A stretch of DNA of 64,000 bases. It comes from a virus. A model generated the notes under the pieces. The model did not search any database and was not told where the DNA came from. It worked only from the letters and a program-made list of their open reading frames with translations. The stretch is from IMG/VR virus record IMGVR_UViG_3300037485_000225, positions 1 through 64,000 of that record; one strand, written 5' to 3'. This document shows, piece after piece, positions 1 to 64,000 of the stretch; the stretch's first letter is position 1; the number at the start of each line of letters is the position of its first letter. Both the position numbers and the translations under genes were made by a program.

Positions 1-36
1 AATGCCCTACAATTAAGTAGAGCATTCTTTTGTCAA

Positions 37-435
37 TTAACTAATTGCAGCAAGCAATGTCTCATCAACAGCTTCAACAGGAGCACTCTTGAAGATAGCA
101 AGCAAGGTTGCTTCAGTTTGAGCCATTGCAATCTCTTGAGTAGCGTTAGTAGCAGAAAGAAGAGTGAAGTTCTTCACTTGAGAGTCTACCCCATTCTCAT
201 CTGTTTTGGTTCTCAATCCTTCTTCGAATGTCATACTATAAAGAATGCCATTAGTAATCCATTCGTTGATTGGGTCTTTAGAGTTGACAGTGAATGCAAC
301 ACCATCGTACTGATACAAAGCATAAGTAGTGCCAAAGAATTTGTGTCCTTTTGCAACAACATCAGCATTGTAAGGATTGCCTGTAGAGATAGTTCTTACA
401 TTAAGTACTTCTCTTCCTTTAATTTCTTTTTTCAT
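37..435 (-). CDS. hypothetical protein (132 aa), the only minus-strand gene, transcribed away from the rest of the window
   Basis: Clean 132-aa ORF of balanced composition. The overlapping plus-frame ORF 118-450 is Cys/Phe/Ser-rich and looks spurious. No recognisable motif. Confidence 0.5.
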   Translation of the reverse strand: MKKEIKGREVLNVRTISTGNPYNADVVAKGHKFFGTTYALYQYDGVAFTVNSKDPINEWITNGILYSMTFEEGLRTKTDENGVDSQVKNFTLLSATNATQEIAMAQTEATLLAIFKSAPVEAVDETLLAAIS

Positions 436-1545
436 CTTTTAAACATTTAATTGTGTTACGCATTGACATTTTAAGGGGGGCTACCCCCACTGCGTAATTT
501 GTGGAGGGGTGGCTGACTGGATGTACCCTCCCCTCCCCTATACATAATGAGTTCCCTAATTATAGGAAAAAAAATTTTGTAAATAGTTCCACAAAGAACA
601 TTGGACATAACCTCCTAAGGCTCAAACAGTTAGCTGTAAGAAGTGTTAAATGTTGCATGAAATTTTCCAAATTCTTCATGCACCCATTTTTATACCCACA
701 GTATAAATTGCACCCATAAATTAAACTTTGCCCCTATTTTTTGTAACAAATAACTATATAAATATGTTACAAGAGTGTCACACTTTTTCAAATATTTGTG
801 ACAGATTTATATATATATAGGTAACAAAGACTTCTGGGTTTGGCTGTGTTTCACTTTCTAGATTGTCCAGTTTTTAACACAATAAACTTGACATTTGTCA
901 AGGTATAGCTTTACCCTAGGGGATGTTTAGTCAAGCTATGGCTTTACATAATGTGTCTTATAAGGGACATGCTCAGCTTAACAATGTTGCTTTTATGACA
1001 CATTATGATATGTCTTTACATATAATGATGGAATAAGCTTACATATTATATGCGTTATAATATAGGGACCAATATTATAAACTCCTGTTGTATCAAAACT
1101 AGAAAATCCTGCAAGTTTTGATAATAGGCAAAAATAAATTTGGAACATATAAAGGAGATTGATATCTTTGGGGGGGAAAAAGGGGGGGCCCTTTGTAAAC
1201 CCATTCATTTAAAAACTCTTATATATATGATGACAACAATATTATTACTGTTAGTGCTATTAGTGATTATGGCCATAAGCGTAGGGATCTATATGTCTGA
1301 TGACATAGAAATGGGAATGGAGCTATCAACATTCAAATGGACAAGCTTTGAACTAGGTGTCACTAATAGAAACTATACATGGGATAGTGGGGAAGAGGAA
1401 CAGGAGCTTAGAGTAGGGTTATTTTTCATCACCTTCTTTATATCATTTTTTAGAAATAGTGCATAATATAGCATTCACCCATAGACATAATTAAATTAGT
1501 TATTTGTGGGTCAATAGATTATACATACCTTTGCTTTAATTATAT
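436..1545. promoter_or_regulatory. 1.1-kb noncoding strand-switch region carrying divergent promoters and G/C-rich structured elements
   Basis: No convincing ORF; the table ORFs 501-719, 993-1208 and 1140-1466 are low-complexity. GGGGGG-cta-CCCCC hairpin at 475-488. GGAGGGG (503-509) pairs with CCCCTCC (530-536). G7-A5-G7-CCC at 1170-1191. Bacteroidetes-type -33 TTTG (1503-1506) and -7 TACCTTTG (1526-1533) lie 19 nt apart just upstream of the ATG at 1546. TAAATTTG at 1135-1142. Confidence 0.45.
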
Positions 1546-1902
1546 ATGGAAACCAATAAGAAAATAGTAGTTCAAAAGCTGAAGAAGCCTGTGTCAGACA
1601 ACTATGCCTGTGCAGAGAAGTATTATAGCTTATTGTCTTCATTGAATGATTTGAAGCTTACGACAAGGGAGATACAGTTGATAGCCTTCACAGCTATTAA
1701 GGGAAACATCTCCTATGCCAATATCAGGGAAGAGTTCTGTGTCAAATACCATTCCTCAGCCCCAACAATAAACAACTTGATTTCTAAGTTGAAGAAGATG
1801 GGGGTGTTTGTAAAGGATGGGACAAAGGTGAAGGTTAATCCCCTCATTATATTGAACTTTGAGAATGACATTGTTTTACAAATAACCGTCACTCATGGAT
1901 AA
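1546..1902 (+). CDS. hypothetical small protein, possible winged-helix DNA-binding regulator
   Basis: 118-aa ORF directly downstream of a TTTG/TAnnTTTG promoter-like pair. Overlaps the next gene by 8 nt, suggesting an operon. Weak wHTH-like pattern only. Confidence 0.45.
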   Translation: METNKKIVVQKLKKPVSDNYACAEKYYSLLSSLNDLKLTTREIQLIAFTAIKGNISYANIREEFCVKYHSSAPTINNLISKLKKMGVFVKDGTKVKVNPLIILNFENDIVLQITVTHG

Positions 1903-2248
1903 GCCAGTGTCAATGTCTGTTAAAGACTACCTAATCAGGACACTAGCTGTTAAGATTCTTACGTCAGAGAAGACAATAGAAGCTGTCATTAATCACCAGT
2001 TTCAATCAGCCAACGAAGCCCTTGATACAAATAATAGTGTAGAGATTTCTGGATTTGGAAAGCTCTTCTTTAATAATAAGAAGGCTATAAAAAGACTAGG
2101 AGCTCTGAACGCTAAGAGAGAAGTGATGGAAAGGATGATAAATGATGTAACATTACCAGAGCAAAAAAGGAAGTCAGCTCAAGTGACGTTAAACCAGACG
2201 AATACAACAATAGGATTATTAAAAGCTAGAATTACATATGAAGATTAA
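1895..2248 (+). CDS. HU/IHF-like (bacterial histone-like) DNA-binding protein
   Basis: N-terminal helices followed by ...NSVEISGFGKLFF.. closely mirror the HU signature ..V.LVGFGTF.V. The canonical R-x-G-R-N-P arm is not obvious, so this is a divergent member. Confidence 0.5.
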   Translation: MDKPVSMSVKDYLIRTLAVKILTSEKTIEAVINHQFQSANEALDTNNSVEISGFGKLFFNNKKAIKRLGALNAKREVMERMINDVTLPEQKRKSAQVTLNQTNTTIGLLKARITYED

Positions 2249-2537
2249 CTTTCCCCAAATATATGAGGGCTGGAAAAACAATCTCTTTCCAGCAAAGGAT
2301 ATGAGAGATTGGATTAAGCAAGTGGGTGAGGAAAGAATGTCCATATGTAAAGACTGTGCTTTGATATCTACAAAGCATAAGACAACAAGACCTGATGTAC
2401 ATTGCACAGATTGTGGGTGTACATTAGCAGCAAAGACAAAATGTTTATCATGTGCTTGTCCTCTTCATAAATGGGATGTTGTAATGAACTCCAGAGAAGA
2501 GGAGGATGCTTTAAAAAAAGAAATTAATGGAAAATAA
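2238..2537 (+). CDS. Cys-rich zinc-ribbon-like small protein
   Basis: CKDC...C.DCGC...C.SCAC pattern (8 Cys) in 99 aa. Start overlaps the upstream gene. Confidence 0.45.
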   Translation: MKINFPQIYEGWKNNLFPAKDMRDWIKQVGEERMSICKDCALISTKHKTTRPDVHCTDCGCTLAAKTKCLSCACPLHKWDVVMNSREEEDALKKEINGK

Positions 2538-2778
2538 AGAAGTTTGCATTAAGAAGATTCCCTTAGATAACTTCATAAATATACTTATGGAGCTTTATAA
2601 CAAAGGACTAGACTATATTGATATTCAAGGAGTGACAGATGATCGTCAAGACAGACTGGCCATATCCTTTACAAATGAATATATGACTCCAGAAGGAGTG
2701 GATAACTTCATGGGTTCTCCTTATATAGAGGAGGTTGACATGAAACTAACGGATGAGGATTTAAACCAATTATTATGA
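2527..2778 (+). CDS. hypothetical protein (83 aa)
   Basis: ORF with overlapping start and stop in a tightly coupled early-type cluster; acidic. Confidence 0.4.
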   Translation: MENKEVCIKKIPLDNFINILMELYNKGLDYIDIQGVTDDRQDRLAISFTNEYMTPEGVDNFMGSPYIEEVDMKLTDEDLNQLL

Positions 2779-3062
2779 GTAGTAAAAACCACTACAACCA
2801 AGTGATTCACACGCTCCAAGAACTACATAAGAGTTTCCCCACATATAATATGGGAAGGCATTTAGCTACAGTTTTGGATGAGTATGGTGATATATGGGGA
2901 ATGACAGACAAAGAATTATCTTATGCTTTATATAAGTATAGATCACAGATAGAAATGGATGTTCCACATACAGATGAAAGCGAATTAGACAAGATTATAA
3001 AAGAAGGTATGGATCTTGATAACATTTTAAAAGAGGAGGACCTAGATAATGGCGACTACTAA
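2775..3062 (+). CDS. hypothetical protein (95 aa)
   Basis: ORF translationally coupled to its neighbours (ATGA overlap). Confidence 0.4.
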   Translation: MSSKNHYNQVIHTLQELHKSFPTYNMGRHLATVLDEYGDIWGMTDKELSYALYKYRSQIEMDVPHTDESELDKIIKEGMDLDNILKEEDLDNGDY

Positions 3063-3381
3063 AAAAGCACTTCTTATAGAATATGAGTTGGAGTTTCTAG
3101 AAATGAAACTTCAAGAACTAAAGGAATATATACAGTCTAACCCCTTTTCTTCTTTAGCTGATAGAATGGCTTGGAAGGAAACAAAAGGTGGAGGATCTAT
3201 TCCTATTTGTATTGCTAATAAAGAAGCACAAAGAAAAGACTTGACACAAGCACTTAAAGACTATGCTGAGATTTTACGTACAGTGGATGCTATGAGAGAG
3301 AAAGAAGAGTCTAAAATAGAGGTGAGAGGCAAGGGAGAACTAAGCAGTATGGCTGAAGACTTCCTTAAAAATAGAAAATGA
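3049..3381 (+). CDS. hypothetical protein; by position a candidate small terminase subunit
   Basis: 110-aa charged and coiled ORF immediately upstream of, and overlapping, the large terminase gene. Positional inference only. Confidence 0.35.
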   Translation: MATTKKALLIEYELEFLEMKLQELKEYIQSNPFSSLADRMAWKETKGGGSIPICIANKEAQRKDLTQALKDYAEILRTVDAMREKEESKIEVRGKGELSSMAEDFLKNRK

Positions 3382-5414
3382 ATCTACAGAGTATAGACTA
3401 TAAAGACTGGTTTATAAATCAGAAGCGTATTCCTGACAAAACTAGTGAGGAGTTTAAGGAGTTTTTTGACTTTCATAAAGAGTTATGTCTAAATGGTTGT
3501 ATGATGGGGGGTGTTTATATCAACCCCTTTTTATATTGGCACCTAAACATGTGGCATACAGAGGTGGATGTTATTGATGCAAATGGAAGAATCTCTCAGA
3601 AATATGCTAACCCATTTCTTAGAGATAATGAGTGGGTGATTACCAATGAGATAGATAGAGCTCAGAATGAAAAGAAAGGACTGCTAATACTTGGTATTAG
3701 ACGTTTGGCTAAGTCTGTTATAGAAGCATCCTATGTATCTTGGGGTGCTACATTTGATGAAAACTCACAGAATATTATTTCTGGACTGAATGCTCCAGAT
3801 ATAAAACTGATTACAGATAAGATTGATAAAGGTCTTAACTTCTTACCAGAAGCTTGGAGATGGCAGAGGATTGAAGATAATTGGAAGAATCAAGTGACAC
3901 TAGGAATTAAAACTAGATCAGGAGAAAGGATACCATTCTCTTCTATTCTTATTCGTAACCTTGATGAAGGTAATAATGAAGAGGCAATTGCAGGTACTAA
4001 ACCACGTAAATTAATTATAGATGAGATCGGTAAAGGAAATTTCCTTAGAGGCTTACAGGCTGCTATTCCAGGTTTCACTACACCCTATGGTTGGGGATGT
4101 AGCCCCATACTTACTGGGACTGGTGGTGACATGAAAAAATTCATGGATGCAAAATCCTTGATGTTTGATGTAGACAATTTCAATTTTCTTTCTTATAATA
4201 ATGAGAAGGATACATCTAGAATGCATGGGCTCTTCATTGGACACAAGTATAGAATGGAGGCTAAAGAAGACTCTACACTAGGAGCTTTTTTAAAAGAACC
4301 TCCAGCTTCAGAACTATACAATGTAAAAATGTTAGTCTCTAATGATGAGAAGGCTACAGAAATTACAGAAAATAATCTTAACAGACTTAAAAAAGCTGGA
4401 GATAGAATAGCATATTTAAAAGAGAAGATGTACTATCCACAGGAAGTGGATGATATATTCTTGAATGAGGATACAAACATCTTTGATATTGAATCTGCTA
4501 AGAGACAAAAGTCTAGATTGTTACAGCAAGAACGTACAGGTACACCTGTTGTATTATATGCTGAAGAAACTACAATAAAGCATGAGTTTACAGATAAGCT
4601 TCCCATATCTAACTTCCCTCTCAAGAATAGTGATATGAAGGATGCTCCTGTAGTTATATATGAGTTCCCTATAGAAAATCCTCCTTATGGATTGTATGTA
4701 GCAGGAGTCGATCCCTATAGACAAGGTAAGTCAGCTTATTCAAGTTCATTAGGATCTGTATACATATATAAGAGAATGCATGAAATTACAGGTGAGAAGT
4801 ATCAAGATATGTTCGTAGCTTCGTACTGTGCAAGACCTGATAAGAAAGAAACTTGGGAAGAACAAGCTCGTTTACTTATTAAGTATTACAATGCTAGAAC
4901 ACTGTGTGAGAATGATGACATATCCTTTATTGAATATATGAAAGCTAAAGGAGATGCTCACTATTTAGAGAAACAACCTCAATGGTTGATGGAGATTGTT
5001 CCTAACACAACAGTTAAAAGAGAATATGGAATTCATCGTTCAAGTGAGAAAATAATTAACTACCTTCACACTTCCTTAAAGAAGTATATGGAAGAAACAA
5101 TATACACTGAGAAGGATGCTGATGGTAAGGTGATAAGAGAAGTGCTAGGAGTTCATAAGATATTTGATCCTGTATTGTTAGAAGAGATTATCCAATACAA
5201 TGATCAGGGTAACTTTGATAGAATTGTAGCTGCAGAGTTAGCAATTGCTCAAGCACTTAAGATGGACCCTATTATGGGAAGAATAGGTGGAACAGGAGAT
5301 GAGAGAGTGGCATCTATGTTTGTTAAGAAGAAAGGTAATGTATTATTCACAGAATCAAGAGGAGGGATGTTTGGCAGATCTCCTAGAAAATATAAAAATA
5401 AATTGTTTTCATAA
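3378..5414 (+). CDS. terL: terminase large subunit (ATPase plus nuclease)
   Basis: T4-like deviant Walker A ILGIRRLAKS (compare SRQLGKT) and Walker B LIIDEIG. C-terminal nuclease motif VAGVDPYRQGKSAYSS matches the classical terminase (I/V)G(V/I)DP..G.D.SA motif. Sits just upstream of the portal candidate. Confidence 0.8.
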   Translation: MNLQSIDYKDWFINQKRIPDKTSEEFKEFFDFHKELCLNGCMMGGVYINPFLYWHLNMWHTEVDVIDANGRISQKYANPFLRDNEWVITNEIDRAQNEKKGLLILGIRRLAKSVIEASYVSWGATFDENSQNIISGLNAPDIKLITDKIDKGLNFLPEAWRWQRIEDNWKNQVTLGIKTRSGERIPFSSILIRNLDEGNNEEAIAGTKPRKLIIDEIGKGNFLRGLQAAIPGFTTPYGWGCSPILTGTGGDMKKFMDAKSLMFDVDNFNFLSYNNEKDTSRMHGLFIGHKYRMEAKEDSTLGAFLKEPPASELYNVKMLVSNDEKATEITENNLNRLKKAGDRIAYLKEKMYYPQEVDDIFLNEDTNIFDIESAKRQKSRLLQQERTGTPVVLYAEETTIKHEFTDKLPISNFPLKNSDMKDAPVVIYEFPIENPPYGLYVAGVDPYRQGKSAYSSSLGSVYIYKRMHEITGEKYQDMFVASYCARPDKKETWEEQARLLIKYYNARTLCENDDISFIEYMKAKGDAHYLEKQPQWLMEIVPNTTVKREYGIHRSSEKIINYLHTSLKKYMEETIYTEKDADGKVIREVLGVHKIFDPVLLEEIIQYNDQGNFDRIVAAELAIAQALKMDPIMGRIGGTGDERVASMFVKKKGNVLFTESRGGMFGRSPRKYKNKLFS

Positions 5415-7993
5415 TGGCAATTATAAGATATACAAAAGACGCAACAATTAGGTATGCCTATTTAAACATATTCCCTGATCAGTTTAAAACTGAGAAGGAG
5501 AAGATGGATGAGAGTTGGATTAAAAACACAATGGATTATTTCGCTAATAAGTCATACGCTGAATATATAAAGAATAGAGACACCTTTGTTAAGAACTATG
5601 ATTTAATGAAGGGGATTCTTAGAAGAGAGGATTTTTATCAAGAGCCTGAGGTGAGAAGTTTCACAGATGTATTAACATCTGATCTTGAACTTCCTGCTTA
5701 TGTAAAAATGTATTCTATTATAACAACTCCTGTTAATGAGTTAGTTGGAGAAATTTCTAAAAGACCAGATGCTTTTCGTGTAAAGGCATTTGATGATGAT
5801 AGTAAATCTGAAGAGCTTGAGTTTAAGACAGGTATATTACAAGAGTATGTAATAGGACAAGCTAGACAAAAGATTCAAGAGAAAGCTGCATTACAAGGAC
5901 AAGAGATTGAAGATGAAGAGTTACAACAAATGACAATGAATGAGGTGAAGGATCAAATAGATTCTTACACATCCACTGCAGAGAAATGGGCTAACCATGT
6001 CCTCACTTCTCAAAAGGCTGAGTTTACTCTTAAAGAAAAAAGTGAAGATGCTTTCAGAGATATGTTAATATCTGCTAGAGAGTTCTATCATATATACGAA
6101 GATAATTCAAAGGTTGGATTTAATGTAGAGGTAGCAAATCCTAAAACTACATGGTTCTTAACAACACCAGATAGAAAATATATTTCAGATCCTACAGGTA
6201 GAGCACAAGCTGCATATGCTGCTGGTACTGTACAGGTGATGGAGCTATCTGAAATTATTGAATCAGTTCCTGATTTAACTAAAGATGAAATAGATCACTT
6301 ACGTTCTTCATTACAAGACTATGGATTGATTAATGTACGTGAATCAAATCTTGGTAATCCTAATGCTACTCCTGGTAATGACTCTATTCAATATGATACA
6401 TATGATCCTCTTGTTCTACAAACTAGAATGATCATTGAATCTGAAATGAAAGAGAATAATGATGGTCTTAAAGATTTCTTAGGTCTTACATCTAATGTAA
6501 GTTCTTTTGGTTATAAGTATGTAGTGGTGAGAGCCTATTGGATTAGTAAAAGAAAGATAGGTAAGCTTATCTATTTAGATGAGATGGGTAGTGAACAATC
6601 TCTACTTGTAGATGAGAATTATAAGAGTGGAACTATTCCTACACAACAATCTTTAGAGTGGGGATGGATTAACCAATGGTACCAAGGTATCAAGATTGGT
6701 CCAGACATCTATCATATCAAACCTTATAAGTTACTACCTTACTGTCCTATCATTGGTCAGGTGTTTGAGGTGAAGAATACAGAAGCTAAAAGCTTAGTAG
6801 ACTTAATGAAACCTTTTCAGGTTTTGTATAACGTATGTATGAATCAGCTTTACAAACTTCTTGAGAAGGAAGTGGGTAAGGTGCAATTGATGTCTATTAG
6901 ACATATTCCTATTCCTAAAGATGGAGATGCACAAGATGCTCTTGATATATGGGAAATGGAAGCTCGTAATAGAGGGGTAGTATTTATTGATGATAGTCCA
7001 GAGAATTTAAAAGCTCCTTCTAGCTTCAATCAATTTACTAGTCTAGATCTTACACGTACACAGGAGATACAAGCTCGTTATACATTAGCTCAACAATTAA
7101 AGAATGAGTGTTGGGAATTAATAGGTATGTCTAAACAAAGACTTGGATCTGTATCAGCTAGTGAAAGTGCTACAGGAACCAATGCTGCTATTACACAAAG
7201 TTATTCTCAAACAGAACCTTTATTTGTTGCACATGAATATGTATTAGGTCAGCTTTACCAAGGTATAATTGATGCATCTCTATATGTAGAAAGTGCTAAA
7301 CCACAATCTACAATTTCCTACATTACATCTCAAGGAGAATCTGCTTTTGTACAGGTGAATGGTACAGATCTTAAGTTCAGAGACTTAAAGGTGTATTTAA
7401 CTAATAGACCAGAGGATCAAAAAATGTTCACTGAATTACGCAGTTTATCACAAGCTGTTATACAGAATGGTGGAAGCTTATCTGATATCATTGAATTATA
7501 TTCAACTGATTCTGTTCGTCAAATGAAGAAGGTGTTTACAACACTTAAGGAAAGACAACAGCAATTAGAAGATCAGAAGATGCAACAACAACAGCAACAA
7601 TTAGAGCAACAACAACAACAAGCTCAAGCTACAATTGCTGCAGCTCAACAAGCACAACAAGAAAAAATGGCTCATGATGATTATCAAAATGAGTTGGATA
7701 GAATTAATAAGAAAGAGATTGCATTAATTTCTGCTGAATCTAAAGGAGGATTACCAGATGTAGATAATTCTGGAGCTCCTGATGTATTGGAAATCAATAA
7801 GTTATCATTAGAGCAATCAAAAGCTAGTAGAGACTATCAAACAAAAATGGCTGACATTCAATCTAAAAATACATTAGCTGCTCAAAAGCTACAAGTGGAA
7901 AGAGAAAAACTAAAAGTATCTAGAGAGAATCAAGCAAACGATTTAGCTATAGCTAAAGAGAATGCTAAGGGTAGGAACAAGAAAACTAAATAA
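5414..7993 (+). CDS. portal protein candidate (859 aa) with Q-rich coiled-coil C-terminus
   Basis: Position immediately after terL with an overlapping start. Size fits large portals. The C-terminal poly-Q/coiled-coil (QQQQQLEQQQQQAQ) is seen directly. Confidence 0.5.
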   Translation: MAIIRYTKDATIRYAYLNIFPDQFKTEKEKMDESWIKNTMDYFANKSYAEYIKNRDTFVKNYDLMKGILRREDFYQEPEVRSFTDVLTSDLELPAYVKMYSIITTPVNELVGEISKRPDAFRVKAFDDDSKSEELEFKTGILQEYVIGQARQKIQEKAALQGQEIEDEELQQMTMNEVKDQIDSYTSTAEKWANHVLTSQKAEFTLKEKSEDAFRDMLISAREFYHIYEDNSKVGFNVEVANPKTTWFLTTPDRKYISDPTGRAQAAYAAGTVQVMELSEIIESVPDLTKDEIDHLRSSLQDYGLINVRESNLGNPNATPGNDSIQYDTYDPLVLQTRMIIESEMKENNDGLKDFLGLTSNVSSFGYKYVVVRAYWISKRKIGKLIYLDEMGSEQSLLVDENYKSGTIPTQQSLEWGWINQWYQGIKIGPDIYHIKPYKLLPYCPIIGQVFEVKNTEAKSLVDLMKPFQVLYNVCMNQLYKLLEKEVGKVQLMSIRHIPIPKDGDAQDALDIWEMEARNRGVVFIDDSPENLKAPSSFNQFTSLDLTRTQEIQARYTLAQQLKNECWELIGMSKQRLGSVSASESATGTNAAITQSYSQTEPLFVAHEYVLGQLYQGIIDASLYVESAKPQSTISYITSQGESAFVQVNGTDLKFRDLKVYLTNRPEDQKMFTELRSLSQAVIQNGGSLSDIIELYSTDSVRQMKKVFTTLKERQQQLEDQKMQQQQQQLEQQQQQAQATIAAAQQAQQEKMAHDDYQNELDRINKKEIALISAESKGGLPDVDNSGAPDVLEINKLSLEQSKASRDYQTKMADIQSKNTLAAQKLQVEREKLKVSRENQANDLAIAKENAKGRNKKTK

Positions 7994-7995
7994 AT

Positions 7996-8526
7996 ATGTT
8001 TGATAAACTAATTGATGTATTGATTGAATGGTGGAATCATGTTCTACCATTCATTATTATCAGAGATTATGAACAAGCTGTACTTCTTAGATTTGGAAGA
8101 TTTAATCAAGTGTTACTGCCAGGTATACACTTTAAGATTCCTTTCTTTGATGAGGTGATAGATCAGCATGTGGTAGTCACAACACTCAGTCTTGATGCTC
8201 AATCTCTATATACTAAAGATAAGCAAAACATTGTTGTAAAAGGACTTGTTAAATATAAGATAGCTGATGTAAAGACTTTCTTATTAGAGGTTTATGATGC
8301 TCAGGATGCTTTATCAGATATGTCTCAAAGTATTATAAAAAATATTATTATGTCTATGACTTTAGAAGAGTGTACAGATTCTGAACTTGATAACACACTT
8401 ACAAAGAAAGTTAGGGTGGAAGCACGGAAGTGGGGGGTTGAAGTTCAACAAGTTACCCTTACAGATCTTGCCCCAATTAGAAGTTATAGGCTTATAAATG
8501 ACAACTTTATCAATAAACTTGATTAG
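7996..8526 (+). CDS. SPFH / band-7 (stomatin-prohibitin-HflK/C-like) domain protein
   Basis: N-terminal hydrophobic segment, then YEQAVLLRFGRF..LLPGIHFKIPFFDEV..VVVTTLSLDAQSLYTKDKQNIVVKGLVKYKI.D, which matches the SPFH core E.A..FRLGR...GpG....P..d......r....d.p.q...TKDnv.v.vd.vv.yrv. Confidence 0.75.
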   Translation: MFDKLIDVLIEWWNHVLPFIIIRDYEQAVLLRFGRFNQVLLPGIHFKIPFFDEVIDQHVVVTTLSLDAQSLYTKDKQNIVVKGLVKYKIADVKTFLLEVYDAQDALSDMSQSIIKNIIMSMTLEECTDSELDNTLTKKVRVEARKWGVEVQQVTLTDLAPIRSYRLINDNFINKLD

Positions 8527-8622
8527 AGTAAAAAAAGTTAATGCTATATTATCTTAAATAATGAGGCTATAACCTACATCTCTCTTTGCTATTAATTTTA
8601 ATTAATATACTTTTACATCTCA

Positions 8623-8650
8623 AAACCAATTAAAACTCAACTACATATGG
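8623..8650 (+). promoter_or_regulatory. conserved upstream element AAACCAATTAAAACTCAACTACATATGG (copy 1)
   Basis: Near-identical to 11651-11677. Sits immediately 5' of the start codon of the scaffold-like gene. Confidence 0.45.
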
Positions 8651-9909
8651 CTGAAAATCTAGATAGTCAACCCTTTGGGAACTTCAGTATCCAGGATACC
8701 ATGGAAATGGGTATGGGTAATGCTGAATTACTAAATGACTTAATGGGCCCTGATAGTGCTACTTCTAATCCTGATGATATTCAAGATATAGATAATGCAC
8801 CTGCCCCTGAAAAGAAAACAACACAAGCACCTGCTAAACCAGCTGCTTCAACTACTAGCACAGAAGAAACTCCTCCTATTGATGAAAAGAAATCTCTTGA
8901 AGACTTCTTGATGGATGATGATAAAGAAGAGGGAGAAGAGGTTGATGATCAACCACTTAAGAAAACTTCTGGAACAAAAGAGACCCCTGCTACAACAGAA
9001 GAGGGTGAAGAAGAAGGAGAAGCTGAAACAAATCAGTTTACTGCTCTTTCTAAAGATCTTTTTAAACTAGGAGTCTTTTCTAAAGAAGAAGAAGAAGAAG
9101 ATGTTCCAATAAACAATGCTGAAGAATTTTTAGAAAGATTCAATGCAGAGAAAAAGAAAGGGGCTGTTGAAGTGGTAAATAACTTCATTGGTCAATTTGG
9201 AGAAGAATATCAACAAGCATTTGATGCCATATTTGTAAAGGGAGTTAATCCTAAAGATTACTTTGGTGCATTTAACCAAATACAATCTTTCGCTGATATG
9301 GATCTTGCACAGGAAACTAATCAAGTGGCAGTTATTACACAAGCATTAACTGACCAAGGCCTTGATCCTGAGGATGTTACAACAGAGGTAGAAAGACTAA
9401 AGAATTATGGTGATCTTGAAAGCGTTGCTGGAAAACATCATAAGGTGCTAATAAAGAAAGAAGCTGCAAAGCTTCAACAAATGGAACAACAAAGAGAGGT
9501 TCAACTACAACAACAAGCTCAATACAAGCAACAATATGCTGCAAATGTAAACCAAGTTTTACAGGACAAGCTAAAAGCTAAAGAGTTTGATGGTATCCCT
9601 CTTAATCCAAAACTAGCTGGTGAACTACAAGATTTCTTAATAACAGATAAGTATAAAACAAATTCTGGTGAGACTCTCACAGACTTTGATAAAACTATCT
9701 TAGAACTTAAGCGTCCTGAGAATCATGAAAGGAAAGTAAAGGTGGCTCTATTATTAAAAATACTAGAAAAAGATCCTACATTATCTACGATTCAAAAGAC
9801 TGGTTTAACCAAAAAGTCAAATGAATTGTTTGGTGAGGTGGCCAGACAGGCAAGCAAAAGTGCTGTGAAATCTAGTAAACCTGCTCCATCCACTTCATGG
9901 TTTCAATAA
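8647..9909 (+). CDS. acidic scaffolding-like protein
   Basis: Highly acidic (EEEEEE, DDDKEEGEE) with an N-terminal disordered region and a Q-rich coiled coil. Located between the portal/SPFH genes and the capsid candidate. Confidence 0.45.
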   Translation: MAENLDSQPFGNFSIQDTMEMGMGNAELLNDLMGPDSATSNPDDIQDIDNAPAPEKKTTQAPAKPAASTTSTEETPPIDEKKSLEDFLMDDDKEEGEEVDDQPLKKTSGTKETPATTEEGEEEGEAETNQFTALSKDLFKLGVFSKEEEEEDVPINNAEEFLERFNAEKKKGAVEVVNNFIGQFGEEYQQAFDAIFVKGVNPKDYFGAFNQIQSFADMDLAQETNQVAVITQALTDQGLDPEDVTTEVERLKNYGDLESVAGKHHKVLIKKEAAKLQQMEQQREVQLQQQAQYKQQYAANVNQVLQDKLKAKEFDGIPLNPKLAGELQDFLITDKYKTNSGETLTDFDKTILELKRPENHERKVKVALLLKILEKDPTLSTIQKTGLTKKSNELFGEVARQASKSAVKSSKPAPSTSWFQ

Positions 9910-9940
9910 TTTATAAATAAACATTTAAAAAAATAACAAA

Positions 9941-11494
9941 ATGGCAATTCAAACAATTCCAGGTTTAACTGGTTTTACCTATGCTAGAGTCGCTTCTATG
10001 GATAAGCGTGCTGTAGGTAAATTAACAGATGCTAACCACTTGGAAAGCTTTCACTCTACAGAGCCAGCAGATTATGATAAAAAGATCATAAGCCTGTATA
10101 CCCAAAGCTCTCTTTACAGTAATGATTTCTTAGACATGATTAACAAGTCTACTCCTTACTATATCGATAATAACAGTGATGCTTGGAAGTGGCAGGTACA
10201 AGTTCCTTACAAATTTCCTAAAATCATTGACATCCCTGTAACAACTTTAGAGTTGGACAAACCAGGTATTGATGGTCAAGAGTTTCAATTGATTATTGAC
10301 ACAAACGAATTCTCTAAGAATGCAATCGTTTCTGTTGGTACTCGTCAATATGGACCTCGTTTCTACGTTGTGAAAGATCCTCAACCTTGGAACATGGGAT
10401 ATTTATACACATTTACATTAGTAACTGATAATCCAGTTGTAGACTTTGTAAGCCCTACCTTCTTAAGAATAGGTATTGAGCTTGAATTAGTTGATGCTGC
10501 TATTGGTGAATTTGACCAAGACTTATTAGGTCTTCCTCGTTTAGGTGAGCAAATTACAATGTTTGAATCTTTAGGTTCTGCATATGGTTATGAGCACAAG
10601 ATCACTGAGTGGGCTGATGATAAGATGATGAGAGATGCTTCTGGTAAGCCTTTAGATATTTTGGTTTATGCTCCTCAAAGACGTAACCAATTACCTTTAA
10701 CTCGTAATGATGTTAAATGGGAACCATTTATTGAGTTCTGGATGCGTAAGTCTATGTTAGAATTAAAAGTTAAGCGTATGATCTGGGCTAAACCAGGTAC
10801 CGTTAAAACTAATGGTTCTAAGCAAGAATTAAAAAGAACTTCTGCTGGTGTTTACCACAGAATGAGAAATAACGGTAACTTAGTTCAATACAACCGTGGA
10901 GAATTCACTGCAAACTTGATTCGTTCTGTGTTTGGTGATTTGTTCTACAGACGTGTGGATGTTAAGGATCGTAGAGTTAAAATGTACACTAATGAAGCTG
11001 GATTCGATGTATTCCAACAAGCTTTGAAGAATGACGCTTTAAATTCTGGTTTAACTTTCATGGCTGATTCTGGTAATCGTTACATGCAAGGAGAAGGACA
11101 ACATATCACTTACAACTTTGCATTTGATGCAATGGTTACTCGTGAGACTGGTCGTGTTGAACTTATTCACTTGAAAGAATTAGACTTACCTCAAACTAAC
11201 TTAGAATTTGGACAAAACAAGAAATCAACTCCAGTATTTATGGTGTTTGATGTATCTCCAATGTCTGATGGTTCTATGGTTAACAACATTCGTGAGGTTC
11301 GTATGAAAGGTGCTCCTTCTATGACTTGGGGTTATATCGATGGTACTCGTAGTCACTTAGGCTTTGCTAAGTCTCAAGGTATGAGTTCTGCGAACAAATT
11401 CCCTGGTTATGAGATCTGGATGAAAGATCGTTGTGATGTGTTTATTGAAGATTTGTCTCGTACAGTCTTGATTGAGGAAATACCACAATTCTAA
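9941..11494 (+). CDS. major capsid protein candidate (517 aa)
   Basis: Canonical position after the scaffold gene. A-rich leader. Followed by a cluster of stem-loops. No motif-level proof. Confidence 0.45.
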   Translation: MAIQTIPGLTGFTYARVASMDKRAVGKLTDANHLESFHSTEPADYDKKIISLYTQSSLYSNDFLDMINKSTPYYIDNNSDAWKWQVQVPYKFPKIIDIPVTTLELDKPGIDGQEFQLIIDTNEFSKNAIVSVGTRQYGPRFYVVKDPQPWNMGYLYTFTLVTDNPVVDFVSPTFLRIGIELELVDAAIGEFDQDLLGLPRLGEQITMFESLGSAYGYEHKITEWADDKMMRDASGKPLDILVYAPQRRNQLPLTRNDVKWEPFIEFWMRKSMLELKVKRMIWAKPGTVKTNGSKQELKRTSAGVYHRMRNNGNLVQYNRGEFTANLIRSVFGDLFYRRVDVKDRRVKMYTNEAGFDVFQQALKNDALNSGLTFMADSGNRYMQGEGQHITYNFAFDAMVTRETGRVELIHLKELDLPQTNLEFGQNKKSTPVFMVFDVSPMSDGSMVNNIREVRMKGAPSMTWGYIDGTRSHLGFAKSQGMSSANKFPGYEIWMKDRCDVFIEDLSRTVLIEEIPQF

Positions 11495-11510
11495 GAAATA
11501 TAGAACAAAG

Positions 11511-11638
11511 GTTAGAACTAATGTTCTAAACAGTTCGAGAAGAATTCCCCCCCACTCCTCAAAAGTGGGGGAGTCTTCTCACCAACCCCAGATGGATGAA
11601 TGAAATTAAAACTTTCATTGCATTCCTTTCAATAGGAA
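11511..11638 (+). terminator. cluster of four consecutive stem-loops downstream of the capsid candidate
   Basis: TTAGAAC-taat-GTTCTAA (11512-11529). CCCCCACT-cctcaaa-AGTGGGGG (11549-11571). AATGAAA-ttaaaac-TTTCATT (11599-11619). TTCCT-ttcaat-AGGAA (11623-11638). None has a strong U-tract. Confidence 0.4.
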
Positions 11639-11650
11639 CCATCTGCAAAT

Positions 11651-11677
11651 AAACCAAATAAAAACAACTACATATGG
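11651..11677 (+). promoter_or_regulatory. conserved upstream element AAACCAAATAAAAACAACTACATATGG (copy 2)
   Basis: Matches copy 1 at 8623-8650 in 25 of 27 positions. A partial third copy AAACCAAATATAAAATG lies at 21356-21372 upstream of 21370. Confidence 0.45.
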
Positions 11678-12642
11678 GTAAGATAGGCAAAATCTCCACT
11701 TTAAAAAAGGAGTACAATAACTCTCTATTGCAAACAATGCAAGGAGGGCTTGCAACAAAAGGCTTAACAAGAATTCCTGGTACAGGTGTATTTAAGTATC
11801 CTTATAAAGAACTTGATGGTCAGTACAGAACAGGATTAGATCCTAATGCTGCGTACATCAGAAGAATTGGTGATAAGTTAGAAAGAGATTTAGAAATCGA
11901 AAGAGTAACTGAATTGAAAGCTAAACTTGAAGCTGCTTTAGGTGATATTAACTTAGGTCCTCGTTCTAGTTTCTGGAACTATGGATTATCAACTTCTACA
12001 GATGATACATTACATGTACAAGCTGTTAAATTGATGGATGGTGATAACTTCTATGATTTTAGTAATCCTTCACAAGAGTTAGCTTTTGCATGGTTAAGAG
12101 TTCATCCAACAATCGCATCAAGCTATGGAGCTTGGGAGCGTGGTGAATTTCCAGCAGATACACAATTCTATGTTGCAGATGATGAAATTGAAAGTGCAAT
12201 TATATTCAAGAAGAAACAATTAATCAATAAAGCTATTGCTAAGTTTGATGGTATGTCTCCTGAGAAGAAAAGAAAAGTTGCAAGATTATTAGGCCTACCT
12301 ATTTCAGAAGATACTAAAGAAGATGTTGTATATAATCAAGTAGATAATATTCTTAAGCAAACAGAGTTTAAGAATGGTAAATTCCAAGGATTATCAACAG
12401 TTGAAGTGTTCAATAGATTTGCTGACATGAAGGAAAACTTACTCCATATTAAAGACTTAGTAAAACAAGCCATTACACATTCTATTTATAGAATCAAACC
12501 TAATGGTAAAATATATGAAGGTGAATTTGAAATAGCTTCTGATGAAGATGATTTAGTCAAATTCCTTGTAGACGAAGATAATCAAGACCAACTATTAACA
12601 TTAGAAGGTAAATTGAAAACTAAAAAATTAGCATCTGTATGA
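11674..12642 (+). CDS. hypothetical virion structural protein (322 aa)
   Basis: ORF in the head-tail morphogenesis block, preceded by the conserved upstream element. Confidence 0.5.
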   Translation: MGKIGKISTLKKEYNNSLLQTMQGGLATKGLTRIPGTGVFKYPYKELDGQYRTGLDPNAAYIRRIGDKLERDLEIERVTELKAKLEAALGDINLGPRSSFWNYGLSTSTDDTLHVQAVKLMDGDNFYDFSNPSQELAFAWLRVHPTIASSYGAWERGEFPADTQFYVADDEIESAIIFKKKQLINKAIAKFDGMSPEKKRKVARLLGLPISEDTKEDVVYNQVDNILKQTEFKNGKFQGLSTVEVFNRFADMKENLLHIKDLVKQAITHSIYRIKPNGKIYEGEFEIASDEDDLVKFLVDEDNQDQLLTLEGKLKTKKLASV

Positions 12643-13370
12643 TCCCAGTAGATAGTTTATTATATAAGATTGATCAGAAACTAAATAAACTATCAACTAA
12701 CGAGCATCAACAAATTAACCTAGAAGACAAAATCCTAGCTTTAAATGAAGCTCAGATTAAGCTTATAAAGCAAAAGGTTGATGGTACAAATACAGTGAAT
12801 GGTCTAGGTCTCGATGCTTTTAAAAAGCGTTATGAAGACTTACAAAGTTTGGTTGAGACTTACAATCATCAACCCCTTGATTTACATATTAAGAACACTG
12901 AGTTAAATCAGTGGGCAGCCAATGTACATCTACTTGTTCCAAAATATATGTTCTATATCGATAGTTATATATTAGCAGATAAAGGACAATGTACAGATAG
13001 AAAGATATGGATTAATAGAGATCTTGCAAAACATGGTGATTTACAATACTGTTTAAACAACACGCATTATAAACCATCATTTGAATATCAAGAAACCTTC
13101 AACTTTCTATCAACAGATGAAATATCTATATTTACAGACGGTACATTTACACCTAAGCAAATATATATTTCATACATGCGTTATCCTGAATACATAAATA
13201 AAACAGGATATGTAATGTTAGATGGTGAAGATTCTTATGATCAAGACTGTGAACTTGAACTATACCTAGAAGATGAACTTTTAGATCTTACAGTTCAAAA
13301 TCTAGCAATGTATACAGAAAACCAGTCTGCTGTTCAAAACTCAATGTATAGAATACAGACAAACGAATAA
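12639..13370 (+). CDS. hypothetical structural protein (243 aa)
   Basis: ATGA overlap with the upstream gene, implying translational coupling. Confidence 0.5.
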   Translation: MIPVDSLLYKIDQKLNKLSTNEHQQINLEDKILALNEAQIKLIKQKVDGTNTVNGLGLDAFKKRYEDLQSLVETYNHQPLDLHIKNTELNQWAANVHLLVPKYMFYIDSYILADKGQCTDRKIWINRDLAKHGDLQYCLNNTHYKPSFEYQETFNFLSTDEISIFTDGTFTPKQIYISYMRYPEYINKTGYVMLDGEDSYDQDCELELYLEDELLDLTVQNLAMYTENQSAVQNSMYRIQTNE

Positions 13371-13397
13371 CTTTTTTACAATTTAAAATAAAACAAA

Positions 13398-14555
13398 ATG
13401 GCAGATTTTTCTCTAACCACGCTCTTTGTTGTCCCAGTAGGTAACACAATCCCTAGCTCTGGATCAACACAAGACTTAACAGCTGGCCAAGTAGGTATCT
13501 ACTTGAACACTTACGCTGCAGCTACTGCAGGTAACGTTGCTGCTGCTCCCTACATTTATGTAGCTCAAGGACGAGTTAACACTTATTTACAAGGTACTAA
13601 ACGCTCAGACAAGATTTCTGGTAAGTTAAGTGCTGGACCAACCAATGTTACTGAATGGTACAAAGTTACTGGTAATCCAGTTGCTGCAAACCAAGTAACT
13701 GAAGTTGGTGATTTCACTGTTAAACCAGGCGAAGTTGTAACTTTGACTTTACGTGCTTTCTCTAGTTACATTAGCACATTGTATTTTAACGGTTTCACAC
13801 GTTCAGTAACTGTGAATGCTCCATGTTTAGCATGTGGTGATAACCCTTGTACAGATGTTGATGTTCCTGCTTTAATTGATGATTTAATCTATCATTTAGA
13901 GTTAAGAGCTCCAGGTAACAACCCTGACAACATTAGCTTTAACACATTCTATCAATTCCAAAGAATTGGTGATGATCAAAATGCTAAGTTAGTTATTAGT
14001 GGTAAACCTTTAACTCAATACGGACAACCGTGTGATGTGGCTGCATTCCCTTGGGAGTACGACCGTATGTGGTTCAGAACCTTCATTTTCTCTGGTCCTG
14101 CAACTACTGCTGACTTTATTGTAACTGATCCTTGTAATCAAGTGGCTCAAGCTGTGATTACACAACGTGCTACATATGTTTCTGGTACTTCTGGTGAGAT
14201 TCAACAATTAGAAAAGAATTTCTATAGTTATCAAGCTGGATATTTGAAGCATTTATATAGAATGGTTGGTTATAACGAAAACTTTGAAAGCTGGGTAACA
14301 GATGGTACAACCTATGATACTTTGTATGTTAAGTTTAACACTTATGACAAATCAGACTACCAATGGGGTGATTACATTCATGAAGATTCTACAGTTATCA
14401 TTGCTATCCCTTCTGGAGATACTCAAGATTTCTTAAACATCTTAACTCCAGCATTAGGTGCTCCAGTTGATGACAGTGGTCCAATTACTTCTACAACTAG
14501 TACTACAACTACTATTTGGCCTAGTACTTCTACAACAACTACTTTGATTCCATAA
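13398..14555 (+). CDS. structural protein with C-terminal poly-Thr tail, followed by a strong terminator
   Basis: 385-aa ORF. C-terminus ITSTTSTTTTIWPSTSTTTTLIP. AAAATAAAACAAAATGGCA leader. Canonical rho-independent terminator directly downstream implies high expression; could be a major tail or decoration protein. Confidence 0.5.
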   Translation: MADFSLTTLFVVPVGNTIPSSGSTQDLTAGQVGIYLNTYAAATAGNVAAAPYIYVAQGRVNTYLQGTKRSDKISGKLSAGPTNVTEWYKVTGNPVAANQVTEVGDFTVKPGEVVTLTLRAFSSYISTLYFNGFTRSVTVNAPCLACGDNPCTDVDVPALIDDLIYHLELRAPGNNPDNISFNTFYQFQRIGDDQNAKLVISGKPLTQYGQPCDVAAFPWEYDRMWFRTFIFSGPATTADFIVTDPCNQVAQAVITQRATYVSGTSGEIQQLEKNFYSYQAGYLKHLYRMVGYNENFESWVTDGTTYDTLYVKFNTYDKSDYQWGDYIHEDSTVIIAIPSGDTQDFLNILTPALGAPVDDSGPITSTTSTTTTIWPSTSTTTTLIP

Positions 14556-14582
14556 GAAAATAAGTAGGTATCATATAACCTA

Positions 14583-14632
14583 TGCCAGAGGGTGAGAGGA
14601 TTAATTCTCAAGTCCTCTGGCATTTTTATTTT
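14583..14632 (+). terminator. rho-independent terminator
   Basis: GCCAGAGG (14584-14591) pairs with CCTCTGGC (14614-14621), followed by TTTTTATTTT. Confidence 0.7.
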
Positions 14633-14640
14633 AAATAACC

Positions 14641-15198
14641 ATGACTCTAGATTTTTTAGTAATTAATACATTTGACACCAAAACATTAGGTATAGCAGAT
14701 ACATCAATTTATGATACTGATCCTCCTACTGTAAGTGCTCCAACTATGACTATTACTATTCCTGGTTTTAGTCCATCTGTATCTATTCCATTTAATGTGA
14801 ATAGTTTTAATGTATATAATTCTGTTATATTAGGACTTAGTTCTTTTCCTGTATACACTCCTTTACCAGATGGTGTATATTATTTAAAATATTCAGTTGC
14901 TCCTGCTACTACAAATTTTGTAGAGAAAAGTATTATGCGTACTGAACTTATACAAGAAAAGTTTGATGATGCTTTTATGAGACTTGATATGATGGAATGT
15001 GATCTTGCTATCAAGACGCAATCAAAAGTGACATTGAATACTATTTACTATTTGATCCAAGGGTCAATAGCTGCTGCTAATAACTGTGCTGTAGATACAG
15101 CTAATAAGTTATACATACAAGCAGATAATATGTTGAATAATTTTATAAGAAATAATTGTGGATGTTCTGGTAATAATTATCAAATTAATTTCGTTTAA
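14641..15198 (+). CDS. hypothetical protein (185 aa)
   Basis: ORF; Cys cluster at the C-terminus (NNCGCSGNN). Confidence 0.45.
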   Translation: MTLDFLVINTFDTKTLGIADTSIYDTDPPTVSAPTMTITIPGFSPSVSIPFNVNSFNVYNSVILGLSSFPVYTPLPDGVYYLKYSVAPATTNFVEKSIMRTELIQEKFDDAFMRLDMMECDLAIKTQSKVTLNTIYYLIQGSIAAANNCAVDTANKLYIQADNMLNNFIRNNCGCSGNNYQINFV

Positions 15199-15254
15199 TA
15201 TGGCAAACTGTAGAGGATGTGGCCTAAAAGTAGGCTGTGGATGTCAATTAATTA

Positions 15255-15578
15255 ATGGCTTATGTTCAGCATGTAATAATGCTGCTAAAAAAGCTGCTCA
15301 AAGAATTAGAAATGTTATCTCCAAGATTAACTGATTGTGTAGCTGATGGTAGCATACCAGCACTACTATTTGATATTGATCAAAAGCTAGCAGACCTAGC
15401 TAATATTCAATATAATAATATTGTATTTTCATTAAATTACTATATCTCTGGAGAAGTGATTGGTGATTTATTACACTATAAACAAATATTAACATATAAA
15501 CTTTGTAACCCAGCATATGGTCAACCTTTTACGGTGAAGATGATTGCTAGCAGAGTTAAAGTTTTAATACATAAATAA
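15255..15578 (+). CDS. hypothetical protein; true start may be the ATG at 15312
   Basis: ORF whose first 80 nt overlap an alternative 44-aa Cys-rich ORF (15200-15334) in another frame. Confidence 0.35.
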   Translation: MAYVQHVIMLLKKLLKELEMLSPRLTDCVADGSIPALLFDIDQKLADLANIQYNNIVFSLNYYISGEVIGDLLHYKQILTYKLCNPAYGQPFTVKMIASRVKVLIHK

Positions 15579-15585
15579 ATATAAA

Positions 15586-16749
15586 ATGTCTTGCGAAAGT
15601 TGTTATAATGGATGTGTTCAGACTGTGTCTGATGAATGTGTTAGATACACAGGGTTAGATGTGCCTGCATTAGGTATTTCTACAGGAGATAGTTTAAAGA
15701 TGGTTGAAGAAGCTATTACTAGTTATCTTGTTCCTTTATTAACAGGAGAAGGAGATAATATCACGCTTACTTCAGGAGATGTATGTGCATTAGTTAGTAG
15801 TTTTCTTTCAGAAGGATTAGTTCATAATTCTAAAGAATGGATCACAGCTCTTTCTAAAACTGCTTGTACTTTACAAGTAGAAGTTCTTGATATACAAGGA
15901 CAAATTAATACTATTGATGCTCCTCTTACAGTGGATTGTTTATCTGGAGTTACATCAACTTCTGGTATTCATGATATTGTACAAGCTATTATTACAAAAC
16001 TTTGTGAAACAGTTGCAGACTTAGAAGCACTAACTCTTGATGTAGAAACTAATTATGTAAAGATTGCTGACTTTGATGCGTTGGTTGCTGCTTATTTAGC
16101 ATCATTACCAGGAGGCTCTACTCAGTATTATCTAAACATGATTCCTTATACAGCTGTAGAATATTATGGTGATATAGATGTTAACTTTGATGGTACAGGT
16201 GCTGGTATATCTGCTAATGGATTTTATAAAATCTATTTATGTAATGGATTAAATGGTACACCTGATAAGAGGGGTAGAGTGGGTGTAGGTGCTATTGCTG
16301 GTGTTCCTGGAGCTCCTTTAGATGCTATAGTTAATCCAACAGCAAGTACGTTTAATCCTGACTATGCTGTATATGATGTAGCTGGTACAAACTCAGTTAC
16401 ATTAATCACTTCACAAATCCCTGCTCACTCACACAGTGCAACAGGAACAACCATTGTTACATTAGGTGATCATTTTCATTATACAGCAGCAGCTAGTGGA
16501 GATATTGATGCTGTTGTTGATGCAACACATGCTGTTGTAAGAGAGATTGCTCTTAGTGGAAATAGTAGTTATAGACTTTCTAATAGTAGTGTTCCTGCAA
16601 GTGTTGGTAAATCTAGTTTAGATAAAAGTAGTGTAACATCTAATATTCCTAATAATGTAAATGTATTAGTAAATAATGCAGGTGGTGGTGGTGCTCACAG
16701 TAATTTACAACCTGTATTAGCTTGTAACTACATAATGTATATTCCTTAA
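15586..16749 (+). CDS. tail fibre protein with phage tail-collar domain and fibre-family N-terminal anchor
   Basis: The C-terminal half carries LNGTPDKRGRVGVG ... TLITSQIPAHSHSA ... NLQPVLACNYIMYIP. These match the tail-collar domain (T4 gp12-type) motifs LPDLRGRF.LG ... MPSHTH ... NMPPYLALNYII. The N-terminus (C..C..Y.G.D...L...D.L) is shared with the collagen-like fibres at 16770 and 58064. Confidence 0.7.
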   Translation: MSCESCYNGCVQTVSDECVRYTGLDVPALGISTGDSLKMVEEAITSYLVPLLTGEGDNITLTSGDVCALVSSFLSEGLVHNSKEWITALSKTACTLQVEVLDIQGQINTIDAPLTVDCLSGVTSTSGIHDIVQAIITKLCETVADLEALTLDVETNYVKIADFDALVAAYLASLPGGSTQYYLNMIPYTAVEYYGDIDVNFDGTGAGISANGFYKIYLCNGLNGTPDKRGRVGVGAIAGVPGAPLDAIVNPTASTFNPDYAVYDVAGTNSVTLITSQIPAHSHSATGTTIVTLGDHFHYTAAASGDIDAVVDATHAVVREIALSGNSSYRLSNSSVPASVGKSSLDKSSVTSNIPNNVNVLVNNAGGGGAHSNLQPVLACNYIMYIP

Positions 16750-16769
16750 TAATTATAAATCAATTATAA

Positions 16770-19466
16770 ATGTCTTGTTTACCTGGAACTCCTTGTTACG
16801 ATGCCTATTATCATCCTAGTGAAAACTGTGGATGTGCTGAATGTCAAACTCTTTCAAGTAGAGTTACCTATGATGGACCCAATCTTCCATGTACAGGAGT
16901 ACATAATGGAGATAATTTAAATTGTGCCCTATCCAAAATAGATGATGCAATATGTTCTGGTTCTAGTGGTGGATCTGGTACATCTGGTACATCTGGTATT
17001 AACGGTTCTTCAGGAACCTCAGCTATATCAGGTACAAGTGGAACATCTGGTACTAATGGAACTAATGGAATTTCTGGAACAAGTGGAACATCTGGTACAT
17101 CTGGTATTAGTGGCAGTAATGGAACAACAGGTACTAGTGGAACTAGTGGTATAAACGGAACTAGTGGTACAAGAGGTACCTCTGGATCTTCTGGTACAAG
17201 TGCTATTAATGGAACAAGTGGAACTAGTGGTATAAATGGAACAAGTGGATCTAGTGGTAGTAGTGCAACAAGTGGTACTACAGGTACTAGCGGTACATCA
17301 GGTATTGATGGAACTAGTGGCATAGATGGAACTAGTGGCACAAGTGGTACTTCTGGAACTAGTGGAACTTCAGGTACAACAGGAACAAGTGGTACTTCAG
17401 GTACAACTGGTGTTGATGGAACTAGTGGAACTTCAGGTACAACAGGAACAAGTGGATCAAGTGGTACAACAGGAACAAGTGGATCAAGTGGTTCATCTAG
17501 TACTTCTGGAACAACTGGTACATCTGGTACTAGTGGTACAACTGGAACAAGTGGTACTTCAGGTACAACAGGTATAGATGGAACTAGTGGAACTAGTGGC
17601 TCTAGTGGGTCATCTAGTACAAGCGGTACTTCAGGAACTTCTGGTACAAGTGGAACATCTGCAAATGATGGCACCTCTGGAACATCAGGAACTAGTGGTA
17701 GCTCTGGAACTAGTGGCACATCTGCCACTTCAGGTACAACAGGTACAAGTGGTACTTCAGGTCTTACTGGAACATCTGGTTCTTCAGGATTAAACGGAGA
17801 TAGATATTATAGCATATCATCTACATCTATACTTATAGGAACTGGATCTAGAACATTAATTATTGGTACAGGATTAGCTTATAGTGTAGCACAAAGTGTT
17901 GTTATAGTTTATGACAGCCTTAATACAATGGAAGGAACTGTTACATCATATAATGCTCTATCAGGACACATGATTGTAAACATAGTTTCATTTACTGGTT
18001 CTGGTACACAATCATCTTGGGAAATAAATTTACTTGGAGCTTCTGGTGGTGATGGTACATCTGGCACTAGTGGAACAACAGGTACTTCTGGAACAACAGG
18101 AACCTCTGGTTCTTCTGGTACAACAGGAACATCAGGTAGTTCAGGTACAACAGGTACAAGTGGAACATCTGGAACTTCAGGTACAAGTGCTATTAATGGA
18201 ACAAGTGGTACATCTGGTACATCTGGTACAAATGGTACAGGTGGAACATCTGGTACTAGTGGTACAGTAGGTACAAGTGGTACAGCTGGTTCTAGTGGAA
18301 CAACAGGAACAAGTGGAACAACAGGTACTTCAGGTACAAGTGGAGCTAATGGAACTAGTGGCACAACAGGTACAAGCGGAACTAGTGGAACTAGTGGTAC
18401 AAGTGGTGTTAATGGTGGAACAGGTACAAGTGGAACTAGTGGTACAAGTGCTATTAATGGAACTAGTGGTACAAGTGCTATTAATGGAACCAGTGGAACC
18501 AGTGGAACCAGTGGAACCAGTGGAACCAGTGGAACCAGTGGAACTAGTGGTACAAGTGGTACAAGTGGTGTCAATGGTGGAACAGGTACAAGTGGAACTA
18601 GTGGTACAAGTGGTGTCAATGGTGGAACAGGTACAAGTGGAACCAGTGGAACTAGTGGTGTCAATGGTTCACCTGGTGGAAGTGGAACCAGTGGAACTAG
18701 TGGTACAAGTGGTGTCAATGGTGGAAGTGGAACTAGTGGAACTAGTGGAACTAGTGGTGTCAATGGTTCACCTGGTGGAAGTGGAACCAGTGGAACTAGT
18801 GGAACTAGTGGTGTCAATGGTGGAAGTGGAACCAGTGGAACTAGTGGTACAAGTGGTGTCAATGGTGGAAGTGGAACTAGTGGAACCAGTGGAACTAGTG
18901 GTGTCAATGGTTCACCTGGTGGAAGTGGAACCAGTGGAACTAGTGGTACAAGTGGTGTCAATGGTGGAAGTGGAACTAGTGGAACTAGTGGAACTAGTGG
19001 TGTCAATGGTTCACCTGGTGGAAGTGGAACTAGTGGAACTAGTGGAACTAGTGGTGTCAACGGTTCACCTGGTGGAAGTGGAACTAGTGGAACTAGTGGT
19101 ACTTCAGGTACATCTCCTTCAGCAGCAGCTTATGTTCCATACACAGGAGCTACAGGAAATGTTGATATAGGATCTACTCATTCAATGACTGCAGGTTCTT
19201 TTTATGAAAGTTCAGATATAAGATTTAAAAATGTAATTGAAACAAATCCATCTATAGATTTACCATTAGATGTAATTAAGTTTACAAGAACAGATGATGA
19301 TAGTAACGCAATTAGATATGGTTATTCTGCACAACAAGTACAATCAGTGCTTCCAGATGCAGTCTCAGGTGATGAAAAATTATCTGTAAATTATATGGAT
19401 GTGCATACATTAAAAATTGCAGCTCTAGAAAAACGTATTGCTGAACTTGAAGCTAAATTAAAATAA
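16770..19466 (+). CDS. collagen-like (Gly-X-Y) tail fibre with C-terminal S74-type intramolecular chaperone/autoprotease domain
   Basis: Hundreds of G-T-S/G-x-y triplets, interrupted once by an ~85-aa globular domain (17800-18055). The C-terminus carries [10 protein letters not shown] ... [15 protein letters not shown], matching the Peptidase_S74/CIMCD hallmark SD.RLK.NI ... G.IAQEVQ.VLPE.V of endosialidase-type tailspikes. Confidence 0.85.
18400..19100 (+). repeat. in-frame tandem repeat array (39-57-nt units encoding [13 protein letters not shown]-(G/S-P)-G-(T/G-S)) inside the fibre gene
   Basis: About 12 near-identical units (ggtgtcaatggtggaagtggaactagtggaactagtggaactagt and variants) seen directly. 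Length is a multiple of 3 and the array lies within the collagen frame. Confidence 0.75.
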
Positions 19467-21346
19467 TGAAAGCTAATAATTATTTAATAACAGTTACTGA
19501 ATTAAAAACAATGGGGTATATTCCAGTAGAAAGTATACCTCCTGATAGTAACTTAATTGTATCTAAAGCTACTGCTAATACTTTTTATTATATACCTTAT
19601 GCAGAGCCTTGGAATAGTCTTACTAATGATAGATGTCCTAAATATCAAGACTTTCCAATTTCTTGTTATTCTTATGCTACAGTTGCAAATACACTAGAAG
19701 GTAATCCAGATCCTGTTTTTATATCATATCAAGATTGTTCTGGTAACTTTATTTATAGTAGTGTTCCTTTTGGACAAGCATTGATAATAAATCAATGTTA
19801 TTATGTTTCAGGAGATTCTGGACCAATGACTGGATGTGGTATTTTAGCTAACAGTATATATGCTCCTGGTTGTGAAATAACTTATTCTACTAGATGTGAT
19901 ATTCCTACATCAGAATGTACTACTACTACTTCTACAACTAGTACAACTACTACATTACCTCCTGTTGATTGTTATGTTGTACAAGGATATGTTGATGGTG
20001 CTGATTTAAACCATTCATATAACTTTGAAGTTTGTTTTGATTGGTATGATTGTGAGGGAAGTTCATTTCCATATAGTTATTGTACAAGTAGTGAAGGTGG
20101 ATTTACACTTCCTAGTAATTGTTATAATCCAACATCAATATACGGTGCTCCTTTTGCTTATATTTATGAATATCCAGGTGGTCCAAAAGTTGCAGCTGAT
20201 TATTCTTATATAGATGGATATACTCCTTGTAGTGGAACAACAACAACCACAACTACACAACCTCCTGGTTGTGTTGTGCCAAATTTACCAGTGACTCTTT
20301 ATTCTATAAATAGATATGTATATCCTAATTTATTTAGTAGACTTTATCCTTATAACTCAGCAGATGGAGGTAGATCTTGGACTATATTACCTTGTGTAAG
20401 TAGTTTACCTGATATTGATTTTCGTATGATTTCTACTAGTTATGATGGTACATATATATTATTAGCAGGAAAGTTTCCAACAACACAACTTGTTTCTAGA
20501 TATATGTATATATCTACTGATGGAGGAAATACAATAAGTGCAGGAAGAGATATTTACCAAGAACTTACAGGAACTCAAGGATATATTACAGCAGTTGCTG
20601 TTTCTGGAAATGGTCAATACATGGCTATGTTTGCTGGTAGCGGTGTAACGGGAGAGTCATTGTATAAGCTAATAGTTTCCTCAGACTATGGTGTTAATTG
20701 GAGTATAAGATATAGTGTTGCTAATGAAGGAGGAACAGCATATTCACCAAGAGGGATAGCTATATCTAACGATGGTCAATATATAACAGGATGTATATAT
20801 GGGACTGGACTATTTGCAGGCGAAACAAAATCTAAAAGAATTTATTCTTCAAATTATGGAACTTCTTTTACTCTTTCAGGAGGTACCAATCTACAAGACT
20901 TTTCAGATATAGCATTTTCATCTAGTGGACAATATCAAGTTATAGCATCACTAGTAGGTAACACTAATGGTAGAGTTCTTCTAAGTACAAACTATGGTGC
21001 TAATTGGACTGAGAAAGTTTTTATGGTAAATTATGAATTATCTGCAATTGCAATAACTGATAATGGAAGTAATATATTTGCATCAGGTTCTACTGGAGGC
21101 TATACTTTTTCAAAAGATTATGGATCTACTTTTGAAGCACATTATTTTCCACAAACATCAATTACTGGACTAACTATGTCAAATTCATTAATTGGATCTG
21201 ATACATTAGTAACTCTGTATATTGCTGCAGCTACTAATTATCCAGCTACTCAAATAGCTTATTTTAGTGATACAGGAGGTAGCTATTGGTGTGGAGCTTA
21301 TATAAATTCTTTAGTTAATTCTGCTCAATCAAGAGGAAATATATAA
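19466..21346 (+). CDS. tail protein with BNR/Asp-box beta-propeller (sialidase-like fold) and poly-Thr linkers
   Basis: Six Asp-box-like repeats S-x-D-x-G-x-(T/S)-(W/F/I): SADGGRSWT, STDGGNTIS, SSDYGVNWS, SSNYGTSFT, STNYGANWT, SKDYGSTFE. Poly-Thr linkers TTTSTTSTTTTLPP and SGTTTTTTTQPPG. Start overlaps the stop of 16770. Confidence 0.6.
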   Translation: MKANNYLITVTELKTMGYIPVESIPPDSNLIVSKATANTFYYIPYAEPWNSLTNDRCPKYQDFPISCYSYATVANTLEGNPDPVFISYQDCSGNFIYSSVPFGQALIINQCYYVSGDSGPMTGCGILANSIYAPGCEITYSTRCDIPTSECTTTTSTTSTTTTLPPVDCYVVQGYVDGADLNHSYNFEVCFDWYDCEGSSFPYSYCTSSEGGFTLPSNCYNPTSIYGAPFAYIYEYPGGPKVAADYSYIDGYTPCSGTTTTTTTQPPGCVVPNLPVTLYSINRYVYPNLFSRLYPYNSADGGRSWTILPCVSSLPDIDFRMISTSYDGTYILLAGKFPTTQLVSRYMYISTDGGNTISAGRDIYQELTGTQGYITAVAVSGNGQYMAMFAGSGVTGESLYKLIVSSDYGVNWSIRYSVANEGGTAYSPRGIAISNDGQYITGCIYGTGLFAGETKSKRIYSSNYGTSFTLSGGTNLQDFSDIAFSSSGQYQVIASLVGNTNGRVLLSTNYGANWTEKVFMVNYELSAIAITDNGSNIFASGSTGGYTFSKDYGSTFEAHYFPQTSITGLTMSNSLIGSDTLVTLYIAAATNYPATQIAYFSDTGGSYWCGAYINSLVNSAQSRGNI

Positions 21347-21369
21347 ATACATAAAAAACCAAATATAAA

Positions 21370-21894
21370 ATGACAGTAACAATAACATTAACAACAGCAG
21401 GATCTGACACAGGTCCCTTTGATCTTTATTCAGATGTAGATGGATTTACAACCCCATTTTTAACAGGAGTGGCTAAAAGTGTATTAGTGGCAGGGCTTAC
21501 TACATCACTGGTTCCTAATGACACTGTAGAGATATTAGTACAATCTACAGGAACTTGTGAAAGAGATCTTTATTTAACAGTTGAGGGAGCACCAACTACT
21601 ACCACAACAACAACTAGTTCTACAACAACAAGTACAACAAGTACAACAACAACACCATATCCAGGTATATATTATTATTACAATATTCAAAGATATGATT
21701 GTACACAAGATTGTGCAGAAGGAACAACTGCTATAGGAAGAGCTACAAATGCATTAGACCTTGATTATTTCTATCATCCACCTTTAAGCACTGACGTCTA
21801 TAAGATATTAAGTGCTACAACAGGAGATTATTATAATGTTGATCTATATGGTTCACCAAGTAGAGCAACATGCTCTGAGGCTTGTAGTGCATAA
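21370..21894 (+). CDS. small protein with a TGPFD N-domain (paralogous to the N-terminus of 30577), a poly-Thr linker and a Cys-containing C-domain
   Basis: N-terminus TVTITLTTAGSDTGPFDLYSDVDG...VEILVQSTGTCERDLYL compares with VVIRLTCAGNRTGPFDISDNLDN...IIIESVGKCNTRIDV in the 30577 ORF. Linker TTTTTTTSSTTTSTTSTTTT. Confidence 0.5.
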   Translation: MTVTITLTTAGSDTGPFDLYSDVDGFTTPFLTGVAKSVLVAGLTTSLVPNDTVEILVQSTGTCERDLYLTVEGAPTTTTTTTSSTTTSTTSTTTTPYPGIYYYYNIQRYDCTQDCAEGTTAIGRATNALDLDYFYHPPLSTDVYKILSATTGDYYNVDLYGSPSRATCSEACSA

Positions 21895-21904
21895 GAGATA
21901 TTAA

Positions 21905-21965
21905 AAACCCTGTTTGTTGGTTTACAGGGAGTCCCCTGGGGTTTCTACCCTGGGGGTTTTTGTTT
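21905..21965 (+). terminator. tandem hairpins ending in a rho-independent terminator
   Basis: CCCTG...CAGGG (21908-21929). CCCCTGGGG-tttcta-CCCTGGGG (21933-21955) followed by GTTTTTGTTT. Confidence 0.6.
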
Positions 21966-22074
21966 AAACTCTAACTAGATTGATTAATCTATATAATCAA
22001 ATTAGTTAATTAAATTTGGTGAATATCAAAAATATTCCCTATCTTTACACTAATTTTAACTAAATTTAACTTAT

Positions 22075-23325
22075 ATGTCTGAAAACCAATCTCTTTTAGA
22101 ACAGCTTGAGCAAATGTTGCATTGGAAAAAATCAAAAACATACTATGCTGCAAAGCTAGGAGTTACAGAGTCTGAGGTTGATGACTTGCTTGTAGATTTA
22201 AGAAATCGAGAAAAGGTTGAAGATGATGCAGAGATTGGAAACTATATATCTGAGTTAGAGAATACAGTGGTTAAGTTCACTGAAGATATGGTAAAGGGTA
22301 CAGGAGAGATTGTAGTTAATGTTAAAGAAGAAATTAGAAGTCTAGAGGATCTTATAGAGAAGTGTAAAATAGACACAACAAAGTGGGATATAACTAAATA
22401 TGTACAGAATTTCTGGGGTAATGAAGATAATCCTCGATGGCAAGTAAAAGCCTGGTTAGGAAAAAAGTCTACAGAGCAAGTCTTCCAAGACTATTTTGTA
22501 GACTTTTTAGCTTCATATGAGCCTGTAAGTCAAACAGTTATGGGTCCTAAGTTTGTTCCAAGTAAGTCACATGCATGCTTAGTTATTAACAAACAAGACT
22601 CACATTTGAATAAGTTTGATGTAGATGGGAATAATGATATAGAAGATAGATTTGCTAGAATGATGTTTAAAACAGAGACTATTATAACTCAAGCTCAACT
22701 ATCTAACAATCTAGACCACATTGTTTATATCATTGGTTCTGATGAGTTTAATAGTGAACATACCAATAACACTACAAAAGGAACTCCTCAACAGAATATA
22801 CATACATATCATGAGGGATTCCTTAAGATATGTAACCATGAGATTCTTGTAATTACAATGTTATTACAATATGCTACAAATGTTAGTGTAGTGTATGTAG
22901 CAGGTAATCATGATGAATATGTAGGTTGGCATATGGTTAATTGGTTACAAACCTATTTTAGAAAAGAAGAAAGAGCTGATTTCAACATCAGCCCTAAATA
23001 TAGAAAATACATAGGATATGGTAATTCAGCATTGATGTTCAACCATGGAGATGCTATTAAGCCTGCAAAGCTTGCTGGTATATTCCCAATGGAGTTTAAG
23101 GACAATTGGTCTAGTTATGATAACTTCTATATATTCACAGGAGATAAACACCATGAGGTGAGTCACGATTTTAATGGTATTAAATTTTACCAAATTCCAG
23201 CATTCTCTAATGCTAAAAGTCTTTGGGATGATAAGAATGGTCACGTAATGTCTAAAGCAGAAGTGACAGCATTCTTGATAGATGAGAATGATGGAATGAC
23301 AAATATATTCAAACAGTATTTATAA
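22075..23325 (+). CDS. putative calcineurin-like metallophosphoesterase family protein
   Basis: VVYVAGNHDEY (GNHD, metallophosphatase motif III) with downstream FNHGD and GDKHH His-containing motifs. Motifs I and II are degenerate, so the call is tentative. Confidence 0.4.
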   Translation: MSENQSLLEQLEQMLHWKKSKTYYAAKLGVTESEVDDLLVDLRNREKVEDDAEIGNYISELENTVVKFTEDMVKGTGEIVVNVKEEIRSLEDLIEKCKIDTTKWDITKYVQNFWGNEDNPRWQVKAWLGKKSTEQVFQDYFVDFLASYEPVSQTVMGPKFVPSKSHACLVINKQDSHLNKFDVDGNNDIEDRFARMMFKTETIITQAQLSNNLDHIVYIIGSDEFNSEHTNNTTKGTPQQNIHTYHEGFLKICNHEILVITMLLQYATNVSVVYVAGNHDEYVGWHMVNWLQTYFRKEERADFNISPKYRKYIGYGNSALMFNHGDAIKPAKLAGIFPMEFKDNWSSYDNFYIFTGDKHHEVSHDFNGIKFYQIPAFSNAKSLWDDKNGHVMSKAEVTAFLIDENDGMTNIFKQYL

Positions 23326-24056
23326 TGGCAACATTAAGAAAATTAGTTTCAGATGTGCGTGGAATGCATAAGCTTATATCCACAGACAACCTTATCACTG
23401 ATAGGGTGATAGCTTCTGAGATTAAAAACAACACACAGTTATTAGTTAAGCGTGAAACAAATCTTAGAAAGCTTTGGGCCACAGACACTTTGTTTACTAC
23501 CATCCCTTGTTTAGAGATGATAGAAGTTCCTATTTCTGAATGTTGTGAATATGTTGATCCTTGTCAAGTTGCTAGAAGCAGATATAAACTTCCTCGTATA
23601 TCTGAAGGAAATTATCAATATGTTATTCAAGGTGTTTATTCTATAAATGCTATGGGTGGACAAGGAAGTAAGTTTAAAGAAATTACTATCAATAGATATT
23701 TGAATTTGTTAAAGCTTCCTATTATTAAGAAGCAACAATACTATTGGATAGCTAATGGAGGATATTTATATATTAATAATCCATTATTAAAAGCATCAAG
23801 AATATCTGCATTTTTTGAAGAAGAGGTTCCTAATGAAATCTTATATCCAGAATGTGGATGTGGTAATGTAGAATATCCAATTGAAGAATTATGTATGAAT
23901 CCTTTAGATAAAGAATATGGATGTCCAGGATATTTAGAGAAACAAGTGTTAGAACTTACTTCTCAAAAACTATTATCTACATATTTCAGTATTAAAACAG
24001 ATATGACATATGATGGTGTAGATGGACAAGCTCCAAATGCAAAACCTACAAATTAA
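23325..24056 (+). CDS. hypothetical protein (243 aa)
   Basis: ORF with ATGG overlap with the upstream gene; Cys pairs (CLE...CCEYVDPC). Confidence 0.45.
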   Translation: MATLRKLVSDVRGMHKLISTDNLITDRVIASEIKNNTQLLVKRETNLRKLWATDTLFTTIPCLEMIEVPISECCEYVDPCQVARSRYKLPRISEGNYQYVIQGVYSINAMGGQGSKFKEITINRYLNLLKLPIIKKQQYYWIANGGYLYINNPLLKASRISAFFEEEVPNEILYPECGCGNVEYPIEELCMNPLDKEYGCPGYLEKQVLELTSQKLLSTYFSIKTDMTYDGVDGQAPNAKPTN

Positions 24057-24535
24057 TGCCAAGAGTTCATATAGAGTGGCGAAGCTCTAGTAAAGATAAC
24101 TACAATAACTTTTGTAAAAAGAATCCAAACATTAAAATTACATTTAATGAGTGGAGAAATATTGTTTATCAATACAATGAATACTTTAAGAATTATATAT
24201 TAGAAACTGGAGAGAAAGCAAGACTTCCTTTTGGATTTGGTGAATTCTCTATTAATAAGAAGAAAAGAAAGAAGTTTAAGAATATTAAAGGAGAAGAGTA
24301 TATCAATCTTCCTGTTGATTGGCAAAAGAGTAAAGAGAAAGGAAAGCGTATATACAACTTCAATTACCATACAGAAGGTTATTTCTTTGGTTGGATGTGG
24401 TTTAAGGAGTCTGCTAGAATAAAGAACATAGATCTTTGGTACTTTAAACCTTCTCGAATTACATCAAGATTACTATCACATTACATAAAAACTGACGATA
24501 AATATCAACATATTTATTGTGAGTGGAAAAAATAA
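24056..24535 (+). CDS. hypothetical basic protein (159 aa)
   Basis: ORF rich in Lys, Trp and Tyr with a KKKRKKFK patch; possibly nucleic-acid binding. Confidence 0.4.
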   Translation: MPRVHIEWRSSSKDNYNNFCKKNPNIKITFNEWRNIVYQYNEYFKNYILETGEKARLPFGFGEFSINKKKRKKFKNIKGEEYINLPVDWQKSKEKGKRIYNFNYHTEGYFFGWMWFKESARIKNIDLWYFKPSRITSRLLSHYIKTDDKYQHIYCEWKK

Positions 24536-24541
24536 AACAAA

Positions 24542-25507
24542 ATGTCATACTATTACAAGTATAACTTTATCTCTCCTGAACCAGTTTATTCAACTGTTAA
24601 AGAAGAGTTAAAATCCTATTTTGATACAGGAGCAGTGGATGACCTGTTGTTCCCTACTTATTTAGACAAATGTTTAAAGAAGCTAGGTAGAACTACTTAT
24701 GTCATTGCTGAACAACCTTTATATATTGAAGACTTTCAAGCTAGACTTCCAGACAATTTTGTTGCTGTAAGAGAAGCTTGGATGTGTACAGCAATTCCTC
24801 AATATCCTTATCAATCGGCTAATTCATTTTACTCTCAAGCTGCTTCTCAAACAACTATTCAAGTGAGTCCTATTATTAGTGGAACAGTACCATGTACCAA
24901 TCCACAATGTACTACAGGATGTCCTACATGTATGCCTGAGCTTATTCAAGCTGTATATAAAACAAACAATTCAGTAGCCAGATCTTATCAACAACAATAT
25001 CTACTTAAACCAGGTAATATATCTGCAAGAGGTAATTGTGATGTAGAATATACTAATGCTTGGCAGTTTACAGAATATGCACCTCCTTTACATGAGTTCA
25101 CTCCAGGAGCTGCAGGATATGATTCATTTGATATTAGAGATAACAAATTTGTTACTAATTTTAGAAATGGTATAGTTCATTTGATATTTTATGTTACAGA
25201 GTATGATGCTATTGGAAATCAAATGATTCCCGATAACTATCGTATTAGAGAGTTTGTAGAAGCGTTTATTAAATACAAGGTATTTGAAACATTGTCTAAT
25301 CAGTTAACTGATGAAACATTCCAACAAATTAGTCAAAAGTTAGCTTATTATAAACAATTGCACGATGAAGCATTTATAATGGCTGATATTGAAATTAAAA
25401 AACAAACTCCTTGGGAAAAGCAAAGAAGAGTTAGAAATGACTTACAAAGATTTGCTAAATATGAATTACCAAATAGAAGTAATAGAAGTGGTTGGAGAAG
25501 AAATTAA
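24542..25507 (+). CDS. hypothetical structural protein (321 aa)
   Basis: ORF with AAAATAAAACAAAATG leader identical to that of 13398; Cys cluster CTNPQCTTGCPTC. Confidence 0.5.
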   Translation: MSYYYKYNFISPEPVYSTVKEELKSYFDTGAVDDLLFPTYLDKCLKKLGRTTYVIAEQPLYIEDFQARLPDNFVAVREAWMCTAIPQYPYQSANSFYSQAASQTTIQVSPIISGTVPCTNPQCTTGCPTCMPELIQAVYKTNNSVARSYQQQYLLKPGNISARGNCDVEYTNAWQFTEYAPPLHEFTPGAAGYDSFDIRDNKFVTNFRNGIVHLIFYVTEYDAIGNQMIPDNYRIREFVEAFIKYKVFETLSNQLTDETFQQISQKLAYYKQLHDEAFIMADIEIKKQTPWEKQRRVRNDLQRFAKYELPNRSNRSGWRRN

Positions 25508-25521
25508 TAAAAACTTATTAA

Positions 25522-28500
25522 ATGGCTGATCAAGAAAAAGGGCAACAAAGCAATATTATACAAGAATATACTAATGCTAGAGCTGGACTAGATTTGGATT
25601 CTTCTGTAAATCAAATACAGAAGGGTAAGCTTACGTATGCTTTAAATGCTGCTGTTGAGAATTTTGATGGTAACTCTGTTAGTTATCAAAATGAGCCAGG
25701 TAATGAAGCATGTTTAACTTTTCCTGCAAACTATCATGTGATAGGTGAACATTTTATTCCAGAACAAAATAAGCATATATTCTTTTTGACTAATCCTGAA
25801 ACAAGAGGTTGTCAAATTGGATGGATAGAAAATAATGATTGTGAGTATGTTGAGTTCATAAGTGGAGATTGTCTTAATTTTAATATAGACTATCCAATAC
25901 TTAAAACTGTACACAAGATCACAAACTGTACTACAGAGATATATTGGACAGATGGACTTAACCCAAGAAGATATTTAAATTTAGATCCTAATAATAAACC
26001 ATGGACTACTATTTTTGTAGATGATAGTGTTTGTCAACCTGAAACTATTCTAACTCTTGATTGTAATAAATTAAAGGTTCAACCTAATTTTAACATTCCA
26101 TCATTGGAAGTAGTAGATGTTGTTAATGGGGGAGATCTAAAAGCTGGTGTATATCAGTTTGCTATTCAATATAGCAATGCTTCAGGAGATGGTTACACAT
26201 CTTATTATTCTGTAACCAATCCTACACCTATTGCTAACCCTGATCTTACTACAGCTAATTTTGATTATCCTGTAGGAAGATCTATTGTATTGAATATTGG
26301 TAACTTAGATATATCTGGATACTTCCAATATTATAATATAGCAGTCATTAAGACAATAAATAACATTACTTCTGTACAATTAATAGGTACACATTATATT
26401 GATGGTAGTTTAAAAGAAATAACTTATACAGGACAAAATGTTGCTGCTATTCCTCTTACACAAGCTGATATATTTGAGAAGTTTCCATTCTATGAAATAG
26501 CTCAAGATTTAACAGCTGTTCGTGACATATTAGTATGGGATAACCTTACATCTATTGATAGAATTAACTATCAATCAATTGCTAGCAAGATTAATCTATT
26601 GTGGCAAACTTATAAAATTCCTGCAACTGAAGACTATGCAGATGAAATAAATGCTACAAATTTAAGAGGATATTTAAGAGATGAGGTGTATGCCTTTGAA
26701 ATAGTATTCTTATTGAAGAACGGTAAGCAAACAGATGGTTTTCATATTCCTGGTAGAGTGCAAAACTTTAATGAGCTTTCTCAACCAGATGTACCATCAA
26801 CTGATCCAGATTTTATTGGAGAGGGAACAAGTGCTCCTTATTGGAAGATATATAATACAGCTTCTGTGATTGGAGATTCTCCACAAGCAGATGGTTATAA
26901 TATTGGTAATGCTACACCATATCAGTATGGTGAGTTTGCTTATTGGGAATCAGCTATAAACTATCCTTGTAATACAGAAGTGTGGGGAGATCTTGCAAAT
27001 ACACCTATTAGACATCATAAGTTTCCTGATGTTCTTGTAAGTCCTATATTTGAAAGTCCTACACCATTAATTGTTGCGGATAAGTATATTGTTGAAATGA
27101 TACCATCCCAGTCTGTTTTTCCTTTAGGTGTAAAAATAGATGCACAACAAGTTGCTCAATTAATATCAAGTTCTAATTTAACACAAGATCAAAAAGATGA
27201 TATTGTTGCATTTAAAATAGTTAGAGGAAATAGAAGTACAAATAGATCTATTGTAGCTAAAGGTATATTAAGAAATGTAGGTAAGTATGATAAAGAAGGA
27301 ACTTCTTATTACTACCCTAACTATCCATATAATGATCTTAATAAAGATCCATTCTTATTAGAAGAAAATAATGCTTATAATTCTCAATGTGATTCGTTTA
27401 AAGTGGTGGTAACTACAGCTGGTATTTTACAATATACTGATTGTAATACAGGAGAGATAGGTACAATGAATATGTATTTAGATACAACTAGTGTATGTTC
27501 AATAACTTTACCAACTATTACATCTGGAGAAGCAACTTTTACAAACGTCACATTAACTACCTACTCAATATCCTATGCAGGATCTGCTTTGCCTGGATAT
27601 ACAACAGTTCAATATACAGATCCTATAACTGGTCTTGCTGCATATGTCACTGTATATCATGAAATATATGGTGGACGTACAAAAGTTGTAAACTCAACAA
27701 CTATTCCTGTATTAATAGCTGGTAGTAAAAAGACTACAATAATAGGTACTAATACTAATAATAGAAATGTAGCATGTTATCCTGCTGAATTAGATGGATT
27801 TGCAACCACTCTAACTTACAATCCTAGATATAGAATGGTATTTAATTCTCCTGAAACTTCTTTTGGACAACCTACATTAGGTGATGTTCTTAAGTTGGAG
27901 AATGTAATGTTTGGTGCTGGTAGAGCTCATTTTGTAGAAGTGAAGAAGCATTCTATGTATAGACTATTAAGTCAAAGTGCTCAGGTGGATGCTTTAAATT
28001 CTAGTTATGAGATTGCTAATCAAACAGGCACATTAGATGTAACAGCAATGTTTACATGTTATCAAGCCTATTTACAAATATACATTAATGGTATTACAAG
28101 AAAGAATTATACATATTCTTATAACTCTGTAGCTGGATATGATTATAGTGCAGATATAGCAAATGGATTAGGTATTAAACAAAGAACTCTTGATAAATAT
28201 CAATATCTTATTCCTGGTGTTCAATCAATAGGAGAATCTTTTAATATTAACAACTGGAATAGAGAGTCTTCTGTTTATTTAAAAACAATAGATGTAAGAG
28301 ATTCAGCACCTGTAATTCCTCTTCCTTTTCCAAATGAAACACAATCTTTACAAACTAGTGCAGGAACTCTTATTAGTGACCAGTCAAGATTTACATTAAG
28401 TGAATTAGGAAGTTGTGCCACACCAGATATTCAAGAAGACATTAAGGTTGTTTCATATTATGGATCTATTAAGAATGTAGTTCCTAATCAGTGGGGAGAA

Positions 28501-30558
28501 ATATATTCTTATCAAGCTATTGATACAGGATTTCAAAGAAATGTATTAAATATACCAAGTGTAGCAAGTGATCCTGAAACTATATTTGGTGGAGATACCT
28601 TTATTGGTAAGTTTGCATTTAAAACAAAACTTCCTTTCTTTATTGATAATAGAGTAGGAGCTCCTGATGATTCGGATATATTTTATGATCAATTAGGTAA
28701 TATAGCCTATCCACAATATTGGTATTCAGGTAGATCTATAGTGAGTGATTATTTAGCAGGTGCTAAAGTTTTAAAGAATATCATTTCTGTTAAAGCTAAT
28801 AATCTTGACTGTCCTAATCTCTCAGCTGTTAGTGATAATACCACTACGACAACAACTAGTTCTAGTACAACTACTCCTCCAGGAACTGTTACAACGGGAT
28901 CATTAAATACATATTATGATGGTAAGATGTATTTATTTGCTTATGGTATTCCTTATTATTTTGTAGAGAGTTCTATAAATATAGACTTACGTCAAGCATT
29001 TAACAACTTAGAAGGTGACTTCTACCCACATGTAAGCTCAGGTATCCCTGATACTTGGTTACAAGAGTCAGTTGTACCTATTGCTTTTGACAACACTTAT
29101 ACATATAATGTAACTTATTCCAGACAGAATATAGAGAATTATTTCTCTCATCTTCCTGTAAATTGGGATAATAATCAATGTTATACAAACTTTCCATTTA
29201 GGGCAATCTATTCTGATCCTCAACAAAGCTATGTAGATAATAGAATTAACAGCTGGTTAATCTATCGTCCTATATCATTCTTTGATTTTCCTCAGAATTA
29301 TGGTGACCTTATATCATTAGATGGTATACAGAATAAAGCTGTATTAGCTAGATTTGAGAATAAGAGTTTGTTATATAACACTTTATTAACAATTGACACA
29401 AGCAATCCACAAGCTGCTTATATAGGTAATAATAAATTATTTAGTTCTGCTCCTGCTGTAGATTTTGCTGAAACAGATCTTGGTTATGTAGGAAGTCAAA
29501 ATAAATTCTTATTAAAGATTCCTCAAGGACAAATAACGATAGATGCTAAAAGAGGACAGGTTTTCTTAATATCAGGAAATTCTGCTGTTGATATAACATC
29601 GTTTGGTTCTGGTGTAAATAGATTCTTTACAGATCATTTAGCATTTGAAATTCTTAGATATTTCCCTACAGTAGATATAGATAATCATTTTAATGGTTGT
29701 GGATTACATGGTGTATATGACTCTAAGTTTGATAGAATTATTATTACAAAGCTTGATTATATACCTATCAATCCTAATATAAAGTATGATGAAGCTACAC
29801 AAGATTTCTATATAGATAGAGATTATACACAAGTTCCTCCTCCTCCATTAACTGTGAGAAAGATAGTTAAATTAACAGATAGAGAGTATTTCTGTAACAA
29901 GAGCTTTACAATGTCTTTCAACTTTAATACAAAAAGTTGGATTAGCTATCATACCTATCTTCCTAATTTCTATCTTGGAGATAGTAACTTCTTCTATTCT
30001 GGATTAAATGAAGGGTGTGATGTTGAAGCAATAGCTGTTACAATAATTCCTTCATCAACCACCACAACTACCACAACAGTTATAGTAAATTGTAACTTGA
30101 ATGGTACAGCAGTGTATGTTCCAGATAATTGTGAATTAGATGGTACAGCAGTTTGTGATGATTGTACAACAACCACTACAACAACTACTACCATAACACC
30201 AACAACAGTTAGATTAGATTGGAATGTGGGTCAACAATCAGGAGGGGCATTAGTAATATTTAACAACGCAATGTCTCAATTATTGAACATAACATCTACT
30301 GCAGGAAGTGCTCAAAGCGGAACAATATATCCATTGATAAGTGAATTGCCTTATACAATTAGAGGTGAGTGGGTAGCAGGTTCAGGTAACATTATACAAT
30401 TTAATTTATGTGATATAACAGCTGGTGGAACAATATATACAAGTGGACCAATTACTAATGTAGAGGGATATGAGGATTACTTGGTAACTCCAACTCCTGT
30501 TTACGGATTAGTAAACTTAACTGCACAAAATGTAACACCTCCTACTTGTCCTGTATAA
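25522..30558 (+). CDS. giant tail/baseplate-type structural protein (1678 aa) with several poly-Thr linkers
   Basis: Continuous 5-kb ORF. Linkers TTTTTTSSSTTTPPG, SSTTTTTTTVIV and TTTTTTTTITPTTV separate apparent domains. No catalytic motif recognised. Confidence 0.55.
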   Translation: MADQEKGQQSNIIQEYTNARAGLDLDSSVNQIQKGKLTYALNAAVENFDGNSVSYQNEPGNEACLTFPANYHVIGEHFIPEQNKHIFFLTNPETRGCQIGWIENNDCEYVEFISGDCLNFNIDYPILKTVHKITNCTTEIYWTDGLNPRRYLNLDPNNKPWTTIFVDDSVCQPETILTLDCNKLKVQPNFNIPSLEVVDVVNGGDLKAGVYQFAIQYSNASGDGYTSYYSVTNPTPIANPDLTTANFDYPVGRSIVLNIGNLDISGYFQYYNIAVIKTINNITSVQLIGTHYIDGSLKEITYTGQNVAAIPLTQADIFEKFPFYEIAQDLTAVRDILVWDNLTSIDRINYQSIASKINLLWQTYKIPATEDYADEINATNLRGYLRDEVYAFEIVFLLKNGKQTDGFHIPGRVQNFNELSQPDVPSTDPDFIGEGTSAPYWKIYNTASVIGDSPQADGYNIGNATPYQYGEFAYWESAINYPCNTEVWGDLANTPIRHHKFPDVLVSPIFESPTPLIVADKYIVEMIPSQSVFPLGVKIDAQQVAQLISSSNLTQDQKDDIVAFKIVRGNRSTNRSIVAKGILRNVGKYDKEGTSYYYPNYPYNDLNKDPFLLEENNAYNSQCDSFKVVVTTAGILQYTDCNTGEIGTMNMYLDTTSVCSITLPTITSGEATFTNVTLTTYSISYAGSALPGYTTVQYTDPITGLAAYVTVYHEIYGGRTKVVNSTTIPVLIAGSKKTTIIGTNTNNRNVACYPAELDGFATTLTYNPRYRMVFNSPETSFGQPTLGDVLKLENVMFGAGRAHFVEVKKHSMYRLLSQSAQVDALNSSYEIANQTGTLDVTAMFTCYQAYLQIYINGITRKNYTYSYNSVAGYDYSADIANGLGIKQRTLDKYQYLIPGVQSIGESFNINNWNRESSVYLKTIDVRDSAPVIPLPFPNETQSLQTSAGTLISDQSRFTLSELGSCATPDIQEDIKVVSYYGSIKNVVPNQWGEIYSYQAIDTGFQRNVLNIPSVASDPETIFGGDTFIGKFAFKTKLPFFIDNRVGAPDDSDIFYDQLGNIAYPQYWYSGRSIVSDYLAGAKVLKNIISVKANNLDCPNLSAVSDNTTTTTTSSSTTTPPGTVTTGSLNTYYDGKMYLFAYGIPYYFVESSINIDLRQAFNNLEGDFYPHVSSGIPDTWLQESVVPIAFDNTYTYNVTYSRQNIENYFSHLPVNWDNNQCYTNFPFRAIYSDPQQSYVDNRINSWLIYRPISFFDFPQNYGDLISLDGIQNKAVLARFENKSLLYNTLLTIDTSNPQAAYIGNNKLFSSAPAVDFAETDLGYVGSQNKFLLKIPQGQITIDAKRGQVFLISGNSAVDITSFGSGVNRFFTDHLAFEILRYFPTVDIDNHFNGCGLHGVYDSKFDRIIITKLDYIPINPNIKYDEATQDFYIDRDYTQVPPPPLTVRKIVKLTDREYFCNKSFTMSFNFNTKSWISYHTYLPNFYLGDSNFFYSGLNEGCDVEAIAVTIIPSSTTTTTTTVIVNCNLNGTAVYVPDNCELDGTAVCDDCTTTTTTTTTITPTTVRLDWNVGQQSGGALVIFNNAMSQLLNITSTAGSAQSGTIYPLISELPYTIRGEWVAGSGNIIQFNLCDITAGGTIYTSGPITNVEGYEDYLVTPTPVYGLVNLTAQNVTPPTCPV

Positions 30559-30576
30559 TAATATAAATATTAATAA

Positions 30577-31443
30577 ATGTCTCAAACAGTTGTAATAAGA
30601 TTAACGTGTGCTGGAAACAGAACAGGCCCTTTTGATATCTCAGATAACTTAGATAATGTATTAGGTGTGGGCATATCCAAGCAAAATCTTATTGATGGAT
30701 ATACAGTGAGTGTTGATGATGCTGTAACTACTATTATTATAGAATCTGTAGGAAAATGTAACACTCGCATAGATGTAAGTATTGGTACAGCTACTATAGA
30801 AGAATTAGCTGCTATCAGATTTATAGAATGTAACACAGCTTCTCTTTGGAAACATCTTACTAATACAACAATTTATAATAAGTATTATGGTAATATAGAA
30901 CCTTATATAATAGAATATCCTTTTGCTTATCAATACTATGATGAAATCCTTCAGAATGTAAAAGACTATACAAAGGCATATAAGTATTTACCTATTTCAG
31001 ATGGTGTGTTTAATGACAATGCTCAGATACAAACAGATAACCAATGGTTTAATAAAGCTATTGTGTATAATGGACAACAGTCTTCTGGGGTGCTTGAGTT
31101 AGTTCCTAAGCCTATAAACAACCTTAATGAATATTTAAAATATCCTATATATAACGAAGAAAGTAAAACTATCACTTATACTAAGAGTGATAATTTTTAT
31201 GGATATAATACATTTTGGAGTCTTGTTAAAAATAAATCCGTACCTTTGTTTACAACAAGTTGTGAGTCATTATCAATCGATAAGGTTGTAAATCAAGTGA
31301 ATATGGATTATGGAAAAAGATCATTTAAGAAAGAACCATTGAGAGCTAAAGATTTAAAGGTGAGACATATTTTAGATAATAGCTCTGAGGCACATTTGGT
31401 TAGTCAATTCATTGTTACACCTGCTCAAATCTCTTATAAGTAA
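30577..31443 (+). CDS. hypothetical protein with TGPFD N-domain (paralogue of the 21370 N-terminus)
   Basis: Shared N-domain as described under 21370; follows a giant tail gene just as 21370 does. Confidence 0.5.
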   Translation: MSQTVVIRLTCAGNRTGPFDISDNLDNVLGVGISKQNLIDGYTVSVDDAVTTIIIESVGKCNTRIDVSIGTATIEELAAIRFIECNTASLWKHLTNTTIYNKYYGNIEPYIIEYPFAYQYYDEILQNVKDYTKAYKYLPISDGVFNDNAQIQTDNQWFNKAIVYNGQQSSGVLELVPKPINNLNEYLKYPIYNEESKTITYTKSDNFYGYNTFWSLVKNKSVPLFTTSCESLSIDKVVNQVNMDYGKRSFKKEPLRAKDLKVRHILDNSSEAHLVSQFIVTPAQISYK

Positions 31444-33794
31444 TGGCAAAGTGGTTAAGTAAATATGAACAAGGAGGAATGGTCTTAAAACAAAAGACTC
31501 ATGACAACTATGGCAAGAAGCCTAACCCTAATGATGTACAAGCATCTGTAGGTCCAGACTTTGTAGGGCTTGGATATAATACTAAGGGTAGAAACTATTC
31601 TCCTGCATGGGGAGGACAGTTTCAGAATGGTGGATTCTTACAACCTAATAGTTCTAAGTTACCAGAGGGATATGTAATACCATATAATACTCCTAGCACT
31701 GAACTAGCTATGTCTATAGGTGGAGAAGAAGGAGAACCAGCTTATTTGATTCCTTCATTTAAGGGTGGTAAGAAATTAAAAGATCCTATTGCTGAATATA
31801 AAAAGACAGGCGAGCATTTAGGTGGTCCATTTAAAACATGGCAAGAAGCTGAGAAGTTTGGTGAGATGAGACATAATTATGTAGAGAAAGGACAATCACT
31901 TCCTTCTCCATTAAAGTGGTGGGATGATATGCAAATGGGTGGTGCCTTACCAGGTGCTACAGGAATGATGTACGCACGTACACAAGATCCTGCCCCTAGC
32001 AATGGTAAGTATGCTAAGAAGACATTAGCTTCTGCTCAGAATGGTAAAGAGATGCCTAAAGCTTATTGGGCTAGTAATGATGAAAGAGATGCTTATAGAA
32101 AGAATTTAAAAGCTGCTGCAGAAGCTGCATTAACTAACAATGCTTCAGATGAAGATTTATTAATAAATACATCATATCATAATATTGATGAAGGTAATAA
32201 TTGTATAAGTGGTGTTTGTGGATTAAATCGTAAAGCTGGGTTAGCTTATAATAAACCTACAGATAATGATAGATTCTTAAGCGGAGAGAAGTTTGCACAA
32301 GCTGTAGCTAAAGGAGATGAAGATTATTATCAAGTGAGTGGTAACTTTCAACCAGGAGACCATTTACAATATAGACATAAAGAAGGATCTAGTAGTCATA
32401 ACAAGATTATATATGATATACAAGTAGATGATAAGGGGGAGAAGATGTATAAAGTTATAGATAATGCTGGTGGTAAAGACATGCGTTCTAGAGACTATAC
32501 AGAAGCTGAACTAAAAGAATTAGTAGAAAAAGGTGGTGGAGGATATGATAAAGTTAACATATACAGACCTGGATATAATCTAGATAAGCCTTTATTAGAT
32601 AAAGAAAGAGAAGCTAAAACTTCTCCAGAAGCTAGAGCTGCTTTGGCAGAACGTAAGAATATACAAGAGTGGGATGCTTCTCACAATCCTGGATTTGATT
32701 ATAGTATTAGACCTGATAGTGAATTCTATAATAAGCAACCAGAAGGAATGAAGAAGTTTGTTGAATTTGCTAATAATGATGCAAAGGTTACTGCATTAGC
32801 TAAAAAGCTTAATGTTGGTAAAGATATAATACATGACCAATTATTAAATACATTTGGTGAGCTAGGACAGGAAAACAAATGGGAAGACCCATGGTTTGGT
32901 GGAGATTTATCTAAAGGAAAATCTCCTATACCAATTCCTTTTGAAAGTACAATAGAAAGAATATTTAGTCCTGGTAGTATGTCAATAGGTCCAGGTCAAA
33001 TTAAATATAAAACACTTGATCCTGAATTAAAAAAACAGTTTGGTATTAATAGACCAAAGGATTTACATGATTTTGATAAAGTGATTCCTTTGATGACTGC
33101 TATTAATGTTAAGAACAAAAAATGGATGGAAAATCAGGGAGATGACCTATCTACTAAATTAGTAGGTAATCCTGGAACTTCTGCTGATGAAATCAAATAT
33201 GGTGTAGATAGATGGGTACCTTATGCTTATCAAGGATTACCTACTGATCCAGTTGCTTCTGTAAGAAGAGACGCTCAAGAGAATGTTAATTCATATAGAA
33301 TGTCTACAAAAGATAGAGAAGAGTACATTAATAATTATATTAAGAAAAATATTGATCCTGATAAACTAAAAACATTTGATGAAGGTTCTTATGCAGGAAG
33401 AGTATATGACTTAATTGATAAAAACTTAAGTAGAACTATGCCAGCTCAAAACTATGAACAATATAATGAGCTAATGCCTGTTACAGTGAAGTCTAAAAAG
33501 AAGATGCAGAATGGTGGAGAGATGGCTTTTTATCAAAATGGACTAGACTGGAAACCTAAGACTATAAGTAAGAATGGTTCTATAATTAAAGATGATATGG
33601 GTCAATGGGCTCATCCAGGTGAGATTACAGAAATAGATTCTAATGAAATTACAATGGAAGGAGTTCCTTATGATGTAATTGGTGTATCAGATGAAGGAGA
33701 TATAAAAGATATGAAACCAGGAAAAAACTATAAATTCAAAGGAAGTAAAGTTACAGAATATCCTAAGGGTGGCTGGTTAAACAAATATAAATAA
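31443..33794 (+). CDS. large virion/ejection protein with putative NlpC/P60- or CHAP-like cysteine peptidase (cell-wall hydrolase) domain
   Basis: NNCISGVCGL (Cys) ... QPGDHLQYRH...SHNKIIYD (His) resembles DCSG...PGDL.FF...HVGIY.G of NlpC/P60 (about nt 32150-32480). Q-N-G-G motifs recur and are shared with the next ORF. Confidence 0.4.
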   Translation: MAKWLSKYEQGGMVLKQKTHDNYGKKPNPNDVQASVGPDFVGLGYNTKGRNYSPAWGGQFQNGGFLQPNSSKLPEGYVIPYNTPSTELAMSIGGEEGEPAYLIPSFKGGKKLKDPIAEYKKTGEHLGGPFKTWQEAEKFGEMRHNYVEKGQSLPSPLKWWDDMQMGGALPGATGMMYARTQDPAPSNGKYAKKTLASAQNGKEMPKAYWASNDERDAYRKNLKAAAEAALTNNASDEDLLINTSYHNIDEGNNCISGVCGLNRKAGLAYNKPTDNDRFLSGEKFAQAVAKGDEDYYQVSGNFQPGDHLQYRHKEGSSSHNKIIYDIQVDDKGEKMYKVIDNAGGKDMRSRDYTEAELKELVEKGGGGYDKVNIYRPGYNLDKPLLDKEREAKTSPEARAALAERKNIQEWDASHNPGFDYSIRPDSEFYNKQPEGMKKFVEFANNDAKVTALAKKLNVGKDIIHDQLLNTFGELGQENKWEDPWFGGDLSKGKSPIPIPFESTIERIFSPGSMSIGPGQIKYKTLDPELKKQFGINRPKDLHDFDKVIPLMTAINVKNKKWMENQGDDLSTKLVGNPGTSADEIKYGVDRWVPYAYQGLPTDPVASVRRDAQENVNSYRMSTKDREEYINNYIKKNIDPDKLKTFDEGSYAGRVYDLIDKNLSRTMPAQNYEQYNELMPVTVKSKKKMQNGGEMAFYQNGLDWKPKTISKNGSIIKDDMGQWAHPGEITEIDSNEITMEGVPYDVIGVSDEGDIKDMKPGKNYKFKGSKVTEYPKGGWLNKYK

Positions 33795-33814
33795 ATCATA
33801 CAATAGAGTATAAT

Positions 33815-36800
33815 ATGAAAGACCAAATGTTAAAAATAGCTAAAGTAAAATCTGAGAAGGAGTTCTATAAAAAGTATCCTACAGAAGAAGCATTTATGGC
33901 TAAGCACGGTAAAGCTTTGAAGAAAGCTGCTATGGGTACCCAGATGGTTCAAACACAGTTAAAACAATTAACTGACTTTGGTAATCCTCCTATAGCCCAA
34001 AATGGTGCAGGAATTATTCCTTTTGAGGATGCAAGAACTAAAGCTCAAGCTACTATATTAGGTATAACTCCTGAGGAACTAATAAAGCGACAAGAGGCTG
34101 AAGCTGCTCAAGCTGCTCAAACTGCTACTGGTGGAGCTAATGATATAATGGGTCAATTAGCATCTTTTATTACTCCTGAGATGATAGCAGGTCTTGCTGC
34201 AAAGAATGGTTATAGTCTTTCAAAAGCTTATGATGGTGATGTACTTGATGCAAGTTATATTCCTATGGATCGAAAAACTCTTACAGCTCCTGATATGTCT
34301 TCTTTAAGTAAAAAATTATCTGATCCTGCTTTTCAAAAACAAGCTACAACTAATGTGGGAAACATAAAACCTAAAGCAGGACTTGATTTTAAAGGTGCAG
34401 GAATGTCAGCACTTAGTGCACTTCCTCAACTTATTGGTGATGTACAAGCTATAGGAGAAAGAAAAAAACAAAAGAAAGAATTAAAAAAAGGAGTGGATGT
34501 AAGCGATCTTGTAAGAAGAGCTGCTGAATCAAGACCTATATATCAACCTAATCAACAAATATGGCATCCTTGGGATAAACCAGCACAACCTGGAGAATTA
34601 TATAATTCTTATGGATCAAATACAAACTTTTTAACAGCAGCTAATGGTACACAGATTCAAAATACCTATGCTCCTACAAATACATTATATGATGATCTTG
34701 GATATGAACCATTGAATGAAAGTGATGTTAAGCAATATGATAAAGGTGGTAAAGTTAAGAAAGCTCAGTTTGGTATAGATATGCTTGCAGCTCCTGCAGG
34801 AAGTCTTGGTAGTGGACTAGGTAGCTCACTTGCTGGTGGAGGTTTTAAAGGAAGTCCTGAAGGAAATATTGGTTCTACTGTAGGAGCAATTGCTGGACAA
34901 CTTCTTATTCCTATTCCTGGTGTAGGAGCTATAATTGGTGGTGCACTTGGTGGATTATTTGGAGGTCTTATTGGAGGAGATGAACAAAGACAAATGGAAG
35001 AACTTCAAAATCAATATTCAAACAATACAGATCTTGCAGCAGGACAATCAGTTATACAAAGTATAGATCAACAATTTGGTGGAAGTAGAAAAGATGGTGG
35101 ATGGGTAAGTCATGATTGGCAGCCACAGGTTATCACAACCTTTGGTGAACATAAAGTTAAAGACTTGTTAAAACCTCCTTATGATGCAGATATGTTAAGA
35201 GCTGGTGGTAGTGTTGGATTTGAACATTATACACCTCCTAGTGCAGAAGCTATGTTTACAGGAAGACGTGATGTTCCTTATCAAATGGATAATGGTGGAA
35301 GAATGAATTCTACTAATATGATGTTTGATACAGATAAATATCCAAGAGCTGCACATGGTGCACAAGTAGCTTTAGATGGTGAGTTAAAAGTACATGAGGG
35401 TAAAGCTGAAACAATTTCTTATAATCCATTTTTACCTAAAGGTGGAGAGACAGTTATGTTTAAAGGCCCTTCTCACGCTAATGGTGGTATGGATATTTCT
35501 TATGGACAGAATGGTGTAGAGGTGGAAGGTGGTGAACCAGGAGTTGTATTAAAAGATGGTGGCGATGTACAAAAAGATGATAGTCTTGTAATATATGGTA
35601 ATATCAAATTTGATAAAACTGGTGCAGAACAATTAGGTGATCCAGATGCTGAAGGCCAAAAAATTAAAAACTATATGGATGATTTAAGTAAGTTTGAGAA
35701 TAAACAAAATAAGCTTAGAGAAAAAGGTCTTAAATTAATAGATGAAACTGACTTATTAAAAATGGGAACTGTAGAAGCTATAGATTTAGGAACAACTATG
35801 AATTTCAAAACTGCTGCTCAAAGAAAGATAGATGGTGCTGCTATACAAGAAGCTTATAATAAAACTGCTAAGGAGTATGGATACAAAGATGCAGGGAAGT
35901 TTATAGATGATGTTCGTAAAGGATCTGTTAAACAGCTTGAACCTATTGATGATTCAGAAACAGCTCAAGATGGTGCTATATTAAATGATTCAGTAAGTAA
36001 AGCATTGGCTAAGATGAAGACTCAAGGAAAAGGAATTCCTACAATGAAGACTCCAAATCCTTTAGCTGCAATTAATCAATCAAGACTAAATGCTATTGGA
36101 ACATATGGACAAGTGCCTACTGGTGGTTTACAAAGTAATCCAACAATGAATATACCAGGAGCTAGACAAGCTTCAGCAGTGCCAGGATTTACAGCAGACA
36201 CAACAGATATAACATCTAAGAATGATAAATGGAAAGATATATTAAGAGCAGTTTCAAGTGTTGTTCCTATGTTAAGACCTAGTAATGCACAACCTTTAGA
36301 TCCTAGTCAATTGTCTGGTGAGATGTTAGCTTTAGCTTCTAATCAATTAGAAGGGGTTCAAGCTCAGTCATTCCAACCAATGCTAGATCAGCCTTATGAC
36401 ATCTCTCTACAAGATCAAATCAATATGATAGATGCTCAAACTAATGCTGCTATTAGAGCTATAGGTATTGATCCTGCTGCACAATCTCAGCTTATGGCTA
36501 ATGCTATTGAAGCTAAAAATAGAGTGTTAGGAGAGGAGTTTAGAATGAATCAAGCTAATAAAGCTGGTATATATGCTAAGAATAGAGACTTGATAAATCA
36601 GTCTACTCTTCAAAATTTACAGATCTTTGATAAACAATATGAAAGACAATCTCAAGCTAAGAGCAATACTAAGGCTCAAGCTATTGGTGCATTAAACTCA
36701 ATCAATTCTAAAATTGCTCAGAACAAGTTGGAAAACAAGCAGTTAGGTGTATATGAGAATTTATATGGATATAGATTTGGATCTAATGGACAGGCTTACA

Positions 36801-37015
36801 ATCTAAACGGTCTTGCCCAATTTAATGTTCCTACAGTGGATTCAATGGCTAGAACATCATCAAATGGTACTATGGATATTAATGGTAAGAAATATCGTCC
36901 TATTGATTATGATAATAAAACAGGAGTTCCTACTAAATTTGAACTAGCTGCTAACACTGGTGCTAAGATAAAAGCTAGAAATAGTTCCATTGTAAAAGCT
37001 GTAAAATCACTCTAA
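33815..37015 (+). CDS. large virion protein with glycine-zipper membrane-like segment (ejection or tape-measure-like)
   Basis: GAIAGQLLIPIPGVGAIIGGALGGLFGGLIGG at about nt 34880-34980; QNGG motifs; C-terminal Q/N-rich coiled regions. Confidence 0.45.
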   Translation: MKDQMLKIAKVKSEKEFYKKYPTEEAFMAKHGKALKKAAMGTQMVQTQLKQLTDFGNPPIAQNGAGIIPFEDARTKAQATILGITPEELIKRQEAEAAQAAQTATGGANDIMGQLASFITPEMIAGLAAKNGYSLSKAYDGDVLDASYIPMDRKTLTAPDMSSLSKKLSDPAFQKQATTNVGNIKPKAGLDFKGAGMSALSALPQLIGDVQAIGERKKQKKELKKGVDVSDLVRRAAESRPIYQPNQQIWHPWDKPAQPGELYNSYGSNTNFLTAANGTQIQNTYAPTNTLYDDLGYEPLNESDVKQYDKGGKVKKAQFGIDMLAAPAGSLGSGLGSSLAGGGFKGSPEGNIGSTVGAIAGQLLIPIPGVGAIIGGALGGLFGGLIGGDEQRQMEELQNQYSNNTDLAAGQSVIQSIDQQFGGSRKDGGWVSHDWQPQVITTFGEHKVKDLLKPPYDADMLRAGGSVGFEHYTPPSAEAMFTGRRDVPYQMDNGGRMNSTNMMFDTDKYPRAAHGAQVALDGELKVHEGKAETISYNPFLPKGGETVMFKGPSHANGGMDISYGQNGVEVEGGEPGVVLKDGGDVQKDDSLVIYGNIKFDKTGAEQLGDPDAEGQKIKNYMDDLSKFENKQNKLREKGLKLIDETDLLKMGTVEAIDLGTTMNFKTAAQRKIDGAAIQEAYNKTAKEYGYKDAGKFIDDVRKGSVKQLEPIDDSETAQDGAILNDSVSKALAKMKTQGKGIPTMKTPNPLAAINQSRLNAIGTYGQVPTGGLQSNPTMNIPGARQASAVPGFTADTTDITSKNDKWKDILRAVSSVVPMLRPSNAQPLDPSQLSGEMLALASNQLEGVQAQSFQPMLDQPYDISLQDQINMIDAQTNAAIRAIGIDPAAQSQLMANAIEAKNRVLGEEFRMNQANKAGIYAKNRDLINQSTLQNLQIFDKQYERQSQAKSNTKAQAIGALNSINSKIAQNKLENKQLGVYENLYGYRFGSNGQAYNLNGLAQFNVPTVDSMARTSSNGTMDINGKKYRPIDYDNKTGVPTKFELAANTGAKIKARNSSIVKAVKSL

Positions 37016-37101
37016 CTAACTCAGTTATACCAGATTAACGAAAGTCGTTATTTGTCTTGGTATATAAAATAATTTAAATTACATTTGCTAATTCTAAAAC
37101 T

Positions 37102-39753
37102 ATGGCTTCATTTACAGATCAAATATCACAATTTAACCCCTACATTCAGCAACTCCCAGTTGATGCTATGGTTAAAGTGGGCATGCAAAAGCAGGCTCAG
37201 TATGACCAAGGTGTGCAAAAAATTCAGGGCTATATAGATAATATAGCTGGAATGGATGTTATGCGTGATGTGGATAAACAACATTTACAATCTAAACTTA
37301 ATGAATTAGGTGGTAGATTAAGAACTGTTGCTGCTGGAGATTTCTCTAATGCTCAATTAGTTAACTCAGTAGGGGGGATGGCTACTCAAATAGTTAAAGA
37401 TCCTTATGTACAAGCTGCTGTTCAATCAACAGCAAATGCTAGAAAGCAACTTAGTTTGGTAGACCAAGCTAGAGAAAAGGGAGAGTTAACTCCTGACAAT
37501 GAGTGGTTTTTTACGGAGAAACAACTTAATAAATACCTATCTAATCCTAGTCTTGCAGGAGAAAAGAATAGTCCTGTAGTGTTTAATGGTAAATACATTA
37601 AGCATTATGATGTAGATAAAGATATACAAGAAGCTATTGGAAAAGCCCATTTAAGTTCAGATGAATGGGAAGAGAATGCTCTTAATGCAGATGGTAGTGT
37701 GAATTCAGATATTCTTATAGAGAAAGCAAAGAAGGGATTGTTAAGTGGAAAGGTTAAAAGTATAGTTGAAAGTGTATTTTCAAAACCAGAGGTGCAACAA
37801 CAGTTAGCTATTACAGGTACCTATCAGTTTAAAGACTACACTCCTGAGATGTTAAAAGGTGTACAGGATGAAAGTATAAACTATATTAGAAATAAAGCAA
37901 AAGAGAACAGAGACAGAATTGCTTGTGTTGGAGTTATTTCTGATTATGAAGCAGCAAATGCAAATAAAGCAATAATTAATATTGATAATCAACTACAATC
38001 TTCAGAAGAACAGTATGCTAAATACATGAAGCTGTTAAATGAAGGAAAGATTGATGAAGCAAAGATATCTTTATATAGAGATAATAAAGAAGCACAATAT
38101 CAAACTGATTACTCTTGGGAAGAGAACTCTATGAAATCAAAGGTGAATCCTTGGTTTACTGTGCAGATGACAAGAGCTAATTATAACTTAGCTGTACAGA
38201 AAGAAATATTTGATGAAGGAGATGCTAATAGAAAGTTTAATGAAGGAGTAAGACAGTTTGGTTTAAGCTATGGTTTACAATTAGAAGATGCTCAAAGAAA
38301 AAGAGATATTGCTAATAATAAGTTAAATCCTGATGGCAGTTCTAAAGTTATATATACAAAAGATCCAATTAACCCTGAGGAAGTAGCTAAAATAGGATCT
38401 CAGTCTTATAAAGCTAATATTCAAGTTTTAAAAGATCAGGCAAATCAGCTTCAAGCTAAGGTGATATCTACTCTTCCAGGATTTGAAGATTTGTATAGGC
38501 AAGATGATAATGGTGTATATAAGTTTAACTATTCTAAATATAAAGACTGGAAAACAATTGAACCAAAATATAAAATGGCTTTAGTGGAGTTAGAGAAAGC
38601 TCACATGAATGGTACAGTGAAACCTAACTACAGACAAGATGTACAACAAATACATGATTTACAATCATTGGTTTCTCTAAAAACTCAAACAGAAAAAGAA
38701 ATAGATGATAGGTATAAACCACTAGTAGATAAAATAGCTAATCAAATATCAGATCCTAAACCTATATATGGTAAATCTACTATGCCTATAAGTAAAACAG
38801 ATATGGTTAATGTTTGGCTTGCTGAAAATAGTACAGATCCACAAACAGCTAAAACAGCTAGAGATTACATAAATACAAAATATGGTAAAGGAGGGGGAGC
38901 ATTTGGTGATAAAAAAGCAGATGCAGTAATATTTCTTTCTGGAATTTATAAAGATTCATTCAAACAAATAGATAAAGTAATGAGTGATAATCCTGGTTTA
39001 GCACCTATGTTTGCAAATAGAGAAAAGGATTATAAAAAAGTACAACAACAAAATGGAACTTGGTATGCTACTATTAATGAAGGAAAACCTGAAGGTAAAT
39101 TATTAGTAAACCAAAAGTATAGTGCTCTTTTAGCTAGAGTGATGGGAGGTGAAAAGACAGGAGGTGTCTATGGAAAAATGGCAAAGATGTTATCTGCTAA
39201 AGAACCTAGTGAGTTAAATGAAAACTTATATGGTTATTTTAGAGGGCAAGATGGTCAATTTTATGCACAAATTAGAAGAAACTTAGGATCTGGTGAAGGA
39301 TATGAATACTCTGAAATGTTACCAATTGCACCAGAAGAAGCTGCTGAATTAGGAGCAAAAACAGATCCACTTGAAGATGCTTTCAATTCAAAGTTTGGTG
39401 GATATTTAAATAACTTTCAAGGAAAACAAACTGCTAAAAATTTAATATCTCCAGAAGCAGAGAATGCAGCAATTAATAGAAGATCTGTAGGTCAATATTC
39501 TGTAGGTTTTCAATTAAAAGAATTGAATGGTGGATATGTTCCATATTTATATGTTAGAGATAGAAATGGAAATGTTCTATCTAGTGGAATGGAACTTGAT
39601 TTTTCAGTGTATTCAAAAGATCCAAGATTAACTCCTATACAAAGAGAACGTTTTAAAGACGTACAATCTATAATGAGTAAAGCAGATGTAGTTACTAAAC
39701 TACCTCTAATAGATGAGAATCTTATAACATTAATGTTAAATAACAATAGATAA
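37102..39753 (+). CDS. large coiled-coil virion protein (883 aa)
   Basis: Continuous ORF whose stop overlaps the start of the giant gene (ATAATGG). Confidence 0.5.
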   Translation: MASFTDQISQFNPYIQQLPVDAMVKVGMQKQAQYDQGVQKIQGYIDNIAGMDVMRDVDKQHLQSKLNELGGRLRTVAAGDFSNAQLVNSVGGMATQIVKDPYVQAAVQSTANARKQLSLVDQAREKGELTPDNEWFFTEKQLNKYLSNPSLAGEKNSPVVFNGKYIKHYDVDKDIQEAIGKAHLSSDEWEENALNADGSVNSDILIEKAKKGLLSGKVKSIVESVFSKPEVQQQLAITGTYQFKDYTPEMLKGVQDESINYIRNKAKENRDRIACVGVISDYEAANANKAIINIDNQLQSSEEQYAKYMKLLNEGKIDEAKISLYRDNKEAQYQTDYSWEENSMKSKVNPWFTVQMTRANYNLAVQKEIFDEGDANRKFNEGVRQFGLSYGLQLEDAQRKRDIANNKLNPDGSSKVIYTKDPINPEEVAKIGSQSYKANIQVLKDQANQLQAKVISTLPGFEDLYRQDDNGVYKFNYSKYKDWKTIEPKYKMALVELEKAHMNGTVKPNYRQDVQQIHDLQSLVSLKTQTEKEIDDRYKPLVDKIANQISDPKPIYGKSTMPISKTDMVNVWLAENSTDPQTAKTARDYINTKYGKGGGAFGDKKADAVIFLSGIYKDSFKQIDKVMSDNPGLAPMFANREKDYKKVQQQNGTWYATINEGKPEGKLLVNQKYSALLARVMGGEKTGGVYGKMAKMLSAKEPSELNENLYGYFRGQDGQFYAQIRRNLGSGEGYEYSEMLPIAPEEAAELGAKTDPLEDAFNSKFGGYLNNFQGKQTAKNLISPEAENAAINRRSVGQYSVGFQLKELNGGYVPYLYVRDRNGNVLSSGMELDFSVYSKDPRLTPIQRERFKDVQSIMSKADVVTKLPLIDENLITLMLNNNR

Positions 39754-42700
39754 TGGCTTTACCTACTAAAGAAACATTGCAGAACGCAGAGCGTGTAATA
39801 CCAGATGCTACTGAACGTACACTTGTAGAATATCCTTCAAATATACCAAAGTTTCAAATGAACTTAGAAACTGCAACTGGTGGAGGAAATCAACAAAGTG
39901 ATGCTTATAGTAGGGCATTGTTATTAGCTTCTCCTACAAAACCATCTAACTTAACTTCATCTAGTACATTTAGTTATAATCCTTTACAGATAGATACAAG
40001 TGGTAGATATGATAGATTTATATTAGGACAAGATAATGAAGACATTCAAGGTAAGTTACAGTCTGGTTGGGATCAAGCAGCAAATGGTCTTGTTAAAGGA
40101 TTAGGTATTGCAGGAACCACTTTCTTAGATGGTACTGTAGGATTGATAGCTGGATTAACTTCATCTATTGCTAATGGTTCTCTTAATAAATTTTATAATA
40201 ATGACTTTACAAACTATATGGATAGTTTGAATAAGTCTATGGAGAATAAACTTCCTAACTATTACACTGCATCTGAAAGAGATGCTAAGTGGTATGAGGC
40301 TGAAAACTTGTTTACTGCTAATTTCTTCTGGGATAAAATTATTAAGAATTTAGGATTCTCAGCAGGTGCTATTGGAGCAGGTGCTGTTACAGCAGGATTG
40401 TTATCAAAAGTTCCAGCATTGTTTGGTATATCTAAAGCTGGTAAGCTTGCACAAGTGGCAGATGCTTTAGAAGTTGGATTAAAAGGTGTTCCTGAAATAG
40501 AGCGTGCAGCAAAAGCTGCAGACATTATTGCACAAACATCTAAAACTATTAACACATTAAACAAGCTTTCATCAGTAGATAGAGCAGTTGTTGCTGGATT
40601 AAGTGCTGCTACAGAAGGTGGTATTGAAGCATTACAAGGATTAAATAGTTATAGAGATAAGTTAATTGCACAATATCAAGATACATATGGTGAATATCCT
40701 CCAGAGGATGTATTAAATAAAATTAATAATAGAGCAGAAGATCTAGGTAATGCTAGATTTGGTTTGAATGTATTGTTGCTATCAGCAACTAACTATATTC
40801 AACTTCCAAGAATATTAGGTTCTTCTTATCGTTCTGGTAAGAATACATTAATTAATTCTGCAAAAACCAATCTTGAGACAGGGTTATTAGAATCCTCTCT
40901 TCCTACAAAAGGTATTGGTAAAGCTTTATATAAAGCAAGGAATGTAGCTAGTTTATTCTTTTCTCCTACTGAAGGATTTGAAGAAGGAGCACAATATGCT
41001 ATTGAGAGAGGAACACAATCTTATTATAATAAAAAGAACTATGTTAAAGATGAATCTTTAGGTAGTTTTATAAATAGTTTTTCAGAGGCTGCTGGTGAGG
41101 GTATTAAAGCTGTAGGTGATAAAGAGGGTATGGAATCAATTTTAATTGGTGCTCTATCTGGAGGTATACAACAAGCAGGCTTTGTAGGAATGTACAAAAA
41201 TGAACAGGGTAATAATAGAGTTGGTATTGGTAAAGGTGGAGCAATAGGTGAAAGAGGATTTACAGGCTATGGTGGAGAGATGGCTAAAAACACAGAAGAT
41301 CTTATCAAACAATCAAAAAGATTCTCTCTTAAAGGAGATGAGTGGTTAAAAGATACAAAAGCTGGTGTTAAGAGAGGAGTTGTTTTACAAGAAGAATTTG
41401 ACCAACACGTAAGAATAGGAGATGTTCTTGAGGCTAAAGATACTGAATTTGATTATCAACATAACTACTTACTACCACGTATTAAATATGGTAGATATGA
41501 TCTTGTTAAAGATGATATAGATTATTATAAAGGATTAGCTTCTACACAAGAAGGATTTGATGAATTAAAGAAGAAAGGCATTGCTTCTGAGTTAGACACA
41601 CAACAAAGTTTTATAGATAGAATTGATAACTTTGCAGAACATGCTAAGGTGGTTAATTCATTGAATGAATCTTTGAATCTTAGATATGCAGGAGTTGTAT
41701 ATAAAGATACAAACAAAAGAGCTTATAGCGATGATGCTATTGAGCAAATGATATATGCTGCAGCAAAGATATCTGATTATGATAAGCGTGTACCACAGTT
41801 AACTGACAAGTTAGTTGCTGCTGGTATTGTTGTATCAAATGTACTTGATGATATTATTTCAGAAGGTCTTCCAAAAGAAGAAGTGGTAAAACAAGCTATC
41901 AATGATATTGATAAACTTGATGTGATAGAAGATGTTAAAGTTGAGTTAAAAGAAAACTTAAGAGATGCTGTAGAACTTTCTATAAGAAGAAAAGACTTCA
42001 TAGATGAGTATTCTAATATTAAGAAAAACCCTGCTAAGTACACTGAGGATAAAGGTGATAAACCTTTAAATACTAATGTACAAACTGTTAAGATTGTTAC
42101 CAAAACTGGTGAAAAGGATATTGTTGTAGGAGAAGAACTATTTTTAGGAAACACTGTCAAATACACTTCTAAGGGTGAAGAGGTTCGTGGGTTCCCTAGA
42201 TTAACTATTCTTGGAGAAAATGAAGATGGTAGTATTAAGATTAAAGACTCTAATGGTGATATTAGAGATATATCTAAAAGCGAGTTAGCTGATTATAAGT
42301 TAAGTAAGGTGAGTGATACATTAACTAATAAAACAGCTGCGTATTATTTAGCTCATGTTAATGATGTATTCCAATATAACTTTGGTCAAGCAAGTGAGGA
42401 TAAGAAAAGACCAGGTAGATTAGAATATGATAATGGTAAATTATTCTTTGTATATAAAAACTATAAAGGAGAAATTAAAAGAAAGCAAATTGATAACTCT
42501 CACTTTATAGCTCAAGAAGGATTTAGAGATGCTAGAATAAAGACAGTGGGTACACTCACTGCTGAATCTGCTGAGAAAAAAGCAGCTAGAGAAGCATTTA
42601 CATCTGCTGAAGAATTAAAGAAGCAACAACAAACCCTTGCTCAAAATAGAGATAATCGTTTAGAGATTATTACAGAATTATCTAATGAGCATATTGCTAA

Positions 42701-45700
42701 ATTAGAAGCTATTGAGAAAAAGCTAGAAGCTAAGAAAGAACAATTACAAAAAGTTACAGAAGATTTAGAAGAACTTAAGACATTAGAAAAGAGAGACTTA
42801 TCTGGTAACATTATAGTTCGTCCTTTTAACACTGTCCTTTCTAAAGCTATGAGAGGCATTAGTACATTGAATAATACTAAGGATGCTTTAGAAAAAGAGA
42901 TAGCTGAGTTAACTGCAGACAAGGATGAGTTAGAATTTAACATAGCTTATTTTGAAGACTTTAAACAAAACTTAGATGAGCTTCCAGAAAACTCTGGACA
43001 ATTCTTAGAAGAGTTGAAGTTTCAAATCCTTATTGCTGAAGAGTTACGTGATAAAACACAAGACAATATTAAGTCATTAGGTGGTATCATTCAAAAGATT
43101 GATAGTGCTATTAAAGACTTCACTCAATTATTAAAGGATGCCTTTGCTAAATTTGACCAAGACTATCCTAGTTATATCAAAGATGAATTTGAAAGAATCA
43201 TTAATGAAGGAAGTACCCTATCTGATCTACCTTCACTTAAACAGTTTATAGCTGATTATGTATTATTGAATGATACTAAAAAAGAGATATCGCTAAATAA
43301 AGAAAAGGTAAGTAAGTTAAGTGATGAGATTAATGATTTGTTTAAAGACTTTATTGAAGTACAAAAAGACTATGATGCTAAGAAACTTATATTAGATAAG
43401 TTCCAAGAGGTAGCTGATAAGTATAGACAAATGAAAGCTGAAGAGGATGTCTTGAAAAAGGATAAAGCTTTACAAAACGTTATTGATCAAAGTGCTGATA
43501 AAGGAATTCAAACTGTAGAACATAATAAGCCTTTTGAGGCTATGCCTAAGAAGTCAAATGAGAAGATACCAAATTCTACAGTGGCTCCTGTGCAAGGACT
43601 TTCTCAAGAGAGTGAATTAGCAGAACATCATGTTCGTGCTAATAAGTTTGGTGTTAATTTTTATGACCTTCCTGGACATGAGAACTTTCGTGGTGTAATT
43701 GTCACTTCTGAAAATGAATCTCAATTAGGACTAGGTGGTACTATGGTAGATGGTGAGTATGTTGGTGGATTAATGAATCATTTAAAAAATGCAGGAATTA
43801 ATCCTGAAGATGTTGATTCTAAAAGAACTATAGCTTTAGTTATGGTGAGTGTTGATCCTAACAATGGAGAGAAACATCTTATTGGAGTTGATGGACAAAG
43901 ATTAGAATCTCCTACAGTGGATAATGCAATCTATCAAGTATTCCCTGAGAATATAGATAGAATGTTCAGAGATGATGTAGATGATGATACTAAAAAGCAA
44001 ATCATTGATGATTATAGAAAATGGAGAAATGAAACAATAGCTAACCCAATTAATGATGCTCATGAAATAGAAGCATCTTTTGGAGTTCCTGACTATGTAC
44101 AAAGAGTCTTAGAGAATGGTGATAGTGAGAGAGACTATGAAGCAGATGGTGTTCCTGTATCAGATTCTGCATTACTTACAGAAGAAGATATTAGAACAAA
44201 GAGAGTGGTGGGAATACCTACAACTGATGGTGCTCAAACAAGAGGGTCTGTTACATTTAATAATGTAAAAGGTTTGCCTTTATTGTTTACATCTAATGGT
44301 ATGGTTAGATTAAGAAACAGACAAATCAATAATGAAGAAGCAACATTAATACATAAAGTTTTAGTTGAGCTATCTGATATATTATATGACCCTAAATATA
44401 AGAATTGGCAGTCTCCTAAAGCTCAAGCTTTACTTAACTGGTTAAAATCAGTTTCATATTGGGGTACACCTAAAGATGCAGAAGGTAATAGAAAGCCTGC
44501 AGGATATAATAGCATGTTTGTTGAAAACATGGAATTAATTATGTCTGAAGATGAAACTATTAGATTTGCATTCACTCCTTCAAATATTAGAGATAATAAA
44601 GATGCAATTATTGCAGAGATAGAGAAGCTATATGGTAATGTAAACTCTACAATGGTTACAGGTGGTAAGTCTGGAGAATGGAATAAACCATATGTACAGA
44701 TTACTAATATTGCTGAAGATGGATCTATTGAAACAAAGACTTGGAAAAACTACCAATCGTTCTTGTTATCTAAAGTTGATCCTGATGGAAAACCTAGAAT
44801 TGCTAAAGAGATTCCTTTAACAACTCAAATTAGACCTGTAAAAGATGCTAATGATGTTAATAGAAAAGGTGTATACTTTACAGTTACAGATAGGAATAAT
44901 GCTGATACAGAAGCTGTTGAGGTGAGTCCTACAGCTGCTACAGTTACACAAACCACTCCTTATGGTACAGAAGCTGGTCCTACATTAACCACTTCTACAG
45001 AGTCTGTAGATAAGAAAGCTGATATAGAAAGAAGAAGACAAGAAGAGTTAGATAAATATAACTCAGGAGATATTACAGTAGCTGGAGTTAAAGCTATTAA
45101 TGATAAATATAATGCAGAACTAGCTGCTTTAGAAAGTGGTAAAACTGCAGCTCCTGTAGCTACACAAACTACACCTACAACTAGTTATGTATTTGATAAT
45201 AAAACACAAAATGTTGTTACATTTCCTAATCTAGGACCTGTATCTTTCATATTAGATTTAAACAAATATAATAGTAGTGAACGTAAAGAAGGTATTGCTA
45301 TGGCTGTTCCTGACACAACTTTAGAAAACATGGTTGTTAAGTTGGTGAACAATAGTGCACAAAGTGGTATCACTCAAGATAGTCCTGAAGAACAACAAAA
45401 TGCTCTTGCTGAAAATGTATTGAGAGCTCTTGTTAAAAAAGAAATTGATAAACAATTAAATGCACAGGTGGTAGCTCCTACAGTAGTACTTCCTGTTACA
45501 GTAGAACAAGAAAGACAAGCTGCTGAAATAAGTGTTATTGATTCTAGTTTACAACAAAAGATTAATCAAGTTGCTGCTCAAGGTGATACAGCTATGAGTA
45601 GTCAATATAGAATTAAGTTAGTTGAAACATTTAAGAAGTTTCAGAAAGAAGACTGGTCTAAAGTGGAAACTTGGTTAAAAGCTAATTTTCCTAATATACC

Positions 45701-48700
45701 TGTATATAGAGTGAAGAACATGATTCAAGCTACCAATGGTAGACAAGCTTGGGGTATGCTTCATGATGGTGCTATCTACCTATCTGCAGATAATGAAATA
45801 GGTACAGTGTACCATGAGGTGTTTGAAGCTGTATGGAAAATGTTTACCACTCCACAAGAAAGAGCTAAGGTTGCTAAAGAATTTAGAGCTAGAAAAGGAT
45901 CTTTTATTGAAAGAGAAACTGCTGATGAAGTTAAGTTTGCTGATGCTACAGATGCTCAAATGAAAGAGCAATTAGCTGAAGAGTTTAGAAATATGAGTTT
46001 AACTGGTAAGAATGTGGGTGTTGCTACAGAAGGTATGTCAACTACTCGTAGAATCCTTAATGAAATTTGGGAAGCTATTAAAGCATTCTTCACTGGAGAT
46101 AAAGCTCAAACAAACACAGCCAATCTATTTGATAGAATTGGTAATGGATTTTATAAAGAATATATTCCAGAAGAAGCAGGATTATCTTTTGCTAATAGAG
46201 GATTTATTGATATAGAAGATGCTGTTGGTAATGATGATTCTGAGTTTAGCTTAGCTGTATTTTCAGGTGAGCAGATTCATGATATCATTCAACATATGAC
46301 ATATACATTGGTTAAGGACTTATTTTCTACTAACCAAGGATTGTTTGAAATGCGTGATGAAAAGAAAAAGGATGTCTATGCTAGATTGAAACAAGAGATG
46401 GAACTTTTAATGGCTCAGAATATTGTTTCTATCAGTAAAATAACAAATGAAAAACTTTCAGAAGAAGATAAAGCTGATAAAATTAAAAACTTTAGACAGT
46501 TAAATATTTTGATTAACTTAAACTGGGATTTGTTACAAGAGAAACATGAAGAATATATCAAGTCTTATTCTATACAGTTTGATGAAAACGATGGCTCTAT
46601 TAGAACAGATGAAGATAATGATGGTAAAGGAACTATGTATGGTGATGCTAATAAGATAGATGTATTTAAAAAAGCCAACAGTGCTATTAAAATACTATTA
46701 GCAAGCTTACCTGTAGTGGATGTTAATGGTGATCCTCTACCATCTTCTATAGGTGGATTCTCATTAATACCTATGAGTGAGGTGTTTATTTCTGTAATGA
46801 ATAACACTCACACTGCAAAGAACATTGATGAAATGGTTGCTGATATCCAAGATATGGCTAAGAATGATATCAGATATCAAAAGCTATTCAATCGTATTAC
46901 AAAAGGAAAGAATATAGAAGACTTTGATAATGAAGAAGATATTAAGTTATTAACTGCATTATGGGCTACATTTAAAAAGCAATCTCCTGATGTAAAGAAT
47001 GTATATATATTAGAGAATGGTGATATACAGGTGGGAGATTCTAACTTCTCTACAGCTGCTAGACAAGTGAAACAAGAATTTGTTAATGATATTAAAAAGT
47101 CTATTTCTAATGGCAGTAAATACTTTAGATATTCTGAAAAAGCTGGAGCTTTTGTTGGAGAAATAGATAGTATTAATGATGTTAAACTTAACAGTTTACA
47201 AGCTCAGGTTAATTTCATGAAGGATTTAGGTATTGACTTTGATTATAAGAAGTTAGTTAAGATGCCTGAGAAAGGTATGTTCTCTATAGCTGTTAATGGT
47301 ATTAGAGAAAGTATTTCTAAAGCTAATAAGATTATATCATTCAATGGTCAGGCTCTTTCTATTGATGGTAGATTACGTCAATTATCTGAGATTAAGGCTA
47401 AGATGGATAACCCAGAGTTCAGTAGTACATATTATAATGTAAAGGGTGAGCTTACACAAACATTTATTGGTACCAATGCTGCTAGTGATTTATATAACAC
47501 TCTATCACAAATAAGCAACATTAGTGAACTACAAGGTACTCAGTATGAATACCTTCTCACTGATACATTTGCTAAGAATTCTACTTTATTAGGCTTAATG
47601 TTTGATTTAGTTACAGGAAAGCGTATTGAGGGTTCTAATAATTATATGAAGACTGGTTATGCTGATGGTGTTGTAGACCAAGAAACTGGTAAACAAAAGC
47701 AATCTTCTAAGCTTAATTCTAGAGAAAGAATGATGCAAGAGATTAACTTAAACCTATCAGGATATTATTTAAACCTTATTCCTGGAGATTCATCTATTGA
47801 ATGGATGATGTACATGGGTAATAAGATTAAGCCTGATGATTTATTATTAAACAGACAAGCAATATTTGATGTATTCAAAGGATATTTTATTGATGAATTA
47901 AATCTATCTAGAGAAAATCGTAAAGTGGTTGAAGGTAGAAATTCTAAAGACTTAAGATTCTTTAAAAACATTCTTGGGGAAAAGGTACATAATGATATCA
48001 TCACTGAAAAAGGAACAGCAGAAGAAATATATGGTGATTATGAAAAGAAAATCAACACTGCTTTAAATAAATTCTTTGATACACAAAGAGAGGTGTTAAA
48101 GAACACTCTATCTGATTTCAAATTAATAGAACAATATGAGAACACTTGGGTATCTGAAAGTTTAAATTTTGATAAGAAAGAGTTTACTAATGAGACATTA
48201 GATATACAATTAGATGCTCTTAATGCTAGCTTTGCTATTAACAATATCGAGTTACATAAGTTATTATATTCTGATCCATATCAATATGCAGATGAGTTAA
48301 AGCGTATTAAAAGCTTTAGTTCCCCTAGACAAGCTATTATCAATGGTTCAATAGCTTTAAACAAAGCTTTCCAAAAAGTATGGAACAAAGCATTTAAACC
48401 AGGAGAGATTGGTTATACAAACTTTGAAAGAGACTTCTTTAGATCAACCACACTAACTGAAATTATGGGGATTGATGATGCAGGAATGTATGATGCCTAT
48501 AAAGAAGGTGATGGTGGAGGTATGATTTCTTTAAATGCTTTACGTAATTTTAAAATACGTGCAAGTCAATGGGATAGTGGACAAGAAAGACAATATAAAT
48601 ATGATGTAGCTTGGGAAAAGCAATACAAGTTTTATAAGAAGGTTAAGGGTGTATCTTTAAATGCACAAGATAAAAAGATATTAGCTAAGGGTAATCCAAA

Positions 48701-51700
48701 TATTAAACGCACATACACTCCAATTAAACCAATTGTAGCTGGTGCTAAATTAAGTAACAATACTTGGAATGATATAATATTAGATAAATTCTCTCTTTAT
48801 CCATTGTCTTTCAGGGTGTTACATGAAATTAACACTAACACTAATAAGCCTACATCTAATGCTCTTAAGATGTATGAGAAGATGCAAGCAGAAGATATTG
48901 ATTATGTAGTATTTGAAAGTGCTAGAAAGGTGGGAGCTGAGGAAACACATGATGTATATAATGAAGAAGATGGATCATTTAATGATCGTCCTTTTCAAGG
49001 GGTTATTCAAGTTCCATTTGCTATTATAAGTATACAATCTGAAGTTCCTTCTCATGAAGATGGGTTGGTAACAAGAGGATCTCAAATGACTAAATTAGCT
49101 ACATTAGACTTCATGGAAGCTGGTATACCTGTTGATTTTGTACATAATGATAGTGTAGAATTCACCACTAAGAGATATGAAGCTTGGTATAATTTATCAG
49201 AAGTAGATAGAGAAGCAGCATCTCCTTTATATAAAGAGATTAAGAATAATCAAAATCTATTAGAAGAATTAATGGAGATAGGTATTGAATCTTTAGCTAA
49301 TAGATTTGATATTAAAATAATTAAAAATTTAGATAAGGATGGTAAAGTTATTAGAAGTTTTGAGTTAGGTGACATTAAAAAAGTGGCTACTACATTACAA
49401 AAAGAACTTACAAAGAGAGAAATTAATGTTAATATTAGTGAGGCTTTAAAAGACTATAAGTCTGGAAGTGTTGTAATAGAAGCTACTCCTGCATACAGGC
49501 AGATTAGAAATGTTCTATATTCTATTGCTGACAGAGAAGTGATATCTCCATCAATGCCTGGTGGAATGCTGGTACAAATCACTTCTTCATTATTAGAGTC
49601 TGTAAAAGCTAAGAAAGTAACCATCAATGGTAAGACAGGATATACATCTGATACATTAAGTTTTTATAAGAAAGATGGTAAACAAGTCTGTGGAATCATG
49701 GTGGCTAGATGGTTTGATAGCAAAAAGACTGATAAAGAACTATTAGATGAGTGGTATGATACAGACAAAGATGGTAACAAAACTCTTACAGAAGAGGGTA
49801 GAAAAATTCTATCTGGTGTAGCATTTCGTACTCCAACACAAAAGCAAAACTCAATGGAGAGTTTTGTTATTGAAGGATTTCTTCCTAGGGAGTTTGGTGA
49901 CTCTGTTGTTGTACCTTCAGAATTAGTTGCTAAGGTTGGATCTGACTTTGATATAGATAAATTAAGTATATATTTAAAAAATGTACTTGTAAACAAAGAA
50001 ACTGGTGAAGTTAAACTTATGCCTTACAAAGGAATAGGTAAAGCTGCTAGAGATACATTTAACAATGTAGATGATTATAAAAAGTCTTTGGAGAATGCTT
50101 ATATTGAATCTTTACAGAATTTAATATCTAATCCTCTAAACTATGATAAATTAGTTACAGCTAACTCAGCTAAGCCATTAGAAGATTTAGCTAAAGAAAT
50201 TACAAAGAAAGTAACAGGGGTAGAATTTGACTATAAGTCAGTTGACAATATGTTAAGTAGAACTTATATGTCTGAATTAAGACATGCGTTTGTAAATGGT
50301 AAACAAGCAATTGGTGTTGCTGCAGTGAATAATACAAATCATTCATTAAATCAACGCTCAACTATTTATATTGACTTAAATAAATTAGTCAATATGAGTA
50401 AGCAAGATCAATATTGGTTAGGTGATGGTAAGCTTAAGTTTAAGAAGTATAATACAATTAATCTAAATGGTAGTTCTGTTGCTACATTATCAATGATTAA
50501 AAACAAGGCAGGAGAACTTATTTCAGATACTCTTGGTATGTTCATTGATGGATATGTAGATGTTACTAAAAATGGTCCATGGATTATGCAATTAGGTGCA
50601 ACACCTAGTGTAGCTTCTACATGGATGTTCTTAACAAAGATTGGTGTGCCTATTAGAACCACTGCTTATTTCATGAATCAACCTATTGTTCGTGACTATC
50701 TAAAACAATTAGAAAATCAAGGAACTTCATGGTTATTCAACAATAGTGTTATGTCAGACATGTACATCAAGTATGCAACTAATTCAAAATTAGAAATTGA
50801 AGAATTACCTTCTGAGAAAGAATTAGGTGAGATGGTTGGTAAGACAGACCTAACTGCAGATGAGAAAAAGCAACAACAATTCATATTGGGAGAATTCTTA
50901 AAGTATGCTAAGATGGCTGAGCATATGTTCTTAATGATTCAAGGAACTAACTTTGATACAGCATCTTTCAATGATCCATATTTAATAACTAAAAAGTTAG
51001 TTCAATTAGAAAAGGCTAGAAACACTCTATTCTCTTCTGCAGATGATTTATTAAATAGTTCATTTATTGGTAAGCTTAGCAGAATTATTATTGAATTAAG
51101 AGAAGCCCTATCTAAAATTCTTAAATCTGATGAAGGTAAAATTAGAGAGGTTGTAGAAGATGTTCTATCTAACTATACAGATATGAACGATAGAGACTTT
51201 ACAAGGACTGCTCAAAGAGTTGTATCTACATTATTTGATTGGGCTGTACAAACTGATAAAGGATTAAACGCTCAAATTACAGAAGCTTTATTATCTAAAG
51301 ACAATACAGCTAAAAAGATTACTGATTTCATTGAGCCTATTATAGCTCCTGGAAGCACACATCCTTTAGCTAACAACCACGTAATCAAGATATTAAAACC
51401 TGAATTTGCTGATAAGATTAAAGGAAAACAAGCAAACAACTTAAGTCTTGTTAATAAGGGCAATAAGGTGTATGACCAAAACCAAATCATCTATTCATTT
51501 AAAGAGTTGAAAAACTATTTAAATAGTGTAAACAATCTTGAGTTGTATGATAAGTTAGTCACTCTTGCTGTATTACAATCTGGTCTATCAGAAAACAAGT
51601 TTTCATTTACATCTCTACTTCCTTATGAAGATACTAAGGCTATATATAATAATGTCTTAGCTGATTTACAGGAGATGCCTACATTAAGAAACTTTGCTGA

Positions 51701-52916
51701 CTTAAATGTATTTGAAAGAAACTATTGGAACTATGATGACATTGTTAAGAATAGAAGAGCTAGAGTTTCATTTAATTGGGAAACTAACTCATATGAGTAT
51801 AATAAAAATATGGAATTTAGTGGTGCTGATTATGTATCTCCTATTACAGTTGCAATAAAAGAAAAAGCTATTCCTCAATTAATAAAGCTAAGTACATTAG
51901 CTAGAGAAGCTAATAGTGATGTATTTGTATACACTTGGAAGGAAATCCCTAAAGGAAGAACAGAAGCCCAAATGAAAAAAGAAGGTGATTTTTCTTATAT
52001 TAAGAAGGGATTGTTTAAGAAGGTGTATAAAGATGGTGTTGCTTTAGAAGTTAAAGGTGCAGGCAAAGCTGTTAATTATATATACAAAATGATTAATGCT
52101 TGGGGAGAAGGAATAAAAGCTAATGAGTTTTATACAACAGGACAAAAGTCTGTAATAGATAATGGTTTTGAGAAGACAAATGAAATGGAAGATAAGGTGA
52201 TTACACCATACTTTGATCGACAAATTTCAAAAAAAGTTGTATCTTCACAACCTATGACTGGTATTATGGATTTAACAAGAGATGAACTATTAGAAGACTA
52301 TAGTCAAACTACAGGTCTTCCTGTGGGAACTACTATAAATTTTCAAGAAGAACCTACATCAGGATATAGAAATAGAACAATTAAGAATGCAAGTGCTGAT
52401 GCAACTATTGCATTAGCTCATGATTTTAATTCTGCTGGTGAAAAGTTAACTAAGTCTTCTGTATTAAATCAAAATAAGAAATATATACCTTTAACTATTC
52501 CTAGAAAGACAGAAACTTCTGATATTAATAAAGCTGATATAAGAACTCAAGTTAATATTGTAGTAGACCAATTAAATTCAGTAAATGCTAAAACATTGAA
52601 CATAGCAGGAAATGGTATATATACTATGAGAGATGCTGGATGGAATCAAGAAGAAGTAGATTTGATGACTTATAGAATATTAAAAGGTGTTGTAGAATCT
52701 CCTAATCTTAAGAATAAAATAGTTTCTCTTAGAACTGGTGGACAAACAGGATTTGATGAAGCTGGAGCTAAGGCTGGAATTAAATTAGGAATACCTACTA
52801 CTATACTAGCTCCAAAAGGCTGGACATTTAGAAACATAGCTGGTCAAGATATTTCTAATGAACAACAATTTAAAGCTAGATTTGGTAAATCTGAAGAAGA
52901 TCCTTTTCCATGTTAA
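39753..52916 (+). CDS. giant (4387 aa) multidomain protein with a two-barrel (DPBB) RNA polymerase core; probable virion-packaged, ejected RNAP
   Basis: Uninterrupted 13.2-kb ORF. Near aa 3340-3405, FRTPTQKQNSMESFVIEGFLPREFGDSVVVPSELVAKVGSDFDIDKL lines up with the beta-prime/Rpb1 catalytic barrel [43 protein letters not shown]. Shared residues are R.PT...SM..F, IEG, P..LV.A and D-F-D-x-D. Upstream near aa 2985-3095, IKPIVAGAKL...LYPLSFRVLHEI...VTRGSQMTKLATLDFMEAG resembles the beta-subunit barrel GDKMAGRHGNKG...LNPLGVPSRMNIGQILE...GGQRFGEMEV. The N-terminus has two Gly/Ala-rich hydrophobic segments. The C-terminus has a DprA/SLOG-like motif. Confidence 0.7.
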   Translation: MALPTKETLQNAERVIPDATERTLVEYPSNIPKFQMNLETATGGGNQQSDAYSRALLLASPTKPSNLTSSSTFSYNPLQIDTSGRYDRFILGQDNEDIQGKLQSGWDQAANGLVKGLGIAGTTFLDGTVGLIAGLTSSIANGSLNKFYNNDFTNYMDSLNKSMENKLPNYYTASERDAKWYEAENLFTANFFWDKIIKNLGFSAGAIGAGAVTAGLLSKVPALFGISKAGKLAQVADALEVGLKGVPEIERAAKAADIIAQTSKTINTLNKLSSVDRAVVAGLSAATEGGIEALQGLNSYRDKLIAQYQDTYGEYPPEDVLNKINNRAEDLGNARFGLNVLLLSATNYIQLPRILGSSYRSGKNTLINSAKTNLETGLLESSLPTKGIGKALYKARNVASLFFSPTEGFEEGAQYAIERGTQSYYNKKNYVKDESLGSFINSFSEAAGEGIKAVGDKEGMESILIGALSGGIQQAGFVGMYKNEQGNNRVGIGKGGAIGERGFTGYGGEMAKNTEDLIKQSKRFSLKGDEWLKDTKAGVKRGVVLQEEFDQHVRIGDVLEAKDTEFDYQHNYLLPRIKYGRYDLVKDDIDYYKGLASTQEGFDELKKKGIASELDTQQSFIDRIDNFAEHAKVVNSLNESLNLRYAGVVYKDTNKRAYSDDAIEQMIYAAAKISDYDKRVPQLTDKLVAAGIVVSNVLDDIISEGLPKEEVVKQAINDIDKLDVIEDVKVELKENLRDAVELSIRRKDFIDEYSNIKKNPAKYTEDKGDKPLNTNVQTVKIVTKTGEKDIVVGEELFLGNTVKYTSKGEEVRGFPRLTILGENEDGSIKIKDSNGDIRDISKSELADYKLSKVSDTLTNKTAAYYLAHVNDVFQYNFGQASEDKKRPGRLEYDNGKLFFVYKNYKGEIKRKQIDNSHFIAQEGFRDARIKTVGTLTAESAEKKAAREAFTSAEELKKQQQTLAQNRDNRLEIITELSNEHIAKLEAIEKKLEAKKEQLQKVTEDLEELKTLEKRDLSGNIIVRPFNTVLSKAMRGISTLNNTKDALEKEIAELTADKDELEFNIAYFEDFKQNLDELPENSGQFLEELKFQILIAEELRDKTQDNIKSLGGIIQKIDSAIKDFTQLLKDAFAKFDQDYPSYIKDEFERIINEGSTLSDLPSLKQFIADYVLLNDTKKEISLNKEKVSKLSDEINDLFKDFIEVQKDYDAKKLILDKFQEVADKYRQMKAEEDVLKKDKALQNVIDQSADKGIQTVEHNKPFEAMPKKSNEKIPNSTVAPVQGLSQESELAEHHVRANKFGVNFYDLPGHENFRGVIVTSENESQLGLGGTMVDGEYVGGLMNHLKNAGINPEDVDSKRTIALVMVSVDPNNGEKHLIGVDGQRLESPTVDNAIYQVFPENIDRMFRDDVDDDTKKQIIDDYRKWRNETIANPINDAHEIEASFGVPDYVQRVLENGDSERDYEADGVPVSDSALLTEEDIRTKRVVGIPTTDGAQTRGSVTFNNVKGLPLLFTSNGMVRLRNRQINNEEATLIHKVLVELSDILYDPKYKNWQSPKAQALLNWLKSVSYWGTPKDAEGNRKPAGYNSMFVENMELIMSEDETIRFAFTPSNIRDNKDAIIAEIEKLYGNVNSTMVTGGKSGEWNKPYVQITNIAEDGSIETKTWKNYQSFLLSKVDPDGKPRIAKEIPLTTQIRPVKDANDVNRKGVYFTVTDRNNADTEAVEVSPTAATVTQTTPYGTEAGPTLTTSTESVDKKADIERRRQEELDKYNSGDITVAGVKAINDKYNAELAALESGKTAAPVATQTTPTTSYVFDNKTQNVVTFPNLGPVSFILDLNKYNSSERKEGIAMAVPDTTLENMVVKLVNNSAQSGITQDSPEEQQNALAENVLRALVKKEIDKQLNAQVVAPTVVLPVTVEQERQAAEISVIDSSLQQKINQVAAQGDTAMSSQYRIKLVETFKKFQKEDWSKVETWLKANFPNIPVYRVKNMIQATNGRQAWGMLHDGAIYLSADNEIGTVYHEVFEAVWKMFTTPQERAKVAKEFRARKGSFIERETADEVKFADATDAQMKEQLAEEFRNMSLTGKNVGVATEGMSTTRRILNEIWEAIKAFFTGDKAQTNTANLFDRIGNGFYKEYIPEEAGLSFANRGFIDIEDAVGNDDSEFSLAVFSGEQIHDIIQHMTYTLVKDLFSTNQGLFEMRDEKKKDVYARLKQEMELLMAQNIVSISKITNEKLSEEDKADKIKNFRQLNILINLNWDLLQEKHEEYIKSYSIQFDENDGSIRTDEDNDGKGTMYGDANKIDVFKKANSAIKILLASLPVVDVNGDPLPSSIGGFSLIPMSEVFISVMNNTHTAKNIDEMVADIQDMAKNDIRYQKLFNRITKGKNIEDFDNEEDIKLLTALWATFKKQSPDVKNVYILENGDIQVGDSNFSTAARQVKQEFVNDIKKSISNGSKYFRYSEKAGAFVGEIDSINDVKLNSLQAQVNFMKDLGIDFDYKKLVKMPEKGMFSIAVNGIRESISKANKIISFNGQALSIDGRLRQLSEIKAKMDNPEFSSTYYNVKGELTQTFIGTNAASDLYNTLSQISNISELQGTQYEYLLTDTFAKNSTLLGLMFDLVTGKRIEGSNNYMKTGYADGVVDQETGKQKQSSKLNSRERMMQEINLNLSGYYLNLIPGDSSIEWMMYMGNKIKPDDLLLNRQAIFDVFKGYFIDELNLSRENRKVVEGRNSKDLRFFKNILGEKVHNDIITEKGTAEEIYGDYEKKINTALNKFFDTQREVLKNTLSDFKLIEQYENTWVSESLNFDKKEFTNETLDIQLDALNASFAINNIELHKLLYSDPYQYADELKRIKSFSSPRQAIINGSIALNKAFQKVWNKAFKPGEIGYTNFERDFFRSTTLTEIMGIDDAGMYDAYKEGDGGGMISLNALRNFKIRASQWDSGQERQYKYDVAWEKQYKFYKKVKGVSLNAQDKKILAKGNPNIKRTYTPIKPIVAGAKLSNNTWNDIILDKFSLYPLSFRVLHEINTNTNKPTSNALKMYEKMQAEDIDYVVFESARKVGAEETHDVYNEEDGSFNDRPFQGVIQVPFAIISIQSEVPSHEDGLVTRGSQMTKLATLDFMEAGIPVDFVHNDSVEFTTKRYEAWYNLSEVDREAASPLYKEIKNNQNLLEELMEIGIESLANRFDIKIIKNLDKDGKVIRSFELGDIKKVATTLQKELTKREINVNISEALKDYKSGSVVIEATPAYRQIRNVLYSIADREVISPSMPGGMLVQITSSLLESVKAKKVTINGKTGYTSDTLSFYKKDGKQVCGIMVARWFDSKKTDKELLDEWYDTDKDGNKTLTEEGRKILSGVAFRTPTQKQNSMESFVIEGFLPREFGDSVVVPSELVAKVGSDFDIDKLSIYLKNVLVNKETGEVKLMPYKGIGKAARDTFNNVDDYKKSLENAYIESLQNLISNPLNYDKLVTANSAKPLEDLAKEITKKVTGVEFDYKSVDNMLSRTYMSELRHAFVNGKQAIGVAAVNNTNHSLNQRSTIYIDLNKLVNMSKQDQYWLGDGKLKFKKYNTINLNGSSVATLSMIKNKAGELISDTLGMFIDGYVDVTKNGPWIMQLGATPSVASTWMFLTKIGVPIRTTAYFMNQPIVRDYLKQLENQGTSWLFNNSVMSDMYIKYATNSKLEIEELPSEKELGEMVGKTDLTADEKKQQQFILGEFLKYAKMAEHMFLMIQGTNFDTASFNDPYLITKKLVQLEKARNTLFSSADDLLNSSFIGKLSRIIIELREALSKILKSDEGKIREVVEDVLSNYTDMNDRDFTRTAQRVVSTLFDWAVQTDKGLNAQITEALLSKDNTAKKITDFIEPIIAPGSTHPLANNHVIKILKPEFADKIKGKQANNLSLVNKGNKVYDQNQIIYSFKELKNYLNSVNNLELYDKLVTLAVLQSGLSENKFSFTSLLPYEDTKAIYNNVLADLQEMPTLRNFADLNVFERNYWNYDDIVKNRRARVSFNWETNSYEYNKNMEFSGADYVSPITVAIKEKAIPQLIKLSTLAREANSDVFVYTWKEIPKGRTEAQMKKEGDFSYIKKGLFKKVYKDGVALEVKGAGKAVNYIYKMINAWGEGIKANEFYTTGQKSVIDNGFEKTNEMEDKVITPYFDRQISKKVVSSQPMTGIMDLTRDELLEDYSQTTGLPVGTTINFQEEPTSGYRNRTIKNASADATIALAHDFNSAGEKLTKSSVLNQNKKYIPLTIPRKTETSDINKADIRTQVNIVVDQLNSVNAKTLNIAGNGIYTMRDAGWNQEEVDLMTYRILKGVVESPNLKNKIVSLRTGGQTGFDEAGAKAGIKLGIPTTILAPKGWTFRNIAGQDISNEQQFKARFGKSEEDPFPC

Positions 52917-52930
52917 AATAAAATAATACA

Positions 52931-55900
52931 ATGCTTTGTAACGTAAGAACAAATTCAGTTAATAGTTTAATAAAGAAAGGTGCAATAGATAGTAGTATGA
53001 CTATCATTGATGGTGAGTTATTTAATGAACTTAATCAAACATATTCTGATATTGCTAAAACTAAATATGGTGTAAAGAATGATGGATTGTTATTTAGTAA
53101 ACAATCTAAAGAAGTTCCACGTTTAGGAGCTTCTGTATATTATAGAGAAGATACAAAAAGTGTTCTTAAGGCTGTAGGCAATGATGAGATGTTTGAGGAA
53201 TTACAAAACAATTATAATAGTCAAACAGGACAATCATTTCAATTAGACTCTGTTCCTGCTTCTAAATCTTCTCCTGAACTAATTGCTAAAATAATGGCAG
53301 TTGGTAAACAAATGGGTATTGATTTTCAAGACCTTGCAACATATGCTAAGAAAACAGGACTTGACACTAAAGATATAGCTGGTGTAGCTGATCTTTTTAG
53401 GGGTGTAGTGGCAGTGGCTGAAGGAAGAGAAGACCAAGCATTAACAGAAGAGATAGTTCACATAGCTACAGCTATATTAGAACAGACTAATCCTCAGCTT
53501 ATTACATCGCTTATTTCACAAATAGGTAAGTATAAAATCTACAATGTTACACTTGATGCTTATAAGAATAAAAAAGAATACCAACTATCTAATGGCAAAC
53601 CTGACATTCGTAAAATAAAAAAGGAAGCAGTAGATAAGTTAATTGTTGAAATGATGATTAACCAATCAGAAGGTTCAACAGACTTTCCTGAATTGATGGA
53701 AAAGAAAGACAGAAATGCTGTACAAAGAATGTGGGATGCAGTGTTAGAAGCTATTAGAAGTTTATATAGAAAAAGTAAAATAGATCTGTTTGGTGAGACT
53801 GCTGCTAGAATAGCTGCAGGTGATGTGAAAGGAACAGTGGCAGATATCAAAGAGGGGGGTGTGTTTTTTCAAACTGAACAAATTGAAGCTCTTAATAAAT
53901 ACTATGATCAAATTATAGATAAAGATGGTAGACTTAAAATAGTTCTTGAAACAAAAGATGCTAATGGTAATGTGATTAAAAAGAGACATCGTATGTTTGA
54001 TGGCACTATAGAGGTAGAACAAAGTGTTACTGAAAAAGCCAAAGGACAAAAAAAATATGAGGAAGCTGCTCCAGAGCAACAGATCAAGTATGACCAAATG
54101 AAAGATTGGGGAACTGTTGGTCATGATTTTATGAGAGATGTATTTAATAATGAGTTGATTGATGCTAATGGTTATAAAAAAGCTGAAACTCCTACTAATA
54201 TTAAGACTACATTAAACCCAGATTTACAAAAGAAAATAAGAGATTTTGCAAGAGAGTTGATTAATTCTTACAAACCAGGCACACGATTCATTATAGAAAG
54301 ACAAGTTATAAATGATAAAGTGAAAGGCATGATTGCTTCCACTGTGGATTTTAAAGCTCTTGAGCCTAATACAGATCCTAAAACTATGGATAAAATTCCA
54401 TTTTATATAGACACTCTTGACTGGAAATTTACTTCTCTTAATAAAGAAAATAATGAAGATATCCCTTTCCCTAAACAAAAAGAATGGAAGATTCAAATGG
54501 GAGAGTATGGAAAGATGGATATTGTTTATGGAGCTAAGTATGAACAACTTAGAAAACAAAGAATGATTCAGTTCATTGCTGGATATACCCCTAAAATAAA
54601 AGATGATAAGACTAGTCCATTAGTACTTACAACATTAGAAATTGGTAAGTTAGATAACGTAAAAGAAACTAACCTATACTTATTACCTGTAGCATTAGAT
54701 ACAGAAACTACAGGAAATAAAGAAGTGGACAGCTTAGTTAAATCATTAAGAACATATTACGAAAAATTATATATTGCACCTGTTACTGAAGGAAAGAAGT
54801 GGGTTAAAAAGAAGACAGATTTAAATCAAATCTCTAAAGCTATTCGTCACTTACATATGCAATTAAACTTTGAACCTTTATATAATACATCTAAAACGTT
54901 CTTGAATAATGCAGCGGAGTCATTTAAAAGCTTTGAAAATGTTGATTATAATAAATTAACAAAAGAAGAGATTGAAGATAAGTTGAAAGACTTATTAGAA
55001 TTACAAAGAAGTGCTGAGAAGTTTACTAGATTAGACGAAGTGTTCTTAACTACATTTCCTCCAGGTACCCAACTTAATGAAAAGGATAATGCAACATTAA
55101 AGAACTTAAGACAAGTTGCACGATCTACACAAGAGATGGAGAATAAGATTATTAAGCTATCTCAAAACTATGTTAAGTGGCTCGTTGTTAAAACAGGAGT
55201 TCTTGAAGAAGCTTTTGCAGAAGAAGCAATAAATGCTGAAGTGGAAGTGGATACTATGTCCAAAACCTTTTTAGAGGGTTCTAAACTAGATCCTGTATTA
55301 ACTAGAACAGCAGCTAAATTAGTTCAAGATTCATCTAACTTAGCAGCTATCAAAACTGGAAGGATGATTAATGCTTTTGCTAAGTTATTAGCTCCTTTAC
55401 AAAAACAGGCTGATGCTTTTGGTAAATCTGCTTTTGATATGATTGGTAAAGTGAGTGGTGGAAACTTAGAGCTATTTAAAAAAATTGATAGTCAATTCTT
55501 TAAAGATTTAAAGAAAGCTAAAGAAGATAAGAATAAACAATTCTTACTAGACAATATGAATGTTGCAGAATATAATAAGCTATCTAAACAACAAATTGAT
55601 GATGAGATAGAAGTTATTAATAAAACAACATATTCTACTAATAGCGATGATAACTTTGATATACAACAACGTAGAATCAAAAATGTAAGAAATGAGTTTG
55701 ATATAAATCGTGAAACATTTAATGGTTATAATAGCTATCAGTTTAAAAAACTATATGAAAAAGTTATAAAAGAAGAAGATCATTATTCTGAGGAGTATAA
55801 GGAGATGCAGAAAAATAAACCTGCATTAGATATGTGGGAATTCTTAACTGCTTTGAATCAAGAAGCTATTAATATGGGATATTTAAACAAACAAGGTTTG

Positions 55901-57910
55901 TCTTTCTTCCCATTAATTGAAGCTTCATTGTTCCAAAAGTTCTCTAGAACTAGTGATATTCTAGCAGAAGGTAGAGACTTCTTTAGTGATTTAATAAATG
56001 TTAGAGTGAATGAGAGTCAACAATATTCTAAAACTGATCCTGAAACAGGAGAACGTAAAAGAATCACTCCTACTTATTTCACTACTAATAGAAACATTGA
56101 TGAAGATACAGATAAAGCTGTACATAAACTATCTACAGATTTAAACAAGGTGGGTACAATGTGGATACAGGCTCTAATGAAATATCAACAAATCAAGGGA
56201 GTTGAGAACACATTACTTATATTAGATAAGGTGGAACAAGCTAAAGAAGCGTTATTACTAGATGATAATCAGAGTGTTGTTGTAGAGGGGGGAGTTAATA
56301 TGACCTTTAAGAGTAAAAGAAATGCTGATGCTCTTAGAGTGATTATAGATGACTATCTATATGGACTAGGAGAAGATTTAAATTCTCTTGGTAATCGTAC
56401 ATTAAGTAATGTTACAGGTAAGTTTAAAGAAGGAGAAAAAAGTGAAAACACCCAAATTTCTATTAAGAAAGGATTAAGAAATTCAAACAAACTTATACAA
56501 GCAGGTGCTGTTGGTTTAAAGCCATTGATTGCTATTGCTAACACATTTGGTAACCAGTTCCAAGCATTTATCAATGCTGGTAATAAAATTAAGCGTGGAG
56601 ATGCTACAAAGAATCTTGCTAAGATTGTTTCAGGAGTAGGAGTTACCACAATAGATAAAGGACTATTAGATTTGATTGTTCCATTAAATGAGGATGTAGC
56701 TTTACAAAAAAGAAGAGATATTGCTAAAGGACAGTCTTATATTAAATGGTTAGGTACATGGAGCTTCAGTGATGCAATGATGTCTACTAACTCAATTCCA
56801 GAGAAGAGAATGCAACTAGGAATAGGTTTAGCAATGAATGATAATTCTATGGTTAAGAATGGTAAGATTGTAAACATCAGACAATATGTTAAAGCTGAGG
56901 ATAGAAAAAAGAAATATGCAAAGGGGGTTACAGAAGAAGGAAGAAGAGATATAGAAAAAACGTATGAAGATAGGGTGAAAGCTCTTCAGGAAAGTAGTTC
57001 TCTTCCTAAAATTGCTAAGATTGAAAATGATGAGGTGGTTATACCTGGAGTATCTGATGAAGCATTAGCTGAATATCGTACATCAATTATTGACTATATT
57101 AAGAAGTTAAATGGCCAAATGAGTCAAGATAACAAAGCTGGTTATAGTAGAGACACTATATTTAAATCATTTATGATGTTCAGAACTTGGATACCTAAGT
57201 TAGTGAGCGAGCGTACTATGGATATAAATAAAAGTGTAGAACAAGAAGATTGGGAATATGGTAGAGTGAGAGCATTTTTGAAAACTTGGGCCCATCTAGG
57301 GTTTAAGAATATTTTCAAAATGAGAGAAATCATCAATGGTACAGATAAAGGTCTTGCCATATTAGATGAAATGCTAGAAGCTAAAAAAGCAGAATACCTA
57401 AGAAAGAATGGTAAAGAGTTACATATTACAAAAGAAGAGTTTTATGATTTAATGAGAAAAGAACTTTCTAACGAAATGAAAGAGTTAGGACTTCTTCTTA
57501 GTATGATAGGAATCTTCTTTGCTGCAAAAGCTGCTGCTCCTCCAGAAGATGCTGATGCTCTTACAAAAAATAGATACAAATATTTAGCTAAGGGTATTAA
57601 TAAAATTGTAGATGAGGTGAGCTTCTATTATAACCCATTATCATTTGAAGCTATAAGTAAAGGTAACATTGTACCAGCTCTTTCATTATTGGTAAAAGCT
57701 GAAAAAGTTTTCACTCAACTAAGTAAAGAAGCATATGGTCAATATACAGGAGATCAAAAAATGATAGATGAAGCACATCCTGGTAAATACATATTTGATA
57801 TGCTTCCTCCTTTCTCACAAATTCAAACAGAGATTCTACCATACGTAGATGCTGAATTTGCTAAAGAGTGGGGAATTAGAGTTAGTTCTCAGTCTAGAGT
57901 GTCTAGATAA
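52931..57910 (+). CDS. large virion/ejection protein (1659 aa)
   Basis: Continuous 5-kb ORF; coiled-coil rich. C-terminal hydrophobic segment LGLLLSMIGIFFAAKAAAPP. The true start may be a downstream Met. Confidence 0.5.
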   Translation: MLCNVRTNSVNSLIKKGAIDSSMTIIDGELFNELNQTYSDIAKTKYGVKNDGLLFSKQSKEVPRLGASVYYREDTKSVLKAVGNDEMFEELQNNYNSQTGQSFQLDSVPASKSSPELIAKIMAVGKQMGIDFQDLATYAKKTGLDTKDIAGVADLFRGVVAVAEGREDQALTEEIVHIATAILEQTNPQLITSLISQIGKYKIYNVTLDAYKNKKEYQLSNGKPDIRKIKKEAVDKLIVEMMINQSEGSTDFPELMEKKDRNAVQRMWDAVLEAIRSLYRKSKIDLFGETAARIAAGDVKGTVADIKEGGVFFQTEQIEALNKYYDQIIDKDGRLKIVLETKDANGNVIKKRHRMFDGTIEVEQSVTEKAKGQKKYEEAAPEQQIKYDQMKDWGTVGHDFMRDVFNNELIDANGYKKAETPTNIKTTLNPDLQKKIRDFARELINSYKPGTRFIIERQVINDKVKGMIASTVDFKALEPNTDPKTMDKIPFYIDTLDWKFTSLNKENNEDIPFPKQKEWKIQMGEYGKMDIVYGAKYEQLRKQRMIQFIAGYTPKIKDDKTSPLVLTTLEIGKLDNVKETNLYLLPVALDTETTGNKEVDSLVKSLRTYYEKLYIAPVTEGKKWVKKKTDLNQISKAIRHLHMQLNFEPLYNTSKTFLNNAAESFKSFENVDYNKLTKEEIEDKLKDLLELQRSAEKFTRLDEVFLTTFPPGTQLNEKDNATLKNLRQVARSTQEMENKIIKLSQNYVKWLVVKTGVLEEAFAEEAINAEVEVDTMSKTFLEGSKLDPVLTRTAAKLVQDSSNLAAIKTGRMINAFAKLLAPLQKQADAFGKSAFDMIGKVSGGNLELFKKIDSQFFKDLKKAKEDKNKQFLLDNMNVAEYNKLSKQQIDDEIEVINKTTYSTNSDDNFDIQQRRIKNVRNEFDINRETFNGYNSYQFKKLYEKVIKEEDHYSEEYKEMQKNKPALDMWEFLTALNQEAINMGYLNKQGLSFFPLIEASLFQKFSRTSDILAEGRDFFSDLINVRVNESQQYSKTDPETGERKRITPTYFTTNRNIDEDTDKAVHKLSTDLNKVGTMWIQALMKYQQIKGVENTLLILDKVEQAKEALLLDDNQSVVVEGGVNMTFKSKRNADALRVIIDDYLYGLGEDLNSLGNRTLSNVTGKFKEGEKSENTQISIKKGLRNSNKLIQAGAVGLKPLIAIANTFGNQFQAFINAGNKIKRGDATKNLAKIVSGVGVTTIDKGLLDLIVPLNEDVALQKRRDIAKGQSYIKWLGTWSFSDAMMSTNSIPEKRMQLGIGLAMNDNSMVKNGKIVNIRQYVKAEDRKKKYAKGVTEEGRRDIEKTYEDRVKALQESSSLPKIAKIENDEVVIPGVSDEALAEYRTSIIDYIKKLNGQMSQDNKAGYSRDTIFKSFMMFRTWIPKLVSERTMDINKSVEQEDWEYGRVRAFLKTWAHLGFKNIFKMREIINGTDKGLAILDEMLEAKKAEYLRKNGKELHITKEEFYDLMRKELSNEMKELGLLLSMIGIFFAAKAAAPPEDADALTKNRYKYLAKGINKIVDEVSFYYNPLSFEAISKGNIVPALSLLVKAEKVFTQLSKEAYGQYTGDQKMIDEAHPGKYIFDMLPPFSQIQTEILPYVDAEFAKEWGIRVSSQSRVSR

Positions 57911-57977
57911 AAGCTCACATGTATTGCTATATTATGTAGGAATACTTTTTCCAATACATTGAAAATAAATTAAATTA

Positions 57978-58030
57978 CCTATTTTTGCTATAATTAGTGC
58001 AGAATGTATAATATTCTTGCACTAATTTGT
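57978..58030 (+). promoter_or_regulatory. promoter-like region with an operator-like palindrome upstream of the collagen-like fibre gene
   Basis: TATTTTTG at 57980-57987 and TAATTTG at 58023-58029 both fit the -7 TAnnTTTG element. Imperfect palindrome GTGCAGAAT-gtataata-TTCTTGCAC at 57998-58022 encloses TATAAT. Confidence 0.4.
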
Positions 58031-58063
58031 ATATCAATAGATTACATATAACACATTATTACT

Positions 58064-61000
58064 ATGAATGTCACTTGCTCAGCAACCCCATGTCCAGTTA
58101 TATTAGATTCGACCTGCGTATTTTACGAAGGTTCTTATCTTGTATACACAGGTATTGATACAAATGATAATTTACAAACAGCTTTACAAAAGATTGATGC
58201 TGCATTTGCTGATGTTAGTGGAACATCTGGAACTTCTGGTACTAGTGGTGTGTCTGGATCTTCTGGTACATCTGGAATAAATGGTACATCAGGTGATGAT
58301 GGAACTTCTGGTACTAGTGGTATAAATGGAACAAGTGGAACAAGTGGTTCTAGTGGAGCTAATGGTTCTTCTGGAACTTCAGGAACAAGAGGAACTTCAG
58401 GTACTAGTGGAGCAAATGGTACAAATGGAACTAGTGGAGCAAATGGTACAAACGGAACATCAGGAACAAGTGGAGCAGTAGGAGGAGATGGTACAAGTGG
58501 TACTAGTGGAACAAGAGGTACGTCAGGAACTTCAGGGTCTAGCGGTACAACTGGTACAAGTGGTACAAGGGGAACTAGTGGAACTAGTGGATCAAGTGGA
58601 ACAACAGGTACTAGTGGTACTTCTGCAACAGCAGGTACATCTGGATCTAGTGGTTTACAAGGTGATAGATATGCTACAACTTCTACAACATTATTTACTT
58701 TAGGTAATGCTGGTACAATCACAGTGGGTACTACATTAGCTTACACACCAGGTCAAACTGTTGTAATAGCTTATGATGCTACAAACTATCAAGAAAGTAC
58801 TGTAATTGCATATAATAGCGGAACAGGATCTTTACAATTTAGTGCACCTATCAACACAGTTGGTAGTGGAGCATATGCTGATTGGAGTGTTAACTTGGCA
58901 GGAGCAAGTGGAGGAGATGGTACATCTGGTACTTCTGGTTCAACAGGAACTAGTGGTACATCAGGATCTACTGGAACTTCAGGAACAACTGGTACAAGTG
59001 GTTCTTCTGGAACCTCTGCAACTAGTGGTTCATCAGGAACTAGTGGTAGCACAGGAACTTCAGGTTCTTCTGGTACTGACGGTTCTTCTGGAACTACTGG
59101 TACATCTGGCACATCAGGAACAACTGGTGTAGATGGTACATCAGGAACAACTGGTACATCTGGCACTTCTGGAACAACAGGAACTAGTGGAACTAGTGCT
59201 AATGATGGTACAAGTGGTACTTCAGGAATAGACGGTACTTCAGGTACATCTGGAACAGACGGAACTAGTGGTACAACAGGAACTTCTGGTACATCTGGTA
59301 CTGATGGAACTAGTGGTACAACAGGAACTTCTGGTTCTTCTGGCTCTAGTGCAACCTCTGGAACATCTGGTACAACTGGAACTAGTGGTACAAGTGGATC
59401 TAGTGGTAGTAGTGCAACAAGTGGTACTACAGGTACAAGTGGTACATCAGGTATTGATGGAACTAATGGTACAAGTGGAACTTCAGGTACATCTGCTACA
59501 TCAGGCACAAGTGGTTCTGATGGAACAAGTGGGACCTCTGGTACTAGTGGTATAGATGGAACTTCTGGCACAAGTGGAATAGATGGAACTTCTGGCACTG
59601 ATGGTACTTCAGGTACTGATGGAACTTCTGGAAGTGATGGTACATCAGGTACAAGTGGTACAAGCGGTACAAGTGGTACAAGCGGTACAAGTGCAACTGA
59701 TGGTACAAGTGGTACAAGTGGTACTGACGGTACAAGTGGAACAAGTGGTACTGACGGAACATCTGGAACTAGTGGAATAGATGGTACAAGTGGAACTAGT
59801 GCAATAGATGGTACATCTGGTACTGCTGGAACTTCAGGTACAACAGGTACTTCTGGAACTAGTGGAACCAATGGTACTGATGGAACGTCAGGTACTGATG
59901 GTAGCAGTGGAACAGCTGGTACAAGTGGTACTTCTGGAACTAGTGGTACAACTGGTACAAGTGGTACAAGTGCAACTGATGGAACGTCAGGTACAAGCGG
60001 TACAACTGGAACTAGTGGTACTTCAGGAACAACTGGAACTAGCGGAACGTCTGGTACAACAGGTACAAGCGGAACATCTGGAACAGATGGTACTTCAGGT
60101 ACTGCAGGTACTTCAGGTATTCAAGGAGACATATATGCTTCTTCTTCTACTGATAGTTTAACAATAGGATTAGGTGTACAAAATTTAACAATAGGAACAG
60201 GCTTAGCTTATACAGTTGGTCAAACTGCATTAGTTGCATATGACGCAAGTAATAGCATGGTAGGTACTGTTCTTTCATATAATAGCGGAACTGGTGCTTT
60301 CTCAATAGATGTATATGACTTCTTAGGAGGTGGTACATATTCTACATGGGCAGTTAACTTAGCTGGTGCATCTGGTGGTGATGGTAGCTCAGGATCTAGT
60401 GGTACAAGTGGAATAGATGGAACATCTGGTACAAGTGGTACTAGTGGTACTTCAGGAACAACTGGTACTAGTGGTACAAGTGGAACCACTGGAACAAGTG
60501 GTACTTCTGGAACTTCAGGTACAAGTGGAACAAGTGCTACAGATGGTACTAGTGGTACAAGTGGTACAACAGGCACAAGTGGAACATCAGGCACTACAGG
60601 AACAAGTGGTACTAGTGGTACAAGTGGTACATCTGGTACATCTGGTACAAGTGGTACAGACGGAACTTCTGGTACAAGTGGTACAGACGGAACTTCTGGT
60701 ACAACTGGAACCTCAGGAACCAGTGGATCTACAGGTACTAGTGGTACAAGTGGTACTTCAGGTACAACGGGAACTTCTGGAACTTCTGGAACAAGTGGTA
60801 TTAATGGTGTGTCAACTAATTTATTTTTATACGAAGCTGATGCAAACACTTTTTCGGGCGCACCTTCAAGTGGACATATTCTTTGGAATAATGCCACACA
60901 AATAAGTGCTACCCAAATAAATATAAATCACTTAACAGATACCCCGATAACAGATATTGATATATTTTTATCTTTATTACAAACAGGACAAAAGTTAACA

Positions 61001-61921
61001 ATACAAGACAGAAGTAATTCAGCTAATTACCAAATATGGACAATTAGCGCTACTCCTACTTATGTCCCTACAACTTATTGGACTATACCTGTTACATTGG
61101 TATCTTCAGCAGGAACGGGAACAACAGGGTTTGCTAATAACCATCCAATATTTGTAGCTACATCTGCTTTTAGTGGAACGAGTGGAACAACGGGTACTTC
61201 TGGTACAAGTGGCACTGGAACTAGTGGTACATCTGGTACAACTGGAACTTCTGGAACTACAGGTACAAGTGGTACATCAGGTACTTCAGCTACAGATGGA
61301 ACTAGTGGTACAACTGGTACTAGCGGTACATCAGGCACTAGTGGTACAAGTGGAACATCAGCAACTGATGGAACAAGTGGTACTTCTGGCACCACAGGAA
61401 CTTCTGGAACAAGTGGAACATCTGGTTCAAGTGGTACAGCAGGTACAACAGGTACTTCAGGTACAAGTGGAACTGATGGCACAAGTGGAACAGCTGGTAC
61501 ATCTGGAACCTCAGGATCTAGTGGTACAACTGGAACAAGTGGAACAGCTGGAACAGCTGGTACAGCAGGTACAAGTGGTACATCTTGTGGATTATGTGGA
61601 ACAAGTGGAAATACAATTACTATTCCTTCTACTCCTGCTACAACTACTACAACTACAACAGCTGGTCCTGTGGTATATACAATTGATTCATTTGGAACAG
61701 GTAGTGCCTTTGATGCTTGTACTACTGGAAGTCCAACAATCACTGTATATGCATTACCAGGTTATACAACACCTATTGTTGGCATGATTCTTTATGATAG
61801 TTCAAGTTTAACAACTCCTTATATTGGTGGAGCAGGTTGGAGAAAATTAATACAAGGTGCTACAAGTTATGCAGCAGAAGTAGATATTAATGGAGAAATT
61901 ACAAACTATTCAGCTTGTTAA
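58064..61921 (+). CDS. collagen-like tail fibre (1285 aa) with two interruption domains, a second globular domain and a Cys-containing C-terminal domain
   Basis: N-terminus (C..C...C.FYEG...YTG.D.ND.LQ.ALQKID.A) is homologous to the N-termini of 15586 and 16770. Long G-T-S/G-x-y runs. Interruption domains at 58661-58920 and 60125-60384. Non-collagen segment 60800-61190. C-terminal SCGLCG...poly-T...Cys domain. Confidence 0.8.
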
Positions 61922-61947
61922 TAGATAAAAATGTAAAATAAATATAA

Positions 61948-63660
61948 ATGCCTTACGCTAATATTACCATAACTACCAATACAGATTTATCGTTTATAAC
62001 TGGACAATTTATCCAGCTTATAGCAGATAGTGATAACTATATTTTTGGTCAAATAGTTTCATACAATCCTGGTACTGGTTCATTAACTTTTACACCAACT
62101 AAAGAAGTTGGTAGTGGTAGTTACAGTACTTGGAACATAGTTGCCTCTGGTTCAGCTGGTGATGATGGTACAAGTGGTACTGCAGGAACATCTGGTACAA
62201 CAGGTACAAGTGGAACTACAGGTACCTCTGGAACAAGTGCTACTTCTGGTACTACTGGTACAAGCGGTACATCTGCTACAAGTGGAACAAGTGGATCTAC
62301 AGGAACATCTGGTTCTAGTGGTACATCAGGTACAGACGGTACATCAGGTACAACTGGTACTTCAGGAACTACTGGAACTTCTGGTTCTAGTGGAACTACT
62401 GGTACATCAGGTACATCAGGTAGTGATGGTACTAGTGGAACTTCAGGTACCTCAGGTACTAGTGGAACTACTGGTACAAGTGGTAGCTCAGGTAACTCAG
62501 GTGATAAGTATGCTACTACATCAACAACATCTTTTACTTTAGGTAATGCAGGAACATTAACAGTAGATACACTACTTGCTTATACACCAGCTCAATCTAT
62601 TATTGTTGTATATGATGCAAGTAATTATCAAGAGTGTGAGGTTATAAGTTATAACCCAGGAACAGGTGCTTTACAATTTGCTGCCCCTACTAGAACAATA
62701 GGTAGTGGTACATATATAAGCTGGGCAGTAAACTTGGATGGTGCTTCAGGAGGTGATGGTTCTTCAGGATCATCTGGTACTTCTGGATCATCTGCAACAA
62801 GTGGTACCTCTGGTACAAGTGGTGCTGATGGATCTAACGGTACATCAGGCACTTCTGGAACTACAGGTACTAGTGGAACTACTGGTACAAGTGGAACAGA
62901 TGGTACATCAGGTACTTCTGGTACAAGTGGAACAAGTGCTACAAGTGGAACTTCAGGTACCACTGGAACATCTGGAACTAGTGGAACATCTGCAACTAGT
63001 GGAACATCAGGTACAACTGGTACATCTGGTACAAGTGCTATTGATGGCACAAATGGTACCTCTGGAACTAGTGGAACCTCTGGTACAACTGGTACATCAG
63101 GTAGTTCTGGAACTAGTGGTACAAGTGCAACTTCTGGAACTTCTGGAACAACTGGCACAAGTGGTACAAGTGGTATTGATGGTACAAGTGGATCAAATGG
63201 TACATCTGGTAGTAGTGGATTAGGTTCAGAAACTATTCAAGCTTGTAGTACAGCAGGTACAGCAGGTACATTTGGTACATCAGGTACATCAGGTATAGCT
63301 ATTGATCTTATTAATGAAGCACAATATGTTGGTGCAGTTTATAACTATAATATAAATGATGGAACAAATTTCCAAACAGGAATTCTTGTAGTTGCTTGGA
63401 ATAACATATCAAATGAAGTGGTTATAACACAAGCTGCCCAAGCTACAATTGGAACAGTGACTGCATATTTCTTTGCAAAGCTTACAGGCGGTAATGTAGT
63501 ATTATCTCTTATAACAAACAATACTACAACTTTATGGAATGTTGTATTAACTAAGACAACCCTTCTTGATTGTGGTGGTTATATTCCTGAATCATTTATA
63601 GTGACAGAAGATAACAACTTTATAATAACTGAAAATGATAACTTTATCATAACTGAATAA
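61948..63660 (+). CDS. collagen-like fibre (570 aa) that begins with an interruption-type domain and ends in a globular C-terminal domain
   Basis: The N-terminal 75 aa (..LAY-like ...YNPGTGSLTF...GSGSYSTWNIVASGSAGDDG) is homologous to the internal interruption domain, which recurs at 62502-62760. G-T-S repeats. C-terminal domain ends in ITEDNNFIITENDNFIITE. Confidence 0.75.
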   Translation: MPYANITITTNTDLSFITGQFIQLIADSDNYIFGQIVSYNPGTGSLTFTPTKEVGSGSYSTWNIVASGSAGDDGTSGTAGTSGTTGTSGTTGTSGTSATSGTTGTSGTSATSGTSGSTGTSGSSGTSGTDGTSGTTGTSGTTGTSGSSGTTGTSGTSGSDGTSGTSGTSGTSGTTGTSGSSGNSGDKYATTSTTSFTLGNAGTLTVDTLLAYTPAQSIIVVYDASNYQECEVISYNPGTGALQFAAPTRTIGSGTYISWAVNLDGASGGDGSSGSSGTSGSSATSGTSGTSGADGSNGTSGTSGTTGTSGTTGTSGTDGTSGTSGTSGTSATSGTSGTTGTSGTSGTSATSGTSGTTGTSGTSAIDGTNGTSGTSGTSGTTGTSGSSGTSGTSATSGTSGTTGTSGTSGIDGTSGSNGTSGSSGLGSETIQACSTAGTAGTFGTSGTSGIAIDLINEAQYVGAVYNYNINDGTNFQTGILVVAWNNISNEVVITQAAQATIGTVTAYFFAKLTGGNVVLSLITNNTTTLWNVVLTKTTLLDCGGYIPESFIVTEDNNFIITENDNFIITE

Positions 63661-63665
63661 TAAAT

Positions 63666-63694
63666 ATAAAATATAAAATATAAAATATAAAAAT
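63666..63694. repeat. 7-bp tandem repeat (ATAAAAT)x4 immediately upstream of the last fibre gene
   Basis: ataaaat ataaaat ataaaat ataaaaat read directly between the stop at 63660 and the ATG at 63696. Confidence 0.6.
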
Positions 63695-63695
63695 A

Positions 63696-64000
63696 TGTCA
63701 AACGTAAAAATATCACAATTACCCAATCTAGCATCTGTAGAAGGAAGTAGTTTAGTTCCTGTTGTTCAGGATGGTGTTACGTATTCAACAACTGTTTCTA
63801 ACATAGGTACATTTGGTTCTAGTGGTACATCTGGTACATCTGGTACATCTGGTACAAGTGGTACATCTGGTACATCTGGTACAAGTGGTACAGACGGAAC
63901 TTCTGGTACTAGTGGTACATCAGGTACTGATGGAACTTCTGGAAGTGATGGTACATCAGGTACTAGTGGTACAAGTGGAACAAGTGGTACTGACGGTACT
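63696..64000 (+). CDS. collagen-like fibre protein, N-terminal fragment (continues beyond the window)
   Basis: [40 protein letters not shown], then [13 protein letters not shown]... through the window end. The ISQLP...PVVQ.G N-terminus is a recurring tail-fibre N-terminal motif, recalled rather than verified. Confidence 0.65.

Follow-up and report, generated by a model that had tools for sequence, protein, structure and literature searches.

To our knowledge, crAss-like phages rank with the most abundant of all known viruses, and their control sequences are almost unmapped. Primary-sigma promoters of the Bacteroidota (Bacteroides, Flavobacterium) follow a consensus of TTTG at −33 and TAnnTTTG at −7, with a spacing of about 19-21 nt. 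The early promoters of phage N4 are hairpins with a short G:C stem and a 3-5-nt loop, which are read by the N4 virion RNA polymerase. At mitochondrial LSP-CSB II (G6AG8), T4 oriF/oriG and ColE1 RNA II, runs of G stabilise an RNA-DNA hybrid or a hybrid quadruplex and create a replication primer, and at the pilE locus of Neisseria gonorrhoeae a G-quadruplex motif reads G3TG3TTG3TG4. The promoter of an sRNA adjoins this 16-19-nt motif, transcription starts within it, and the quadruplex was concluded to form only while the sRNA is transcribed (PMC3547852). Work on phage phi14:2 found no common motif upstream of the transcripts of its virion RNA polymerase, reported that in vitro gp66 accepts single-stranded or denatured templates only, and mapped by primer extension middle promoters that a sigma-70-type holoenzyme transcribes; it lists four mapped ones that host RNA polymerase uses, that of g110 included (Drobysheva et al., preprint 10.1101/2020.03.07.982082).

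Here we describe two concrete and testable cis elements in the control region of an environmental crAss-like phage, a putative promoter-quadruplex composite and a hairpin/G-box module, and document their positions and conservation together with the promoter match, predicted quadruplex competence and invariant tract length of the composite. As a joint explanation of this region we lean towards a G-tract array that is fused to a promoter, P1, and would act co-transcriptionally, alongside a hairpin/G-box module for early control; on the sequence evidence, we consider this moderately probable.

The window and its divergent control region

The stretch of DNA analysed, hereafter the window, is 64 kb long. 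Family searches matched its genes to terminase, portal and Crass_capsid, and by these matches it represents the structural arm of a crAss-like phage, which is from freshwater. Isolate phages gave no nucleotide match, near or distant, and in terminase protein the closest isolate is Leptolyngbya phage Lbo-JY46 (40% identity). Rfam (E ≤ 1) and tRNA scans found nothing, and a scan of bacterial genomes for host clues matched mis-binned phage contigs or unrelated repeat elements, from which we draw no host.

The control region (436-1,226) has a leftward arm of small genes on one side and the rightward structural (middle/late) arm on the other. It had been described, in a sequence-only reading, as a noncoding region of 1.1 kb at the sole strand switch of the window. 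The strand switch is indeed the only one, the single minus-strand gene being that at 37-435 (132 aa, from the list of open reading frames), the first of the leftward arm; the gene-free stretch, however, is 790 nt and reaches about 1.1 kb only if an ORF at 1,227-1,466 (plus strand, 79 aa, with a hydrophobic N-terminus) is discounted. This ORF, which lies between the promoters P1 and P2 described below, is kept in the closest relative (L090) and missing in several others, in which P1 is directly followed by P2. The gene at 37-435 matched no family in PHROG or Pfam and is the positional counterpart of the first early-operon gene in crAss001 and phi14:2; the layout of crAss001 is the same as that of the window, and RNA-seq puts its early operon at the equivalent junction. 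In one relative (L028), the left arm carries small genes without family matches and a ParB-like gene.

Three G/C-rich elements had been singled out here as conspicuous, namely a hairpin, a G box with a complementary pyrimidine tract, and a G7-A5-G7 array. Direct reading of the sequence bore out the position of each, and all three are kept in related contigs. The GC content of the window is about 0.30-0.37, collagen-gene islands excepted, and 4 of the 17 runs of at least five G or C in the 64 kb fall within the same 730 nt (470-1,200), as do 2 of the window's 3 runs of at least seven. We conclude that these elements are not a product of chance but real, conserved control sequences.

They are embedded among other conserved repeats. 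Within the leftward gene's AT-rich leader, TTTAATTGTG (446-455) is conserved in alignment A1 even though the downstream gene differs between relatives, and similar sequences (ttaaattgttaat / ttaattaattg) occur in crAss001 and phi14:2. An A8T4 tract followed by an operator-like palindrome, GTTCC-N4-GAAC (568-600), is kept in both subgroups of the same alignment. The inverted repeat TGCATGAA-N13-TTCATGCA (654-682) reaches 94-97% identity in relatives with about 70% identity in coding DNA, and two more, TTGTAACA..TGTTACAA and GTGTCACA..TGTGACA, span 741-803, with positions 775-813 about 95% identical. On the plus strand, two iteron-like direct repeats of the form (T)GTCAAG-NTA-NGCTTTAC, 33 nt apart (894-947), are conserved and number 2-3 copies in relatives; just upstream of P1, the inverted repeat TATCAAAACT-N12-AAGTTTTGATA (1,091-1,123) is again conserved in alignment A1.

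A probable promoter fused to a G-tract array

P1 (1,131-1,170, plus strand) consists of a AAAATAAATTTGG block with TTTG at −33 (1,139-1,142), followed after 20 nt by the −7 box TATCTTTG (1,163-1,170). The resulting pattern, TTTG-N20-TATCTTTG, matches the TAnnTTTG box and the geometry of its −33 TTTG. The AAAATAAATTTGG block is invariant in 17/17 aligned relatives, and P1 itself is found in all relatives as well as in crAss001 and Lbo-JY46, with TAacTTTG, TAccTTTG and GAacTTTG as variants of the −7 box among the relatives. In phi14:2, TTTGG-N20-TATCTTTG lies directly upstream of g110, and this promoter, P110, equals P1 in position and sequence. Both are the first promoter of the structural/expression arm at a divergent junction with the early arm; they differ in that the −7 box of phi14:2 is followed by tagtATG, without a G array, and in that P1 is a promoter predicted from sequence. 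Because TTTG-N18-22-TAnnTTTG is not enriched across the window (4 found versus 2.87 expected), the case for P1 rests on its conservation and its homology to P110. A scan for sigma-70-type promoters gave fewer matches than in shuffled sequences.

Judged by this conservation and homology, P1 is most probably a conserved promoter of the Bacteroidota type for host RNA polymerase, with a transcription start predicted from the geometry of such promoters. Both boxes and the 20-nt spacing agree exactly with the consensus, and the promoter stands upstream of co-oriented genes; unlike the consensus, P1 has an invariant A-rich block before −33 and a G array after −7. A second promoter, P2 (1,503-1,533, plus strand; TTTG-N19-TACCTTTG), is conserved 12 nt before the ATG (1,546) of a 118-aa gene and has no G array.

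The earlier suggestion of promoters at this site is borne out by the finding that P1 stops exactly where the G7 tract starts. The array (1,170-1,191, plus strand) is made of G7 (1,170-1,176), A5 (1,177-1,181), G7 (1,182-1,188) and CCC (1,189-1,191), its first G doubling as the final base of the −7 box. Relative to the P1 transcript, the array is on the non-template strand, and it parses as GGG-G-GGG-AAAAA-GGG-G-GGG, that is, as a quadruplex-capable sequence with loops of 1, 5 and 1 nt. It is the only canonical quadruplex motif ((G3+N1-7)x4) on either strand of the 64 kb.

In 73 unique sequences from relatives, members of a large environmental clade, a G array abuts the −7 box of P1; a promoter whose type is known and an array prone to form quadruplexes are directly joined there. 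Class I arrays are G7-W5/7-G7, with the spacers ATTTA, ATAAA, AAAAA, AATAA, AATAAAA and AATACAA; other types are GGGG-T-GG-A-GGG-T-GGGG and GGGGAGTGTGGGTGGGG, and those outside class I have the general form GGGG-N-GG-N-GGG-T-GGGG. In IMG/VR, 21 contigs carry the class II motif, each of them once and every time in the context of P1. At one and the same position, relatives thus carry G7-W5-G7, GGGTGGAGGGTGGGG or GGGGAGTGTGGGTGGGG; the loops vary in sequence and length while the G tracts are kept. As only the pattern of G tracts is preserved and the loops are free, the constraint appears to be structural rather than base-specific, and the proposal that these tracts form a quadruplex finds comparative support. 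In folding with RNA parameters, a quadruplex was part of the minimum-energy structure for 55 of the 73 arrays, compared with 2 of 2,000 random 32-mers and none of six P2 sequences; the remaining 18 have just three G3 tracts and one G2, and form no quadruplex in the model. For the array of the window, the predicted energy is −16.7 kcal/mol for the quadruplex versus −7.7 kcal/mol for a hairpin, both with RNA parameters only. A stabilising hairpin at the 5' terminus, formed by spacer, GGG and CCC, looks compensatory between the window (AAAGGG/CCCTTT) and a relative, L026 (TTAGGG/CCCTAA); as a general explanation of the array it was rejected, being absent in many relatives.

Since the array is fused to the −7 box, transcription would be expected to begin within the first G7 or right behind it. 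With its Gs on the non-template strand, the array would act in cis and co-transcriptionally: opening of the promoter, or transcription itself, may free the G-rich strand and allow it to fold into a quadruplex in vivo, or else the G-rich RNA may hold an R-loop on the C-rich template. Either structure could tune or exploit initiation at P1, the promoter that heads the long structural arm. P1 is present and the array downstream of it absent in crAss001, phi14:2 and Lbo-JY46, and the array is therefore an addition of this clade rather than a requirement of the promoter.

Tract length bears on two other readings. Both G tracts are invariant across the 17 aligned relatives, and in 19 of 20 unique variants they measure 7/7 (7/8 in the other) despite differing spacers and flanks. 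Homopolymers of seven are long enough for appreciable slippage, and the contig breaks described below could reflect length heterogeneity, but this constancy speaks against the proposal that the tracts are slipped-strand switches for phase variation. They are also located between the −7 box and the ORF, that is, neither within a reading frame nor between the promoter boxes, and relatives carry interrupted G arrays that are unable to slip; we therefore regard phase variation as extremely improbable.

The same exact 7-nt tracts, repeated with a period of 12 nt and sometimes 14 nt, would be explained equally well by a protein that reads G runs. The array and the other G boxes would then be duplex binding sites, free of any quadruplex, for a phage or host protein such as an early-to-late regulator or an HU/IHF-assisted complex; the surroundings are rich in conserved palindromes and direct repeats typical of operators, and an HU-like gene lies 700 nt downstream. 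Very different primary sequences at the same position, with only the G-tract pattern kept and the loops free, are harder to reconcile with such sites, and no candidate binding protein was identified; we consider this reading unlikely on the whole.

P1 and its array might also form a transcription-primed origin, in which a persistent R-loop, with a quadruplex on the displaced strand, primes rightward DNA synthesis. The arrangement of promoter, non-template G clusters and AT-rich stretch, with iteron-like repeats upstream, would suit this, and an unrelated 60%-GC phage contig (L109/L162) has G7-ATAAA-G7 followed by an AT-rich stretch and palindromic iterons. The only strand switch coincides with the minimum of the cumulative GC skew; the inflection expected at the switch is thus present, but it is wholly confounded by gene orientation and cannot discriminate an origin. 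With related phages that have the same promoter and lack the array, and with no replication initiator gene adjacent, we consider an origin improbable.

Packaging and genome ends had been proposed for this location as well. The G/C-rich elements would on that reading mark genome termini, a pac or cos site, or the edge of a direct terminal repeat. They are upstream of the terminase operon, and packaging in crAss001 involves a 576-bp terminal repeat (PMC6235969). Contig ends are indeed concentrated here: of 80 related loci, 41 end at most 8 kb upstream of the terminase gene, compared with 5 downstream, 18 contig ends fall within the roughly 1.3 kb that hold the junction, and some lie inside or beside the G tracts (L020, L031, L037, L050, L063, L007, L016 and L022). 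These ends, however, are at different nucleotides and in different G-rich elements. One 113.9-kb contig (L020/L199) covers the full circle but for about 55 nt, which take in P1 and the first G7, and its ends do not overlap; this speaks against a terminal repeat at this site. Roughly a dozen further contigs (102-118 kb) run through the region unbroken. Coverage is known to drop at G-rich, quadruplex-prone DNA and, given that the ends differ in position, the pile-up fits a failure of sequencing or assembly at least as well as real ends. A genome terminus is accordingly very unlikely in our estimate. As hot spots for contig breaks, the elements matter for calling crAss-like genomes 'complete' or 'linear' from metagenomes.

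The hairpin and G box beside the leftward arm

Block A (472-553, plus strand) comprises a hairpin-capable sequence (H1), a linker, a G box, a pyrimidine tract and ATACATAA; nhmmer returned 92 hits with 59 unique sequences, one per locus. H1 (475-488, plus strand) is G6 (475-480), CTA (481-483) and C5 (484-488), and the G box GGAGGGG (503-509, plus strand) follows 14 nt after it. The polypyrimidine tract CCCTCCCCTCCCC (526-538, plus strand; GGGGAGGGGAGGG on the minus strand) contains CCCCTCC (530-536), which can pair with the G box to form a second hairpin, H2.

H1 and the GGAGGGG box are kept in the 59 unique relatives, and H1 recurs in both crAss001 and phi14:2, a short way upstream of the first gene in the early arm. 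The spacing of the G box and its run of Gs are common to crAss001 (GGGGGAGGTGGGG) and phi14:2 (GGGGG); the polypyrimidine tract is specific to the clade and absent from crAss001. The composite G≥4-N3-11-C≥4-N10-20-G≥4 occurs once each in the window, the crAss001 pieces and the phi14:2 pieces, at the homologous spot every time. The module is thus conserved over very distant crAss-like phages, at a place where early transcription must begin. The view of this location as a control hub agrees with these positions, in that hairpin and G box adjoin the first gene of an arm that matches by position the early operon of crAss001 and phi14:2. From their place just upstream of that gene and their conservation as far as crAss001 and phi14:2, H1 and the G box most likely belong, as one module, to the control or promoter region of the early operon.

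Whether block A acts through pairing is less clear-cut. Folded as DNA, H1 reaches −5.8 kcal/mol (z −1.5 against shuffles) and H2 −8.0 kcal/mol (z −2.2), both modest z-scores, and the stem of H1 has 4-6 G:C pairs with a loop of 3 to 11 nt across relatives. RNAalifold on the 59 sequences gave four pairs and zero compensatory changes; native-versus-chimera folding (H2, p = 0.7; H1, p = 0.11) and flank-duplex tests (p = 0.3 and p = 0.15) likewise detected no compensatory covariation, and the plus and minus strands fold equally well. With neither covariation nor strand preference found, pairing in block A is putative. A conserved structured RNA was considered, as many outer stems seemed compensatory by eye, and dropped after the negative covariation tests and Rfam search. 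Neither are H1 and H2 intrinsic terminators: the terminator scan called neither, and both are upstream of the flanking genes. A true terminator-like hairpin, in contrast to H1 and H2, sits after the capsid gene. In the alignments of block A, no canonical leftward sigma-A promoter is conserved beside it.

A more specific and rather doubtful idea is that H1 and the G box (475-509) might be what the virion RNA polymerase of crAss-like phages recognises, that is, a structured promoter like those of N4. Checked against the N4 type, the hairpin matches by homology in its position upstream of early genes, and its loop is not fixed at 3 nt.

Comparison with described systems

With N4, the locus shares a short G:C hairpin upstream of the first early genes and a phage that injects its own RNA polymerase. 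It differs in that crAss-like phages have a two-barrel polymerase, which is not related to the T7-like enzyme of N4, and in that the hairpin loop ranges from 3 to 11 nt among the relatives of the window, with no covariation found. The hairpin/G-box module is well suited to direct in vitro transcription with purified virion polymerase.

With LSP-CSB II and the R-loop origins, the likeness is that of a promoter with paired G runs downstream of it on the non-template strand; in mitochondrial DNA, about 100 nt separate the promoter from these runs, which here directly adjoin P1.

The closest precedent that we found for the promoter-quadruplex composite is the pilE quadruplex motif of Neisseria with its sRNA promoter. 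The pilE quadruplex triggers programmed bacterial recombination, whereas the present array heads a phage structural operon and its transcription start is deduced from sequence. By analogy, the P1-fused array could be a quadruplex or R-loop switch triggered by transcription, as at pilE. In both cases a promoter stands immediately beside a quadruplex motif, and the class II arrays (GGGGTGGTTGGGTGGG) closely resemble that of pilE, which makes the composite a natural system for asking what a quadruplex at a bacterial transcription start does.

Conserved elements of a crAss-like junction

The G/C-rich elements of the window are conserved cis-regulatory parts of a divergent early/late control region, the junction (436-1226) between the leftward early-like arm and the rightward structural arm. 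Plus-strand ORFs match a crAss-type terminase (3378-5414), a portal (5414-7993) and the Crassvirus major capsid family (9941-11494), and this strand holds all long ORFs from 1227 to the window end, the sole minus-strand gene of the window being 37..435. A nucleotide-level search against isolate phages gave no match to the window; at the protein level, the isolate with the closest terminase is Leptolyngbya phage Lbo-JY46 (40% identity), with Cellulophaga and gut crAss-like phages next. Relatives in IMG/VR number in the hundreds (480 confirmed terminase matches); we fetched 80 of them, with 83-93% amino-acid identity, environmental metagenome origin and contigs of up to ~118 kb.

The sequence-only reading had singled out three elements, and direct reading finds their coordinates exact: H1, a G6-CTA-C5 hairpin (475-488); a G box, GGAGGGG (503-509), able to pair with a pyrimidine tract (526-538) to form H2; and the G array, G7-A5-G7 followed by CCC (1170-1191). 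The stretch 470-1200 contains 4 of the 17 G/C runs of at least 5 nt in the window and 2 of the 3 of at least 7 nt, and no (G3+N1-7)x4 motif other than G7-A5-G7 occurs on either strand of the 64 kb. H1 (-5.8 kcal/mol, z -1.5) and H2 (-8.0 kcal/mol, z -2.2) both fold as described, with modest z-scores against dinucleotide shuffles; as folding energy alone is too weak, the case for them rests on conservation. Relatives do retain the elements, the promoter and G tracts in 17 aligned sequences and the hairpin block in 92 loci, and the interpretation drawn from sequence alone holds up in part.

Between these elements, 568-1123 is a patchwork of palindromes and direct repeats, strongly conserved and with blocks shuffled as modules among relatives: GTTCC-N4-GAAC, TGCATGAA-N13-TTCATGCA, TTGTAACA/TGTTACAA, GTGTCACA/TGTGACA, two or three GTCAAGCTATAGCTTTAC iterons and TATCAAAACT/AGTTTTGATA. 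They look like operators or iterons. Heavy transcription of long intergenic regions is reported for the crAss-like phage phi14:2.

Elsewhere in the window, three genes containing collagen triple-helix repeats (16770-19466, 58064-61921 and 61948-63660; Pfam Collagen, E-values 1e-33 to 1e-102) make up the GC-rich islands (GC 0.40-0.47); they presumably encode fibre proteins. A single 4387-aa ORF (39753-52916), with ORFs of 1659 and 1285 aa behind it, has one Pfam match, to a circularly permuted YpsA/SLOG domain at residues 4196-4287, close to the C-terminus, and is probably the counterpart of the fused giant virion proteins of crAss-like phages. About 40 nt 3' of the major capsid gene, a long, G+C-rich hairpin (11537-11580; GAGAAGA..CCCCCCCACT..AGTGGGGGAG..TCTTCTC; DNA fold -13.3 kcal/mol, z -3.9) without a T run is terminator-like, as expected behind a highly expressed gene.

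A promoter fused to a G array

The Bacteroidota primary-sigma consensus is -33 TTTG / -7 TAnnTTTG, and P1 (1131-1170) fits it exactly, with TTTG at 1139-1142, a spacer of 20 nt and TATCTTTG at 1163-1170. The DNA reads AAAATAAATTTGG-N19-TATCTTTG-GGGGGG-AAAAA-GGGGGGG-CCC, so that the first G of the tract is the last G of the -7 box. The bare promoter pattern is not enriched in the whole window (4 matches compared to 2.9 expected), and the evidence for P1 comes from comparison: AAAATAAATTTGG and the two G tracts do not vary among the 17 aligned relatives, whose coding DNA is only ~70% identical. A second promoter of this type, P2 (1503-1533), lies 12 nt 5' of the next gene and is conserved too. 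P1-type promoters occupy the equivalent place in crAss001, Lbo-JY46 and phi14:2, the last with TTTGG-N20-TATCTTTG directly upstream of g110. Four middle promoters of phi14:2, that of g110 among them, have been mapped by primer extension and serve a sigma-70-type holoenzyme (preprint 10.1101/2020.03.07.982082). Judged by its sequence and homology, P1 can be grouped with Bacteroidota -33/-7 promoters and with the middle promoters of crAss-like phages, and its geometry would place the transcription start in or just after the first G7, with the Gs on the non-template strand.

The Lbo-JY46 promoter (PP438436, ~880-930 of locus L188), TTTTGG-N19-TATCTTTG at a divergent junction, is homologous to P1 and of textbook Bacteroidota type, in a phage reported on a cyanobacterial host; either promoters of this type are not confined to particular hosts or the reported host should be re-examined.

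Across all fetched loci, the stretch 5' of the 118-aa gene yielded 73 unique 32-mers following the P1 -7 box, all with a G-rich plus strand. Twenty are class I arrays, with two G7 tracts around an A/T spacer of 5 or 7 nt; the others are interrupted (for example TTTGaGGGTGGAGGGTGGGG, GGGGTAGGTTGGGTGGGG, GGGGAGTGTGGGTGGGGAAGG and GGGGGTGGGTGGGG). The exact motif of the interrupted type, class II, occurs in 21 IMG/VR contigs, one copy each and every time in the P1 context. Under the ViennaRNA quadruplex model, the minimum-energy fold contains a G-quadruplex (G4) in 55 of the 73 arrays, compared to 2 of 2,000 random 32-mers from the same loci and none of six P2 sequences; the G4 predicted for the window (loops 1-5-1) has -16.7 kcal/mol versus -7.7 for the competing hairpin. 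The suggestion that paired G7 tracts could form quadruplexes gains comparative support.

Across arrays, the G tracts stay while loop sequence and length drift: what relatives share is a pattern rather than a sequence, which suggests constraint on a structure such as a quadruplex or an R-loop-prone strand. Our leading proposal is that it would act as a co-transcriptional G4 or R-loop. A serious rival is a site for a base-specific protein, favoured by the exactness of the 7/7 tract lengths, and the drifting loops and interrupted arrays are what point to structure. The 20 unique class I variants have tracts of 7+7 in 19 cases and 7+8 in one, around spacers ATTTA (12), ATAAA (4) and AAAAA, AATAA, AATAAAA and AATACAA (one each). 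Slipped-strand phase variation, also raised from the sequence, is rejected: 19 of 20 tract pairs are 7/7, albeit in assemblies, which hide within-sample heterogeneity; the array lies outside an ORF and not between promoter boxes; and many relatives carry interrupted arrays that cannot slip.

Block A, the early arm and contig breaks

An HMM of block A (472-553), which comprises H1, the G box and the pyrimidine tract, finds one copy per locus in 92 loci (59 unique sequences). All 59 keep H1 (a G4-6 run, loop and C4-5 run), a linker ending ..CAA.., the G box as GGAGGGG or GGGGG and, 20-25 nt further on, a pyrimidine tract of 7-16 nt. Many changes in the outer stems look compensatory by eye, but RNAalifold on the block gives four pairs with zero compensatory change. 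Chimeras of 5' and 3' halves from different sequences are as stable as native H2 (-12.99 versus -12.97 kcal/mol, p=0.7) and H1 (-9.6 versus -10.2 kcal/mol, p=0.11), flank-only duplex tests give p=0.3 and p=0.15, and plus and minus strands of the block fold equally well. Pairing potential is universal here because G runs face C runs, and these tests give no support for selection on pairing.

From the gp1 start codon outward, crAss001 has an AT-rich leader, GGGGGtaggaCCCC, ACTGgctaagtgat, GGGGGAGGTGGGG, A tracts and then TTTGG-N19-TATCTTTG; phi14:2 has, from g111, GGGGatactCCCC, AATTccaaaaaagagt, GGGGG and later the g110-upstream promoter. The composite G>=4-N3-11-C>=4-N10-20-G>=4 occurs once each in the 64-kb window, 14.7 kb of crAss001 and 9.9 kb of phi14:2, each time just 5' of the first early-arm gene and in the same orientation relative to it; it is absent from 40 kb of the crAss-like phage cr131_1 and 24 kb of Lbo-JY46. 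Strand-specific RNA-seq of crAss001 places an early operon (gp96-gp104 and neighbours, minus strand) at the junction, and the authors of that study assign this transcription to the virion RNA polymerase. Judged by position, the early promoter would then fall within the 150-360 nt that include the H1/G-box module, itself a candidate.

The location had also suggested a packaging or terminal element. Contig ends do concentrate in the junction and early region (equivalent to window ~1-1600): 41 of 80 loci have one up to 8 kb 5' of the terminase gene, compared to 5 of 80 downstream, and 18 fall in the ~1.3 kb holding the junction. They are not at one position. One contig (L020) begins on the final G of the first G7, opening gATTTA before the second G7; three (L031, L037 and L050, the latter two with class II arrays) start 6-45 nt before the array, one (L063) just after a G10 and three (L007, L016 and L022) in block A. 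The far end (L199) of the 113,936-nt L020 contig reaches 48 nt before the array, closing the circle save ~55 nt with no terminal overlap, and some dozen further contigs (102-118 kb) run through the region unbroken. We read the junction as a fragile spot for sequencing and assembly, owing to G-rich DNA and a variable early region, with real ends as a less likely reading. GC skew does have its minimum at ~1 kb, but this coincides with the gene orientation switch and alone says nothing about an origin.

Similar arrays and known systems

G7-ATAAA-G7 also occurs in an unrelated high-GC (~0.60) phage-like IMG/VR contig (L109 1697-1718 and L162 979-1000), where an AT-rich stretch and then several copies of a palindromic iteron (CTAGTGATGCCGACGTCACTAG) come after it, a layout reminiscent of an origin or partition site. 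Further unrelated contigs (L083, L111 and L127/L142) have G7-ATWWA-G7 in intergenic DNA. Chloroflexota MAGs (L235, L236, L237, L241, L244, L248 and L251) and a Bacteroidales MAG (L234/L242) carry G7-ATTAA-G7 in a multi-copy palindromic element, C7-N5-C7-TTT-G7-ATTAA-G7, with at least four copies sharing flanks in one Caldilineaceae MAG and the motif in tandem units of ~129 nt in the Bacteroidales MAG. Two short AT-rich contigs in bacterial MAGs, binned as Aquiluna sp. (L247) and Rhodothermales (L250), have the G7-ATAAA-G7 array; the first also carries P1 and is a mis-binned fragment of the window's phage clade, the second (GC 0.31) is probably phage too, and we reject both as host evidence.

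The divergent junction of the distant relative cr131_1 (Suoliviridae; L254 6508-6690) has CCCCCtatagtCCCCC, which reads G5-N6-G5 on the leftward-gene strand and lies ~50 nt from the start of that gene. Junctions with paired G runs, in variable orientation, may thus be more widespread among crAss-like phages. Promoter-plus-G-run replication primers are known from mitochondrial CSB II, ColE1 and T4 oriF/oriG, which the P1–G array resembles without our filing it as a member. H1 resembles the N4 hairpin promoters in idea only. Nor do we file the P1–G array in the pilE-G4 group, but as a composite of promoter and G4 it comes closest to the Neisseria pilE G4 and its sRNA promoter, where sRNA transcription begins within the G4 and is needed for that structure to form (PMC3547852).

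Follow-up and report, generated by a model that had tools for sequence, protein, structure and literature searches.

Gene order around the SPFH gene

The window (the whole stretch of viral DNA that was analysed, 64,000 nt) carries a block of head genes in which a gene for an SPFH/Band-7 protein directly follows the genes for the terminase large subunit (TerL) and the portal. The following genes and features were identified.

3378..5414, plus strand: terminase large subunit, TerL (phrog_6681, E=2e-85)
5414..7993, plus strand: portal protein (P22_portal, E=2.2e-15; phrog_6547, E=3e-101)
7996..8526, plus strand: mini-SPFH (stomatin-like) gene, 176 aa (ORF, Pfam, AlphaFold2, Foldseek)
7999..8043, plus strand: N-terminal amphipathic acidic helix of the SPFH protein, residues 2-16 (AlphaFold2 helix, hydropathy, hydrophobic moment)
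8050..8475, plus strand: SPFH1+SPFH2 core, residues 19-160 (AlphaFold2 secondary structure, Pfam, PDB profile alignment)
8476..8523, plus strand: short low-confidence tail, residues 161-176, with a conserved S-x-R-L (pLDDT, conservation)
8527..8646, plus strand: conserved 120-nt spacer with promoter-like blocks (invariant blocks across related loci)
8647..9909, plus strand: pre-capsid gene, putative scaffold, 420 aa, at the position of crAss001 gp31 (phrog_16294, E=2.8e-8)
9941..11494, plus strand: major capsid protein, crAss type (Crass_capsid PF23898, E=1.3e-26; phrog_11589, E=1.2e-32)

The coordinates of the SPFH ORF are exact, with an ATG start at 7996 and a TAG stop at 8524-8526, and 2 nt separate the portal stop codon from the SPFH start codon. 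A sequence-only reading of this DNA had placed the gene between portal and scaffold genes in a head module. The P22_portal and Crass_capsid matches bear out the upstream portal and the head-module setting, and the downstream gene can be called scaffold-like by position and composition only, so that its assignment is putative. In the product of this gene the N-terminal ~170 aa are acidic and disordered, and the C-terminal part is rich in Q/K/E and taken to be helical. Its sole match was to phrog_16294, an unannotated family, and there was no match in Pfam, PDB or NCBIfam. Homology to crAss001 gp31 was considered and rejected, given no BLAST similarity and no PDB match.

Beyond the capsid gene, which has a G+C-rich hairpin at its 3' side, the order is ring 3/4, collagen-like fibres, ring 2, an HU/IHF-like gene, ring 1 and muzzle, and large ORFs of cargo size follow, one of 4387 aa. 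Gathering scores were reached by crAss_MUZ (E=2.6e-35), CrAss_Ring_2 (E=2.2e-14) and CrAss_Ring_1 (27.7 bits vs 27), and CrAss_Ring_3_4 fell below its score (21 bits vs 27, E=2.2e-4). A Crassvirales-type virion module in canonical order is thus present. The portal is only about 25% identical to those of named crassviruses, and its best GenBank match is Leptolyngbya phage Lbo-JY46 (29% identity). The phage is a divergent crAss-like one, and the window represents its virion module. The host is probably a freshwater Bacteroidota, for example Sediminibacterium: one contig of the same clade was binned in a Sediminibacterium MAG, a weak hint with which the crAss-like nature of the phage and the promoter type agree.

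The promoter type is suggested by the spacer that follows the SPFH gene. Five blocks of this spacer (TTAATGCTATATTAT, CTCTTTG, TTTTACA, AAACCAA and AACTACATATGG) are invariant across related loci whose coding sequences are near saturation for synonymous divergence, and TGCTATATTAT, among the spacer blocks, is like an extended -10 element. A two-part motif, TTTG-N19-TAnnTTTW, lies within the spacer at 8585-8615 and at two other intergenic sites, before ORF 1546 and ORF 58064; we take it to resemble the Bacteroidota -33/-7 promoter. A scan of 3-12 kb for sigma-70 promoters found no enrichment (23 sites vs 33 expected from shuffles). The invariant promoter-like blocks directly downstream suggest that the SPFH gene closes the TerL-portal transcription unit, and that the spacer is probably the start of a separate, likely strong unit comprising the pre-capsid and capsid genes.

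Identity, architecture and conservation of the SPFH protein

The SPFH domain, which the sequence-only reading called clear and proposed to check against Pfam PF01145, is confirmed by that search. Band_7 is the only significant Pfam family in the ORF (E=4e-28, 99.1 bits, gathering cut-off 23.6), and the match spans residues 21-160, or profile positions 2-147 of 176. An AlphaFold2 model based on an alignment of 70 family sequences (mean pLDDT 93.5, pTM 0.82) has the corresponding fold: the top Foldseek match in the PDB is human stomatin (9oh9, E=2.5e-14, TM 0.77), followed by HflK/C, QmcA, prohibitin, erlin and flotillin, and the matches to stomatin, HflK/C, QmcA and prohibitin range from E 1e-14 to 1e-9 and TM 0.69-0.78. 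A profile of the family aligned with PDB sequences gave the same leading partner (stomatin, E=1.4e-25; QmcA, E=3e-21; HflK, E=2e-19). Placement in PHROGs was weak, in phrog_200 'lipoprotein' (E=3.5e-11, profile positions 103-258 of 379). PADLOC returned no defence-system match for the protein, and a role as a defence-system component was rejected on this basis.

The protein is minimal, consisting of the SPFH1+SPFH2 core alone. In the AlphaFold2 model the core comprises strand from 19-89, then helix from 92-146 and strand from 148-160; the SPFH1 part is beta-rich, and the SPFH2 part is alpha/beta and ends at residue 160. The core aligns with stomatin residues 34-191, and in the family profile PDB partners align no further than the end of SPFH2. 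The protein stops 16 residues beyond that point, in a tail with pLDDT 56-69 in the last two blocks. The C-terminal coiled coil and cap with which SPFH proteins build rings and cages are lacking, so that the wall and cap parts of cages are missing.

The N-terminal membrane anchor typical of SPFH proteins (TM helix, hairpin or lipid anchor) is also lacking. The Kyte-Doolittle 19-residue maximum is 1.27, below that of a TM segment, and exceeds 1.6 in only about 11 of 70 family members; no signal peptide was recognised when the N-terminus was inspected by eye. An acidic amphipathic helix occupies the place of the usual TM or hairpin anchor, at a position that corresponds in the profile alignment to the second arm of the stomatin membrane hairpin. 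Across the 70 family members this helix (residues 2-17) has a hydrophobic moment of 0.56, vs 0.24 in shuffles, and a net charge of about -1.5, which is negative in 84%. An acidic polar face is unusual in lipid-binding helices.

In the alignment of 70 sequences, conservation is complete or at least 90% at twelve residues: R32, G34, G43, K47, P49, T63, Q69, T73, D75, D108, G147 and R165. Several of them fall within motifs that are identical in stomatin (LRlG, pG...P, tkD). D108, in an A-x-D-A-L-x-D segment, and the nearly invariant R165, in the S-x-R-L motif of the tail, look family-specific.

Searched against about 5.8 billion proteins, the SPFH protein had 717 matches, the best 120 of which are 81-95% identical, all but one 176 aa long, and encoded on contigs of up to 116 kb. 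In 81 related loci (from IMG/VR, plus one JGI contig), the order TerL, portal, SPFH, pre-capsid gene, capsid is kept in 81/81 wherever the flanks are present, and the tight portal/SPFH junction and the spacer of ~120 nt are likewise preserved. The protein is always 176 aa and 73-97% identical among these loci, a range close to that of the portal and TerL, above that of the pre-capsid gene (mostly 63-80%) and below that of the capsid (94-99%). For the SPFH gene, pairwise comparison with the window gives a dN/dS of ~0.08, vs 0.05 for the capsid and, from only 6-7 gap-free pairs, 0.10 for TerL and 0.11 for the portal. The ORF is thus a real, strongly conserved and selected phage gene, and the position kept in 81/81 loci together with the low dN/dS makes it a fixed, selected part of this crAss-like clade.

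An apparently phage-borne family in varied gene contexts

Scanning 1.84 billion cluster representatives yielded 5359 matches at E<=1e-3, of which 959 reached E<=1e-10. Among the best 150 of the 5359, nearly all are 168-190 aa long and most align over nearly their full length; at least 150 clusters (50% identity) have the layout without anchor and cap. These numbers and lengths indicate a large family with an architecture of its own rather than a truncated gene. The closest cellular matches are 25-32% identical, and most cover residues 29-162 only. Phage genes are present on every sampled contig of sufficient length for a judgement, and the family is apparently phage-borne. No cultured phage with a member was found in the collection searched, where the only hit was the uncultured MW202733; a tblastn search of that collection with the SPFH protein returned no Crassvirales record, and a search of IMG/VR with two single distant queries gave no match.

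About 33-35 lineages were sampled for gene context. The arrangements that could be recognised are as follows.

crAss-like clade of the window: portal, SPFH, pre-capsid gene
Second crAss-like lineage (L192/L193): HNH, SPFH, 104 aa, TerL, portal
Third crAss-like lineage (L200): SPFH about 2.5 kb before TerL
DUF4055-portal lineage (L111, L190; also L113, L115, L191): TerL, portal, SPFH, MuF
T7-like L101: portal, scaffold, SPFH, capsid; L102 has a T7-type portal upstream
T7-like L086: TerS, x, SPFH, TerL
L087 (= MW202733) and L176: SPFH directly after TerL
L176: TerL, SPFH, 71-aa ORF, Amidase_2-like endolysin
L175 and L187-189: SPFH 2-4 genes before TerL; perhaps also L110 (weak TerL call)
Large phages L093, L194, L195, L199: SPFH flanked by two virion structural proteins
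L089: SPFH at the end of a late block, with DUF6549 and Amidase_2 genes about 3 kb upstream
L094, L099, L197: DNA polymerase adjoining SPFH
L097: RusA adjoining SPFH
L098, L091, L196, L178, L203: exonucleases or phosphoesterases adjoining SPFH
L092: GTP cyclohydrolase adjoining SPFH
L171: RtcB adjoining SPFH

Head, packaging or structural contexts account for about 12-13 of ~33 lineages, replication or nucleotide-metabolism contexts for about 11, and unannotated contexts for about 9. The gene lies within four genes of TerL in 8-9 of ~33 lineages, vs about 3 expected by chance. By this rough estimate the enrichment near TerL is modest, and it could reflect a packaging, head or lysis role. TerL also marks the edge of a module, a place that tends to attract accessory genes and homing endonucleases. 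'Head maturation protease' PHROG matches among the neighbours were ascribed to three MuF-type proteins. Several head-morphogenesis and minor-head PHROGs each matched exactly three of the neighbour sets, and three lineages (L111, L113, L115) have a Mu-F-type protein beside SPFH, which makes these neighbours the most likely source of the protease label.

In about 40 loci no conserved partner, NfeD-like or other small protein, was found downstream; the downstream neighbours are mutually unrelated and few have a TM segment. The mini-SPFH proteins cluster by genome G+C and not by phage type or gene context in a neighbour-joining tree, where the protein of the window joins those of other low-G+C phages that carry the gene at quite different places. 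With G+C taken as a proxy for host, this grouping fits exchange among phages with similar hosts, and it may partly be a bias of amino-acid composition. Searches of the literature found annotation mentions of phage SPFH genes only, and no functional study of any mini-SPFH member. One 2026 preprint speculates on a cd03408 domain in a gut crassvirus.

Possible functions and comparison with known SPFH systems

We tentatively favour a function as an accessory, host-directed factor of the cytoplasm or the peripheral membrane that perturbs or mimics host SPFH scaffolds. The protein would be made, and would stay, in the cytoplasm, where it might dock on the inner membrane face or on host SPFH assemblies via its SPFH1 face and amphipathic helix. 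Since it lacks the ring-closing elements, it may serve as a protomer without a cap, one that disturbs or imitates host scaffolds of the stomatin, QmcA, flotillin or HflKC type, and the phage would profit from the resulting change in membrane organisation or in the quality control of membrane proteins (FtsH-type proteolysis). This reading draws on the architecture of the protein, on the size and phage setting of a family with only distant cellular matches, on the fixed position and a dN/dS similar to that of TerL and portal, and on the lack of an NfeD-like partner, a defence-system match and a protease domain. Several observations count against a role specific to the virion or capsid: family members adjoin genes for DNA polymerase, RusA, exonuclease, phosphoesterase, GTP cyclohydrolase and RtcB; the gene is missing in Lbo-JY46, and none is annotated in crAss001 gp16-gp47; and the tree groups the proteins by G+C, the host proxy. 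Counting against the host-directed reading are the acidic polar face of the helix, the modest enrichment near TerL, the possible composition bias in the tree, the absence of the family from cultured phages in the collection searched, and a sample of only about 35 lineages with roughly 9 unannotated contexts.

The sequence-only reading had pointed out that a prohead protease usually lies where the SPFH gene is found, and that no recognisable protease is present in the head block. The second observation holds and can be extended: no protease family was matched among the 28 scanned ORFs of the 64-kb window, a set without the 4387-aa ORF and most of the small ones. That a protease-like or capsid role follows from the position is not supported. 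What lies at the portal/pre-capsid junction varies among crAss-like phages, since the interval between the portal (gp20) and gp31 of crAss001 holds ten genes, for head fibre, tail spikes and lysis, and the portal and pre-capsid genes of Lbo-JY46, the closest GenBank portal, are adjacent with no SPFH gene between them. The crAss001 structural atlas and a Crassvirales review mention neither a prohead protease nor maturation cleavage, and the review states that the mechanisms of capsid assembly are not established. Given this silence, absence of a protease appears to be the norm for these phages and is no pointer to the SPFH gene. A stand-in for, or regulator of, the prohead protease, on the pattern of stomatin-NfeD/STOPP (SPFH plus a ClpP-like protease), is therefore already close to refuted. 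The interval between portal and scaffold-like gene does correspond to the place where HK97-type phages carry their protease, and the scanned ORFs do lack one. Nevertheless, the SPFH fold lacks a catalytic site (the ORF showed no catalytic domain of S49/ClpP, S78/U35, S77 or S80 type), no NfeD or ClpP/S49-like partner adjoins the gene in any locus examined, and no protease is reported for crAss-like phages. NfeD proteins recognise the C-terminal region of their SPFH partner, and this region is missing from mini-SPFH.

The sequence-only reading also raised a cement function. Relatives lie beside DNA polymerase or nuclease genes about as often as in head or packaging modules, which argues against a cement or scaffold part tied to one capsid type. 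A link to FtsH or to assembly at the membrane, which that reading proposed too, may exist. A virion structural protein, whether capsid cement or decoration or an internal, ejected protein, seems very improbable to us. The gene does lie within the head block, the large phages typified by L093 have virion structural proteins on either side of it, and the SPFH fold also occurs in the cage-forming major vault protein (a weak Foldseek match, E=1.5e-5). Yet the family spans T7-like, MuF-type and crAss-like phages with different capsids, the crAss001 head-module region gp16-gp47 has no annotated SPFH gene, and the sole proteomic mention found concerns a long, lipoprotein-type SPFH protein detected with 3 spectra in a Vi01-like phage. 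An accessory of head assembly or packaging, made together with portal and terminase, which would help to start or localise procapsid assembly, for instance by tethering the portal to the membrane, or would chaperone portal or terminase, is unlikely. Such tethering has a model in T4 gp40, which is said to assist gp20. The position 2 nt after the portal gene, fixed in 81/81 loci, favours this role, as do the recurrence of a terminase- or portal-side placement in unrelated lineages (L111, L190, L101, L086, L087, L176), placement 1-4 genes before TerL in L193, L175, L189 and possibly L110, and the flanking virion proteins in L093, L194, L195 and L199. Against it stand the about equally many lineages with the gene in replication or nucleotide-metabolism modules, the capacity of other crAss-like phages to build heads without mini-SPFH, and a search that found no co-varying structural partner; moreover, TerL as a module boundary collects accessory genes, and an HNH gene adjoins SPFH in L193.

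A factor in lysis timing or membrane integrity, which modulates the holin/endolysin step or stabilises the inner membrane until assembly is done, we regard as doubtful. The lysis cassettes of lambda, P22 and T7 sit in TerL-proximal slots, and the TerL-proximal SPFH gene of L086 is at the position of T7 gene 18.5 (spanin). Consistent with such a role are also the endolysin two genes after SPFH in L176, the DUF6549 and Amidase_2 genes in the same block in L089, and the lysis genes gp27, gp28 and gp30 in the portal/gp31 slot of crAss001. However, no holin or endolysin adjoins the SPFH gene in the window, most other contexts have no lysis gene nearby, and mini-SPFH has no TM segment. The 'lysis regulatory protein' gp27 of crAss001 was considered as a homologue and rejected, as it is not an SPFH protein. 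Whatever probability these five readings leave belongs to other functions.

A bolder version of the host-directed proposal, which we consider improbable, is that a phage-evolved, cap-less stomatin protomer inserts into or docks on host SPFH cages, or the membrane beside FtsH-type proteases, and disables membrane-protein quality control during infection; its alternative is a membrane platform that nucleates portal-initiated procapsid assembly. If either were true, these genes would represent a widespread, undescribed class of phage effectors built from a fold conserved from eukaryotes to bacteria. Membrane scaffolds of the SPFH type (stomatin, prohibitin, flotillin, HflK/C) are universal, their cages were solved only in recent years, and mini-SPFH is a very abundant form that has retained the core and lost the anchor and the ring-closing parts. 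Should it target host SPFH proteins or FtsH, phages would have a host-takeover factor of a new type, which could serve as a natural probe of SPFH cage assembly; should it act in head assembly, it would tie membrane scaffolds to procapsid initiation.

Virus-encoded SPFH proteins have been noted in many genome papers, in which we found no assigned function. As an annotation curiosity, SPFH genes of phages and giant viruses are already known, and pipelines label members of the mini family HflC, HflK or prohibitin-like. New here is the recognition of a distinct SPFH family without anchor and cap, found so far only on phage-like contigs. Also new are the size of this family, the fixation of the gene in a crAss-like lineage that is widespread, and the fact that it adjoins terminase and portal genes recurrently, though not exclusively. 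For annotation, labels such as 'HflC/HflK' or 'protease regulator' on mini-SPFH phage genes overstate knowledge.

The likeness to HflK/C drawn in the sequence-only reading proved loose, and the protein is closer to stomatin. It has the SPFH domain in common with HflK and HflC, and automated pipelines label its relatives HflC or HflK. HflK TIGR01933 aligned over residues 19-160, but scores were far below the NCBIfam equivalog cut-offs (76.2 bits vs 159.4 for TIGR01933; 57.6 bits vs 134.4 for HflC TIGR01932). Identification as HflK or HflC was rejected on these cut-offs and on architecture. Unlike the HflK/HflC gene pair, there is a single SPFH gene, between the portal and ORF 8647, and no second one was found among the scanned ORFs of the window; also unlike HflK/HflC, the protein has no TM anchor, coiled coil or signal peptide recognisable by eye. 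The SPFH domains of HflK/C sit on the periplasmic side. Mini-SPFH is not expected in the periplasm, since it lacks a TM anchor and a recognisable signal peptide.

Long SPFH/Band-7 proteins are encoded by T4-like phages 44RR, Aeh1 and RB43, by Vi01-like (gp200) and N4-like (OLIVR1 gp51) phages, by Rhizobium phage Pasto and by mimiviruses. Like mini-SPFH they are virus-encoded, and they have no assigned function. The closest structural matches among them are 258-507 aa, and some are annotated as membrane protein or lipoprotein; the mini family is shorter and separate. Two entries of the mini family from uncultured phages belong to other phage types and bear names from automatic annotation only. 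The 'prohibitin-like protein' of MW202733, an uncultured 45-kb podophage with the gene straight after TerL, has the same length as the protein of the window and is 26.6% identical over 97% of the query. The 'HflK protein' A0A6J7WFI0 in UniProt is 173 aa long and superposes with TM 0.87 over 173 columns.

The best match in both sequence and structure is to stomatin (human STOM, Pyrococcus PH1511) and QmcA, with which mini-SPFH shares the SPFH1+SPFH2 layout. Unlike these proteins of about 250-310 aa, it is phage-encoded, has 176 aa, carries an acidic amphipathic helix instead of a hydrophobic hairpin or TM segment, and lacks the coiled-coil wall, cap and C-terminal strand. Unlike the stomatin-NfeD operon, the locus has no NfeD/STOPP gene beside SPFH, which is followed by the 120-nt spacer and the 420-aa acidic protein. 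Within the core the correspondence with stomatin can be followed at the level of residues, as the segment 'IIRDYEQAVLLRFGR' of the phage protein aligns with 'IIKEYERAIIFRLGR' of stomatin.

Candidate regulatory elements

Three intergenic copies of a two-part motif, TGCTATATTAT followed by TTTGCTWTWAAT after a gap of 35-55 nt, were identified in the window, all of them 5' of genes or operons on the plus strand:

8538-8552 and 8585-8595, 5' of ORF 8647, the pre-capsid gene
57921-57935 and 57984-57994, 5' of ORF 58064
1463-1477 (inverted) and 1530-1540, 5' of ORF 1546

The TGCTATATTAT half resembles an extended -10 element. Neither half taken alone is enriched relative to shuffled sequences. The copy in the 120-nt spacer between the SPFH gene and ORF 8647 (8527-8646) is almost invariant among related phages, and the sequence TTTG-N19-TAnnTTTW at 8585-8615 is similar to the -33/-7 promoter type of Bacteroidota. 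The copies of the two-part motif probably serve as phage promoters.

The genes on either side of the capsid gene, ORF 8647 and ORF 11674, have an identical start context, AACTACATATG, 5' of their start codons:

8639-8649, start context of ORF 8647
11666-11676, start context of ORF 11674

Allowing at most one mismatch, this sequence has 8 matches against 3.2 expected. It may be a translation-initiation or leader element common to the two genes. Also present, about 50 nt downstream of the capsid stop codon, is a hairpin:

11547-11573, G+C-rich hairpin with a 12-bp stem, CCCCCCCACTCC...GGAGTGGGGG

It probably closes the pre-capsid/capsid unit, acting either as a terminator or in RNA stability.

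Large ORF and collagen-repeat proteins

Four large genes were identified elsewhere in the window:

39753-52916, uninterrupted ORF of 4387 aa
16770-19466, collagen-repeat protein (Pfam Collagen, E=1e-68)
58064-61921, collagen-repeat protein (Pfam Collagen, E=6e-102)
61948-63660, collagen-repeat protein (Pfam Collagen, E=2e-33)

Judged by its position downstream of the muzzle and cargo-size genes, the 4387-aa ORF may encode a virion RNA polymerase, as is typical of crAss-like phages. The three collagen-repeat proteins are probably tail fibres; the C-terminus of the first has a weak match to the endosialidase chaperone (Peptidase_S74). Local G+C rises to 0.39-0.43 at these genes, where there are also long antisense ORFs that we consider spurious; both features are attributed to the Gly-X-Y coding repeats.

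The SPFH gene and its surroundings in other phages

Two otherwise dissimilar lineages of high-G+C phages, L098 (8547-8852) and L177/L178 (a 106-aa ORF), encode a small conserved protein with the motif GKSLADFRA-HDKS...P-KI directly 3' of their SPFH gene. No counterpart was found in the window. In crAssphage cr124_1 (Suoliviridae), the gene after portal (11457-13187) contains 22 in-frame stops under code 11, and was therefore left out as a comparison; the stops fit the stop-codon reassignment reported for this family.

Within the phage clade of the window, the 59-kb contig JBBAJX010000014.1 encodes an SPFH protein that is 82% identical. This contig was binned in a 'Sediminibacterium sp.' MAG (freshwater Chitinophagaceae), which is either a hint of the host or a binning artefact.

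The mini-SPFH gene also occurs in two more distant crAss-like lineages, L192/L193 (8001-8531) and L200 (7965-8552), whose TerL proteins are 42% and 21% identical, respectively, to that of the window. In L193 it is adjoined by a gene for an HNH homing endonuclease. In both lineages the mini-SPFH gene lies upstream of TerL, whereas in the window it follows portal.

What the first reader, a model, noticed from the sequence alone, without database searches (positions are those of the whole stretch)
8623..8650. 28-nt conserved element abutting start codons, a candidate phage-specific promoter or translation element
AAACCAATTAAAACTCAACTACATATGG (8623-8650) and AAACCAAATAAAAACAACTACATATGG (11651-11677) are nearly identical. 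Both run directly into the ATG of structural genes. A partial third copy, AAACCAAATATAAAATG, lies at 21356-21372. They do not contain the host-type TAnnTTTG element. A phage that encodes its own RNAP would be expected to carry distinct middle or late promoter motifs, and leaderless or very short-leader mRNAs would explain why the motif abuts the start codon.
Basis: seen in the sequence. Interest (0 to 1): 0.6.

Follow-up and report, generated by a model that had tools for sequence, protein, structure and literature searches.

The report
Shared mRNA leader before phage genes
The repeated 28-base element is real and strongly conserved, but it is most likely the short untranslated leader and start-codon context of phage messenger RNAs (a translation signal for ribosomes that ignore Shine-Dalgarno sequences), not a promoter for the phage's own RNA polymerase.

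Summary
AAACCAA-N(8-9)-AACTACAT-ATGG occurs twice in the window (8623-8650, 11651-11677), against 0.00 expected by chance. Both copies sit at the same two gene starts in about 50 distinct related uncultivated crAss-like phages.

The element has two boxes: AAACCAA about 22 nt before the ATG, and AACTACAT abutting it. The A/T-rich linker between them varies in sequence and length.

Evidence for an RNA-level leader:
- **Site A:** it lies just downstream of a conserved host-type Bacteroidota promoter (TTTG-N19-TACTTTTA). The predicted start is at 8620-8621, so the motif is essentially the whole 26-27-nt leader.
- **Site B:** no promoter is visible. The motif follows a covarying hairpin and a Y-shaped RNA within the read-through transcript from the capsid gene. 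In some relatives a tRNA-Met gene or an HNH endonuclease gene is inserted there.
- **Other genes:** in relatives the motif also precedes a 338-aa gene, 6-25 nt after the stop codons of unrelated upstream genes.
- **Properties:** it is G-free and predicted unpaired.

The translation-element or short-leader reading is supported. The phage-polymerase promoter reading is not. What reads the invariant AACUACAU box is unknown. This is a lineage-specific variant of a known kind, of moderate interest.

The parts
8623..8650 (+). Site A copy of the leader motif: AAACCAA (distal box), TTAAAACTC (variable linker), AACTACAT (proximal box), then ATGG. The ATG at 8647 starts the 420-aa gene upstream of the capsid gene.
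   Evidence: Present in all 46 distinct site-A upstream sequences from relatives. Predicted fully unpaired.
11651..11677 (+). Site B copy of the leader motif: AAACCAA, ATAAAAAC, AACTACAT, ATGG. The ATG at 11674 starts the 322-aa gene downstream of the capsid gene.
   Evidence: Proximal box and ATGG conserved in 33 non-redundant relatives: 11 of 12 columns invariant, the second C at least 90%. Predicted unpaired.
8585..8615 (+). Host-type (Bacteroidota sigma-A-like) promoter for site A: -33 TTTG (8585-8588), 19-nt spacer, -7 box TACTTTTA (8608-8615, matching TAnnTTTG with A for the final G).
   Evidence: Pattern scan. Both boxes conserved across 46 relatives. Geometry taken from PMC6847099 and PMC9723704.
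8620..8621 (+). Predicted transcription start for site A, 4-5 nt after the -7 box. This gives a 26-27-nt leader that is essentially the motif. This step is inferred, not measured.
   Evidence: The rule that the -7 box occupies -12 to -5, with the start 4-5 nt downstream, comes from F. johnsoniae and F. psychrophilum data, applied.
8539..8552 (+). Upstream conserved box TAATGCTATATTAT, 32 nt before the -33 TTTG of site A. Candidate regulator-binding site. Function unknown.
   Evidence: The whole box is marked at least 95% conserved across 46 relatives. Two further copies with one mismatch lie at 57922-57935 (+) and 1463-1476 (-), each next to another host-type promoter.
11537..11580 (+). Long G+C-rich hairpin after the capsid gene stop codon (GAGAAGAATTCCCCCCCAC...GTGGGGGAGTCTTCTC). 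It has no U-tract on the + strand.
   Evidence: compensatory changes GAGAAGA/TCTTCTC to CAGAAGAC/GTCTTCTA and others. Not a canonical terminator on the + strand.
11589..11645 (+). Y-shaped (three-way junction) RNA. P1 is CAGATGG/CCATCTG (7 bp). P2 is a long variable hairpin. P3 is a 4-5-bp stem with conserved loop TTCRNT. It is followed by CAAAT and then the motif.
   Evidence: RNAalifold. Pair counts: 89-92% of cells paired against 30-44% when the partner is slid, and 17-18 of 21 pairs show compensatory changes. Covariance-model hit at 11587-11650 scores 67.6 bits; it is the only copy in the window and occurs once per relative. No Rfam family and no tRNA call.
21356..21372 (+). Partial copy: distal box only (AAACCAAATATAAA + ATG of the 174-aa gene at 21370).
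   Evidence: In relatives AACCAA recurs in the 0-20 nt before this gene's ATG, at variable distance; AACTACAT is absent. AACCAA lies within 35 nt upstream of 4 of 34 window gene starts, against 0.66 expected.
22015..22077 (+). Second example of a promoter plus short leader. TTTG-N21-TATCTTTA is followed by ACTAATTTTAACTAAATTTAACTTAT-ATG of the 416-aa exonuclease gene. The leader is a degenerate relative of the motif (AACTAA / AACTTAT).
   Evidence: Promoter and AATTTTAACYAAA are conserved in 80 relatives. A subset carries AACCAA and ACTACAT (for example L081, L285).
2230..2240 (+). Degenerate proximal box AATTACAT + ATG at the start of the 99-aa gene (2238), embedded in the 3' end of the upstream ORF.
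   Evidence: Orthologues in L117 and L194 carry AACTACATATG; L117 also carries AAACCAA twice.
8647..12642 (+). The served genes and their neighbour: 420-aa gene (8647-9909), major capsid protein (9941-11494, phrog_11589) and 322-aa gene (11674-12642).
   Evidence: The same gene order occurs in Crassvirales phage cr118_1.

Best explanation
The element is a shared 5' leader and translation-initiation region of phage mRNAs. It acts at the RNA level, in a host whose ribosomes do not use Shine-Dalgarno pairing (Bacteroidota).

Site A. Host RNA polymerase starts at a conserved host-type promoter (TTTG-N19-TACTTTTA), about 26-27 nt before the ATG. The motif is therefore the whole leader. The promoter and its geometry are shown; the start site is inferred.

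Site B. The same leader lies inside the transcript that reads through from the capsid gene. It comes just after a stable hairpin and a Y-shaped RNA. In some relatives a tRNA-Met gene sits between the Y element and the leader, so RNA processing probably creates a new 5' end a few bases upstream of AAACCAA. That mimics the arrangement at site A. The structures and tRNA are shown; the cleavage is inferred.

Proposed action (inferred). The G-free, unpaired leader offers the 30S subunit an open landing site. The distal AAACCAA box, about 22 nt upstream, would act as a standby or bS1-type contact. The invariant AACUACAU box at positions -8 to -1 would fix the start codon. Because the Cs at -3 and -6 are invariant yet depart from the host's adenine-rich optimum, some sequence-specific reader is likely. 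It could be a ribosomal component or a phage-encoded RNA-binding factor, and it is not identified.
For: 1. The bipartite pattern occurs twice in the window against 0.00 expected. It is kept at both orthologous positions in relatives fetched by capsid-protein similarity alone.
2. In the proximal box plus ATGG, 11 of 12 columns are invariant across 33 non-redundant sequences and the twelfth is at least 90% conserved. Only 17% of four-fold sites in the capsid gene are invariant. The motif persists where the adjacent proteins are only 53-73% identical.
3. At site A the motif starts 7 nt after a conserved -33/-7 host-type promoter. The geometry known for Flavobacterium puts the start at 8620-8621.
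4. Site B has no such promoter. It is preceded by RNA structure with many compensatory and G:U changes on the sense strand. In L107, L127 and L177 a tRNA-Met gene precedes it. This DNA is therefore transcribed from upstream.
5. In relatives the motif precedes a 338-aa gene, 6-25 nt after the stop codons of non-homologous upstream ORFs, with no conserved promoter.
6. HNH endonuclease genes inserted at site B start directly after AACTACATATGG. The motif is regenerated in front of the displaced 322-aa gene, partly inside the HNH coding sequence.
7. 279 of 302 ACTACATATG occurrences in the fetched loci begin an ORF of at least 60 aa (the sample is ascertainment-biased).
8. The motif contains no G and is predicted fully unpaired. 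It has A at -12 and -13, as favoured in Bacteroidia. No window gene has a Shine-Dalgarno sequence.
9. In phi14:2 the late genes depend on the host RNAP.
Against: There are no expression data. The transcription start, any RNA cleavage and any effect on translation are all inferred.

The most highly expressed gene, the capsid gene, does not carry the motif. It is therefore not simply the strongest ribosome-binding site.

The proximal box has C, not the favoured A, at -3 and -6.

The distal box has a preferred distance, with a mode of 22 nt. A DNA-level bipartite site could also produce that.

Loci L081-L200 were fetched with the motif itself, so counts from them are partly circular.
Confidence: 0.62

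Rival explanations
1. Promoter for a phage-encoded RNA polymerase. AACTACAT, with or without AAACCAA, would be recognised on DNA by the phage two-barrel RNAP or by a phage-modified host RNAP. Transcription would start at or next to the A of ATG, giving leaderless or near-leaderless late mRNAs.
For: The phage encodes a giant protein with the DFDxD catalytic motif (DFDID at residue 3398 of the 4387-aa ORF). The motif is tied to gene starts and is specific to this phage lineage rather than shared with bacterial genes. The crAss001 paper speculates that newly made RNAP subunits might take part in late transcription.
Against: - Site A and the exonuclease gene have complete, conserved host-type promoters placed to start about 26-30 nt upstream of the ATG, which would make a second promoter redundant.
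- Site B is preceded by sense-strand RNA structure and tRNA genes that must be transcribed from upstream.
- Box spacing varies (AACCAA start 16-29 nt before the ATG), the distal box is deleted in L001, L003 and L075, and 3-5 extra A residues are tolerated between AACTACAT and the ATG after HNH insertion.
- In phi14:2 the virion RNAP transcribes early genes, which have no common motif, and late genes are rifampicin-sensitive.
- Leaderless mRNAs are rare in flavobacteria, about 5.5%.
Confidence: 0.1
2. Operator for a phage-encoded post-transcriptional regulator. The shared leader would mark a small regulon: the 420-aa, 322-aa, 338-aa and 98-aa genes and the inserted HNH genes. Their translation or stability would be switched together by an RNA-binding protein or small RNA, as T4 RegA binds several translation-initiation regions (own knowledge). 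This is a special case of the RNA-level reading.
For: - The Cs at -3 and -6 are invariant and non-optimal, which argues for a sequence-specific reader rather than generic A-richness.
- The motif marks only a handful of genes per genome, while most genes use AAATAA-type contexts.
- The capsid gene lacks it.
- It is absent from bacterial gene starts.
Against: No candidate regulator was identified. No complementary sequence stood out: the two + strand occurrences of ATGTAGTT, at 28475-28482 and 39686-39693, lie inside or at the end of coding regions. The motif is unstructured, whereas many known translational operators are hairpins (own knowledge).
Confidence: 0.17
3. DNA-level site unrelated to expression, for example the recognition or homing site of the HNH endonucleases found inserted at site B, or a binding site for a DNA-binding protein at the CATATG palindrome.
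For: HNH endonuclease genes are inserted exactly at the motif in L001-L003, L127 and L177. The proximal box contains the palindrome CATATG. Homing endonucleases typically target conserved sequence (own knowledge).
Against: Most genomes have the motif and no HNH gene. The motif occurs at several unrelated genes, always on the coding strand and always abutting the ATG. A DNA site would not require that.
Confidence: 0.05
4. Chance resemblance of two A-rich, low-complexity start regions.
For: Each 7-mer alone is common in the window (AAACCAA 19 times and AACTACA 27 times on both strands). Single-box searches with mismatches are near chance.
Against: The combined pattern has an expectation of 0.00. 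It is conserved at orthologous sites in dozens of diverged genomes, well beyond neutral sites.
Confidence: 0.01

Closest known systems
Shine-Dalgarno-independent translation-initiation regions of Bacteroidia (Baez et al. 2019, PMC6847099; Jha et al. 2020, PMC7797042)
   Same: No SD sequence, an unstructured leader, adenines at -12 and -13, a short leader of about 25-30 nt downstream of a TAnnTTTG-type -7 promoter, and AUG not repeated near the start.
   Different: The host rule is a loose adenine preference at -3, -6, -12 and -13. Here an 8-nt sequence, AACUACAU, is invariant and has C at -3 and -6. A second box, AAACCAA, sits about 22 nt upstream. The motif marks only a few phage genes and is not found at bacterial gene starts.
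Phage translational enhancers and shared translational operators, such as the T7 gene 10 leader and the T4 RegA target sites (own knowledge, not tested here)
   Same: Short, A/U-rich, unstructured sequences next to start codons of several phage genes. They act on the mRNA and are portable between genes.
   Different: Those systems work together with an SD sequence in E. coli. No SD is present here, no regulator is known, and the direction of any effect (activation or repression) is unknown.
Middle/late promoters of crAss-like phage phi14:2, read by host RNAP (Drobysheva et al., bioRxiv 10.1101/2020.03.07.982082)
   Same: Late genes of a crAss-like phage are served by host-polymerase promoters rather than by the virion RNAP. 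Site A and the exonuclease gene in this window also have host-type promoters.
   Different: The phi14:2 motif is described as tripartite, with -35/-10-like blocks that E. coli sigma-70 holoenzyme can use. Here the promoter is of the Bacteroidota -33/-7 type. The 28-nt element lies downstream of it and is not part of it.
tRNA punctuation and tRNA-like processing signals in polycistronic RNAs, cut by RNase P or RNase Z (own knowledge; relevant to the Y-shaped RNA at site B)
   Same: A 7-bp closing stem abuts a 4-5-bp stem with a UUCR-containing loop, with few or no unpaired nucleotides between them. This resembles an acceptor/T-arm stack. The element sits between two cistrons, and genuine tRNA-Met genes occupy the same spot in relatives.
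   Different: ARAGORN does not call it a tRNA, and the Rfam tRNA model does not match it even at E up to 10. The loop has 6 nt and lacks the conserved A58 equivalent. There is no D arm, no anticodon and no CCA. Cleavage is untested.

Membership tests
Bacteroidota sigma-A promoter (-33 TTTG / -7 TAnnTTTG) | A TAnnTTTG-like box 4-5 nt upstream of the start site, with TTTG or TTG about 19-21 nt further upstream | tested here: not met
   Neither box lies within the 28-nt element at either site. A matching pair (TTTG-N19-TACTTTTA) lies immediately upstream of site A only, so the element is downstream of a promoter and is not itself one.
Phage-RNAP-specific promoter (T7-, N4- or phiKZ-like) | A rigid conserved block at a fixed distance from the start site, with room for a start site upstream of the start codon | tested here: not met
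   The AACCAA start lies 16-29 nt before the ATG. The distal box is deleted in 3 relatives. The proximal box abuts the ATG directly, yet 3-5 extra A residues are tolerated after HNH insertion.
Phage-RNAP-specific promoter (T7-, N4- or phiKZ-like) | Transcription by the phage polymerase from the element | not testable with these tools
   This needs in vitro transcription or 5'-end mapping. In phi14:2 the late genes depend on the host RNAP.
Shine-Dalgarno ribosome-binding site | A purine-rich GGAGG-like stretch 5-10 nt upstream of the start, complementary to the 16S 3' end | tested here: not met
   The motif contains no G upstream of the ATG. No window gene shows an SD sequence.
Bacteroidia Kozak-like start context | Unstructured initiation region with A at -12 and -13 | tested here: met
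   Both leaders are predicted unpaired. Both have A at -12 and -13, read directly.
Bacteroidia Kozak-like start context | A at -3 and -6 | tested here: not met
   Both positions are C in AACTACAT-ATG. C at -6 is invariant and C at -3 is at least 90% conserved in relatives.
Leaderless mRNA | Transcript 5' end at or within a few nt of the AUG | tested here: inconclusive
   The promoter geometry at site A predicts a 26-27-nt leader. No 5'-end data are available.
Rfam cis-regulatory RNA families | A match to any curated covariance model | tested here: not met
   No match at gathering score in the whole window. Only chance-level hits with E of at least 1.4 in 11400-11750.
tRNA or tRNA-like structure (for the Y-shaped RNA next to site B) | Cloverleaf or acceptor/T-arm mimic recognised by tRNA models | tested here: not met
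   ARAGORN finds no tRNA in the window. Rfam tRNA models do not match at E up to 10. Only the stacking geometry and the UUCR loop resemble a tRNA.
Intrinsic terminator (for the hairpin after the capsid gene) | A G+C-rich hairpin followed by a U-tract on the transcribed strand | tested here: not met
   The hairpin at 11537-11580 is followed by ACCAACCCC. The scan lists no + strand terminator there.

The most novel reading that the evidence does not exclude
The AACUACAU box, with AAACCAA about 22 nt upstream, could be a sequence-specific, Shine-Dalgarno-independent ribosome-recruitment or start-selection signal. It would be used by a phage lineage that infects SD-blind Bacteroidota and read by an as yet unknown partner, either a ribosomal site or a phage-encoded factor. 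At site B it would be coupled to a new Y-shaped, tRNA-like RNA that punctuates the late polycistronic transcript, so that the leader sits at a fresh 5' end.
Probability: 0.2. Interest if true: 0.7.

Novelty: new variant of a known kind. Interest (0 to 1): 0.4.

Why it matters
How Bacteroidota ribosomes choose start codons without Shine-Dalgarno pairing is only partly understood. Known determinants are loose adenine preferences and lack of structure.

This phage lineage keeps an invariant 8-nt sequence against the start codon of a few genes, with non-optimal cytosines at -3 and -6. That gives a sharp, testable case of sequence-specific start-site recognition in such a host. It is also a ready-made portable leader for expression work in Bacteroidota.

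The result also corrects an attractive but unsupported inference that a phage with its own polymerase must use it for structural genes. Here the structural-gene promoter looks host-type, as in phi14:2.

The adjacent covarying Y-shaped RNA, the tRNA-Met insertions and the HNH insertions make the capsid-gene downstream region a natural system for studying RNA processing in crAss-like phages.

Tried and rejected
- **DNA similarity to isolated phages:** none. By protein, the capsid gene only reaches Leptolyngbya phage Lbo-JY46 (26%) and Flavobacterium FpV phages (21%). Comparison therefore relied on uncultivated contigs.
- **Rfam:** nothing at gathering score in the window, and nothing meaningful by E-value around site B.
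- **tRNA search in the window:** none.
- **Sigma-70-type promoter scan of 7900-12000:** no + strand site near either copy, and total counts were below the shuffled mean.
- **Solved-structure, Pfam and PHROG searches of the 420-aa and 322-aa proteins:** no informative match. The 322-aa protein weakly matches a gene annotated 'RecA' next to the capsid gene in Crassvirales. Their structural role is inferred from position only.
- **Is the motif a host-type translation signal?** A scan of 185,579 species genomes gave 61 hits. Three were the phage itself in MAG bins. The rest were not at gene starts, and 13 of them were one conserved Flavobacteriaceae sequence, which makes up nearly half of the roughly 28 Bacteroidota records among the 61 hits. 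Rejected.
- **A second copy of the Y-shaped RNA near site A or elsewhere:** none. The next best hit scored 12.6 bits.
- **A complementary partner for AACTACAT in the window:** only two + strand ATGTAGTT occurrences, both in coding context. Not pursued.
- **Is the third copy at 21356 a full site?** No. Only AACCAA recurs there in relatives.
- **Crassvirales cr118_1:** same gene order, but no shared leader or Y element.

Full report
**What the window is**

The 64-kb window carries a one-directional block of phage genes:
- terminase large subunit (3378-5414, phrog_6681)
- portal (5414-7993, phrog_6547)
- major capsid protein (9941-11494, phrog_11589)
- tail proteins
- a 4387-aa ORF (39753-52916) with a DFDID motif at residue 3398

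The gene order around the capsid gene matches Crassvirales phage cr118_1. No gene has a Shine-Dalgarno sequence; start codons are preceded by A-rich runs such as AAATAA. Several intergenic gaps contain the Bacteroidota promoter pattern TTTG-N17-23-TAnnTTT[G/A].

This is therefore a distant, uncultivated crAss-like phage of a Bacteroidota-type host. Contigs of the same phage group were binned with two Sediminibacterium MAGs and one Kapaibacterium MAG, which is only a weak host hint.

**Checking the observation**

They match at 25 of 28 aligned columns. Each half alone is close to chance when mismatches are allowed. The exact bipartite pattern AAACCAAN{4,16}ACTACATATG, however, occurs twice against 0.00 expected. 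The third copy at 21356-21372 has only the AAACCAA part.

**Conservation**

Eighty IMG/VR contigs were fetched by capsid-protein similarity alone, so the motif played no part in choosing them. The element is found at both orthologous positions in essentially all loci that reach them.

It resolves into three parts:
- a distal box, AAACCAA
- an A/T-rich linker that varies in sequence and length
- a proximal box, AACTACAT, abutting ATGG

In 33 non-redundant site-B sequences, 11 of the 12 columns of AACTACATATGG are invariant and the second C is at least 90% conserved. In the same genomes only 17% of four-fold degenerate sites of the capsid gene are invariant, and the longest invariant run in that gene is 11 nt.

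The motif persists in lineages where the 420-aa protein is only 53-60% identical and the 322-aa protein 66-73% identical. The start of AACCAA lies mostly 21-24 nt before the ATG (mode 22, range 16-29). The distal box is missing at site B in L001, L003 and L075, while the proximal box stays.

**Site A context**

Alignment of 46 distinct upstream regions shows conserved blocks in this order:
- TAATGCTATATTAT
- CTCTTTG
- TATACTTTTAC
- AAACCAA
- AACTACATATGG

TTTG (8585-8588) and TACTTTTA (8608-8615) are 19 nt apart. That is the Bacteroidota -33/-7 arrangement, with A in place of the final G. In Flavobacterium the -7 box occupies -12 to -5, the start lies 4-5 nt after it, and leaders average 24-33 nt. 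The start site is an inference.

The exonuclease gene at 22075 shows the same architecture. It has TTTG-N21-TATCTTTA followed by a short leader, with AATTTTAACYAAA conserved in 80 relatives. AACCAA and ACTACAT are present only in a subset of them.

**Site B context**

No host-type promoter is present between the capsid stop codon and 11674, and no sigma-70-type site either.

Instead the 179-nt gap holds two RNA structures. The first is a long G+C-rich hairpin (11537-11580). The second is a Y-shaped three-way junction (11589-11645). Both have abundant compensatory changes and many G:U pairs on the sense strand, so they are selected as RNA in the + orientation.

For the Y element:
- 89-92% of cells are paired, against 30-44% when partners are slid.
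- 17-18 of 21 pairs show double changes.
- No shuffle reaches the observed covariation.

A covariance model finds exactly one copy in the window, at 67.6 bits with the next hit at 12.6. It finds one per relative, always at this position. The element matches no Rfam family and is not called a tRNA.

In L107, L127 and L177 a tRNA-Met (CAT) gene lies between the Y element and the motif, ending 3-9 nt before AAACCAA. ARAGORN confirms it for L177; for L107 and L127 it was read from the sequence and fold. Transcription therefore enters site B from upstream. Where a tRNA is present, the transcript must be cut just before the leader. Whether the Y element itself directs a cut is unknown.

**Other contexts in relatives**

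A scan of IMG/VR with the motif pattern found it in front of further genes of the same clade.

- **A 338-aa gene (phrog_4417), absent from the window.** The motif begins 6-25 nt after the stop codons of different, non-homologous upstream ORFs. There is no conserved promoter and little room for one.
- **A 98-aa gene.** Its window orthologue at 2238 has the degenerate AATTACATATG, embedded in the upstream ORF.
- **HNH endonuclease genes of 102-148 aa (phrog_2255) inserted at site B.** These start right after AACTACATATGG. Their 3' ends run through a regenerated AAACCAA...AACTACATAA(A)n-ATGG in front of the displaced 322-aa gene.

Of 302 ACTACATATG occurrences in the fetched loci, 279 begin an ORF of at least 60 aa. 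Part of that sample was fetched with the motif, so the figure is biased upward.

A scan of one genome per bacterial and archaeal species found no use of the motif at bacterial gene starts. It is a property of the phage lineage, not a host signal.

**Interpretation**

The element behaves as a portable piece of mRNA tied to the start codon:
- It appears after a promoter, after RNA structures or a tRNA, after stop codons of unrelated genes, and even inside an upstream coding sequence.
- It is always on the coding strand.
- It is G-free and predicted unpaired.
- It has A at -12 and -13, as favoured in Bacteroidia.

The best-supported reading is a shared leader and translation-initiation module. 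It is not the generic host context, because the invariant Cs at -3 and -6 go against the A preference. The capsid gene, presumably the most expressed, lacks it. A sequence-specific reader is therefore likely but unidentified. A phage-encoded translational regulator acting on a small regulon is a live sub-hypothesis.

**Why the promoter reading is not favoured**

- Site A already has a complete, conserved host-type promoter.
- Site B and the 338-aa gene have no room for a promoter and no conservation of one.
- Box spacing varies, and the distal box is dispensable.
- A -10-like box abutting the ATG would place the start inside the coding sequence unless the mRNA were leaderless, which is rare in flavobacteria.
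- In phi14:2, early genes transcribed by the virion RNAP share no motif, and middle and late genes need the host RNAP.

The crAss001 authors only speculate about a late role for phage RNAP subunits. The promoter reading cannot be excluded without 5'-end mapping.

**Novelty and score**

No Rfam family or paper found here describes the element. It is a lineage-specific variant of a known kind of feature, a conserved non-SD leader, and is of moderate interest. The adjacent Y-shaped RNA is probably the more novel object, but it lies outside the finding as written.

Noticed in passing
window 11589-11645 (covariance-model hit 11587-11650): A Y-shaped three-way-junction RNA lies between the capsid gene and the 322-aa gene. 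Covariation is strong and no Rfam family matches. There is one copy per genome, always at this spot. The closing stem plus a UUCR-loop arm resemble an acceptor/T-arm stack. It is a candidate processing or stability signal.
   Followed up: yes
window 11537-11580: A long G+C-rich hairpin sits right after the capsid gene stop codon. It covaries in relatives but has no U-tract. It may be a 3'-end stabiliser for the capsid mRNA rather than a canonical terminator.
   Followed up: partly
L107 about 2300-2380; L127 and L177 (tRNA at L177 7234-7308): In some relatives a tRNA-Met (CAT) gene sits between the Y element and the leader motif. The L127 copy has a C1 x A72 mismatch, and the L107 copy has a 1:72 mismatch plus GGG/CCC in the anticodon stem. 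Both are initiator-like features, read by eye.
   Followed up: partly
L001 5734-6072, L002 5723-6031, L003 5719-6057, L127, L177: HNH homing-endonuclease genes (phrog_2255) are inserted exactly at site B. They take over the AACTACATATGG start, and their 3' ends overlap a regenerated copy of the motif in front of the displaced 322-aa gene.
   Followed up: yes
window 8539-8552 (+), 57922-57935 (+), 1463-1476 (-): A 14-nt box, TAATGCTATATTAT, occurs three times with at most one mismatch. Each copy lies 23-32 nt from the -33 element of a host-type promoter, in either orientation. At site A the whole box is at least 95% conserved across 46 relatives. The TAAT-N5-ATTA arms suggest a dimeric regulator site.
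   Followed up: partly
window 1503-1533, 37080-37087, 57980-57987 versus 8608-8615, 22040-22047: There are two classes of -7 box. TAnnTTTG precedes the genes at 1546, 37102 and 58064. TAnnTTTA(C) precedes the 420-aa gene and the exonuclease gene. These may correspond to different temporal classes.
   Followed up: no
window 436-1545: A 1.1-kb region without convincing genes lies between a leftward gene (37-435) and the rightward gene block. It contains G-runs (gggggggaaaaagggggggccc at about 1170-1192) and many short repeats. It could be a regulatory, origin or terminus region.
   Followed up: no
window 16770-19466 and 58064-61921 (also 61948-63660): Long collagen-like coding repeats with 9-nt periodicity (GGT ACT TCT-type Gly-X-Y) occur in putative fibre genes. 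They dominate the repeat finder output.
   Followed up: no
window 39753-52916: A single 4387-aa ORF carries the DFDID motif at residue 3398.
   Followed up: no
L203 (JBBAJS010000010.1, 111,986 bp), L217 (JBBAJX010000014.1), L253: Contigs of this phage group are binned in two Sediminibacterium MAGs and one Kapaibacterium MAG. This is a weak hint that the host is a freshwater Chitinophagaceae bacterium.
   Followed up: partly
L201, L206, L210, L212, L227, L229, L231, L240, L242, L246, L250, L251, L259: A conserved sequence, ...AACATTCTGTCTAAACCAATAGARGTTTCAACTACATATGG, recurs in these 13 MAGs and genomes, mostly Flavobacteriaceae, and not at a gene start. It matches the motif pattern by coincidence and makes up nearly half of the roughly 28 Bacteroidota records among the 61 hits. 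Its identity was not determined.
   Followed up: no

Follow-up and report, generated by a model that had tools for sequence, protein, structure and literature searches.

Three of the fibre proteins encoded by the 64,000-nucleotide stretch of viral DNA analysed here (the window) open with a homologous, cysteine-containing anchor of about 35-50 amino acids (aa), behind which they carry quite different distal parts. The gene content of the window identifies it as the virion module of a crAss-like phage, uncultured and deeply divergent. We consider it probable, although well short of certain, that these are the fibre genes of such a phage and that their products dock in the tail collar, extend as collagen stalks, are displayed together, and exchange their distal parts. 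According to this model, the anchor would seat each fibre trimer in the sockets of a tail collar made up of two small proteins encoded just upstream (g14641 and g15255). Fibres 2 and 3 would be long trimeric stalks formed by a proline-free (Gly-Thr-Ser)n collagen-like helix, with nominal lengths, if fully helical, of ~185 nm and ~245 nm, respectively; 77-aa beta-barrel nodes would divide the stalks, and the distal modules would differ between fibres. In fibres 2 and 5, a C-terminal S74 chaperone would set the register of the trimer and then cut itself off, while fibres 4 and 5, which lack the anchor, would probably ride on the anchored fibres or use other sites. During evolution the anchor would stay fixed; the distal parts behind it would be swapped and the collagen tracts would gain or lose length, crossovers taking place in the repetitive collagen DNA.

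The identity of the phage is indicated by Pfam matches to Crass_capsid (1e-26), crAss_MUZ (3e-35), CrAss_Ring_2 (2e-14), and CrAss_Ring_1 (2e-6). The crAss-type capsid, ring, and muzzle proteins are all encoded, in canonical order, and the gene order is colinear with gp31-gp44 of crAss001, with a fibre cassette inserted between the gene at the THB position and Ring 2. Judged by the capsid protein, the nearest isolate shows just 26% identity, and 8.8 kb of the window had no megablast match among 50,697 phage genomes; in IMG/VR, a capsid protein at least 95% identical is carried by more than 599 contigs.

All of the genes considered here lie on the plus strand. The tail-hub candidate g14641 (14641..15198; 185 aa), by synteny the positional equivalent of crAss001 THA (gp38), has conserved Cys residues and matches phrog_31752, a virion structural protein. 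The 107-aa protein that follows (15255..15578) is placed by synteny only, as the positional equivalent of THB (gp39, 114 aa). Fibre 1 (15586..16749; 387 aa) consists of the Cys anchor (aa 1-50, nt 15586-15735), a helical repeat region, and a tail-fibre or collar-like C-terminus. Fibre 2 (16770..19466; 898 aa) has its anchor at nt 16770-16958, a first collagen tract of 94 triplets (nt 16959-17804), a 77-aa beta insert domain (nt 17805-18035), a second tract of 120 triplets (nt 18036-19115), and a short tip with an S74 intramolecular chaperone (nt 19116-19463). Far downstream, fibre 3 (58064..61921; 1285 aa) begins with a Cys anchor (nt 58064-58219) and has four collagen tracts (nt 58220-58669, 58901-60133, 60365-60814, and 61175-61585), two insert domains (nt 58670-58900 and 60134-60364), a second-type domain of 120 aa (nt 60815-61174), and a poly-Thr linker with a Cys-bounded knob (nt 61586-61918). 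Fibre 4 (61948..63660; 570 aa) lacks the Cys anchor and begins instead with a truncated insert domain (nt 61948-62148); its two collagen tracts (nt 62149-62508 and 62740-63300) flank a full insert domain (nt 62509-62739) and are followed by a C-terminal domain (nt 63301-63657). Fibre 5, whose 5' end (63695..64000) runs off the window, is 1056 aa long on the source contig; its N-terminus is unlike the anchor, and it has 29 triplets, a Cys/Gly-rich region of ~800 aa made of GGxxNxAsGxxS repeats, and an S74 chaperone. The five ORFs listed in the first-pass annotation are thus all present, except that the last begins at 63695 rather than 63696.

That annotation had also proposed that the N-termini of ORFs 15586, 16770, and 58064 are homologous, and this holds up under formal alignment statistics. 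By BLASTP, the anchors of 16770 and 58064 align with E=3e-8 (47% identity over 34 aa), those of 15586 and 16770 with 7e-5, and those of 15586 and 58064 with 3e-3. HMMs of one anchor type match, at ~1e-4, those window proteins that carry the other type, and no further window ORF; this test is not circular, as the profiles were built from the anchors of relatives only. When the two anchor profiles are compared directly by hhalign, the probability is 97% (E=7e-11). An AF2 model of g15586 has a mean pLDDT of 57, with confident residues at 10-110 (pLDDT 75-93) and a C-terminal half of low confidence; the anchor is predicted to fold as short strands followed by a helix. Foldseek comparison of this model with the PDB returned chance matches only (E>1) and so no fold for the anchor or the C-terminus, and tblastn of the anchor against 50,697 phage records, crAss001 included, found no match.

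The collagen-like tracts are extensive. In four ORFs (16770, 58064, 61948, and 63695) there are 624 in-register Gly-X-Y triplets when one Ala or Ser is tolerated in place of Gly, and the longest tract has 137. By a strict count there are 582, of which 342 are GTS and 58 GTT. Pfam Collagen (PF01391) matches the four proteins, in the same order, with E-values of 1e-68, 6e-102, 2e-33, and 2e-9 (227, 334, 114, and 38 bits, against a gathering cut-off of 27.2). G-T-S-dominated collagen-like triplets thus occur in four genes, as had been claimed, although ORF 63695 contributes just its 29 triplets; by the triplet count, 15586 has no collagen. Gly is replaced at 29 positions, by Ala or Ser only, and every short interruption except one preserves the register. 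As many as 31 different 9-mers spell the 348 GTS triplets, which points to selection on the protein sequence and not on a repeat in the DNA; no perfect 9-mer run exceeds 6 copies. The youngest tandem array in fibre 2 lies at 18440-19100 (period 99/144 nt, 85% matches).

The composition of these tracts is unusual for collagen. Thr occupies 77% of X positions and Ser 69% of Y positions; Pro is found at 0% of X and 0.8% of Y, charged residues at 1% of X and 9.5% of Y, and the tracts have neither the Pro/Hyp nor the many charges of a collagen-stabilising composition. Thr at X and Ser at Y are poor triple-helix formers on host-guest peptide scales. Given this low propensity, the scarce Pro, and the little charge, an unmodified helix may be marginal. 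The same features would suit flexible, heavily O-glycosylated (possibly sulfated or methylated) mucin-like spacers, or some other structure with Gly at every third residue, such as polyglycine-II bundles. Poly-Thr linkers in several virion proteins also favour a mucin-like spacer, as do the genes directly downstream of the fibre cluster, which encode a GT9-like protein, a sulfotransferase, an FkbM methyltransferase, an APS kinase, an HxGH nucleotidyltransferase, and a large GT1+GT9 fusion; the large glycosyltransferase beside the cluster is kept in six relatives. However, a mucin-like spacer would have no need of Gly in every third position along as many as 137 triplets, with replacements limited to Ala and Ser and with interruptions that keep the register. 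In addition, trimer-specific S74 chaperones flank the tracts, the Pfam Collagen E-value is as low as ~1e-102, and glycosylation and a triple helix are compatible, as in BclA. We regard the spacer as unlikely, though worth keeping in view, and favour a triple helix, which the GTS tracts would form and for which the flanking trimer-specific S74 domains offer indirect support.

It is conceivable, but quite doubtful, that the phage's own downstream enzymes O-glycosylate the GTS stalks and poly-Thr linkers and that the glycans, sulfated and/or methylated, stabilise the marginal helix. If this were so, a crAss-like podovirus would carry sulfated, glycosylated fibres 100-250 nm long, a fibre chemistry that to our knowledge is not known in phage virions. 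PHROG scans of the giant downstream proteins gave nothing relevant. This cluster of sulfotransferase, APS kinase, methyltransferase, and glycosyltransferases is the most interesting loose end of the analysis.

At their distal ends the fibres differ, as the first-pass annotation had supposed in assigning an S74 chaperone, a Cys-containing knob, and a tail-collar domain. The first of these is found on 16770 when its C-terminus is scanned alone (PF13884, 23.7 bits against a cut-off of 22), the whole protein scoring 18.2 bits, below the cut-off; in fibre 5 the match to Peptidase_S74 is strong (5.5e-13, 49.4 bits). The cleavage-site motif of S74 chaperones, S-D-x-R-x-K, with Ser and Lys five residues apart, is familiar from work on the K1F endosialidase. 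It can be read in the translations as SDIRFK in g16770 and SDCRLK in fibre 5 and, together with the PF13884 match, implies a predicted, trimer-dependent self-cleavage of both proteins. The Cys knob is visible in fibre 3; its similarity to the Cys-rich modules of g19466 is not significant. The tail-collar assignment of 15586 fared less well, since Collar (PF07484) is absent from a Pfam scan at E up to 10. This protein matches phrog_8469 (tail fibre) at 4e-16, and JGI names its orthologues 'microcystin-dependent protein', a label that, we assume, goes with the tail-collar COG (PF07484 presumably corresponding to COG4675). Within the stalks, the 77-aa insert domain has a predicted 7-strand beta structure (pLDDT 82). 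A word-indexed homologue search with a 90-aa form of it found one protein, the query being too short for the index; an exhaustive HMMER search found 6,301 protein clusters, and 125 of the 149 top representatives carrying the domain have collagen tracts. The 120-aa domain of fibre 3 is 61% identical to part of gp23 of Methylophilaceae phage P19250A; in view of this, Methylophilaceae may be considered as hosts, besides aquatic Bacteroidota. Scans at E up to 10 found no Pfam family for the insert domain, the 120-aa domain, the knob, or the C-terminus of fibre 4.

Comparison with relatives reveals how these modules vary. In 172 related metagenomic loci there are 308 anchor-bearing ORFs, in which the anchor is conserved whereas the sequence behind it is not. 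Collagen is present in 55 of 98 unique complete anchor proteins outside slot 1 and absent from 43; slot 2 contains either collagen (44-307 triplets) joined to an S74 chaperone or unrelated modules that have no collagen. In seven mosaic pairs, anchors at least 90% identical are followed by C-termini less than 35% identical, and in ten other pairs the ends are the same but the triplet numbers differ. These observations bear out the proposal that one anchor is joined to different distal ends. The fibre slot is hypervariable within a conserved backbone: the MCP is 95-99% identical and neighbouring genes 63-85%, but g15586 is only 41-58% identical and g16770 cannot be aligned over its full length. 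(A diversity-generating retroelement or an invertible switch was also considered, but the genes in and around the fibre clusters include no reverse transcriptase and none on the minus strand.)

The idea that similarity between paralogues allows recombination to create chimeras is supported, with one qualification. Among relatives one recombination breakpoint has been mapped, and it lies inside a collagen tract; in other phages and a virophage, collagen repeats are likewise regarded as hotspots of recombination and as determinants of host range (PMC5601072, PMC7242381). The paralogues of this genome, on the other hand, share only 65-82% DNA identity within their collagen tracts, with longest exact matches of 21-60 nt, and so give no sign of recent gene conversion between them. 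One might also ask whether gene lengths and numbers are reliable at all, since short reads assemble repetitive DNA poorly and the long repeats could be collapsed or chimeric products of metagenome assembly. This is very improbable indeed: a second contig is identical to the window over 12 kb, fibres 3-5 included, the repeat DNA is codon-scrambled, as its short perfect 9-mer runs indicate, and intact orthologous ORFs are found in dozens of relatives.

Where the anchored fibres attach is suggested by gene position. Because the genes of the anchored fibres directly follow the candidate tail-hub genes, by synteny with crAss001, docking into the tail collar would be the likeliest mechanism. Direct comparisons add little: hhalign of g14641 with crAss001 gp38 (THA) is weak (E=0.0037, probability 9%), that of the protein at the THB position with gp39 gave nothing, PDB sequence searches with g13398, g14641, g15255, and g15586 found nothing meaningful, and on inspection the anchor does not resemble residues 1-26 of crAss001 gp22. 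(A similarity of the fibre 5 N-terminus to gp22 residues 27-55, ..G....V..VQ.G.., seen by eye, was dropped when BLASTP produced no alignment.) The anchored proteins could instead be head fibres that decorate the capsid, with the anchor in hexon pockets and the stalks forming a capsid 'hair' for first contact or adhesion. There is a precedent in crAss001 gp21, a trimeric head fibre docked in hexon pockets by its first 38 residues (PMC10172136). Three anchor subtypes could fit different capsomer environments, and the AUX-position protein g13398 carries a poly-Thr tail, a hint that the capsid surface is decorated. Nevertheless, the fibre genes are flanked by the hub-position genes and Ring 2 rather than by capsid genes, the S74 chaperones and PHROG matches are typical of tail fibres, and the label given to the fibre 1 orthologues is, we take it, a tail-collar name. 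A head location is distinctly improbable, and the tail collar remains the preferred site.

The first-pass annotation left open whether the fibres are alternative or co-displayed; the former now seems unlikely and the latter is favoured. Slots 1 and 2 are both encoded in 133 of 169 loci. Each slot has an anchor subtype that relatives retain at that position, and the two subtypes share only ~35% identity. Because the two slots are nearly always encoded together, each with its own anchor subtype, their fibres are most likely displayed together and not as alternatives. The homology of all three anchors, and the twelve equivalent hubs of crAss001, would also allow the anchors to compete for a single class of socket, each virion then bearing a random mixture or an alternative set of fibres as a form of bet-hedging. 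The position-specific subtypes with their low mutual identity, the co-occurrence of both slots, and the lack of any visible inversion or switching element speak against such competition, which we judge improbable.

Modular phage fibres with collagen stalks have long been known, and the present findings do not overturn current ideas. Little is known, however, about host recognition by crAss-like phages. The lineage of the present phage is very common in metagenomes, and its host-recognition apparatus emerges as a cassette system of fixed anchors, exchangeable tips, and stalks of variable length. The anchor motif can be used to find fibre genes in related genomes; the beta domain that interrupts the collagen, with more than 6,000 protein clusters, merits a family entry; and natural, proline-free Gly-Thr-Ser collagens of more than 100 triplets are test cases for triple-helix stability.

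Among known systems the closest parallel is crAss001 itself, in which the N-terminus of gp22 plugs into twelve THA2-THB hubs of a collar stabilised by disulfides (PMC10172136). The genes in the hub, ring, and muzzle region follow one another in the same order, and the proposed role of the anchor parallels that of the short N-terminal segment by which the gp22 trimer is held, fibre proteins without this segment attaching to gp22. The crAss001 fibres, however, lack collagen and are encoded beside the portal gene, and the anchor has no similarity to the gp22 N-terminus; the present phage has three anchor paralogues, its fibre genes coming after the hub-position genes and the cargo genes. In the antireceptors of Streptococcus thermophilus phages, collagen-like repeats flank the host-range region VR2 (Duplessis and Moineau 2001, as cited in PMC5601072 and PMC7242381). 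As summarised in these papers, the repeats there also lie between domains of a receptor-binding protein, are regarded as hotspots for recombination, and undergo changes that alter host range; they are short and belong to siphoviruses of Gram-positive hosts, whereas here there are up to 137 triplets, four paralogues, and Gly-Thr-Ser. The collagen-like tail-fibre proteins of E. coli O157:H7 prophages (PMC3368898) likewise place collagen between a phage-fibre N-terminal domain and varied C-termini, with several paralogues per genome. They differ in their flanking domains, short collagen, and conventional bacterial composition.

The triplet number of BclA, the exosporium filament protein of Bacillus anthracis, is polymorphic and sets filament length. 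BclA has a Thr-rich, O-glycosylated collagen-like stalk and a C-terminal trimeric domain, and in bacterial collagens X is typically Pro and Y Thr (PMC8968730). Unlike the phage fibres, BclA is bacterial and built of Gly-Pro-Thr, with Pro at X and Thr at Y, and glycosylation of the phage fibres is hypothetical only. Phage P19250A gp23 (KX815270, annotated 'tape-measure') is, like the fibres here, a proline-poor, Gly-X-Ser collagen-like fibre (1201 aa) and shares the 120-aa domain, but its X residue is Tyr, Phe, or Ile, it has no Cys anchor, and its 39-kb phage is unrelated to crAss-like phages. Finally, fibres 2 and 5 resemble the K1F endosialidase and T5 pb1 (Peptidase_S74) in having S-D-x-R-x-K and PF13884 at the C-terminus of a fibre; in contrast to those proteins, the chaperone here follows a collagen stalk, and in fibre 2 the mature tip would be only ~30 aa.

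Five ORFs that start at 15586, 16770, 58064, 61948 and 63695 (fibres 1 to 5) had been described in a first-pass annotation as fibre genes, three of them with a shared N-terminal anchor on different distal ends and four with long collagen-like stalks. This observation is confirmed, except that the fifth ORF, which is cut by the end of the window, starts at 63695 rather than at 63696; the interpretation placed on it is supported. In particular, the similarity among the N-termini of 15586, 16770 and 58064 survives formal statistics. By BLASTP, the N-termini of 16770 and 58064 align at E=3e-8 (47% over 34 aa), those of 15586 and 16770 at 7e-5, and those of 15586 and 58064 at 3e-3. When anchor HMMs are trained on relatives only, as a guard against circularity, the model for slot 1 (the position held by fibre 1, next to slot 2, which is held by fibre 2) matches g58064 (1.3e-4) and g16770 (2.1e-4) and no further window ORF; the reverse HMM matches g15586 (1.3e-4), and hhalign joins the two profiles with 97% probability (E=7e-11, 51 columns). 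The consensus of the anchor is C..C...C....C(V/I).Y.G..L...G(I/V)..GD.L...L.KID. It has no Pfam family, and a tblastn search of 50,697 phage genomes yields no match. An AF2 model of g15586 predicts, over residues 10-110 (pLDDT 75-93), short strands and then a helix over 'D.L..AL.KID'. More distant relatives (L157-L170) encode an anchor-only protein of 129 aa (MRTAAICPTCATYENAKCIIYNG...; ~11240-11660) directly upstream of a long anchored collagen fibre; this small protein might plug the socket that the anchored fibres would use, or serve it as an adaptor.

As had been claimed, four of the ORFs contain collagen (Pfam Collagen, far over threshold), with hundreds of Gly-X-Y triplets in which GTS and GTT dominate: the strict count is 582, with 342 GTS, 58 GTT and 43 GSS. 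Permitting a single Ala or Ser at the Gly position raises the count to 624 in-register triplets, the longest tract having 137; in this set, X is Thr in 77% and Y is Ser in 69%, and Pro occupies 0% of X and 0.8% of Y positions. The 29 substituted Gly positions hold exclusively Ala or Ser, and short interruptions keep the three-residue register with one exception, as expected under a packing constraint at every third residue. In the DNA, 348 GTS triplets are encoded by 31 different 9-mers, near independent codon choice, and perfect 9-mer runs reach at most 6 copies. Such scrambled codons and short runs show that selection acts on the protein and that the repeats do not stem from recent DNA expansion, the exception being an array at 18440-19100 (period 99/144 nt, 85% matches). 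Recombination between the paralogues through shared DNA, also proposed in the first-pass annotation, is possible but has left no recent trace, since the collagen DNA is 65-82% identical with longest exact runs of 21-60 nt. Misassembly is unlikely, since over 12 kb that take in fibres 3-5 a second contig has the identical sequence. Within 63595-63694, the 3' end of fibre 4 has a 24-nt unit repeated in tandem, so that (E)DNNFIITE is encoded two times, and the spacer to fibre 5 is AT-rich (ATATAAA)n.

The main uncertainty is whether the (Gly-Thr-Ser)n tracts form a stable triple helix. On host-guest peptide scales, Thr at X and Ser at Y are poor helix formers. In typical bacterial collagens the X and Y positions are taken by Pro and Thr, respectively (PMC8968730), whereas the tracts here have Thr at X, Ser at Y and almost no Pro. 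This composition fits a stalk that is instead a flexible, modified spacer, an explanation that remains a rival; the strict register, the restriction of Gly replacements to Ala and Ser, and the trimer-specific flanking domains speak against such a spacer and, at the level of sequence, argue for the triple helix.

The fibres also contain five copies of a 77-aa non-collagen insert domain (one in fibre 2, two each in fibres 3 and 4), which are 35-52% identical to the first copy; the N-terminus of fibre 4 is a truncated copy. This domain has no Pfam family, and an exhaustive HMMER search hits 6,301 representative clusters (1,814 of them at E <=1e-10), a single protein having as many as 12 matched stretches. 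Collagen tracts, themselves Thr/Ser-rich, are present in 125 of the 149 best representatives. Fibre 3 has a second, different inserted domain of 120 aa, with 61% identity to a segment of gp23 of Methylophilaceae phage P19250A (KX815270; L175:2336-5941). The sequence of gp23 is that of a 1201-aa (Gly-Tyr/Phe/Ile-Ser)n collagen-like fibre, so its annotation as a 'tail length tape-measure protein' looks like a misannotation. The shared domain is a fibre domain common to unrelated aquatic phages, and could hint at a common host or receptor.

Among the distal ends that had been assigned, the S74 end of fibre 2 holds: scanned alone, its C-terminus is over the Peptidase_S74 cut-off, and the S-D-I-R-F-K motif is present. 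Full-length fibre 5 likewise has a strong S74 match (5.5e-13). The tail-collar call for g15586 finds no support from Pfam or fold search; JGI labels its orthologues 'microcystin-dependent protein', a name associated with the tail-collar COG. Residues ~125-940 of fibre 5 (L173:11748-14918, on the source contig that reaches past the window) are ~800 aa of Cys/Gly-rich 'GGxxNxAsGxxSxxxGG' repeats, which by eye are like those in the heads of trimeric autotransporter adhesins and have no Pfam match; a related region (33-35% identity) lies in a 2299-aa anchored fibre of L158, one of the more distant relatives. Overlapping the fibre-2 stop codon is the gene for a 626-aa protein (19466-21346), whose Cys-rich modules are linked by poly-Thr and whose BNR/sortilin beta-propeller signature is weak. 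Only 12 of 76 relatives have this protein; it therefore belongs to the variable cassette, and it may be a glycan-binding or glycan-cleaving tip.

Every long ORF of the window lies on the + strand. PHROG and Pfam scans identify a terminase (3378-5414, +), a P22-like portal (5414-7993, +), a Crassvirus major capsid protein (9941-11494, +; PF23898, 1e-26), ring proteins (R3/4 weak; R2, 2e-14; R1, 2e-6) and a Crassvirus muzzle protein (25522-30558, +; 3e-35). Beyond these lie giant cargo-like ORFs, the longest of 4387 aa, and the gene order is colinear with gp31-gp44 of Bacteroides phage crAss001. The phage is distant from every isolate: megablast yields no match, and the closest capsid match, in Leptolyngbya phage Lbo-JY46, is 26% identical; >599 IMG/VR contigs carry a capsid protein 95-99% identical. 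Taken together, these findings indicate that the window is the virion module of a common, uncultured, deeply divergent crAss-like lineage. The single 4387-aa ORF (39753-52916) has the position of crAss cargo/virion-RNA-polymerase genes, and its sole match, phrog_10774 (unknown function), is at its final 180 residues. The portal and capsid genes are separated by the gene for an SPFH/Band 7 domain protein (7996-8526; PF01145, 4e-28), which is unusual in a phage head module. The tail module includes an SbcD-like 'DNA repair exonuclease' (22075-23325; phrog_704, 9e-42), with the fibre cassette on one side and Ring 2 on the other. In 76 relatives the major capsid protein is unusually conserved (95-99% identity) compared with its neighbours (terminase and portal, ~84%).

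Across these relatives, median identity is 63-85% for structural genes neighbouring the capsid gene; for the g15586 orthologue identity is 41-58%, and g16770 is not alignable full-length. Diverged fibre genes in a conserved backbone typify a hypervariable receptor-binding slot. A local anchor HMM recovers 308 anchor-bearing ORFs at 172 loci, normally two adjacent per locus. Slot 1 holds a g15586-type fibre in every case; in slot 2 the anchor is followed by collagen (44-307 triplets, 330-2318 aa, with an S74-type end in 44 of 55) or else by 80-821 aa of unrelated non-collagen modules. In relatives of the distal cluster (fibres 3-5) there are anchor-plus-collagen fibres of 622-2318 aa, as well as the anchor-only 129-aa protein. 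The proposed joining of one anchor to different ends, with swapping of fibres, is borne out by seven pairs whose anchors are 90-100% identical and whose C-termini are <35% identical; ten pairs have ends >=95% identical and unequal triplet numbers. In one case (L001/L002), the proteins are near-identical from the anchor to the end of the first collagen tract, remain similar in the insert domain, and diverge from a breakpoint within the second collagen tract. Exchange at collagen tracts agrees with the published view that, in S. thermophilus phages and a virophage, collagen repeats are hotspots of recombination and determine host range (PMC5601072, PMC7242381).

Downstream of fibre 5 on the source contig (L173:15109-20042, 3.4-8.4 kb past the window end) are genes for a GT9-like protein, a sulfotransferase (7e-14), an FkbM methyltransferase (2e-15), an APS kinase (2.5e-10), an HxGH nucleotidyltransferase (cytidylyltransferase-like) and a convergent 544-aa GT1+GT9 fusion. 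The arrangement is partly conserved: in L158 the fibre gene is also followed by sulfotransferase, GT9-like and APS-kinase genes, and in six relatives the large glycosyltransferase adjoins the fibre cluster. Several virion proteins have poly-Thr or Ser/Thr linkers (14490-14555, 19900-19960, 20230-20260, 61630-61660): TSTTSTTTTIWPSTSTTTTLIP at the C-terminus of the AUX-position protein g13398, TTTSTTSTTTTLPP and TTTTTTTQPP in g19466, and a 12-letter linker in g58064; in some relatives MPEDTTTTTTTSTTS is inserted ahead of the slot-1 anchor. These linkers resemble known O-glycosylation tails. The gene cluster and linkers suggest virion glycosylation or sulfation by phage-encoded enzymes; the glycan that the cluster may make would be sulfated or methylated and meant for either the virion or the host surface. 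Mycobacteriophage virion glycosylation is a known parallel, as is glycosylated BclA (PMC8968730).

The two adjacent anchored fibre genes lie directly 3' of the genes at the positions of the crAss001 tail-hub proteins THA (g14641, 185 aa) and THB (g15255, 107 aa vs 114 aa for THB) and 5' of Ring 2. Given this neighbourhood, the Cys-containing anchors would dock trimeric fibres into the tail collar. Direct homology backs this docking only thinly: by hhalign, g14641 matches THA weakly (E=0.0037, 9% probability) and g15255 has no match to THB. Of the alternative or co-displayed fibres that had been envisaged, co-display is favoured and alternative display less likely, because the anchor subtype is fixed per slot and the slots are almost always co-encoded. 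The anchor-free fibres 4 and 5 presumably join onto other fibres or sit elsewhere.

In crAss001, twelve THA2-THB hubs encircle the tail barrel and each holds the trimeric tail fibre gp22 by its first 26 residues, additional fibre proteins bind gp22, the hub region has disulfide cross-links, and trimeric and dimeric head fibres have their N-termini docked in hexon pockets (PMC10172136). The anchor has no resemblance to the gp22 N-terminus. Modular, collagen-stalked phage fibres with conserved virion-attachment ends are already well known; what is notable here is the new anchor family, the widespread unnamed insert domain, the extreme proline-free composition, the five fibre genes in a single genome, and a stalk length unusual for a podovirus. 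At 0.29 nm per residue (PMC8968730), counting collagen residues only and assuming that they are fully helical, the summed collagen length would be ~186 nm for fibre 2 and ~245 nm for fibre 3, which exceeds the outer diameter of the crAss001 capsid (88 nm; PMC10172136) by a factor of two to three.
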